Below are positions 1 through 63,959 of a DNA stretch of 63,959 nt, piece by piece. Source of the stretch: Gracilinanus agilis (Eukaryota); contig NC_058131.1 of the NCBI RefSeq assembly GCF_016433145.1, positions 600,774,279 through 600,838,237 on the forward strand, written 5' to 3'. Made by a program: the position numbers and the translations under genes. Each line of letters begins with the position of its first letter. Position 1 is the first letter of the stretch. The notes beneath the pieces were generated by a model. It saw only the letters and a list, made by a program, of their open reading frames with translations. It was not told the DNA's origin and did no database searches.

Positions 1-240
1 GGCTGGGATGCCTGGATCCCCAGCTTATCTCTGGAGTGCAGAGCCTTAGGAATAAGTATAGCATGAGTCTGCCCCCATCTTTACAGAACTCACAGTGAAC
101 GATGTGATATTTAAATGAAAATCAAGGACCATATTGCAGGAAAAGAAATTACAAGGGGTGGAGGATCAGAGAGGCAATAGATAGTCCTACCTACTTTCTC
201 TCAATGAGGATATATAGGTAGATATTATTTCTGGGTAGAT

Positions 241-288
241 TACATATATATATATATGTATATATATGTATGTATGTATATATATGTA
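241..288. repeat. (TA)n/(TATG)n microsatellite
   Basis: tacatatatatatatatgtatatatatgtatgtatgtatatatatgta. Confidence 0.95.
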
Positions 289-479
289 TAAACCTCAGGC
301 CTTTAATGAGCCCCCTTGTTCCTCCCCAATAGCTGCCTGAGATGCCAGTCGCCATGTTTCTCTCCCCTCTCAAGGTCCCCGACCCCTCAAAACATGGGAC
401 ATCCTGTGAACCTTAAAGATCAGCATTGCCTGCGGTCTCCTCTTTTCTCTCCTTGAGCTGATTTCAGCCTGTCCAGGAC

Positions 480-760
480 CATGGGGGTGGGAGGGGGTCT
501 GGTTGTGCGAGTTGCCCACTCTAGTTGGGTACTTGCTAGGTGTCTTTTGTGTAGTGTTACACCCTCCGCACCTACGCACTGCGGCAGTCTTCCCTAGTAA
601 TAGGTGCTCGGTGCGTGCCCTCCCCCTCTTTCCCGTTCACTTCCCCCCTCCCCAAGAAATGGTATGACCCATGTTGATTACCTGTGTCCCGGCCAGGAAG
701 GGAGTCTGCCTTTCAGTCTCTTCAGCAGCCCAAGCAAAAGGGCAAGGCTGGCTCTCCCGA
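480..760. promoter_or_regulatory. Probable promoter/5' region of the RERG-like gene (possibly shared with a divergent gene off the left edge)
   Basis: Locally raised CpG content directly upstream of ATG 760. No specific motif is claimed. Confidence 0.35.
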
Positions 761-3700
761 TGGTCCTCCGGTTCCCCTTGCGCAGAAGTGCCAGCTTTAC
801 CCTGGAGTGTAGGACCTTGTTTGAGACACCTGACCCCAGCATCCTTACCATGGAAGCCAACGTGTTGGTGATGGGAGCAGAAAATGTCGGGAAGTCAGGT
901 GAGAACCTCCATCCTACACAAGCTTGTCTTGAAAGGAAGGAGTATTGGGGGCAGAACCTGGGAAGCGGAAGGCTGACGGAGTGCCATTTGGTATCGGATG
1001 AGAGGAACCTGTTGACAGATTGACTATCTGCCTGACGCCCCTGGCTGCCAAGTGTTACACAGCACCCATCTGGACCATTTACGCCTTGGTTACTGCCACT
1101 ATGCCTGGTCCAGAGTTCAGTTAGCACTCAATGGGTGCCCTTCTGTGAGAAAGACCTTGGAACACAAGCAGCTCTCTCAGGGCTTAGGGTCCTAGGCGAT
1201 ATGGATGATATATTGTCCCCCAAATGGCTTCTCTCTCTGACCTTCTGTTTCTCTCTCCCTTTCAGCCCTGACTGTTCGCTTCCTGACCAGACGATTCATT
1301 GGAGAATATGGGGACCTGGGTGAGTCCTGGCCTGGCTGTTGCTGGGCAGATGTTGCTGATTGTTTCCTCCATGTGCAGGGCAGAAAACGTGGCCTGCTTA
1401 ACAGAATGGGATGTGTTGGTTAATTGGATGAGGAAGTGACAGAAGTGATAATTGGCACAGCCTCCGGTGTCCAGCCCTAATTATGACCCTCCTGGGGACC
1501 AAACTGCTAATGAGACTGATAATGTTCTCCTCATGCTCAGAATCCTCTCGTCTCCTTTCCTCTATGAGCTCAGGAAACCCCCTCCAAGTCCTGCCTTTCC
1601 TCTAGAAGCCTCCATCTCTCCTTGAGCTCCCTGCTTTTCTCTAACCCTGGTTCTGTCTCTTTCTTCATAGTTAGGATTCTCTAATTTATTTTTCTTGACT
1701 AGCAGCTGCTGTCTTGTCCAGCCACCACAGCTCCATACAGTGCTCAACACGTCCATAAACATATGAACCTTCTCTTATTTGATGTCAGAATGTCCAGTCC
1801 TACCTGGCTGTCCTGCTCCCTGGTGAACCTTCTTTACTGCCTCTATCCTGGTCATAACAACCAAATCTAGCTCTTAGTTTGAGCCATTCCTTTGAGACAC
1901 TTATCCTACCTGTCTGGAGAATCCATCTATGTTTGGAAGATCTACTCTTCCCCAGTAGGTTAGTGACCAATCCCAGGCCAATGTCATAAAGGTTCCTTTG
2001 ACATGGGCAGGGACGGGGAGATATAGAGAGGGAAAAAGGAAAGAGGCATGAGCAGAAGGTGATAAGATTGGTCATCAAAATTGATATCTTCCGATGACTA
2101 TTATCTCCCTTAGTCATCTTCTGGAGAGAGAATTTACAGGCTCGTTGCACCAGTACAGCTACTAAACATTTCCGGGGTCTCCAGAACAAATTTAGGAGCC
2201 ATGGATATCTCCTTACTTTATAGACATGCCTTGATTTGGCTTGGAAGATTGATTACCACCTTATTCACCAGATTTGGCTCCAAATGATCTTTGGTTGTTT
2301 CCAAAAATCAAGTCTACTCTCAAAGAACAAAGATTCCTCACCATTGATGTTACAAGATTATTTTTGCAGCTCTGAAGAAAATACTATGCTAGATGAGTTT
2401 AAATGCCTGCTCTATGTTAGACATTCTACTGACCAGTAGGGGTAAAAAGATAAAGAAATAAGTAGCTCCTATTCAGAGAGTTTGTATTTTAGGGAGAAAA
2501 TAAAAATGCTGTGTTGAAGAAAAACCCTTGTCCTCTGAACTTTCAATATCCAAATCTTGTGCTCCCTCCATGCTTACTTCCTTGCTATCACGGGAGACCT
2601 GGAGATGACTTGGAATCAGTGTGGTAAAGATGAGAAGGTAATAGAAAAGGAAAAGGGGCTTGGTGGAAAGGACTGAAAAATAGGGTGTCTTTTGTTCTCT
2701 GGCGCAGAATCAATCTACAGCCGAAGCTTGGACGTGGAGGGCAGGAAAATTCTCTTCCACATCTGGGACTTCCCCAGTTCCCATGTGAGTATACCCTCAC
2801 AAGCAGGGATTAGCAATTCCTTAGTGGAATGAGAGACGAATGGAGGTTTCATCTTGAGCCCTTGGGGACAAGAGAGCAAGGGCACCAGACAAGCCTTCTC
2901 TTAAGCCTGGAGTTCTTGACTAGTACACTGGACTCAAGAAGATCTGAGTTCAAATCTTATTTCTGACACTTGCTAGTTGAGTAACCCTGGGCAAATCACT
3001 TAACCTCTTTAAGGATGTCTCCCCTTCTCTAAAGGGGGGCTATAACAGTTTTTTGTAGTGCTTATCTTACAAGGTAGTCGTGTGGTCTAAATGAGAAAAC
3101 ATATGTTAAGTGTTTTAGAAACCTTACAACACTAAAAACGTTAGCTATTATTCCATGATACCCCCTTGCCCCAGCTGGCAGTTGGGGACCTATGTGGCAT
3201 CTTTCCTGTTCCTCTTGCTCCCCATTCATGCCTCGTGAAGAGCGAGCCACGCAGCCATGACACACTCATCAGAGCAGGTTTTCTCCCCAGAGATTCTAGC
3301 AGCTCCTGATTCTGGGTCCACATGGTGCAATGGTTCTACTAGTTCTGTGACCTTGGGCAAGACAATCATCTTCTCTGCCTTCAGCTTTTCTACCTGTAAA
3401 TGAGGAGATTGCATTAGATGACCTAATATTCTCAGATTAGATGGCATTTAAGGTTCTTCTCTAAAATTCTGCCCATTAAACATTTATTTTTTACATATCT
3501 GGCCTCAGACACTTCCTACCTGTGTGGCCCTGGGCAAGTCACAATCCTGTTTGCCTAGCTCTTGCCTTTCTGTCTTAGAGTTGTTACCAAGACCAAGAAA
3601 GTAAGAGGTTTTTTTTCAAGTTTTTATTATGTGCCAGGTTCGAAGAATATAAAGGAAAGCAGAAACATGGTCCATGACTTCAAAGGGCTCATGTTATAAT

Positions 3701-4551
3701 GGGGAGATAACATGCCAAGAACTATGTATGTCATGTAACTGTATACAGGATAAATAAGTTATAAATGGGAGGCGATTGCAAATGAAAGCCCTTAGCAGTG
3801 GAATGGGATAAGGAGAGAGGGGCACTGGAGGGGGACTCTTCTAGAAGATTCTATCTTCCTTTCATATTTAACCTGAGCCTTTGGGAATAAGATATTTTAG
3901 GAAAGGGGAGGGAGTGAGATGATATTTTAAAGTCTGATAGACCAGGTTTCCTGAATTACCAGGAAAGAAGTTAAAAATGCCTATCTGCCCTTGACCAGTA
4001 CCTTAGAAAAAAGAAGGAACTGTAGCATCTAAATCTTCCCTAGATCCACAGATTCACCTTCCACTTTTCAGTGGTTCTTTACCCTCTTAGTATCCAATCT
4101 CAACTTCTTTTCCTCCTCTTCTCAGGGTCAGGATGACCAGCACTCCACAGAAGAGAAGAGGATCCAATGGGCAGATGGTTTCATCTTGGTCTACAGCATC
4201 TGCGATAGGGCCAGTTTCCACATCCTTCCCACGAAAGTGCAGTTCATTAAGGTGGCCAAGGAAGGCCAGAGCCCTGAGAAAGTGCCCATTGTCATTGTGG
4301 GCAACAAGAGGGACCTGGGACACCACCGGGCAGTTTCCATTGAGGAGGGGCGGCTTCTGGCTCTGACCCTGAATTGTGACTTCTATGAGGTGTCGGTAGC
4401 TGAGGCGTCTCATGGAGCCCTTATGGTGTTCCAGGGGCTAGCCCAGCACTTTTGGCAGGCTCGACTGCCACCCCGAAGAGGCATTGGGATCCGAGGTATT
4501 GTTAAGAGTATGTCGGCAGTATTTGCTCGAAAGAGAACAGATTCCTTCTAA
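760..4551 (+). CDS. RERG/RERGL-family Ras-like small GTPase, 4 coding exons: join(760..898,1266..1319,2708..2784,4126..4551); 231 aa (201 aa if ATG 850 is used)
   Basis: All introns are GT-AG with matching phases (1,1,0) and the ORF is uninterrupted. Translation: MVLRFPLRRSASF...MEANVLVMGAENVGKS|ALTVRFLTRRFIGEYGDL|ESIYSRSLDVEGRKILFHIWDFPSSH|GQDDQHSTEEKRIQWADGFILVYSI...IVGNKRD...EVSVAE...KSMSAVFARKRTDSF*. The P-loop GxxxxGKS, ALTVRFLTxRFIGEY, WADGF and NKRD motifs, the lack of CAAX and the exon layout all fit the RERG/RERGL/RASL branch. Confidence 0.9.
2256..2348 (+). mobile_element. Mariner (MARNA-like) transposase remnant
   Basis: Translates PPYSPDLAPNDLWLFPKIKSTLKEQRFLTID; YSPDLAP is the mariner transposase signature. 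Confidence 0.85.
2915..3135 (+). mobile_element. MIR-type CORE-SINE remnant
   Basis: gagttcaaatc...ctgggcaaatcacttaacctct core and MIR-like tail. Confidence 0.7.
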
Positions 4552-6587
4552 GTCATTCACCTAGCATCAGTTTCTTTCCTAGTAAATTATGTTAGTCAGT
4601 CAGCCATATATTTATTGAGCACTTAATATGTATAGAACACTGTCTAGACTGGGATAGATTAGGAGGACAGAAATAGAGCATCATTCCCTGTCCTCCATGA
4701 GCTTTTTAATCCATGTGCCCCAATGCCCATCCCACCACCTAACTCCTTTCTCTAGGGAGTTTACATTTTCCCAGATCAGTATGTCGTCATTCCAATCAGG
4801 ATAATCTTGGCATGTAATCAACGCTATTACAAAACCCATGGGCCACCCTCTCTAGGTATGGCCTATTTCCCTAAACTTTAGCAAAATGTGGCATTTCAGT
4901 GGCTCAGAGGTTCTCCATATTCTGAGGGTATCTTTTGTGGTGTGGCACCACCTCTGGTCTAAGGTATCCAATACAACTGCCCCCAAAGTCAAGGGCAATA
5001 TGGCATAATGGAATTAGAAGTGAATTTGGAGAAAGATCAACTGGCTTTAAATCCTGGGTATGTTTCTCTGACCTTAGGGAAGCCCTCTTCCCAGGCTTAC
5101 TTTCCACTTTTCTCAGATGAAGGGATAGAACCTGATAATCACTAACATCCCATCCAGCTCTAATATTTAATAGTCCTAATATTAGGTCCTTATATGTAAG
5201 CAGAAGGTTTTTAAGCCCCAGAGGATGGATCTTTCTGAAGTTATGTTTTGTGACTATAGAATAAAATTTCTAGGATGGCAACCTTTGCATTCTCCATAAT
5301 GACTTGGGGAGAAAGGGGACAACTTATGGTCAGAGTTCATAGGTGTCTGGTATAGCAGGATCCCCGGAAAGTTTTTCTCCAAAAGCTTTTGGTGACCAGA
5401 TTTACACACACACACATCTAGCATCTTGCTTTATTTCCTGTTTCCAAACTATGCGAGTCCCCTTCTGTTCTCCCCTGATGCCCATCTTTTTGCTTCTCTG
5501 TTGCTAAACTCAGTTGGCACTTTTACTGGGAATTCCAAGAGTGCTGTTCAGGCCTGGCAGGATACCATCTTTATTATCCCTGCTTTTGCTCCAGAATCTG
5601 GTCCTACTGGTAGGAACCAATGAGAACTTCAAGGGCCCAAACCCTGGCCTTTAGGTAGCTAGGCACTGTCTGCAGCAGCCCACTCTCCACTCTGGAATTC
5701 TATAATTAAGAGCCAACCCCAGCAAAACTTAAATCATTGTTCTTCCCATTCTTTTGGTAATCTTTCAGCCTTTTTATTCCTATTCCTGTTCAATGATTCT
5801 GTGTTGTCTGTAACCTGGCATTCTACAGATTCTTACAATCAAGTCCCCACCAAAATCAGACTCCATTTGGATCCTAACTGTCTCTTCTCCAGCTTTTGCC
5901 TCCATCCCATTAAAAAAAAAAAAAAAAAAAAAAGAACAATGTGGTATGTCAGCCCCATAGGGCCTTATTAAGTGACTTGCTAATCTCATTAACTCTTTCA
6001 AATTGATTGTGCCTCTGCTAGAGTAACTGATGCTTTCTAAAGGGAGATAGTGAAGAAATTAATTTCTTTTGATGAGAACTTCAGAAAATTGAAGGGAGGT
6101 TGTTCAGCAGGCCTGTCAAACTACATTACTTGCATAAAAATAACCAATTCCAAATAGCCTCATAACTGACAATCGTCTTAAGGTTCCCCAACCATCTGGC
6201 TAACCTAAACCAGAGGAATATTAATGCTCCCTGGACCCCATTCTCCTATACACTGAATCAGCAGAGGCTTCTCTAAATCCTCAACTGAGACAGGCAAAGT
6301 CCTCTGGTTCTATGCTTCTGGGCTTGTCTTACTCAGCAAGAGGGTAAGATTACAGAAGAGTAATTCATCTAGAGCCTATGATAATAATAAGAAGTGTTTT
6401 CATGGGCTTTTTCAAATTAGGTGGCTCAGTAAGATGAGGAAACCAAGCTTCACAGCACCAGGCTTGCCTGACCCTGATAGTAATGCAGGTAAGATCCTCC
6501 AGGATATCAGGAAAAAGTGACAGGGGAAACCTACAGCCAAGTCGACAGGCATATTTATTGTACAGAAGCTTATTGTATGGGTAGTTA

Positions 6588-6827
6588 GGGGGCCCAGTGG
6601 AAAGAGGGCAGGGCCTGAAATCAGGAAGACTCATTTTCCAGAATTCAAATGTCACCTCTGACACTTTCTAGCTGTGTGACCCTGGGCAAGTCACTTAATC
6701 CCATTTGTCTCAGTTTCCTCTTCTATAAAATGAACTGGAGAAGGAAATGGCAAACTCTAGTATCTTTGTCAAGGAAACCCCAATGGGGTCATGAAGAATT
6801 AGACACGACTCAAAATGACTGAACAAG
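6588..6827 (+). mobile_element. Mar1 marsupial CORE-SINE
   Basis: CORE plus RTE-derived tail (ggagaaggaaatggcaaac...gactgaacaa). Confidence 0.8.
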
Positions 6828-8199
6828 TTTATTATATTGTGTTTTATTGTATAGCTACAATAGTTGAGGCATAGGAGCAGTTATATTTAGGGAGATTCTG
6901 CTACCCTGGACAGTCCGTGGCATTGACTCCCAGCAGGGTGGGACAGGAAATACACAGTAAAAAGAGGCTTAGAGAGCCTGAAGATTTCCCACAGAGAAAG
7001 CACAGTAAGTACAGTGTGGCTTGGAGGTGAAAGAGTAATTTTAAGGAGTTCCCTGGTGTAGAAATAGTTAGGGATGGTCTAGTTTACTAGGGTTAGTTGA
7101 AAGAAGGGACTTTTGAGATAAGCCCTGGGAAAGGATTCTGGGTAAGAAAGGAATTGTGAGTCTACAACTGAAAATAACTGAATTTCACTTTCTTGAATTT
7201 TGACCAAGCTGCAGGGAGGTTTTGTCTCTCTGCCTACAATTCCCATCAAGCTGAAGTTCAGTTATTTTCATTGTAGACTCACAATTCTAACTGGCCTCAA
7301 GGAAGCCCAGGTGTCCTCAATTTCAGGTCTTCTTGTCCTTCCCTTCTCTCAAGTTCCTCATTTTCTCTCCCTTTCTGTTGTCCTTTGCCCAGGCTACCGT
7401 CTCTGTGTTTGGATTACTCTACACTCTTCCTTCCTTAGTGAATCTCCGCCTTTCTTAAGATCAGACTCAAAGATCCCCCTAATTGTGTCTGACCATCCTT
7501 GTCCCTGTCTCTGATTTTCACAGTCCAGACACGTAATACAGTCTCCCTGTCTCTACACACTGAATAAAAGTTGTCAAATGATAGGCCAGATCAGTGGGCA
7601 GAAACTGGGCATCTCTGAGACTTGGAAGCACCAGCAATCGTGAATGAAGGCCCACAAAGTGACCCCACCCAGGTTCTCCTCCCAGGGAACTGATTCGATG
7701 TGCAGGAATACTTCTGAAACTAAAATTCTGCTTTCTCCTCCCAGGGAATTCTCTTGAGTGGCATCAGGGTAGAACTTTTGCATTTAGCAAAGTATGTATA
7801 TACATATGAGTAAGAGGCATCTGTGAGGGTCACCGTAAGGGGAGCCTGAAGAAGCTTAGGAAGAAGGTGCTATGGGTATTGGCTCAAATTCTATTGATGT
7901 AACTAAGGTAATAAAAAATGATTTTGAGATTCATTGTAGTTGTGCATAATAGAAGTACCAGGGTGGAAAGAAACCCAGAGTGGTCCTCTCTTTTATCACC
8001 CTGCCCCTAGGATAAGCCCAAATCAAAAGGCAAATGGAAAACCTGAGAAGGAAGGTGTCATTTTAATAGATAAAGTAAGTCTATAAACAGTCTCTAACCC
8101 ATAGCAATGGAGAAAGTTACTATCTAGATGAGCCTAGCAAGTCATGAGACCTATTTTTAAAAAGCACCTGTAGCTTACATTTTGCACACCCAAATGAGT

Positions 8200-8415
8200 A
8201 TAGTGTCCCTTAAAGAAGCCCCTCGGAAAGCCCAGACATTTATTCTAACACATGCTGCCATTGCTCAGTACTCTGGGAACAATTCTTTGGGAATTCTCAG
8301 CTTGCCATGTGTCCTTTTGAATCACCTGAATGGTGACAAACTTTTCTTCTTTGGAAGATGGATTTGATTTTTGGAAACAGCCAAAGGTCATTTGGAGCCA
8401 TGTTTGGCAGGTGAT
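8200..8415 (-). mobile_element. Second mariner (MARNA-like) remnant, inverted relative to 2256-2348
   Basis: gatttgatttttggaaacagccaaaggtcatttggagcca aligns to the reverse complement of the 2256 copy. Confidence 0.75.
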
Positions 8416-9143
8416 TCATCTGAGAAATTTAGCTGGGGGTCCAAAGCAGAGGGAGGTGGCTTTGGAGTGAAAGGACCTGGATCTGCATCCTGACTCCCTG
8501 CGTGAGCCTGGCAGGAAGGACTCACCCTCCTGAGTGAGGAGACCAACCTGAAGAGGCGAAGCCTCATCTGGCCGCTGATGTTGGGTCCTATTAGGGAGAC
8601 AAGAGGTGAAAGCTGGCCTTCTCGTGGGGCTACAAGGAGGCCCCGGAGGCTTATGCCAAGGAAAAGTTCTAGATGTGTTAGGGCAAGGGCTGCGCCACTG
8701 AAGGACTGCATGGCTCCCAGGAGGCCTACCCTGACGGGCACGACTCCAACTTAAATGAAGGAGGCAGCTCTCAAAGTCGGCTCTGACTCAGTTCTCCTGA
8801 GAGCAACCCGGGGTGATAAGTTAGTGGGGCTCACTCATCCCTGGTTGCAGTGACCCCAACCCCCAGCAGCCCTCAGTTTTGCCCTCAGGATGGCCCGAAG
8901 GCTCGCGGCACCTTCCTGGCAAGCGGGCAGGGATGGGGCACTCAAGGGCTCCGGAGTCTAGTGAGTGTGTAGGCAGGAGGCCGCTGCAGAGGACCGAGTT
9001 CGGTCAGGATCTCGGCTTTGCTCTTCTCTGTGGGGGCCGCAGGAGGAAGCTGGGAGTGGCGGCGGTGGCAGGGGCGCGCGCCAACCCGTGGGCCCAACAG
9101 AGGGCACCGAGGCAGGGCTGGCCCGCAGGGACCTCGAGCCCCA

Positions 9144-12100
9144 TCAGTTCTTCTTGTAAAGCTGGCTGTAGTGCATGCGGTTGTAGATGGGCTCCATGAC
9201 GCTGGGTCGGAAGAAGCTGTCACTGACGCGGCGGGTGGGCTTCTCCCGGTGGTAGAAAGAAAACATGGAGCGGCCGGTGGGGGTCTCGGGCTCAAACGTG
9301 GCGCCACGGTGGAGGGAGCCACGCTGCTGGGGCCCCGGGTCCGACGCTTTCTGCTGAGCAGAGAGCTTATCTTCCAGGCCCAGGAAGGACAGCGCACTGG
9401 AGTTTCGGGGACTCCTGAGGCTGCCACGGTGCTGGGCTTTGCTCGGGGCCTCGGCGGTGGGGGAGTGGGCGCCTTCGCTCCCCTCTGGCTCGCTCGGGGG
9501 GTTGTCTATGTCCCGGAACTCACTCTCTGGCTCCATCAGGGACAACCTGGGGAGCTGAAGAGTCAGGGGGGGTTAGAGAGGAGGCCTCCAGGAGCTACCG
9601 CTGGGCCTAGCTCGGCCCCCCCTTGGCTTCTCTGTCCCTACACTGTTCTCTCTGTCCTGTTAGGATGGGGTTGTTTTATTCACTTTACATTTCCTGAGCA
9701 ACAGCAAGGGAGAGGCACTAAGGAGCATATTGATAGCTCAAATTTCTACAGCACTTCAGGGTTTACAAATACTTTTCATCCTAACTTTCAAATGTATACA
9801 GAAGGGGGCAGTTAGGTGGCTTGGTGGATTGAGAGCCAGGCCTACAGACGGGAGGTCCAGGGTTGAAATCTGGCCCCAAATACTTCCTAGCTGTATGACC
9901 CTGGGTGAGCCACTTAACCCCAACTGCCCAGCCCTTCCTGCTCTTCTGCCTTGAAACGGATACTTCATATTGATTCTAAGACAGAAAGTAAAGGTTTTAA
10001 AAAATGTACAAAGGGCCCATATTATTACCATCCCTACTTTACAGATTAAGTGATTGAAGCCTAGAGACGGGAGGTCCTGGGTTCAGATGTGACCTCAGAC
10101 ACTTCCTAGCTGTCATTTAAACCCCTTTGCCTAGCCCTTACCACTCTTCTGCCTTGGGATACATAGTATTGGTTCTAAGGTGCAAGGTAAGAGTTTCTAT
10201 CAAAAAAAGAAAAAAGGTTAAGTGATTTGGGGATGGTCTCAATGGCAAAGAATTGTTAAATTCAGAATAACAGAGCTGAAAAGAATTCTGGAATCACACA
10301 GGCCAACCTCCTTATTTTGCAAATGAGGAGTCTGAGGCTCAAAGATGGAAAGTTAGACTAGAATATTGGACCTAAGATCCTTTCCATCTCCAAAGTTCCA
10401 TGACGCCTTCATTCTCATTTTTCCTCAATTAGTTCATGAGAACTAAGACTTGAGCCAATTCTCCCGTTTCCTCCTCCAGGCTTGGCGAGAGGACATGAGC
10501 TCAACCTCATCCCTCATCCGGCCTTGGGCACTGCATCCTCCTTTCCCTTCGTGCCCTGGCATCCTCCCTGGAGACCCTCCATCAGGCCTCTGGGGCAGGG
10601 GTGGCCGCAGGGGACTCACCGGGACGTAGTGCACCACTGTGTCCACCACGTTGTCTGTGACGCCTTTCAGGGCGTCCGATAGCGACATGGCCCTGCTTTT
10701 GGTAAAGGTCTCCTGGCCAGAAGTGAGGTGGAACAGCCTCCCAGCAGTGTTGTTCCAGATGGTGACGGGTACCCACTTGACAGTGGAGACGGTGGTCAAG
10801 TAAGCAGACTGCAGAGTGTGAACCACACTGCCCACAAGGCTCTGGGTCCTGGGCCTGGGCTGTGAGCAAGATCTCAGGTTAGCCACTTGGGCATGACCTC
10901 CCAAACAGCCCCCCACTCCCCAAGCCATGCAGATGCTCCCTGCACAGCCGTCTTCCCGGGCTTCTTCGCCATAGCTCTAAGTAAGTGCTCTTGTACCTCC
11001 TGGCTCTCCCCACTGCCCCTCACTCCCTCTGCTCTCTCTCTATGGGATTAGGGAAACATAAATCCATTTCTGTGTGAGGAGGCCAACCTGAAGAGGCAAT
11101 GAGAGTGGAAAGAATATTCACTGGCTTTGGGATCCAAAGGAATGAGCTCCAACCCGGACTTGGTGATTTACTCCCCATGTGTCTGGGCTCCCCCTCCCTC
11201 TCTATAAAATGGTGGGGCCAGACCAGATGACCTTTGTGGGCCCTGAAGCACACCTGAAACATGCAGTGGAACAATGTTGGATCTGAAACACCATCCCTAT
11301 TCTGTCTATCTAAAAGCTAATTAGCCTGGCCCTTCCCCAGTTGCCCTTTTAAAAGACACAATTCTCCACTTGGCTCATTCTTTTCACCATATTTAGTTTG
11401 TTCTCTTCCTTCCTCACTTCGGGTTCCTCTTCTTCTTCCTCCTCTTCCTCCTCTTCTTCCTCGTCCTCCTCTTCTTCATCCTCCTCCTGAGCCCAATTGT
11501 ACTGCCAAGTTCCCCTTGATGTGGATCGGGGTCTGGACACCACCTGCATGGCAGCTGACACACTCCACTGGGCCATACTGCTCTGGGAGGAGGCCAGACA
11601 ACAGTGAATGAGCAAGGATGGTGCTGGGGCAGGAGGGAAGGCAGGGAGAATAAAAGGAAGGGGCAGTGACTGCCAAAGGGCCTAAGGCATCCAGACCTTG
11701 CCAATCTTCCCAATACCCAGAATCAGAACCACGTGGCTCCTGTACATTCCAAAGTAAATATTCCTATGGGGAGGGAGGTGTAGGTATAGCAACTTTAAAA
11801 AAAGAATTTGAAGGTGCAACTGGGTAGCTCAGTAGATTAAGAGCCAGGCCTAGAGATGGGAGGTCCTAGGTTCAAATCTGGCCTCAGACACTTCCTAGTG
11901 TTATAAGTAAAGTTAAGTGGGTGCAGAGAGCAGTCATGGGACAGCAGAGTAAGGAATTCTAGAATTCTGCTGGGGAGAGTCAGCTTGTTCTGGGGATTGA
12001 TTCTCTCTCTGGGTTTACCTGAAGAGGAACTGCATACCTTCCTTTGCTGGCTGTGGTATATCTGGACTTCTCCATCCTACCTGCTTTCCTGTTACCTGAC

Positions 12101-15100
12101 TGAAACATCTGTTGAGCTTCCTGTGTGATCCTGTACAGCTGAGCCATCTGTCTGTGAGAATTTGGTTTGGGGTCCTTTTGACTTCTAATACATCCAATCC
12201 CATTCCCCAAACCCACCTTTTATTTCACTAGCTGTGTGACCATGGGCAAGTCACTTAACTCTCCATTGCCTAGCCCTTACCACTCTTCTGCCTTGGAACC
12301 AATACACAGTATTGATTCTAAGGTGGAAGGTAAGGGTTTAAAAAAAAATTTGATTTTGGTCTGGATTTGTGATCCATGAAGGTAGCTCCCTGGTGAAGAA
12401 ATTGCTGTCAATGCAGATCAACAGATGTTCTGCACACTTAAGGCTTTACAGAGTTTCCTGGGGCCTCAAGAGGTTCAGAGACTTGCCAAGGATCACATCC
12501 AAGGTGGAATTCGAACTCAGAACATCCTGGCTCTGTATCCTCTCTTCCATGTTGCCTCTTGTATACAACATATCCATTCTTCTTGTTCAGTTCTATAAGT
12601 TGTGTCTGACTCTTCCTGACCCTATTTGAGGTTTTCTTGGCAAAGACACTGGTGTGATTTGCCATTTCCTTCTCCATCTCATTTTACAGATGAGGAAACA
12701 GAGGCAAACAGGGTTAAGTGACTTGTCCAGGGTCACACAGATAGTGTCTGAGGTTGGATTTGAACTTGAGTTTTTTGAGTCTTCCTGACTCCAGGCCCAG
12801 CATTCTTCTAACTATCCACTGTGTCACTTTGCTGCCTGCCACATATGTGCATATATGTAAATAGAAATGTATGTAAATAGATTTTCAAGAAAAGAAAATA
12901 TATTTTAAGTAGTTTTGAGGCAAATCACTTTCTTTCTCTAAACCACAGTTTCCTCATCTATAAGATAAAGATAATATACCTGTTCTACCTACTACTGTGA
13001 GGAAAGCATTTTTAAAAGTCAAAGATGGGGCAGCTTAGGCGGCTCAATGGATAGAGGGCCAGGTCTGGAGAGGCAAAGTCCTGGGTTCAAATCTGTCCTC
13101 AGATACTTCCTAGCTAGGTGGCCCTGGGCAAGTCATTTAACCCCAAATGCCTAGCCCTTACCACTCTTCTGCTTTGGAACCAATATTTAGTATTGATTCT
13201 AAGACAGGAAGTAAGGGTTTTTAAAAATTGTCAAAGGTTGCATAATGTGAGTGATTATCAAAAGTTGTGTGAGCAAGGTAATAGTGCCCACCCTTTATTC
13301 ACCTTTTTCACATCCTCTTCCCTACCCTTGCTCAGATGACTGGCCATCTCCCTGAGGCCCACATCAGAAAATAAGGCAAGAATTTTGGAGTCACAGAATC
13401 CCTGGGTTCAAATCCTAAGCCCCACTATTTACTACTCTTGGTTCTTTGAGCAAAGAACTTAACTTCCCTGGACATATCTGTGAAAATGAAATTCTAAGGC
13501 TCCTGAAGGGTTTCAGTTATAATAAATCATGAAGATATTAAAGATGCATTCAAAAGCTGACTAATGAACAAAATGTTCATGGATCAGACATATGGATATA
13601 TTTCAAACATTGCACATGATTGATTTCTGACTCCTTAAATTGGATTGGGTTAAACTTTTGTTGAACTTAAAAATTAAGCCTCTGTCATTGTGAAGAGCTG
13701 CAGCAGCCAGAAGACAAATTGTAAAGGTCTTTTTGAAATGTCAAAGACTTACACTTAACATCTAAAAAAGTGGTCAGACTAGGTAAAGATTTTGACCAGG
13801 GTTCTGGGAAGAAGAAGGTTTGACCAAGTCAGGAAAGACTTTCAAATGAGCTTCTTTCTGGGGCACCTGGCTGTACAATTGTGTTACTACTTCTTTCTTT
13901 ATATTTATAATTGGATGCTAATATTATGTTAAAGCTTTTGCTGTTTCCCTTGTTTGATTGACACCCTGAAAACCCCCAATGCTGAAAAGCTATAATAAAG
14001 TGGGTGCAGTGGGTGTGGACACTCTCTCTCTGTAAGCTGACACGCTGACACCACACTGCATACGTCTCTCTGTGTCTCTTGTCTGTTTATTTAACCTATG
14101 TCCTTTCTTCCCTAATCCTTAAGCCCCTCATCCAATGTTTTCCAGTCTTTGGCTTCCCTCCATTAGGTGATTAAAACCCACGCAAAAACTTTTTGTAGAG
14201 GCTGGGCCTCTACAGTTCCTTCCAGTTTTAAATCTTTTGATTTTAGGATCCCAACAAGCCTTTTTGCTCAGGAACTCCCAGTCCATACTGGAGCATGAGT
14301 TCTCCATTTAGGAAGGTGGAACTAGGATTGAGGGGGTGGGGAGAAAGCAGGAGCAGTGGTAACACAGAGAGATGAGTTGGACATACCAATTCTTGGGCTG
14401 CCTGCCTTGGACACCAAGTGGAAACTCACCAATGGAGCCACACCTGGGATCCACTTGGCTAATGCATAGCCCATGCGGAGGCTCTGGACTGTCATCTGAA
14501 AGGTATGCTGGGAGATGGTGTTGGTTAAAGTTCCAATTCTTTGAAGGAAACCAGGCTTTGGCTTTGGCTTTGGCAGCTTCTGCTGGACTTGGGGAGGACT
14601 AGGGTGCTCCACGACTGGGGCTAGTTGGAATTGGGAAAGGAGCAGAAAAGAAAAAACAAATAAATGGTGAAGAATGAGTAGATCCATGATTTCTGGAAGT
14701 ACTAAGAATATTCTTTTGGAAAGCAGCATGGTCTAGGACAGGTGTTCTTAACTTGGAGTCCATGGATTCCAATAGGTCTATGGATAGAATCTGGTCATCT
14801 GTGCACTTAAATGGGAACAAATTAAATCCTTATTTTACTAATCTCTAAGTGAAGTTTAGCATTTTCATCGATTATGAATGTAGGCAACAAACTATAGTAG
14901 TAGTATTTTTAATATTACATTACAGTGGCTATAGATATCTCAAAATATCACCAACATATAACTACTTAAAAATACTGATTTTTATTAAATCTGTTCCTAG
15001 AAATATTGCTATAATTAAAACATATTTGATAACTGTATGTCAATATAATTGCTTTCCTTTGTAATCCAAAGTATTTTATTTTCTATTTTTAAAAGATTGT

Positions 15101-18100
15101 TCTGGAAAGGGATCACTAGGCTTTATCAGACTGCCAAAGGGACCAATGATAGAACCCTTAGTCTAAAGAAAGATGGCTGAACAGGTCTCTATTTTGTCAT
15201 TCTTCGGGGATGTGACCCTGACAGATCACCCCTACTTTCTGGGCCTCAGTTTTCTGTAAAATGAAAGGGTTAATCTAGAAGCTTCCTAAAGTTTCTGAGA
15301 CTTTTAATAATTTATAATTTTAATGCAAATTGTAAAAAGATCTGAGGACTCCACATTTCATTATTTCAAGTTATATCCACAGAACTTTAAAGCTGGCAGT
15401 ACCCTTAGAGGTCATACTGTCAATCTCTCATTTTTGCAGATGAAGAAGCTGAAACCCAGATAATTAACACAGTCACAGGCCCTGCAATAGCAGAACAATG
15501 AGTCATGGCCACCAGATTCCCAGTCTATTGACTATATTCTGATTCCTCTCTGAAATCTTGCTCCTTGGCCCCATCTTTTCAGTCACAATGGAATCTAGGC
15601 TAGTTGAACAGATGAACTCATTTGTAAATTGATGAGTGATAGTTACTATCCCTTCTATCTCCAAGGTTCTATGACTCTAACCTTCCTACATCATTCCCGA
15701 TTCTGTGGGAACTGCAAGAGCCTGGCATTCTCCAGCAGAGTGTTCCTACTTAGAGTTTCTACTTTACTTCCCCTCTCTCATCTGCCCCAGCTTTCTGTAC
15801 ACTGGATACCTGGATTTTCCTTGGGTGCTGGAATCAGACAGTTCACCACCTTCTCAACATTGTTTAAGGCCAAGTCTGCCCCTCCAGCTGCCAGTTGACC
15901 CACCCGGGTGCCGGAGGCATATTCAGCTGTGTCCCGTGCTATACCCCAAGCAAGTTCACAGCCAGCCAAAGCTGCCCCCAGGACCTTATCAGAAGTGCTG
16001 GCAATAGGAACACTGAAGCTGTTTCTGGCACTTCGAATTCTAGTGGAGATGGTGTCCTTCAGTTCGGAGGCAATCTGCAAGCAAATGAAATGGCAACAAA
16101 AACTACTCTCAGAAAGACTTGAAAACATTTTACTTCAGAGCATTTTATGATGTTTTGAGGCCCTAACCAAATGCTAGTTTGTACTGTTTTTATCTGTGTA
16201 GCTACCATAACTCTCATACTAGAATGCAAACTTCTTGAAAGGAGGGATTATATCATATCCTCCTGTCTCTCCAAGTAGCAAGTAGGATGATTGGATCATA
16301 GATTTAGAGCTGGAAGGGATCTTATAAGTAATCAAATCCTACCTGTTTATTTTACAATTGGAGAAATTGAGGCAGAGAAAGGTTAAGTAACTTGTCCAGG
16401 GTAACCCAGCTAATCTGTGTCTGAGGCAGAATTTGAACCCAGCTCTTCTTGTCTCTGAGTCCACTGATCTATGCACTATTCCATATTAAAAATGGCAAGT
16501 ACTTAATGCCTATTTGTTGAATAAAGAAATGGATATGGATTGATTTATGCACTTTAGAGAATTTTCTTTGTAAAGGTCCCAGGCACTGAAGGCTCAGAGC
16601 ATCTCTTCTCTGTCCCACACTTAAAGGACCCTCTAATGTTTGAATGAACTTCTAGACATATGGTTTTAGCTGGAAAATGGGTCTATCCCGTCTCTGTGAT
16701 GACTGCAAGATATATTTCCTAGCTCCTTTCCCCTAGGACCTCAAAAGAGCCACATTTAGAGAATGGGATCTCAGCTCTGTGGGGTTGGGCCTATTGGAAG
16801 CTAGAAGCTTAAGAAGCACCTTCTCCCCAGTTACCTGGGCTCATAATCTTTGAATGACCTTTGACTCTTGTTCCTCAGCTGTCATGGCCAAACAGTTGCC
16901 AAGTGCTATCTGCATTTCTATCTCTTCACAATATAGCTACTCCTCTCTCTTTTCCATTGCCATTACCCTGGCACCAATCCTTATCTCTTTTTTCTTGGAC
17001 TCTTATAATAGCCTACAATGCTACTAGTTTTCCTGACTCCAGGCTATGAATTTTCCAATATATCCTTTAAGTGGTAACTTTAGTAATCTTCCTGACATAC
17101 TGCCACTGTTCTATTTTAAAACTTTTGGTGATTTCCCATTATCTATCAATTAATGTAATCTCTAAATTTTGGCATTAAAGGCCCCTAGCATACCTTTGAC
17201 TGTACTCCAGCCAAACTGGACTACTGCTTTCTGCTAAATTAATCAAAATAGGGTTATAGATGACATTGAAAACTCACAAGAAAAAAAATGGTAAATGACC
17301 TACTTGTACAAAAATATTTATGGTTGCTCTTTGTGTGGTGGCAAAGAATTGGAAACTAAAGGGATGTCCATCAACTGGGGAATGGCTGAACAAACTGTGG
17401 TATATGATAGTGATGGAATACTATTGTGCTGTAAGGAATGATGAACAGGATGATCTCAGAAAGAGATGAAAAGACCTTCATGGACTGATGCAGAGTGAAA
17501 TAAGTAGAACCAGGAGAACACTGTACACAGAGACAGCAATATTGTGGGATGACCAAATATGACAGGCTTAGCTACTATCAGCAATACAATGATCCAGGAC
17601 AATTTTGAGGGTCTTATGAAAGAACTGTTGGAGTAGGAATGCAGATGAAAATGTACAATTTTTCAATTGTTTATTTGGGTATATGTTGTAGGGTTTTGTT
17701 GTAGGGTTTATAAGATCAGTCACTTACAAAAATAAATAATATGGAAATATATTTTGTGTGATAATACATGTATAACCCGGTAGAATTGGTTTTATAAGAT
17801 TATTCAGGGGGCAGCTGGGTAGTTCAGTGGATTGAGAGCCAGGCTTAGAGATGAAAGGTCCTAGGATCAAATCTGGTCTCAGACACTTCCCAGCTGTGTG
17901 ACCCTGGGCAAGTCACTTGACCCCTATTGCCTACCCTTACCACTCTTCTGCCTTGGAGCCAATACACAGTATTGACTCCAAGATGGAAGGTAAGGGTTTA
18001 AAAAAAATGATTATTCACTTACAAAAATGAATAATATGGAAATATATTTTGTGTGATAATGCATGTATAATCCAGATTGAATTGCTTGCCAGCTGTGAGG

Positions 18101-21100
18101 AAGAGGGAAAGAGGGAGGGAGGCAATTTGGATCATATAATTTCAGAAAACATGTGGAAATCTGTTAATACATGTGATTGGTAAAAATAAATAAATGAAAA
18201 TCTAAACTAAAAAAACCCAAAACTTCCCAGGAACACCTGATCTGAGGAACATAGGGTTAAAAAGGCAGTGAAGTTTAGCCCTAGGCATCGAGGAAGTGAA
18301 ATTTCATAGACAAGAACTAAGTCTTTTAGCAGCCTCTCCCTCTCCCCAAACCATCATCTTCTCAGGTTCTTCGAGGAGAAGAAGAAAGAAATTCTGAAAC
18401 CTAAGAGTGTGTATATGTGGTCTGATTACTTGAAAAGGAAGCAGGCAGTAAGATACAAAGTATGAGGAAGAGACTTCCTTACCTTTTCTGGAGGGTACTG
18501 GAGAGCAGGAATCTTTTCTTCCAGGTGGTCTAATCCACGACAGGCTAGTTCATTGGCAGCTGTGACTGAAACAAAGAAGAGCACTGGAGTTAACCAATCC
18601 ACCTTACTTTGAGAAACCAGAGATTGCTGGGAAGGATATAAGACTACAGAACATTGTCAGACCATGAACAGAACACTTGTCATCTTCAAGACTAGACCTG
18701 AACCCTAGAGTTTGATCACAAATTAACACCACCTCCTTGGGGTCCCTATGGCCTGAGACTAACTTGGGACCAAGAGGGATTCCTGAGGCTATTGCACTTC
18801 TAGGGTAGCTAGGAAAAAGACAAGTCTTTTGTCCAAGGATTATTTTTTCCCAATGATTGAAGGCTAGTAGGAAAACTGGTGAACAGATAGTCCCCTTAGC
18901 AAGTTTTTCTCTGTACTGACTTGTGGGGCCTCAGAGGCTATACACTCCCCAAGGCATAAAGGAACTTAATACAGTACCCCGAGAATCCCTATTCATTGGA
19001 CCAGGAGTGTCAATTGAAACAAAAAATCTGCTTGATCCTTTGAAGTATTTATTCTAAGATTCTGGTCTTTCTACTGATAAATCTTGCTAAAATATCATAC
19101 AATATCACAGAGGCCTGGGCCCAAGGACAAAGGTCTTTAAGTATGACTCTTCTTATTGTTGATATCTGGAGGTCTCCAAGATACATGTCTCCTTGAGACA
19201 GTGGGAGGTATCTGACCTATTGAAATCTAAGTGAAAAATGTGTTCAATGTGGAGAAAACAGTGGACCATTTAAACTGATATAAAAAATTATGAATTTTCT
19301 GGTACTGGAAAAAAATAACTGAAGTCTGAATCCATGCTAGACTCAACATTGCCTCATTGCTGCCAGTGGTTGCATTGCTTAAGTGGGTGATTTGTCTGTT
19401 ACTGGCATCTTCTCCTGCCCAGTATGTGCAGATGTTTTCACACTCCACCTTCCCAAAAACTTTTATGCCTAGGTTGGAATGTCAATGGAAATACAGAGTT
19501 TTCTGAAGGTTGAGTAAGGAAATTCAAACAGATAGATAACCCCATGTCCCTGCAACTCACATTGGGTTGACAGCCGTCGGACCACAGGCTCCATGCTCCA
19601 TGCAGCCAGGTTGCTGGCTCCTTGTACTCCTTTCTCATAGGCATTACATACAGAGGCCACAAGGGGATGGGCTTCCTTGGTGCTGGTGTAGGTCTTTTGG
19701 AAACATTCACAGGTGCCACTTACCACAGGCAACTGAAGGACTCTCTGGAGCACATTTTCCTGCTCCTAAAAAGGAAAAGAAACATTTAAAAATTACTTTC
19801 ATTTCTCTTCTTTTTCCACCTCTCTCTTTCGTCACCCTGCCATTTCTGTTGGCAGAACCTCATGCTCACTTTTTCTTTACGTAAGATTGGGCTAAGCTGA
19901 AGGGTCACACTTAAGGAAAAGAGAATGCTATCATGCCAGGGGCCTCTGGTCATCTCGTTCATTACGTGGAAGAGAAAGTAAGAAGGTATACACGAATATA
20001 AAAGACTTATTGGTTATAGCCTGGGTTTTCATCAAAAGTCAGATTCTCTTTATTAACTGGCCAAGACATATTCTTTCCCTCCTTCCAAATGAAATTAAAG
20101 TTCAACTCAATCAGAAAGCCTTCCATGATCAACAACACCCAACTTTCCAAGCCACCAGCAAAATTTTCTGCCTTAATTACTAGAAAACAATCTGTCTATT
20201 TCATTTCTCTCTACAGACCTTATAATCTATCATGTCTCTGCTGTCCTAAACATTTTTTGGATTTCATAATATCCCAGTTAATGTTACTGACTTGTTGATT
20301 GAACACTGAAATGGAATATTACTTTGTGAGATTAAAAGATATAAAATAATGGAAGCTTAGCATTAGAAAGGACCTTAGAAGCTATCTAGTCTAATCTCTC
20401 AGACAATTCAAGAATTCTTTCTACAAAATAATTAACAGATAGTCAATGATCTCTTGCTTAGCTACTTCTTCTACTGATTGAGTTTACTACTTAATGAAGC
20501 AGCTCTTCCATAACTGGATGTTTCTAACTATAGTACTAGAAAGTTCCTATAGATATGGAAATTTTTTACCCTATAACTTCTCTCCATTGCCTACAGTAAT
20601 GCTCTCCAAAGCAACATAGAATATCTACTCCTTCCTTTACACGACAACCTTTTCAATAGTTGAAGAAAGGTATCATGTCTCTCTCTCCTTTTTACTTCTT
20701 CAGGTTAAACATTACATTTCCTAATATGACATGGTTTTTAGCTCCCTCACCATCATGTTTCTCTCTTGTTTGTTAGTGTTCTTCCCAAAATATAGCACCA
20801 CAAATTAATCACAAAATGTGGCCCCATCAATCAACAAAGGGTACAATAGAGCAACTGTGTCCCATAATATAGATACCATCCTTTTAAAATGTAGCCTAAG
20901 ATTATTATTGGTTTTAGTAGCTTCATTATGCTGTTGGTTCATGTTAAGCTTGAGGTTAGCAGAAACCACCATATTATTTTTTCAAATGAACTTTTGCCAA
21001 GCTAGATCATTCCTATCTTTTATCTATACTAATAATTTTGTGAACCTAAATATGAGACTTTATATATACATATTATATACTTTTATTCATCTGGGTCCAT

Positions 21101-21702
21101 TCCAATATGGGAAGTTCATTTTGAATCTTGGTTCTATTTTCTATTGTATGTTATACTTCCCAGATTTATGTCACATGCAAATATGATAATCATTCCTAAA
21201 ATGTTTGGCACTCCACTTGAAATCTCATTCCAAGGTGACCCAGCCACTAGTCAATGTTTCTCAGATGTAATTGTTCAGTTATATGTGCATCTACTTAATG
21301 ACACTATCGGCTACTATACAATTCACCATTTTATCTAAATGTAACTAATATGTACTACATCTCTTACATACCCTGAACTACCAATAAACCAACCTCATTA
21401 ACTGAAAGAAGTTAGTCTGACATGACTTATTTTCAGTAAACCTATGCCAGCTCCTAGTAATCAGTGTATTCTTTTCTAAATGTTCCCAAAATCTCTTTAA
21501 TTTTGTTAAATTTGTGTCAAGCTTACCAGTCTGGAATTTCAGAACCTGCCCTTTTCCCTATTTTGAACACCAGGACAACTTAAGATAAAAGTGTCATAAC
21601 AAATACAAATGACTGGACCAGATAGTCCAACTTTGCTTCACATTCTTCTCCCCCTTTCCCACATGCCTAACATTCAGGAAAATGAGAGATCTGAATTCTT
21701 TA

Positions 21703-21740
<38 letters not shown>

Positions 21741-23598
21741 TCAGCATAGTAGTAGGAGAGGAAAATTAGCACAATGATAAACTCGGAGGCACTTGCCTAA
21801 AAAAGTAAGCTTCATTGGAAGCAGAATGTCTTTGATTAATCACTGCATCTAAGTGGCACTAAGTACTAGAGGGCAACTTGATGAAGATGATGATTGAGGC
21901 TTTGATCCAAGTAAACAGTCATAGGAATACTTATCCTTTTTTTTGATGATGGTTAAAATAGAGAATAGACCTAGGAAGAAGACCCAGGTTCAAATTGTAG
22001 GGAGTTGAGGGTTAAACACAAGATTCTTAATGCTAGAATGTCCTTCCCACACTAATCCAACCAGCTAACCAGTCACGGTTAACCTAGATATGATGCAAAC
22101 TCCTATCTTGCCAAAGATTCCACCCAAATGGAAAAGAAGCACTGTTCCTTATACTGTATATTCAGTGCCTTATTTTTCTTTTTTTCTCTTTATACTGAAT
22201 TTGCTTCTGAAGAGGCTGCATCTGGCTGCATCTCTGTTACTCAAATGGGGAGAATGAACTGTTGTAAATCTTTGGACAAATGTCATGATTTCCAGACTCT
22301 ATAGGCTTGGGGATAGGGTGGGGATCATCTCCTATAAAACAGTTATATAAATGTGCCCCAGTGCCACTGTTTGTTTGTTGTTTTGTTCCTTCTTTTGTTC
22401 CAACTGAGAGTGGTAAAGTTATTCTCTTGGCCAATCTGAGGCCAGGTACCTTGGCCAAACTGGGAGAAGGCAGATTAGATGAGGACAGGCAGCCTATATG
22501 TTGAGTTTAAGAGATTAACATGAACTTTCTGTACTTTCCTGATCTTGAAGGGAGAAATATAACTGCCAAGTGGATGTTAGATGACTTATTGTGAAATACT
22601 TTATACGTTTATGAGGAAAAGTGCCTTGGGCATTTATAAAACAGAATGAACTAAAAAAATAGCTCCCTTTCCCTGGGGTAAAGTCAAATCTAGAAAATTA
22701 TCTGGCTTAAAGCAAGAAAATTCTACCTGGGATACTTTAAACTGAAATTTTTGGGGCAGCTGATAGGGATCATCTGTGGTAGAGCCAAAATGTAGAGTGG
22801 CGCTAAGAGGAAAAATGGAGCCTCCTACTCTGAATGACTTAGACCTTAACCTGAGACTGATGTCTGGCTAGTCCAGGTGATGTTTTCAGGTTCCCTTCCA
22901 GCTTCATCAGGCTATGATTCTTTGTGGCATTTACAAGGACTCCTTTAGTACAGTGGTGTTTTAGGGCTGTGAGGTATGAAAAATACCATTTAGGGAACAT
23001 AATTTTTAATTTTCACAAATGACATCAAGAGAATCTAAATCAGTGAACTGTTGAAGTATTTCATGTAACAGAAGTTCAAAGATACTTTGAGACACTTAAA
23101 TCTGGTGACACATTAAATCCCCTAACATTGACTACATTATGGTATAATAAATAGAAAGGGATTTGGAGTTAGAAGAGTCAATTCTGCTCACTTACTCCCT
23201 ATTTGAAGTGAAGATAATAGTGTCTAAGGTTCCTTTTAGATCTAAAATCCCATAATCCCACCTTTTTTTTTTTACCATGATTACTAATTGTGGAGTGATT
23301 TTTAAAAGCATACTTCTAGCTAATATTTCTCTGCTACCTTCAAGTACCTTGCAGATATCAATTCAGATCATACATTATTCATGGTGAACAGTAGACAAGA
23401 ATTATTTTCTGAGACACCAAAACAATTTCCTCACAGTCAGGAATAGTAATTTAACCCAGGTATATTCTGTTATTGAATTCCTAAACCTACACTTCCTACT
23501 TTCTTTCCTTTTTTTTTGCTCCCCATTAATTGTCTCTAAACATATTCTCTTACCGGGTGGTCTCCATCCATCATGGTTGGGCTCCTATTGACTGCCAT
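9144..23598 (-). CDS. PLIN1: Perilipin-1, 8 coding exons: complement(join(9144..9554,10620..10859,11388..11582,14430..14620,15810..16074,18483..18565,19561..19765,23554..23598)); 544 aa
   Basis: MAVNRSPTMMDGDHP|EQENVLQRVLQLPVVSGTCECFQKTY...RRLSTQ|FTAANELACRGLDHLEEKIPALQYPPEK|IASELKDTIS...|...RAMSLSDALKGVTDNVVDTVVHYVP|LPRLSLMEPESEFRDIDNPP...RRVSDSFFRPSVMEP. The first four coding exons (45, 205, 83, 265 nt) match the human sizes as I recall them. Introns are GT-AG and phases are consistent. The 11388 donor and 10859 acceptor are the least certain boundaries. Confidence 0.97.
9804..10004 (+). mobile_element. Opossum SINE1-type SINE
   Basis: tRNA-derived head, CORE, cttaccactcttctgccttgg-type tail, A-rich end. 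Confidence 0.9.
10059..10216 (+). mobile_element. Opossum SINE1-type SINE, 5'-truncated
   Basis: Same family sequence as 9804-10004. Confidence 0.85.
11816..12349 (+). mobile_element. Opossum SINE1-type SINE split by a solo LTR
   Basis: Head 11816-11898 and remainder 12228-12349 join seamlessly at ...cttcctag|ctgtgtgacc. Confidence 0.9.
11899..12227. mobile_element. Solo LTR (329 bp) nested in a SINE
   Basis: Starts TG, ends CA, flanked by the 4-bp target-site duplication CTAG (11895-11898 / 12228-12231). Confidence 0.8.
12590..12840 (-). mobile_element. Mar1 CORE-SINE
   Basis: Reverse complement of the Mar1 tail (tttgccatttccttctcc) plus CORE. Confidence 0.75.
13027..13226 (+). mobile_element. 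Opossum SINE1-type SINE
   Basis: Full-length family sequence. Confidence 0.9.
14737..15165. mobile_element. hAT-Charlie-type non-autonomous DNA transposon remnant (a related remnant lies at ~39010-39255)
   Basis: Terminal caggtgttcttaact and internal tttcctttgtaatc...cagactgccaaaggg segments are shared with the 39010 copy; the family name is not secure. Confidence 0.5.
17270..18215 (+). mobile_element. L1 3'-end fragment carrying a nested SINE1-type SINE (17807-18008)
   Basis: L1 ORF2 C-terminal/3'UTR motifs (aaaaatatttat...gtggtggcaaagaattgg...); SINE TSD gattattca. Confidence 0.85.
20340..21560 (-). mobile_element. Ancient CR1/L3 LINE fragment
   Basis: Minus strand ~21405-21470 reads LITRSWHRFTENKSCQTN, matching the CR1 RT motif (ITxSQHGFxKxKSCQTN). 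Confidence 0.75.
21705..21733. repeat. (TG)n microsatellite
   Basis: Perfect TG run. Confidence 0.95.
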
Positions 23599-23784
23599 CT
23601 CAGCACTTCAGTCTGCAAAGGAGAGGATCCCATGACTATAAGTTTCCAGATCTAAGCCCCCAAAGTCAGTTCCCCAATACATGAAGTTCTTGGGACTAGA
23701 CCACCAAAGCAGATGGCTGGTGGTTCTGGTCCCTGGCATGAGACATGGCACAGAACCACTGCAAAGAGATTACTCTTTTTTTTT

Positions 23785-23972
23785 TTAAACCCTTACCTTC
23801 CATCTTAAGATTGATTCTAAGGCAGAAGAGTGGTAAGGCAGAAAGTAAGACAATGGGGGTTAAGTGACTTGCTCAGGGTCACACAGCTAGGAAAGTCCAA
23901 GGTCAGATTTGAACTGAGTACCTCCCATCTCTGGGCCTGGCTCTCAATCCACTGAGCCACCTAGCTGCCTCC
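23785..23972 (-). mobile_element. Opossum SINE1-type SINE
   Basis: Reverse complement of the family sequence, poly-T start. Confidence 0.85.
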
Positions 23973-24555
23973 TAAAGGGGTTATTCTTAATCCTCCTGTA
24001 GATCTGAACAGCAAGGCTTCTACTAGTCAATGATAAGGAAAGACAGACCAAGAGGAAAGGCCCAGGTAGATAGAAGTGAGAGGAAGGAACAAGGGACATT
24101 AGCAGAGGTGTAGAGGGTGGAGAGAAAACAAGATAAGGCCCAGCTTCTGCCTTTAACATAAAAGGTACCAGATTCTTCTTTATAAAGACCAACACATCTT
24201 AAAGTTCCCTCTTTCCATGCTCAGATTAAAAAGAAAGTACCCAGTCTATAAACCAACTGAGCCCTTCTGAAGGAAGGCAGAATGGAGGGATACTTGCTTG
24301 ACTCCATTGTACCTAGCACATACTTGCAGTCACAAGCTGAAAATCCATTTCTCAGATTCTCAATTGAAGACTGAATTCCAACTGCTTCACAAGCAGTATC
24401 CTCCTTCAGTTACTACTCTGAGGGCTCTCATGACACCCAACAATTTCCCAAGAACAGTCATCACTAGCACTGTTTCCCCCTAAACAATGGAACAAATGCA
24501 AATAAAGTAGACCCCCCTCCAGCAGCCTTCACTAGTTGCTGCCCCTCCAACTCAC

Positions 24556-24680
24556 TCTAGCTGACCGTCTCCCCGCACTGGGTCAGCTGTATAGCAGAGA
24601 TTGCACAGTGGACAACTTCTCAGGCAGTATTATCTCCAGTAGCTCTGGGGTGCCAAGTCTTGGGAAGTCCTAATCACTTC
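24556..24680 (-). other. PLIN1: Probable non-coding first exon / proximal promoter of PLIN1
   Basis: A minus-strand GTGAG donor (ctcac, 24551-24555) lies about 940 nt upstream of the ATG exon, whose acceptor is at 23613-23615. The sequence is unique and non-repetitive. The 5' end is not determinable. Confidence 0.45.
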
Positions 24681-25367
24681 CCCAGCCAGAGGAGAGAGGG
24701 GAAGAAAGAGGCGTGTTAGCTGGCTACCATGGTAATTTGACCATGGTCCCCCTGGACAAATCCTAACTTTTACATGGATGATTGGATAGCTAAGGGGGTG
24801 GTTCCTAGAGCTGAAAGAGATCCAGGTTTAGAGAAGTTGCTCTTCCAGATTTCGAATGTTGAGGGCAACAAATATTGTGAAGCATACCCCATACTATTTT
24901 GAATCCTGGCTCCCTAGATGATGTTGCCAATATCCCTCAAATCCTTATTTCCTAATTTAGCTCCCTTTCCACAAGAGGTCCTCTTTGTGTGCCAGTTTTC
25001 AATTGATCAATACAATTCACGCAATCTCTTTCAATTGCTCCTAAAATGGAAATTTGAGGCTGGATATTTTGACTGGTGAATAGATAATCTAATGAGTTTG
25101 TCTGAATTACTTCAGTTTGTGAATATAGAACTAAGTTACACCAAACTTAAGTGTGCCCCTTGGGCAAATGGTTTCTAATTTATGACTCTGCTCTGTGTTA
25201 TCTATTTTGTTGGGCTTGATTCACCAGATAATTCTTAGGACATAAGTTATAAGAGGTTCTCAAAGTATAGTGTAGGAATGACAACTTTATTCCCTAAGCC
25301 TGGAGAGGTAAACTTTGATTGATTTGTATTGCTAACACTATAAGTCAAACAAATAAGAATATATAAC

Positions 25368-25568
25368 TGGGGGCACGTAGGTGGCTCAATGGATTGAGAA
25401 TCAAACCCAGAGAGGAGAGAGTTCTGGGTTCAAATCTGGTCTCAGACATTTCCTACTTGTGTGACCCTGGGCAAGTCAGTTAACCCCCATTGCCTAGCCC
25501 CTACCACTCTTCTACCTTGGAACCAATACACAGTATTGATTCTAAGACAGAAGGTAAAGGTTTAAAAA
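25368..25568 (+). mobile_element. Opossum SINE1-type SINE
   Basis: Full-length family sequence. Confidence 0.9.
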
Positions 25569-27431
25569 ATAATAAGATACACTCATCCTTTTTTTAAAAA
25601 GGGCAAAGTAAACATAATGGTATTGAGGAGCCAATACTGGGCACACATCAGGAAGACTAACAAGAATGCTAAATTAAGTACTGTTATATTGATTCTCTGG
25701 GAGCTTGAAGTTCACTGTTGATTGACAGGTGAATCAATTGGATGGAATGTTCCCAGAGAGGCATGCGGACTCGGGGAGAAAGCAGTTGAGAACCCTGACA
25801 GAGGTTCTGGGGTTTTTACCTGTCCCTGAGGCTGGAGATCAGTGTGGATCCTGGTCTTTGGGGAAATAGAGACTTGCAAACTCAACCCTGCAAGCTCCTC
25901 CTGTGTTTCCTGTACCGTCATCAACCTGTATTAGACCACCATCTCTGTTTCTACTGCCCCTAGATATTAGGAAGTAATTATCTTAGTCATCTAGGCTTCC
26001 CAGGGCCTGGGAGGGATCCGGGAAGTGGGCAGGAGAAGAAGAAGAGGGTGGACAAAGGGTGGAAATCTCAACTGATTAGGCTTAAGATCTACTGAAGAAG
26101 AAGCTGAAGATTTCACAGCAGTTTGCCTGCTCTGGTTTAGCCCTGGCCAGGCTGTACCAGAGAGAAGCTATCATCTTGATTCCTTCATTTGCCTGCAGTT
26201 AGAGATTTATTAGTATCAATTTAAAGTAGGGTCTCCTAATACCTCTTTCCCTTACCAATATCCTTTGCCAAATATATTTAAAGTGTCAAAGTACCTTCTT
26301 GAATTGATTATTCATAGTTTATTTGGGAAGGGAGTCATGCAGTCAGATTACCAACTTTACCTCAGCTGAAGAGCCCAATAACCCCAGGTGGGTCCTGAAG
26401 GAATAAAACACTTTGACCTAAAGGATCCTGCCTGGGCAACTGTTATAGGAGAGAGAGGTGTCATCCTATCCTCTCTCTCTACTCCATCTACCTATACATC
26501 TAAGAGATAGCAGATCTTCATTTTAATATAACAGTACACAGAAAGGTACTTCAGTACTTGGCTTCAGGCTTATCCCCTGATTGAGAAGCTGGGAGAGTAA
26601 AAAAAATTACTTTCCTTGCCATTAGCAGAAATACAGACATATAATTTCTGTAAAACTTGGTGGCACTTCAGTAATCTGTGACAAGTAATTAGTGGTGGCA
26701 AAGAGGTAAGAAGATAGAGAAAGCTAAGCAGGTAACAAACACTCTACTTAAAGCTTCAAAGACAAAGAATTCCAAAGGAGTTTTCAGTTATCTGCCTAAC
26801 CAGAGGTTTATAAAAATGTGAAAGGCCTTAAGCAGATGCCCTCTGATCACACTCCCAGCTTCAGGACAAATTCTCAGTAAGGTTATATTCTGCAATCAGT
26901 CTGGGCTAGAGGTCAGGTTTTAAGTGCTTGGAGTAATGGCTTGGGGCCAGAGGGGAGTATAGGGCTCGATTTGTAAAAATCAAGCTCTGCTGAGAGGGCT
27001 GTTTTGCTCTCCTGAACTTAGAGCCCAGAATGTGAGTGAGAGGTGAGGATTGGTAAAAGGTCCTGAAATGGCTACTGATGGCAAGAGTCTCATTTTTTCC
27101 CCCCAGATAGGAGGTTGAAGGGCACCAGCAGCTGCTATTCTGAGATAGCCCTTGAGTTGGTCTACAGGTCTACTTTGTATTTCTTTGGTTCTAAGAATTT
27201 TTCTGGGAAAAGCAGCTTCTTCGTTTCAGAATCCACCTCTATTAGTTCTGATACTGACACTGGGGAGACAATGCTTCTCTCAATCTTATCTAAACTAACC
27301 ATACAATTTCATCAGGATTACAAGGCTAACTTCAGAGCTGCTCTTGCTCTAATTCAGGCGGATTTCCAGGATCAGGTTACTTTCGCCTTTCTAATGCTAT
27401 CCTCCAAATGCATTCAAAAATACAAGAATTC

Positions 27432-28330
27432 AATTATTGTGCTAAAAGGAATAATGAACTGAAGGAGAACATTGTACAGAGACAGATACACTGTGGCACA
27501 ATCAAATGTAATGGAATTCTCTACTAGCAGCAATGCAATGATTCAGGACAATTCTAAGGGGCTTATGAGAAAGAACGCTATCCACTTCCAAAGAAAGAAC
27601 TGTGGGAGTAGAAACACAGAAGAAAAACAACTACTTGATCACATGGTTCAATGGGAATATGATTGGGGATGTGGACTCTAAACAACCACCCCAGCGTAAC
27701 TATTAATAATATGGAAATAGGTCTTGATCAATGACACATGTAAAAACCCAGTGGAATTGCTCATTGGCTATGGGAGGAGGAGAGGGGAAGAACATGAATC
27801 ATGTAACCATGGAAAAAATATCCTAAATTAAATAAGTAAATAAACTTAATTTAAAAAATACAAAAATTCAAATCAGGCCAACAATTTATTGGCCATAATT
27901 AATTTACATTACAATTGTGCATTGTAACATAACTATAGGGTTATTGAGAAAGTTTGTTTTGGCTTAGTATTTTCCATTTTACTTAAAAAATCCCCAAACC
28001 CAGAGGGAAACAATATGGATTATATAATTTTGGAAAACTTATGTGGAAATTTGTTATTAAAATAAAAAAATTTTAAAGCATTAAAAAAGCATACTAGTTT
28101 TCAGTTTTCTTTTTATTTGGGGGTTTGGTTTTATATGAGTATTCTCTTACAACAATGACAATATAAAAATATGTCTTGCATGATTATACATGTGTAACCC
28201 AGATCAAATTGCTTATAATCTCCAGGAGTAGGGACGGAAACAATTTGGATCTTAAAATTTTGGAAAATGTTATATCAAAAATTATTACATGTAATAGGGG
28301 AAATAAAATGTTTTTAAAAATTCCCAAACC
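27432..28330 (+). mobile_element. Cluster of L1 3'-end fragments
   Basis: ggagaacattgtac...aaagaactgtgggagtagaa...A-rich tails, same motifs as other L1 ends in the window. Confidence 0.75.
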
Positions 28331-29421
28331 CAGCATCTTTTCTAAATCTGATGCCTTACCCAAGAAATGGAATTAAGGGAATTAAGCCATGGTCTTGAGT
28401 ATGGTCTTCAAGAATAGAGGTCAAATTTCTTTTGGAAATTGAATTCATATGGCCTCTTCAACTTTTTTTTGAGGACCACTTAAGGGACCAAACTAGACCA
28501 CTAGACTTAACAGCCCCTTAACTGGTGACGTGTTATATCATCCCATGATACCTACAAGAGCAGAACTAGCATATATTCATTAATGACTCAAGACTAGAGG
28601 ACGGCAGCTGCTATAGAGCTTCTCACTCTAATTTAATACTCCAAATCTGAACATAGTAAATTATGCTTTTTAATGATTTTTCTTCTCTTCATCACTCTAC
28701 TCCTTACACCTTCCCTTATTCTTCTTCTCTTCTCCCCCTGTCCTCAGGAACCAAACACATCCTATACCTTATGAGCTTAAGAACCTAATTACCATGGTAA
28801 ACTGTGGGTGGCTCAGCCACACTCAATTTCTAGATTGACAGAATTTCATTTGGTAAAAGCAGTTACCTATAGACCAACTAACCATCAGATTGTGGAGCCT
28901 AGGATTAAATTAGGCAACTTGGACAAGGTTTATTATTGTGGTGAGTTGTTTTGAAGGATGTCTATAATTAACAATTGGGGTTTATTTTTTCCCTATACCT
29001 ACTGTCATGAGTTCTTACACATCAGATACACTACTCAAAGACTCTATTACATGGACACAATTTATACTATAGTTGGGGAGAGTAGAGAATTTAAGAACTA
29101 TAAATTCACTTCAATGGTGGAAGGTGGAGGAAAGGGGAAAAGAATAAGCACTTATATGGCAACTCCTATGTGCCAGGCATTGTGCTAAGGGCATTTTATA
29201 ACTTTTGATCCTCACAACAACCCTGTGAGGTAGGTTCAGAGACTGTCTCTCTCTATGTTTTTTTTTCTTTAGAGACAGAGGAAAGAGATATACAGTACAT
29301 ATACCCACATAAGGTCAGGGAACTAAACACTTTTTGTGAGAAAGTGACTCAAGCACACTGTGACATTTTCTCAGTTATAGGCAAAGTGCTCTTCCCACTC
29401 GGAGGATCACCTTTTCAAACT

Positions 29422-32400
29422 TCAGCAAGTCCTTAGTCTCATTTGTGGGTAAGCTACCGTTATCATGCCTACTATGGAGGACAGGAGGCCTCCAAGACCA
29501 ATGATTCCAGAATTAGACTTATAAATACCAAGCTGGTCCAAAGGATTCAGGATATCACAGAGGTTTTTCACTGTGTCCAAAAGCAAGGGAGGATGCTTCC
29601 TTAGAGATCGAAATAAGAGAAGGAGAAAGGACTGAAGCCATTCTGTTTCTTCATCAGCTATACAAGGTCCTAAGTGGTTCTGGGGCATCGATTTCTCTCT
29701 TTTTGCCTTTTCTTGCGCAATCTGCTCCATTTGTAGGGAGACTTCATACACATCTCTGATGATGTTCAGCAGGAGAGAATAGTAGTAATGGCGTGCAGCC
29801 CACTTTCGCCATTTTTCCTTGTTAATGTCAGCGACAAGTCCCACACTCCTCACCCAAAGGATGGTGTCACAAACAAAGTAAATCACCCGGTTCAGGTTGG
29901 CTATTGTTAGGCAGAGCCGAGGTACAAGATCAGACACACGAATGCTCTGTTGAGTTGCCTGGACAGCATGTACCACGTTACCTAGTCTGAACCCTGTAAG
30001 AAAAACCCATAAGTTTTTAACATAGCTTCTCATTAACATTGAAATGGGAAAGGACAGATTATCATCAGGGTATCATTTGACTTTTCATCAATTTATTGGC
30101 CTTTTGGATTCTGCAACCTGGTTGAGGAGAGGAATACTTTGTAGAGTATAAAATGAGTAAGTAAAATGATTATTATGGAGTTTTGTTGTGTGCCTATCTT
30201 ATATCACTCCAATGGATTTCTTAATCCTGATTCACTACATATTCCAATTCAAGGCCATTCACAAATAAAGGCTACAATGTTTGAGCGAAACAGAAACGTT
30301 TCTCTGGAATGAAGGAGCTGCTAAATTATCACTATCATAACCTTCAGTTACCACATTTTAAAAAAATTTAACAATCATTTATTAAGAGCCTATGTGCCAG
30401 CCATTGAGAACACAATGATAATAATGATACAACTCCAGTCTTCAAAGAACTTACAATATGTGAAAGAGATATCATGTATAAATATAAGTATTACATGTTC
30501 TCCAGTGTGATGGGCAAACTTCGGCCCTCGGGCCAGATGGGAGGGGGGGACCCTGAAATATTCTATCTGGCCCTGCCACTTTATGCCTAATCTGATGAAT
30601 ACAATGAGTAGGATACAATACAATGAAACTTTGAAAGAGTTGCCTTAGAAACAGAGGGACAGATAAGCATTTCCTTTCCTTTGGCCCCCTCCTTAAAAAG
30701 TTTGCTCAGGGGCAGCTGGGTAGCTCAGTGGATTGAGAGTCAGGCCTAGAGACCCGAGGTCCTAGATTCAAATCTTGCCTCTGACACTTCCCAGCTGTGA
30801 CTTTGGGGGCAAGTCACTTGACCCCCACTGCCCATCCTTCACTCTTCCACCAAGGAGCCAATACACAGAAGTTAAGGGTTTAAAAAAAAAATTAAAAAAA
30901 AAAAAGTTTGCCCATCACTGCTCTAGACAAATACAAGATAACTTTGAGGAGGAAGGCACAACTAGCTAGGATGGGAGGGATCAGGAAAGACCTCATGCAA
31001 AAGTGATTTTTTTTTCCTTTTTAAGTGATTTATTTTCAACATTTATTTTTTTTAAATTAACTTTGAGTTCCAAATTCTCTCCTTCTCATCCCTTCCCTCC
31101 ACATCAAGAAGCCAAGAATTGTGATCTCAATTATATATGTGAAATCATGCAAAACATATTTATATATTGCCATGTTGCAATAAGAAAAAAAAAGAGCGAA
31201 AAATTATACTTCAGTCTGAATTCATTTCTTTCTCTGAAGGTAGATGACATTTTTCATCATAAGTCTTCAGAATTGTCTTGGATCATTTATATTACTTGGA
31301 ATACCTAAGTCATTCACACGAATATCCTACAATATTGCTGTTACCTAATATGATGCTCTTCCTACTTCTGCTCACTTCACTTTGCATCAGTTTATATGTC
31401 TTCTCAGTTTTAATGAAACCCTATTGCTCATCATTTCTTATGACATAATAGTATTCCATCATAATCATATACCACAACTTGTTCAATCATTCCCCAATTG
31501 ATGGGTATTCCCTCAGTTTCCAATTCTTTGCCACTACAAAAAGAGCTGCTAACATATTTTTGTACATATGGATCCTTTTCCTTTTCCTTTAATCTATTTC
31601 GGACACTGACCTAGTAGTGGTATTGCTGGGTCAAAGGACATGCAGGTTAATAGCCCTTTGGGTGTAGTTCCAAATGGTTTTCCAGAATAAATAGATCAGT
31701 TCACAACTCTATCAACAGTGCTTTAGTGTCCAATTTTTCCATATCCCCTCCACCATTTATCATTTTCCTTTTCTTTCATATAAGTCAATATGTTAAGTGT
31801 GACGTGGTACATCAGAATTGTTTTAATTTGCATTTCTCTAATCAATAGTGATTTAAGGCATTTTTTCATTACTTTTTTATTTCTTCTTCTAAAAACTGCC
31901 TGTTAGCAATATTGGATGATGATTTATCTATGAAAACTTGGCTACTCTCAGTCATGATCTGGGACGATCCTGAAAGACTTATGACAGGGAATGCTATTCA
32001 TCTCCAGAGAAAGAACTGTTGGAGTATCTTTTACACCCTTGACAAATAAATCTTTTTTCCATTATTTTTGGTGTTTACTTTTTTAAAATTTTGGTTTCTA
32101 AATTCTTTCCCTCTCTAGCCCCTACCTTACACATTGAAAATGCAAACAATATGATATCAATTATACATGATGTCATGCACAGCATATTTCCAAATTGCCA
32201 CGTTGCAAAAAAACTCCAATAAAAAGCAAAAAACATAAAAGTGAAAAAAAGTGCGGTTCAATTTACACTTGGAATTCATCGGATTTCTCTTTAAAGAAGG
32301 ATAGCATTTTTTTACAATGGGTCTTGTAACTGTCTTGGGTCACTGTAATTGATCAGAGTAGCTAAGTATTTCACAGTTGATCATCATTACAATATTAGTG

Positions 32401-35400
32401 TTACTGTGTACAATATCCTGGTTTTGTATCATTACTATCTTTCTAGGTTTTTCTAAAACTCCTGCTTGTCATTACTCTTATAATAATATTCCATCACAAT
32501 AATACTATAACTTGTTTAGGAATTTCCAAATTGATGGGGATCTCCTCGATTTCCAAATTTTTGCAAACCACAAAAAGAGATGCTATAAATATTTTTGTAC
32601 ATATAAGTCCTCTTCCCTTTTCTTTAATTTCTTTGGGATACAAACTAAATAGTGGTGTTGCTGGGTAAATGGGTACATACAGTTCTATAACTCTTTGGGT
32701 ACAGTTTCAAATGGTTGTCCAGAATGTATAGACCAGTTTACAACTGTGCCATCAGTGTCTTTATTTTTCTGCATCCCCTCCAGAATTTACCATTTTCCTC
32801 TTCTGTCATTTTAGTCAATCTAATAGGTACGAGGTAATATTTCTGAGTTCTTTTAACTTGCATTTCTCTAATCCATAGTGACTTGGAGCATTTTTTTTTA
32901 AACCCTTGTACTTCGGTGTATTGTCTCATAGGTGGAAGATTGGTAAGGGTGGACAATGGGGGTCAAGTGACTTGCCCAGGGTCACACAGCTGGGAAGTGG
33001 CTGACTTGGAGCATTTTTTCATGTGAATGTTGATAGCTTTGATTTCTTCCTCTAAAAGCTATTCATATCCTTTGGACATTTATCCATTGGGAATGGTTCT
33101 TATTGTTATAAATTTGGCTCAGTTCTCTATATATTTGAGAAATAAGGCCTTTACAAAAACATTTTATGTAAAATCCCTATTCTGGGCCTACCCTTTCACC
33201 CAGCCATACCACTGCCAGGTTTGTACCCCAAAAAGTGATAAGGAAAAAGACTTGCATAAAAATATTTATAGCCACATTTTTTGTGGTGGCAAAAAATTGG
33301 AAAATGAGGAAGTGTCCATCAATTGGGGAATGGTTGAACAAATTGTAGTATCTGATGGTGATGAAATATTATTGTGCTGAAAGGAATAATGAACTGGAGG
33401 ATTTCTACGTGAACTGGAAAGACCTCCAGGAATTGATTCAGAGCAAAAGGAGAACCAGGAGAACATTGTACACAGAGACTGACACACTATGGCACAACTG
33501 AATGCAATAAACTTCTCTACTAGCAGCGATGCAATGATCCAGGACAATTCTGAGGACTTATAAGAAAGAAAGCTATTCACATCCAGAGAAAGAACTGTGG
33601 AAACAGAAATGCAGAAAAAAAGCATATGATTGATCCCATGATTGGATGGGGATATGATTAAAGTTTTGACATTAAAAGATCACTCTATTACAAATATGAA
33701 TAACATGGAAATAGTTTTTGAACAATGATACATGTATAACCCAGGGGAATTGCTTGTCAGCTCCAGGAGGGGGAGAAAAGGGGGAGGAGAAACACGAATC
33801 ATTTAACCATAGAAAAATATTCTAAATAAAAAATAATAATAAAATCCCTATTCTGTCCCCCTCCCTGTTTCCTGCTTTACTTTTAATTTTAGCTGCATTT
33901 ATTATTTTGTTTGTTCAAAAACAAATTTTATATTTCATTTAATTAAAATTATCCATTTTACTTCCTGTGATCCTCTCAGACTTGTTTGGTCATAAATTCT
34001 TCCCACATCCATAGATATGATATATAAAATTTTCCATTCTCCCTTGATTTCCTTATGATTTCAACTTTTAAAACTAAATCATATACTCATTTTGACCTTA
34101 TCTTGGTATAGGGTATGAAGCTGGCTTATACCACATTCTGCCAAATTGTTCTCCAGTTTTCCCAGAAAATTCTGTCAAATGATGAGTCCACCAAAGCTTG
34201 AATCTTTGGGATTATTAAACACTAGATTACTATGGCCAATTACTAGTATGTATTCTGTATTTAATCTATTCCATTGATTCATCTCTTTATTTCTTAGCCA
34301 ATACCAAATTGTTTTGATGATTACTGCTTTGTAATATAGTTTGAAATCTGGTACTACTAGGCTGTTTTCCTTCACATTTTTTTCATTAATTCCCTTGATA
34401 TTTTTGACCTTTTGTTCTTCAAATAATTATTTTAAAAATGTTATTTTTGATATGTTAATCCCTTGCCCAGAATTGCCAATGGTCTAGAAAATCTGAGAAC
34501 TAAAGGGAAAAAACATTTGTATAGGAATCAGTAATCCTTGGTTCTCATCCTACCTGTCACTAACTAGCATATCACACACAACGATATGGGCTTTTCCATC
34601 ATCATTTATAATAGCAATGACTTAAATAGGTGTAAAATGCTGACAGTATTGTGTGTTTCATGCTAAGCCAGCGAGGAAAAAAGCCCTATATGATTTATCC
34701 ATCTCTCCAAGTAAAGAGTGAAAGGAAGAAGAAAATGGGAATTCAGAATTATGTGAAAAAAGTGTGAAAATGAGCAGGGTGAAAATTAGGGTTTGACTGC
34801 TTTACTTCTTCACAGAGCCTGAATATATTTACAGGAAGCCAGAAGTACTTGGAAAAGCTTTCTTGACTTGTTGAAGCATCTTAATGATTCTAGGAAGTAA
34901 AAATGAGCTAATATAATGAACTATTCCTAACTGGTTCTGGTTATGTAAGAGGAAATGGCATAGCACCAAAAAAAACAAGGATCATGCCTGTGGGATGGCC
35001 CTTCCTTATCAAATCATTTAATTTCTTCGTATCTTTCAGTTGCTCCATCTGCAAAACGAGGTCCACAAAACTGGATAACATCAACAAATATAATCAAATA
35101 CAAATTAGGAATAGAAAATGATATGAGCATCAAAAGTTCTGAGGCTAACGATTCTAAACTAGGTGGCTCTGTCTCTCAAGAGACAGGGTACTTACATTTA
35201 CGACCACTGCTCACACTAGATTCCAGTTTCTTGAGCTTCATTACCACCTTCTCTCTATCAGCCTTAGACTCTAATAAATATCTAAGCAACATGCATGTGT
35301 ACTGAATGGCTCTGGAATGAAAAAAAATGAGGAGAATGATTTAGAAGTCAAGCAAAACAATTCATGAGGAGGGAAAGAGAAAGGTGCATTACTAAAGGCA

Positions 35401-38341
35401 GTCCTCAGGATAATTTCTATGAAACAGAACTCATAAGAGGAATATTCTGCACAAGTTCCATAAGGCCAAAGGGCAATACAAGTAATGAAAATGCAACATA
35501 AAGGTGATGGCAAAGGACTTTGAAATAATCTAGTGAGCAGAAAAAAGCAGGCATTTTGTTGACACAAGTGGTGGTAATAAAAGCAGATGTTGATCAATGA
35601 GAGAAATAGCTCAAAAAGCCATCTCCTGTTTAAACCATGTACACAAAAAAGATCAGCTAAATTGTTGGTGTTGAATTATTTTAAAATTTCCATAATAATT
35701 TTACTAAGCAATCTATTATGCAACTTACAATATAAAGGTCCCATAAAAGAATATGTGTAACACAGGTAATGTAATATTTATAGAGAAGACTGGCCTTTGA
35801 ATCAGGAAGATCTAGGTTCAACCCTGAGTACCTACTAGCTCTAACCACTGACAAGTCAAGCAACTATCTTGCAGATTTGTACTGGTGGGGAAAGTTCTAA
35901 AACCAGTGAGTTTCTGCCACTAATGAAACTGAGAAACCTGGCAACATAATATGGACTACTACATACAAAACAAGGGATATATTTTCTTACATATGTGGCT
36001 TTCTAATAGGGTTAAATATAATAAATGGGAAAAAATACAAAATACAAGTAAAATTTGACTTTAATGAATGATACCATTTTACTATCCAGTTCATTAGAAT
36101 GTTATTTCCATGTATCAATCTACAGTCCCTAACATTGTTTCCTAATACAGACACAATGTATGAAACTTTAAATGACTTATATTCACAAGTCCCAGTCCAT
36201 TTAGCAATCTATATAGTTAGCTAACTACTTCATAGCAAAGTGCATCTTTTTTATACTGTATTCCTATAACCATATTTCAACATCTATGCCATTAAACATT
36301 CTGAACAAATTTTGGCAATTTTTTTCTTTTTATTTCAAAAAAGAAAAATGCTTTCTAGTCATCTAGCAGTCCACAAAAGAGCTATCCCCTTTGACTTGGT
36401 AACCCCACTCCTGGGAATATAATCCATGGAAATAATTAAGCAGAAAAACATTTCATTGTACAAATATATTTATAACTGTGTAATTTATAATAGCAGAAAA
36501 CTGGAAACCACTTACATGTCCTGTAGTTAGTTAGAAGTAGGTAAACTATGGTATGCATACTAATGTAATAAAAGCATGATGTTGCCCTAAAGAATGGCAA
36601 ATCCAAAGAATATAGAGATATATGAGAATAAATAAAAAAGAAACAGAATTAAATCCTGTATACATACAGACAAATCACATTGAAAATATTTGGGCATATG
36701 AGTAAACACATATTTGTACTCCCTGGCTAAAGTTACTCAGCTGGCCTCAGATTGGGACAAAAAATAAAATATTTCCCTGAAAGCAAGTTTAAAGACTAGG
36801 GAAAGACCCTGTCATTTTAAAGGAAGTCTGCTTCTCCTGTTAGTGAGGAGATTGGGGGGGGAAGTAGGTAATATAATAAAATAGAGCAAAGAACTGGGAT
36901 CTGGCAAAGTAAACTACAATGCTCATCTGTATATGCATCCTCTGTATGCTTATGTTTATATTTTATTGAAGTGTGAATGAAATATGACATTTCTGATGTA
37001 GTGGGAAGCTCATTATAGGAGTCGAAGAGTATTAGAAAAACAGGAAAAGCAGCCAAATGAAATTGTAAATTTAACTACCTGAATCTGAATTCAAGGAGGT
37101 TGATTACCAACCAAGTTTTTATGAGGCACAGTGAAATATTTTCTAACTAGATGTGTTTAATATTTTATAGGCAAGGAACTATCAAATCCTGTGATGCAGT
37201 GGAAAAAGTACTGTTATCTCAAATTGGAAGGCCCAAGTTCAAATTCCTGCTCTGCCACTTACTGTGTGGCAGTGGGCAAATCATTTAAGGATCTCAGTTT
37301 CCTGATCTTTAAAATAGGGGCCATGTAGGAGCAGCTGGGTAGCTCAGTGGAGTGAGAGTCAGGCCTAGAGACAGGAGGTCCTAGGTTCAAACCCGGCCTC
37401 AGCCACTTCCCAGCTGTGTGACCCTGAGCAAGTCACTTGACCCCCATTGCCCACCCTTACCAATCTTCCACCTATGAGACAATACACGGAAGTACAAGGG
37501 TTTAAAAAAAAAAAATAGGGGCCATGCTACATAATCTCTTAAGTCATTTAAAACTCTAAAGCTATGATTCTGTTAACTAAAAGAGAGGAATAGTGAGCAT
37601 TAGTAGGGCATCTCATTTCTAAGTATATGACAAAAAGGAATTCATAAAATTATTTCTTAGGGCATTTGTCATCAGTGCTTCTAGATTTGTTCCCCTTCTC
37701 AAAAGGGAGGACCGTAAAATCTTCTTTTTAAGAAAATTCCAGAAGAGATTCTCCGAGGTTTCCTTTCACTGAGAAAAATTATCAAGAAACAAAGTTACTG
37801 ATTTTGGTTCTAGGATGTTAATGCCATTAGGAATTTTGAAGGAGTATACCGAATTCACTGGGATTACACAAGAGAGGAATTTGTACCACGGGTCTTTGGT
37901 ATGAGCAGGGGTTGAGATGGGGTTGGGGGAAGGAGTTTTCACTCATATTTGAATAGCTGGTGGTTTCCTGAAGCTTTATTTCCTTTTACCCCTAGTCTGA
38001 TACGTTTAAAGATTTTGGGAATTAGAGATGGTCGGTTAGCCTATGTCCAACACTTCTAATGGAACCTGATGGATTCAGCTTACCCCAAGCGGGGCAAAAT
38101 GTGAATAAGTCGGGGCCCGAGGGATTCTGTCTTTTCGCTGACTCGCCACTTTTCGGGTTCATAAAAATTTTTTATTATTTGCAGCTGAGAGCTAGTAGGG
38201 CCAAAGGTTATGGGGGGAAGACGCAGTCCTGGGGCTGCAGGGGCGCACGGTGCACCGGTATGGGAGAAGGGAAACCCAGACTCACCTGAAGAGCCGGTCC
38301 CTGCCCTGAGTCTGGTTGGTGAAGCGAGTGAAAGTGTCCAT
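29422..38341 (-). CDS. PEX11A: Peroxisomal biogenesis factor 11 alpha: complement(join(29422..29993,35196..35311,38286..38341)); 247 aa
   Basis: MDTFTRFTNQTQGRDRLF|RAIQYTCMLLRYLLESKADREKVVMKLKKLESSVSSGRK|WFRLGNVVHAVQAT...HPPLLLDTVKNLCDILNPLDQLGIYKSN...YPQMRLRTC*. Exons of 56/116/572 nt with GT-AG introns. Confidence 0.98.
30503..30920. mobile_element. hAT-type MITE (TIR CAGTGATGGGCAAACT) with a SINE (30709-30900) nested in its right TIR
   Basis: Body nearly identical to 51049-51246. The SINE TSD is aaaaagtttgc(t/c)ca at 30695-30708 / 30901-30914. Confidence 0.85.
32896..33001 (-). mobile_element. 5'-truncated SINE with 17-bp TSD
   Basis: tgacttggagcattttt at 32879-32895 and 33002-33018. Confidence 0.85.
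33185..33840 (+). mobile_element. 5'-truncated L1 insertion with 15-bp TSD
   Basis: aaaatccctattctg at 33170-33184 and 33841-33855; A-rich tail. Confidence 0.9.
37327..37515 (+). mobile_element. Young SINE1-type SINE with TSD
   Basis: aaaataggggccatg on both flanks. Confidence 0.9.
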
Positions 38342-38379
38342 CTTGCCTGCCCACCCAACCATTTCCCACTGGGGTCAGA

Positions 38380-38860
38380 ACAGGCCAGAGTAGGGCCCGC
38401 ACCGGAGCAGAGGGCGCCGAAGTCCCCCCGGGATCGGGTGACTAGACATTTGGCTTGCCCGAGCGGGCCGAGCTCTCTCCACTTCCATAGGGGCGGGCAC
38501 TACCCAAAGGGTAGGGCGGGGGCTGGAAGAGGGAGGGCAGAACATCAAGTACGAGCCAGAGGGAAGTGTGGTCGCCCCTCCTCCCCCACAGACCGGAATC
38601 TAGAGCCTCGGGCAGAGCCGGAAGAGGTCGCAGCTTCCAGGACTTCCGGTTTGACCCGGAAGTTACAGTTCCCCTAGCAACAGAGTTTGAGAGACGCCGA
38701 AAAGACCGAGCACGAATCTTCGCGGCAGAACGGATACACAGTTTCCAAGGAGCCCTGTCGGCTTCAGTTAAGACGTCTCTGTCCAACCTGGGACCCGGAA
38801 ACCTTCGAGGCTGGCTGCCACCTAGATGGAGCGTCCTCCAGTCTCCTTGGGTTTCTCAGG
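38380..38860. promoter_or_regulatory. Bidirectional GC/CpG-rich promoter shared by PEX11A (-) and WDR93 (+); includes the probable non-coding WDR93 exon 1 (donor AG|GTAC at 38860)
   Basis: This is a CpG-dense stretch in an otherwise CpG-poor window. It has GC boxes (GGGGCGGG ~38489, GGGCGGGG ~38514), three ETS/GABP CCGGAAG cores (~38617, 38643 on -, 38656) and the RFX X-box GTTCCCCTAGCAAC at 38668-38681. Confidence 0.8.
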
Positions 38861-41800
38861 TACATTCGACCCCATCATAACAGCCTCCCTTCCCCTCTCC
38901 TCTCCACGCGAGAGCTTCCAAGAATTTCCGTTGACTACGTTCTCTAGGCGTGATGATCAAGGGTCATAATCTTAGAGTTTAGAGTGGCAAGGGGATCTTC
39001 AAGATCTTTCCCTGGGGTTCTTAATCTCGACGTTGATTATTTTTTGAATTAATTAAAATTTTATTTTAACTTAATTTATCAAAACTTATTTTAAAAAATT
39101 GATAATTATTTTAATATAGGAGGGAGGGGGGATTTCCTTTGTAATCTCATGTGTTTTGTTTTATGCCCTGAAAAACATTAGTATGAGAAAAGATTCAGAG
39201 GCCTCACTAGCCTTCCAGAGAGGTCCATGTTACAAAAATTAGTTAGGAGTCCCTGTTCTGATCTGTGAAAGTGAATGCACAAAATAACTTAATATGTTGG
39301 AGCTATCCAACCAGATAATGAAGGAGAGCTGTGTGAGACTGGGGTGGACAAGCTTGGAGAACTACTGGGAATGAACTCAGTAGTGTCATTAAACATGAAG
39401 ACAGTCTGAGAGACCTGCTCCGAGGTCCCTGAGATGGGATACTCAACTGACCCAGGGTTTCAAAAAACAGTCTGTTAGGGAGGAGGGGAGGAAAAGAATA
39501 TGAATCATGTAACCATGGGAAAATATTCTAAATTAAATAAATAATTTTTTAAAAAAGAAAATGGAAGAGTATTTGGAAGGAGAAACTACTAACAACAACA
39601 ATCATGGGGTACTCAACTTACTTTGGGTCTCAGCAGACTCTATCTCTGTTAGCTGTGGAAACCTGTTCAAATGTTATCCCTTGACCGCCACAGAACACCT
39701 GGTTTTAAGACTCCATGGGTTATTGCACTGTAAAACCTTGAGTCTAAGTTTCCTCCTTGTTTATCTTGCTAAAGAAGGTGCTATTGTACCAAAAATATGG
39801 ACCAAAGAGTTTTTGGTTTTGCTCCTGAAACTTTCACCTCACCCTGTGTTCCATCATCCTGGGTTCCTGGAACTCTCTGTCCATCGTACTCCCATATCCT
39901 TTCCTGCCTCCCTTAGTTTAAAAAAAAAAATTCTGCTGATTAGACCAATTTGTTCTACATGCGCATGTAATTAACTTACTTAATACTGTTCTGTAAAACT
40001 GGCCATTCTTCCCCTGGGGAAAGAGATTTCAGTCTCATAGGGTTTGAGCTTCCCAAATTGTCCCTCAGGTAATCTTCCTCTTAAGGACAAGAATTACTTA
40101 GGTTCCATGGGAGTCTGTGCTTGGCCCAGTACTTCCCCAATGTGCTCCCCTCTTGGGAGAAAGAGAAGCCCAAGCTTCATAGAGGTCGTGCCTCAGTTTA
40201 CAGGTCTAACCATTATTTTACAGTTGAGTAGAAGTGACTTGCCCAAAGTCACATAGATAAAATCATACAGTTTGAAAAGTAATGGCATAGTTATAATGGG
40301 CAGTAGTGGAAGAACTACATGTACTATTAAGATGCCATGGAGATGGCGAATACAGCCACGTGCTCAGTGGATTCAGAGCCAGGCTCAGAGACGGGAAACA
40401 TGCCCTTGAACACTCCCTAGCTGTGTGACCCGGACAAATCACTTAGCCATATTTGATCTTCTGCCTCAGAACCAACACTTAGTAATCATTCTAGGACAGA
40501 AGGCAAGGTTTTAAAAAAAATGCTTTTAGGGAGGAAGTATGCTTCATTTTCTGCTTTCCAAGATTTTCAGTTTTTTTCAGAATTCACCTCTGTCCTCATG
40601 TTTACTCAGTATTTAACTATATGTTTTAATTGAGTTTCATATAAGTAGCAAATTGTTGGGTTTTGTTTTCCATTCCTTTATCCTTTTTACTAGAAAATTT
40701 AACCCATTCATATTTAGGGTTATAATTGTTAACTGTGTTTTTTTCCTATTAACTACATACGCACATATATACATACTATTACATACTCCTCCCCAGCTTC
40801 TTACAAGCAAGAACCAAGTTAGGACTCTGAGCCTTAGTTGACTCAGTCCAAACCAAAGTCCAGGTCTTTCTTTGGACTTCTCAGAGATAAAGAGGCCAAT
40901 AACTTTAGTTCTTCCTTTTTACTACATGTCCAATTATTTGATGTTTAGGCTTACTTTTGTAGAATATTTTGTTTTGAGGTGACACTACATCTCTTCTTCA
41001 TAATATCATATTCAAATTTTTCTGTTGACCAGGGCTTATTGATTTTAGGGGAACCTAGGAATTAAAACTTTTTTTTCATTGCTGATCACAAAATTTGTTC
41101 TTTGTTTTTGTTCTGCAATTTGACTAAGTTTCTGGATGATTTAAACTTAAGGTTTTGTTCCTGGCTCAGCTCCTCTCTTGACTCCTATTCTGCTAACTGT
41201 CTTCCCACCTAGAGAAACCTAGAGTATGTTCTTCTCATCATTGATGACTCTTTCACTGACACTGATATTTCAGGGAGCATTCCAGCTTTGTTTACTTTAT
41301 TTCCAGCTTGACTCTGGACTTTTCCATGTCTTCATCAGCCATGTCATATCCCTTGTGTGTACCTTACCTTGCCTCTGGTCTTTTTCCCACCTTCCCTTTA
41401 TCTGGATTCCCCAATTAGAAAGTGATCTCTTTGAGTTAAAGGACTGTCTTCTTTCTGCAAAACTTAAATGACTTATAAACTCTCTATCCTTCCCCTTCCC
41501 TCCCCTAAAGTTATAATGAATTTATCCAAATTAGCTCCCAACCTGATACTAGCTTAACATATTATTATACAATTGCTGAATTTATTGATATGATGTAGCT
41601 TTTAAAAGTCTAAATACTACTACTCTATGCATAATTAATGTTGGTACATCAGTCTTCTTTCTTCATCACTTTCTTGGTCCCAAGGCTTCAGACTATTCCA
41701 TAGCCATCCCCCTTTCTTCTCCTATCTCAGGACTGGTCTTATTTATTCATGCATCCCAACTCATCTTGGCAATAGGATTCTCTTTGAATACTTCTAAGAA

Positions 41801-43489
41801 ATTAATTCCAAAAGTTAAGTGTTTAAAACTGCCCTATCTAAAGGGACATAGGTTTGCCCTGGGTCACTGAGAGAATTATGAAAATAGGGAGAAGCTAAGG
41901 ACAGGAGCAGCAGGAAAGACAGACTCAGTGTCAGGAATTACATTGTGTATGGAAATATGTCTTATATGATAGCACAAGTATAATATATATTATATTGCTT
42001 GCCACCTTGGAGAGGGAGAGAATTTGTATAGCAAAATGTCAGAAAACAAATGTTAAATTTTGTTTCAGTATGCAATGGGAAAAATACAATAATAATAGTT
42101 AACATTTTTAAAAAGTACATTTGACATGTTCTTTCACTTTTCTTCTTGTCATTACTGCATTTTTTTTAATTGTGGGACAATTTATTTGTGTTATTTGGTT
42201 TGGTGAGGGGAGAGCTATGTCTAGGAATCCTCTCATTGTGCCTTCATTCCAGGATTACCTGCCTTATGTGATTCTTATCTATTTTATTCCTTTTATAGAG
42301 GATCCATATAAAACCTCTGCTTCTTTTCATATTTTGTGGATATCAGTTCAGCACTCAGACTGTCAACCTTATATCTCTTTCTCTTCCTCCCTCTCCTTCT
42401 CCTTTTCCTTCTCCCTCTCCCTCTCCCTCTTGTCTAGTCCTACATGTCTGAAGGTAAGTCATTGAGAGTAATAGTCTGCATCATACTTTCACCTACCAAG
42501 AATCTATTGCCTTTTGGGTCAGTTTCAATTGTTATTTCTTCTGAGATTGTAATGCTCCATTGTTTGTAGCCTTGTCACTTTCCTGAAAGTTTTGTTTTTG
42601 TTTTTTCTTTTTTTTAAATTAACTTGTGATTTCATCTTTAGTATAAGTTTCTTGTGAAGAATTTCATCTACCAGTGCAAATCTGGGTTTCTTTGTAACAT
42701 ATATTAAAAATATAACAGTGAGTTGTGTGGGATTCCTGGGCATAATCTTCAGTATTTTTAATTCAATCCATCTCATTCTTATCATCTGTTTTAGATCTGG
42801 TCCAAGATCATTGTCTGCCCACAGTAACTGCCCAAGATATATGAACTAACTCAAAGGGCTGCTTGTCTAACTGTGTTTTGTAACTTTCACAATATGAATT
42901 TTAATTTTCTTTATTTTTACATTGTAAATGTTTGAATAAATTCTTTTAAATGGATATATGGCTTTAATCAAGCAAGTTTTATGATATTCCAGGATTCAGG
43001 GCAATTAGAGTGATGAATCATAGACTGTTAAGAGTTGAAGTAACCCTAAAAATAATTTAGTAATAAGAATAATTTCTGTGACATGCAAAAACCAGAGTCA
43101 TTCTTTAAAGTCATATATTCTGTTGGGTTTAAAAGGAAATACTTCCTGATTGATACCTAAAATGTCTTCAGTAATTTAATGATAAATATCAGCAGACTCT
43201 TGAGTATCAGTAGAGAATTTCTCAACTGACATCATAACTGACTGTGGGGAATTTATTTGATGAACAAGAAAAGGAGCCTGAAATAATCAAAGTTCAGGTT
43301 TCCAAAGGGAATAGCTTATTTATATTGTCTTATCCTTACTAAGCTACTTTTTATTTCTTTTAAAGTGTCTCATTCCTTCAACAACAATTCAAAACTTTGC
43401 AGAAGCTTGTGAAGAAACTATCACTTTCTACCATTATATATCCAAAGAAAATTCATTTTGAAGGCAACAGGTAAACCAGTAAGATCAAG

Positions 43490-61070
<17,581 letters not shown>

Positions 61071-61894
61071 TGAGTTGGAGAAGAAAAATAACAAGAGCTT
61101 TCATAGTTTCTAGAAACTTTGTGTAGGCAAGATTTTGAATTTTCTTCCATGGCTTAGAAATTCAGACAGGAAGTAATATAGGAAATGATTCATCTCAACC
61201 AGCATTTATTAAACACTTGATATGTCTGTGCCAGACATGGACTGGGGTATCATGGAGTCAAAGAGAAAAGATGATATAAGTCTTTCCCTCAAGAGTTTCC
61301 TTGGAGTAGGTGGATGGAACATGTGCATATTAAAGTAAAGGTAAATTGGAGAGATCAAATAGAGTGGTTTGAGAGCCTCAAAGAGCAGACCTTTCCACTG
61401 AGAAAATTGGGGCAAGGGGGAGCGCATTCTTTAGGAGGCAGCGCCTGAGATGGACTTTGAAAAGGAGAAAGTATAATGTACCTATACAAAGAAGGTAGGA
61501 CAAAATTAGGAATAGAAATGGAGTCTAGCTTGGCTAGAGTGTAAAGGATGTTAGTGGGAGTGCCATGAAATGATGTTAGAAAAGCAGATGAGAGCCAGAT
61601 TTTGCCTTAAATGTAAAGCTAAGATGCATTTATTTTGTCTGATAGACAATGGGGAACCACTGAAAGTCTTTGATCTGGATATGGAGCAATGTGGAGATTG
61701 GGTTAGAAAGGATCTCTCTCTAGACCACCTGTGTGTTTTCTGGGGGTATTGTCAAGAAGGCCCAGCAGATAGGCAATTATTCTCAGTGCATATGGAGAAG
61801 ATTAAGCCCAAAGTCAACAAAAGACTATTTCCAGCCAACTTTAGAAAGAAAGGCAAAAGAGAATCCCTGCTAGCCAGGAGCTCACAGTCTAATG

Positions 61895-63959
61895 GAGGAG
61901 AAAAGTCAACACCCAGAAATATAATAGCGAAATTGAAGAGCTTTCAAATTAAAGAAAAACCCAGTCGAACGGAGGGACCCCACAACAGGGTGCAGCTTAG
62001 AAGGTATGTGGAATCAAGGCATTTCCATGCTATAAAGGGGTGAAACAGCTCTCACTAAATCTCGGGCTGAGCAACCACCCCTCCTCTCCCCCCACACACA
62101 CACACCACCTGCAGCGCTGAAGCCAGGTCAAAAGAAATAGAGCAAGTTTGGGGCACCCATCAAGTCATTGGCAGCTCCGGGGCCTGTTCCTGAGAGCAGC
62201 AAGATTTAGGACCCCAAAAAGCTGAGGAACGCACATGGACTCTGAGCATGGACGCAAAGCGCAGGCGCGGGTGGAAACGTGGGTGGAGGCAGACACAGGC
62301 AGGAGCGAAGGCTCAGAAACCCTGAGTGGGGAACCAGTGCAGACAGGTATACGACTGTGGAAGCAGCGCCCTGAGACTTGTAAAGGAGCCCCCTGAAGAG
62401 GATCAAGCAAGAGGGTCCACCAGGGGGCTTGACCTTGGAAAAAACCAGACCTTAGACCTCAGGAGCCAAAAGACCGCAGACAGACCCTGAGCCCGAGGAT
62501 AAAGCTGAGAAGCTGCTGGGCTAACAATGGCTACCCAGATCCAAGAAGTCCAGAAGAAAGAGAGAAAGATTAACAACAAGAAGAAGAAATCTTTAACACT
62601 CGACAACTTTTACATGGAGAAAATCCAGACGACCGAGCAATCAGAAGAGGAGAAAAAACAAGCAATCACATCCGAACCATCCCAAGATAATCAAAACTGG
62701 TCACAAGCTCTTGAAATGTTCAAAACTGAGATGATGAGAAAGTTGGAAAAGATTTGGTCAGAGAAATGGGAAATAGCTCAAAAGGAAATCAGGCAAGAAA
62801 ATAACAGTCTAAAAGGCAGAATCTCGCAATTGGAAAGTGAGGCAAGTCAACTGAAGACCAGAAATGACCAGATTGAAAAGGAAAACCAAAAGATTATAGC
62901 CGAAAACCAGTCCTTAAAGGCTAGAATTGAGCAATTAGAAGCTAATGATCTCTCAAGACAACAAGAACAAATAAAACAAAGCCAAAAGACTGAAAAAATA
63001 GAAGGAAACATGAAATATCTCAATGAGAAAGTGACAGACCAAGAAAACCGGTCTAGAGGAGACAATTTGAGAATCATCAGTCTCCCTGAAAAGGGAGAAA
63101 TTAATAGAAATTTGGACTCCATACTAAAAGAAATTATTCAGCAAAATTGCCCTGAAGTCCTACAACAAGAGGGCAATATAGACATTGAAAGGATCCATAG
63201 ATCACCCTCGACATTCGATCCAGATAAGAAAACACACAGAAATATAATTGCCAAATTCAAGAGTTTCCAAGCAAAAGAAAAAATCTTACAAGAAGCCAGA
63301 AAGAAACAATTCAAATATCAAGGAGCACCAATCAGGATCACACAGGATCTGGCAGCCTCCACGCTAAAAGACCGAAAAGCTTGGAATATGATATTCAGAA
63401 AGGCAAGAGAGCTGGGCCTGCAACCACGGATCAACTACCCATCAAAATTGACTATATACTTCCATGGGAAAGTATGGGCATTCAACAAAATTGAAGATTT
63501 CCAAGTATTTGCACAGAAAAGATGAGGGCTAAATGGAAAGTTTGATATCCAACCACAAAAATTGAGAGAAACATGAAAAGGTAAATAAGAAACAGAGGAG
63601 AAAGAAAGAAAATTCATAATTTTTTAAATTTGCCTTTTTAAGGGCCTCAGTAAAATCTAATTATCTGTATTCCTACGTGTAGAAATGCTATGTATAATTC
63701 TCTGTAGTGAACTCCATTCACTATTAAGTATTCACTATTATAGTGGTCGGAAGAATGATTTATGGGGAGAGGGAGGAGTGCTAAATGGTCTAAGATGATA
63801 TGGGGGGTGGGAAAGAGGAGGGTGAATGGAGGGGGACACCAGGAGAAACTTGAGAGAATAAGAAAAATAGGATAATCTATTACACAAAAAGAGGGCATGG
63901 GATGGGGAGGGGACAAATACTATTATAAGAAGGAGAGGAAGAGAGCATTAAGAGGTAAT
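61895..63959 (+). mobile_element. Young L1 LINE, 5' part (5'UTR, ORF1, long inter-ORF spacer), running off the window
   Basis: CpG-containing 5'UTR ~61960-62526, near-intact ORF1, and >380 nt of spacer without an ORF2 start. It is inserted into an L2 remnant (ggagctcacagtctaatgg). Confidence 0.93.
62527..63576 (+). CDS. L1 ORF1p (coiled coil, RRM, CTD) with a premature TGA at 63523-63525, 16 codons before the apparent natural stop
   Basis: Heptad coiled coil; LRIISLPE, IERIHRS, RNIIAKFKSFQAKEKIL, IRITQDLAASTLKDRKAW, INYPSKL motifs. The frame continues GLNGKFDIQPQKLRET* after the early stop. Confidence 0.92.

What the first reader, a model, noticed from the sequence alone, without database searches (positions are those of the whole stretch)
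760..4551. Intact, unnamed RERG-family GTPase gene tail-to-tail with PLIN1, apparently missing from the human locus
Seen: four exons with canonical GT-AG sites, matching phases and no stop or frameshift, inside introns full of old repeats. This pattern implies purifying selection. Established: the block PLIN1-PEX11A-WDR93 is conserved at human 15q26.1, where I recall KIF7 lying directly beyond PLIN1 with no Ras-family gene in between. The protein is RERG/RERGL-like but is neither, by sequence. Inference: this is an ancient RERG paralog kept in marsupials (and probably non-mammalian vertebrates) and lost in at least some eutherians. It sits next to a lipid-droplet/peroxisome gene pair, so it is a functionally uncharacterised signalling gene. 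It is the best candidate for new biology in the window, although automated pipelines may already list it as an unnamed RERG-like locus.
Basis: partly seen in the sequence, partly recalled or inferred. Interest (0 to 1): 0.8.

Follow-up and report, generated by a model that had tools for sequence, protein, structure and literature searches.

The report
Overlooked RERGL-type GTPase beside PLIN1
This is a real, intact and conserved Ras-family gene lying between KIF7 and PLIN1; it is an ancient sister of RERGL that fish, frogs, reptiles, birds, echidna and marsupials keep, for which no placental-mammal copy was found, and databases already list it under the misleading automatic name "RERGL-like".

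Summary
Exons 760-898, 1266-1319, 2708-2784 and 4126-4551 (+), all GT-AG, give a 231-aa Ras-family protein. It is identical to RefSeq XP_044518421.1 of Gracilinanus agilis, so the gene is already auto-annotated as "RERGL-like".

- Orthologues occur from ray and teleost to echidna and 11 marsupials. None of the best 120 clusters is eutherian.
- Exon sizes match in opossum, echidna, owl and frog.
- The order KIF7 / gene / PLIN1 holds in marsupials, echidna and owl. PLIN1 linkage also holds in milkfish.
- dN/dS is 0.09-0.15.
- In a careful tree this clade (100/100) is separate from true RERGL (100/99), which contains human, mouse and pig. At least seven species carry both genes.

New point: no marsupial or monotreme appeared among true RERGL hits, and a preprint failed to find RERGL in the Tasmanian devil. 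Complementary loss is therefore likely.

Two eutherian contigs show no exon remnant within 3.2-4.6 kb past PLIN1. The whole interval and the human locus could not be checked. No splice-junction reads were obtained.

The protein keeps G1, G4 and G5 but lacks Thr35 and the DxxG glycine. It has no CAAX box and carries conserved RRxS-type end motifs. It is probably an atypical, phosphorylation-regulated GTPase; that part is inference.

Two first-reader notes of this scan touch this window, one on this gene's G motifs and one on the PLIN1 C-terminus. The scan has no note of this gene on other DNA.

The parts
760..898 (+). Exon 1 (coding, phase-1 end): start codon, disordered N-terminal extension with the PLRRSAS motif, strand beta-1 and the P-loop GAENVGKS
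   Evidence: sequence, donor AG|gtgaga. The N-terminal motif is conserved from frog to marsupial. The first in-frame upstream stop is at 601. AF2 gives pLDDT below 50 for residues 1-27.
1266..1319 (+). Exon 2 (54 nt): helix alpha-1 and a shortened switch I (RFIGEYG-DL) that lacks the Ras Thr35 equivalent
   Evidence: The same 54-nt exon is found in echidna, owl and frog.
2708..2784 (+). Exon 3 (77 nt): strands beta-2 and beta-3 and the divergent G3 motif WDFPSSH in place of DTAGQ
   Evidence: The same 77-nt exon is found in echidna, owl and frog.
4126..4551 (+). Exon 4 (426 nt including the TAA stop): the rest of the G domain (G4 GNKRD, G5 EVSVAE) and the conserved basic C-terminal tail ending RKRTDSF
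   Evidence: (Pfam Ras, E = 9.5e-17, on this exon alone)
4552..5265 (+). Probable 3' UTR, up to the first AATAAA at 5260 (inferred)
   Evidence: signal position. Words from 4126-4700 are held by 18 runs classed as RNA from a related species.
2987..3005 (+). Core of a dispersed SINE copy inside intron 3 (context: introns carry old repeats)
   Evidence: 19 copies in the window against 0.01 expected
1..355 (-). 5' end of the neighbouring kinesin gene (KIF7), head-to-head with this gene. Its annotated coding range ends about 405 nt from this gene's ATG.
   Evidence: a 1271-aa Kinesin product at locus 1-9596, with locus 10001 equal to window 760. The same neighbour is seen in echidna, owl and frog.
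9144..9545 (-). Last coding exon of PLIN1, tail-to-tail, 4592 nt beyond this gene's stop codon
   Evidence: The Perilipin Pfam hit is on the N-terminal exon 19472-19753. A Perilipin neighbour is also seen in echidna, owl, sugar glider and milkfish.

Best explanation
The window holds a working protein-coding gene for an atypical Ras-family small GTPase. I call it X here. It is a third vertebrate member of the RERG group, of the RERGL type.

Evolution. X and RERGL separated before jawed vertebrates diversified, and lamprey sequences group with X. X has stayed in one place, head-to-head with KIF7 and tail-to-tail with PLIN1. PLIN1 linkage goes back at least to the bony-vertebrate ancestor. X was most likely lost on the eutherian stem. 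Marsupials, and perhaps monotremes, seem to have lost the other copy, true RERGL. If so, the RefSeq name "RERGL-like" in marsupials hides a paralogue.

Mechanism (inferred from sequence). The protein should bind guanine nucleotide, because the G1 Lys-Ser, G4 NKxD and G5 SAx motifs and the Ras fold are intact. It lacks the switch-I Thr35 and the DxxG glycine, and it has an acidic residue at the Ras-Gly12 position. I therefore predict little or no GTP hydrolysis and no classical GDP/GTP switch. It has no lipid anchor. Control is more likely through expression and through phosphorylation of two conserved basophilic sites: RRSAS near the N-terminus (tetrapods) and R-x-x-S-x-COOH at the C-terminus (nearly all orthologues, and RERGL too). 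These could dock 14-3-3 proteins, as happens in RGK GTPases.

My confidence is about 0.9 for identity and evolutionary history, about 0.8 for absence of a working eutherian copy, about 0.55 for complementary loss of RERGL in marsupials, and about 0.3 for the phospho/14-3-3 mechanism.
For: Gene model and identity:
- Orthologues span marsupials, echidna, crocodilians, birds, turtles, squamates, tuatara, amphibians, coelacanth, ray-finned fishes and a ray.
- Exon sizes are the same, 139-148 / 54 / 77 / 426-429 nt, in four vertebrate classes.

Synteny:
- Kinesin, X and Perilipin lie in the same order in opossum, echidna and owl.
- A kinesin gene lies upstream in frog.
- A Perilipin, or a perilipin-sized gene, lies downstream in wombat, sugar glider and milkfish.

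Selection:
- dN/dS is 0.09-0.15 against echidna and 0.12 against owl.
- Identity among marsupials is 220-231 of 231 residues.

Phylogeny:
- The X clade has support 100/100 and the RERGL clade 100/99. Both follow the species tree inside a shared superclade (97/89), with RERG outside.
- Anolis, Sphaerodactylus, Geotrypetes, coelacanth, gar, Arapaima and Megalops each carry both genes.
- The RERGL clusters hold human NP_079006.1 and mouse NP_001121562.1.
- Chicken RERGL sits with PIK3C2G, PLCZ1, CAPZA3 and RERG on chromosome 1 (PMC12810574).

Eutherian absence:
- None of the best 120 X clusters is eutherian.
- None lies in the amniote part of the X clade among the exhaustive 50%-identity representatives.
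- There is no exon remnant within 4.6 kb and 3.2 kb past the eutherian PLIN1 stop. All four exons were found in the echidna, owl and frog controls.

Marsupial RERGL:
- No marsupial or monotreme is among the best 120 RERGL clusters or the roughly 110 listed members.
- RERGL was not found in the Tasmanian devil (preprint 10.1101/2025.08.12.669816).

Expression:
- Words from exon 4 and the 3' UTR are held by 18 runs classed as RNA from a related species, several with only 24-84 million letters.
- Intron 2 words are held by DNA runs, and among those RNA runs only by the two deepest.

Motifs and fold:
- The AF2 model has pLDDT 74, and its TM-score to K/H/N-Ras is about 0.9.
Against: - No splice-junction reads could be laid. 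Expression and splicing in this species therefore rest on word sharing and on the Gnomon model.
- The eutherian contigs are of unknown species and stop before KIF7. Remnants nearer KIF7, or a relocated copy, are not excluded. The human locus was not inspected.
- Absence of marsupial RERGL rests on ranked lists cut at 120 hits and on one preprint, not on a genome search.
- All biochemical statements are read from motifs. RERG, the nearest solved structure (2ATV), is a normal GTPase to my knowledge. Some orthologues keep a Gln at the Ras-61 position.
- The N-terminal RRSAS motif is not seen in fish orthologues (30 of 75 complete sequences).
- The predicted C-terminal helix has low confidence (pLDDT about 50) and is only weakly amphipathic (hydrophobic moment 0.27).
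Confidence: 0.75

Rival explanations
1. X is simply the marsupial orthologue of RERGL, as its RefSeq name implies, moved to a new chromosomal position.
For: It carries the same automatic name in all databases. X and RERGL share derived features: loss of Thr35, Ser in place of the DxxG glycine, and a similar basic tail ending in Ser-x. No separate marsupial RERGL was seen.
Against: X and RERGL form separate clades with support 100/100 and 100/99, and each mirrors the species tree. At least seven non-mammalian species carry both. The position beside KIF7 and PLIN1 is ancestral, seen in owl, frog and milkfish, not new.
Confidence: 0.02
2. Eutherians still have a working X gene, but it is unannotated, sits in poorly assembled GC-rich sequence, or has diverged beyond easy recognition.
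For: The KIF7-PLIN1 interval was only partly covered. The hit lists are cut at 120. A 12-member subclade of unidentified representatives exists inside X.
Against: Hundreds of annotated eutherian proteomes are in the searched collection and give many RERGL clusters but no X cluster, although X orthologues down to 58% identity are listed. The exhaustive representative search puts no unknown sequence beside echidna and marsupials. Protein and DNA searches find nothing past PLIN1 in two eutherian contigs.
Confidence: 0.08
3. The open frame is a prediction artefact or a gene in decay with no function in marsupials.
For: There are no junction reads. The promoter region is not a CpG island, with observed/expected at most 0.39.
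Against: dN/dS is 0.09-0.15. Identity is 95-100% across 11 marsupial species. Exon structure is the same across four classes. Small RNA-classed runs hold exon 4 but not intron 2.
Confidence: 0.02
4. X is a conventional GDP/GTP switch like RERG, cycled by exchange factors and GAPs. The terminal serine motifs have no regulatory role.
For: The nearest solved structure by sequence is RERG (2ATV, E = 8.9e-30). The nucleotide-binding motifs are intact, and many orthologues keep a Gln at the Ras-61 position.
Against: Thr35 is missing and switch I is one residue shorter. The DxxG glycine is replaced in all orthologues. Position 12 is Asp or Glu in most. The C-terminal R-x-x-S-x-COOH motif is kept in 122 of 131 sequences, which argues for a function.
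Confidence: 0.25

Closest known systems
RERGL (human 12p12.3; NP_079006.1)
   Same: Same superclade (97/89) and about 38-40% identity. Both lack Thr35, have Ser in place of the DxxG glycine, lack a CAAX box, and end in a basic stretch followed by Ser-x-COOH. Both are about 200-230 aa with a Ras fold.
   Different: Separate clade, and both genes occur together in many species. The locus differs: KIF7/PLIN1 for X, against PIK3C2G/PLCZ1/CAPZA3/RERG for RERGL (PMC12810574). X has an N-terminal extension of about 30 aa with PLRRSAS in tetrapods, one extra residue in G3 (D-x-P-x-S against D-P-C-S) and the tail ...SMSAVFARKRTDS[LF] against ...INNVFGKRRKSV. RERGL is present in eutherians. No eutherian X was found.
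RERG (PDB 2ATV)
   Same: It is the best solved-structure match by sequence (E = 8.9e-30). It belongs to the Ras family, has no CAAX box and shares the FLT[KR]RFI helix.
   Different: RERG keeps the canonical YDPT switch I and DTAGQ motif and lies outside the X and RERGL superclade. To my knowledge RERG binds and hydrolyses GTP (Finlin et al. 2001, from memory).
RGK GTPases (Rad, Gem, Rem1/2)
   Same: They are a resemblance in likely mode of control, not kin. They have non-canonical switch regions and no lipid anchor. N- and C-terminal extensions carry basophilic serine sites which, to my knowledge, bind 14-3-3 in Gem and Rad. REM1, REM2, GEM and RAD are among the PDB matches (E about 1e-18 to 1e-20).
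   Different: X lacks the RGK C-terminal ...CxDLSVL motif and their long N-terminal extensions. Neither phosphorylation nor 14-3-3 binding of X has been tested.
Clade D: Xenopus LOC100145332 and a passerine 237-aa "RERG-like" protein
   Same: It is another unnamed vertebrate RERG-family gene found here. It carries a similar N-terminal PLRRS[WV]SL motif.
   Different: It has canonical YDPT and DTAGQ motifs and a long, different C-terminus, and it lies outside the X and RERGL superclade.

Membership tests
Ras-family small GTPase (Pfam PF00071) | Profile match above the curated cut-off, and a Ras fold | tested here: met
   PF00071 matches at E = 1.2e-27, 96.9 bits against a cut-off of 21.6. The AF2 model has the six-strand, five-helix order. 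Foldseek TM-score by target is 0.88-0.91 to K/H/N-Ras.
Ras-family small GTPase (Pfam PF00071) | G1 P-loop GxxxxGK[ST] | tested here: met
   GAENVGKS is present. G39, G44, K45 and S46 are invariant in 44 sequences. Glu occupies the Ras-Gly12 position (alignment).
Ras-family small GTPase (Pfam PF00071) | G2 switch-I threonine (Ras Thr35) | tested here: not met
   Switch I is EYG-DLESIY, one residue shorter than Rap2A or RERG, with no Thr at the aligned position.
Ras-family small GTPase (Pfam PF00071) | G3 DxxG(Q) | tested here: not met
   The motif is WDFPSSH in marsupials and WD-x-P-x-S-Q in most orthologues. Asp is kept and the glycine is replaced by Ser.
Ras-family small GTPase (Pfam PF00071) | G4 NKxD and G5 SAx | tested here: met
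   GNKRD is invariant. EVSAAE is found in 123 of 131 sequences, and EVSVAE in didelphids.
RERGL orthologue group (human RERGL) | Falls inside the clade that holds human and mouse RERGL | tested here: not met
   The clades are separate, with support 100/100 and 100/99. Human and mouse RERGL are in the other clade's clusters.
RERGL orthologue group (human RERGL) | One gene per genome (no co-occurrence with another member) | tested here: not met
   Anolis, Sphaerodactylus, Geotrypetes, coelacanth, gar, Arapaima and Megalops carry both X and RERGL.
RERGL orthologue group (human RERGL) | Locus beside PIK3C2G, PLCZ1, CAPZA3 and RERG | tested here: not met
   X lies between KIF7 and PLIN1. Chicken RERGL is listed with PIK3C2G, PLCZ1, CAPZA3 and RERG (PMC12810574).
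RERG orthologue group | Clade membership, and canonical YDPT and DTAGQ motifs | tested here: not met
   RERG is outside the X and RERGL superclade. Both motifs are absent from X.
PLIN1-linked RERGL-type group (X; unnamed) | Position between KIF7 and PLIN1, the four-exon structure 139-148 / 54 / 77 / 426-429 nt, and a tail ending R[KR]R[TI][DEN]S[LFMV] | tested here: met
   Synteny. Exon structure. Tail motif in 119 of 131 sequences.
RGK GTPases (considered only as a functional analogue) | Conserved C-terminal CxDLSVL motif and RGK-type G3 (DxWE) | tested here: not met
   The tail is ...ARKRTDSF and G3 is WDFPSSH. X is not a member.
RGK GTPases (considered only as a functional analogue) | Phosphoserine-dependent 14-3-3 binding at both termini | not testable with these tools
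   Only consensus-like motifs are seen: RRSAS at residues 8-12 and RKRTDSF at the C-terminus.

The most novel reading that the evidence does not exclude
X is a GTPase-dead adaptor controlled by PKA and 14-3-3 that works with its neighbour of more than 400 million years, PLIN1, in hormone-driven lipolysis. Its loss on the eutherian stem would then be tied to PLIN1 gaining its own C-terminal PKA site. Eutherian PLIN1 ends ...RKKS, while opossum and echidna end ...YKKN and owl ends ...FKKD. Marsupials would conversely have dispensed with RERGL.
Probability: 0.06. Interest if true: 0.8.

Novelty: new member of a known kind. Interest (0 to 1): 0.45.

Why it matters
Catalogues of the vertebrate Ras family are built on human and mouse. 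They list RERG and RERGL but not this gene, which most vertebrate classes keep under strong constraint. Marsupial and bird annotations give both paralogues the same name. Orthology tables, gene-family counts and GWAS candidate lists can therefore mix them up. One example is a goose "RERGL" on chromosome 17, where I could not tell which paralogue is meant. If eutherians lost X while marsupials lost RERGL, this is a clean case of complementary loss of an old duplicate pair. Zebrafish, Xenopus, chicken and opossum would then be the only models in which X can be studied. The conserved end motifs give a concrete and cheap biochemical hypothesis to test.

Tried and rejected
No junction or tissue data were obtained.
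- Marsupial coding DNA for a within-marsupial dN/dS. The wombat, sugar glider and the window's own assembly returned "no DNA, file too large". I used echidna, owl and frog instead, where dS is near saturation or fully saturated.
- Full-length eutherian PLIN1 as an anchor. This was not possible because queries must be unspliced references. I used the last PLIN1 exon, which gave only short Logan contigs of unknown eutherian species.
- Walking outward from the end of contig L004 returned the same contig.
- A tblastx search for KIF7 exon 1 in those contigs found nothing, so the interval is not bridged.
- Idea that the C-terminal helix is a lipid-droplet amphipathic helix: rejected. The hydrophobic moment is only 0.27 and model confidence is low.
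- Idea of a CpG-island bidirectional promoter shared with KIF7: not supported. CpG observed/expected is at most 0.39.
- Literature searches for the zebrafish clone name, RERGL2, rergla/rerglb, and RERGL together with PLIN1 and KIF7 found no description of this paralogue.
- The "MgRas" novel marsupial Ras genes of the preprint are single-exon and unrelated to X.
- The Atlas look-up of an unidentified X-like representative gave taxa only at phylum level.
- Ray and lamprey synteny were uninformative. The ray had no neighbour within 10 kb, and the lamprey gene has an ADAM10-like neighbour.


Full report
**What is in the sequence.**
Reading 1-5400 and joining 760-898, 1266-1319, 2708-2784 and 4126-4551 gives 696 nt, which is 231 codons plus TAA with no internal stop. 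The donors are AG|gtgaga, GG|gtgagt and AT|gtgagt. Each acceptor follows a pyrimidine tract and ends in cag. The junction phases are 1, 1 and 0. Exon 4 alone matches Pfam Ras at E = 9.5e-17, and the whole protein matches at E = 1.2e-27. That includes the repeat-bearing introns: a SINE core sits at 2987-3005, one of 19 copies in the window against 0.01 expected.

**Source and annotation status.**
- The protein is 231/231 identical to XP_044518421.1 of Gracilinanus agilis and 230/231 to the Monodelphis protein.
- The gene span recorded in assembly GCA_016433145.1 is 3792 nt, equal to 760-4551. The window is therefore from the agile gracile opossum.
- Eleven marsupial species share one 90%-identity cluster, at 220-231 identical residues of 231.

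**Neighbours.**
- In the source assembly a 1271-aa kinesin gene (KIF7) lies head-to-head. Its coding range ends about 405 nt upstream of the ATG. A 544-aa gene lies tail-to-tail downstream.
- In the window that downstream gene is PLIN1. Its last coding exon is 9144-9545 on the minus strand, and its PAT-domain exon is 19472-19753 with a Perilipin Pfam hit (E = 3.3e-30).
- PEX11A (29.4-30.0 kb) and WDR93 (43.5-46.6 kb) follow.

**Orthologues and synteny.**
A word-indexed search with exon 4 listed, among its best 120 clusters, the following groups:
- marsupials at 97% identity, echidna at 76%, and crocodilians, birds, turtles, squamates and tuatara at 69-76%;
- amphibians at 64-69%, and coelacanth, bichir, gar, bowfin, sturgeon, many teleosts and a ray at 58-66%.

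No eutherian was listed. The order kinesin / X / perilipin recurs in echidna and owl. The kinesin gene is upstream in a frog. A perilipin, or a perilipin-sized gene, is downstream in wombat, sugar glider and milkfish. Exact spliced mapping shows the same four exons in opossum, echidna, owl and frog: 139-148 / 54 / 77 / 426-429 nt. The stop-to-stop gap to PLIN1 is 1.8-4.6 kb.

**Selection.**
Pairwise dN/dS is 0.149 (NG86) or 0.086 (YN00) against echidna and 0.124 against owl. Comparisons with frog are saturated. Saturation makes dS too small, so these ratios are, if anything, overestimates. Together with near-identity across marsupials, this shows purifying selection.

**Is it RERGL?**
- An exhaustive search of 50%-identity representatives, with cluster look-ups, showed that gecko and Arapaima each have a second, different gene ending ...GKRRKSV.
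- Searching with that gecko protein returned a large clade with many eutherians, birds, reptiles, amphibians and fishes. Its clusters contain human NP_079006.1, mouse NP_001121562.1, rat, cow and pig RERGL.
- In a careful maximum-likelihood tree of 60 sequences, X with two lamprey sequences is one clade (100/100) and RERGL is another (100/99). Each follows the species tree.
- The two clades sit with invertebrate relatives in a superclade (97/89). RERG and a further vertebrate clade, "D", are outside it.
- Anolis, Sphaerodactylus, Geotrypetes, coelacanth, gar, Arapaima and Megalops appear in both clades.
- A chicken study places RERGL with PIK3C2G, PLCZ1, CAPZA3 and RERG on chromosome 1 (PMC12810574). 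That is a different locus from KIF7/PLIN1.

X is therefore an old paralogue of RERGL, not a recent copy and not RERGL itself.

**Eutherians.**
- There is no eutherian among the X hits.
- When the unidentified representatives are added to a tree, none joins echidna and marsupials.
- Using the last PLIN1 exon I recovered eutherian-type PLIN1 fragments, which end ...ILGRAQYSQLRKKS. Two contigs carry 4.6 kb (L004) and 3.2 kb (L005) beyond the PLIN1 stop.
- tblastn with five X orthologues gave only noise in those contigs (best E = 0.07). The same search found all four exons in echidna, owl and frog, with E down to 1e-67.
- Sensitive blastn aligned only the PLIN1 exon and a repeat.
- The contigs do not reach KIF7, and walking failed. 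The interval is only partly covered, the species are unknown, and the human locus was not examined.
- A synteny paper lists PEX11A, PLIN1 and KIF7 as the left flank of WDR93 in all therians, but it considers only named genes (PMC10445033).

**Marsupial RERGL.**
Neither the best 120 RERGL clusters nor the roughly 110 listed members of ten mammalian clusters include a marsupial or a monotreme. Eutherian RERGLs rank well inside that list. A preprint that manually annotated Ras genes in the Tasmanian devil could not find RERGL (10.1101/2025.08.12.669816). This points to complementary loss but is not proof.

**Expression.**
Words from exon 4 and the first 150 nt of the 3' UTR are held by 18 runs classed as RNA from a related species (share 0.09-0.32). 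Several of these runs have only 24-84 million letters, far too little for genomic contamination to assemble. An intron 2 control is held by DNA runs of that species at 0.09. Among the RNA runs it is held only by the two deepest. This fits mature mRNA. Junctions were not seen, because read laying failed.

**Protein features**.
- G1 is GA[ED]xVGKS, with an acidic residue at the Ras-12 position.
- Switch I is one residue short and has no Thr35.
- G3 is D-x-P-x-S-[QH] in place of DxxGQ.
- G4 (GNKRD) and G5 (SAA) are intact. Didelphids have SVA, a Val at the Ras Ala146 position.
- No sequence has a CAAX box.
- The tail R[KR]R[TI][DEN]S[LFMV]-COOH is present in 119 of 131 sequences. R227 and S230 are at least 90% conserved, even when RERGL is included.
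- Tetrapods add an N-terminal extension with PLRRSAS. AF2 models it as disordered.
- The G domain is a confident Ras fold.

From this I infer nucleotide binding without a classical switch. I also infer control by basophilic kinases and possibly 14-3-3, by analogy with RGK proteins. None of this has been tested.

**Prior knowledge.**
A 2011 survey counted four RERGL-type genes in zebrafish without separating them (PMC3141262). Searches for clone names and candidate symbols found no paper on this paralogue. The gene is thus annotated but undescribed.

**Verdict.**
- This is a real gene, already in databases under a misleading name.
- It is an ancient RERGL-type paralogue.
- Its absence from eutherians is well supported but not proven at the DNA level.
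- The complementary absence of RERGL in marsupials is a new lead.
- Interest is moderate.

Noticed in passing
window 9144-9170 (-); L001 19081; L002 13999; proteins P0300-P0324: PLIN1 ends ...YSQLYKKN in this opossum...YSSLYKKN in echidna and ...TFKKD in owl. All eutherian fragments end ...YSQLRKKS. The terminal RKKS serine therefore looks eutherian-specific among the species sampled, the same split as the presence or absence of X.
   Followed up: partly
proteins P0187, P0188, P0282-P0298: There is a further unnamed vertebrate RERG-family clade, "D" (Xenopus LOC100145332; passerine 237-aa "RERG-like"). It has canonical YDPT and DTAGQ motifs, an N-terminal PLRRS[WV]SL motif like that of X, and a long C-terminus. 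It lies outside the X and RERGL superclade. Its distribution in mammals was not examined.
   Followed up: partly
proteins P0136, P0143-P0146, P0151, P0152, P0158, P0192, P0198, P0200, P0209: A 12-member subclade (SH-aLRT 99) inside X holds both lamprey genes, a partial whale-shark protein and nine unidentified representatives. It may be a second X-type paralogue in cartilaginous or jawless fishes, or a long-branch artefact.
   Followed up: partly
window 4126-4551, residue 181 of the protein: Gracilinanus and Monodelphis have EVSVAE where 123 of 131 relatives have EVSAAE. The Val is at the Ras Ala146 position. To my knowledge, substitutions there speed nucleotide exchange in Ras.
   Followed up: no
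window 49524-51054 (+): There are retroviral remnants inside the WDR93 region: a gag-like zinc knuckle ORF and a retroviral aspartyl protease ORF (PF00077, E = 2.3e-11).
   Followed up: no
window 62527-63525 (+): An open 332-aa L1 ORF1-type frame is present (Transposase_22, E = 2.6e-14).
   Followed up: no
window 38210-38880, both strands: Overlapping GC-rich ORFs on both strands lie between PEX11A and WDR93. This is probably a CpG-rich promoter region rather than coding sequence.
   Followed up: no
L010 1-3473: The lamprey relative of X lies 6.5 kb downstream of an ADAM10-like gene, not beside a kinesin or perilipin gene.
   Followed up: no
PMC11592244 (goose GWAS): A goose meat-pH association is assigned to "RERGL" on chromosome 17. 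Birds carry two genes with that name, so it is unclear which paralogue is meant.
   Followed up: no
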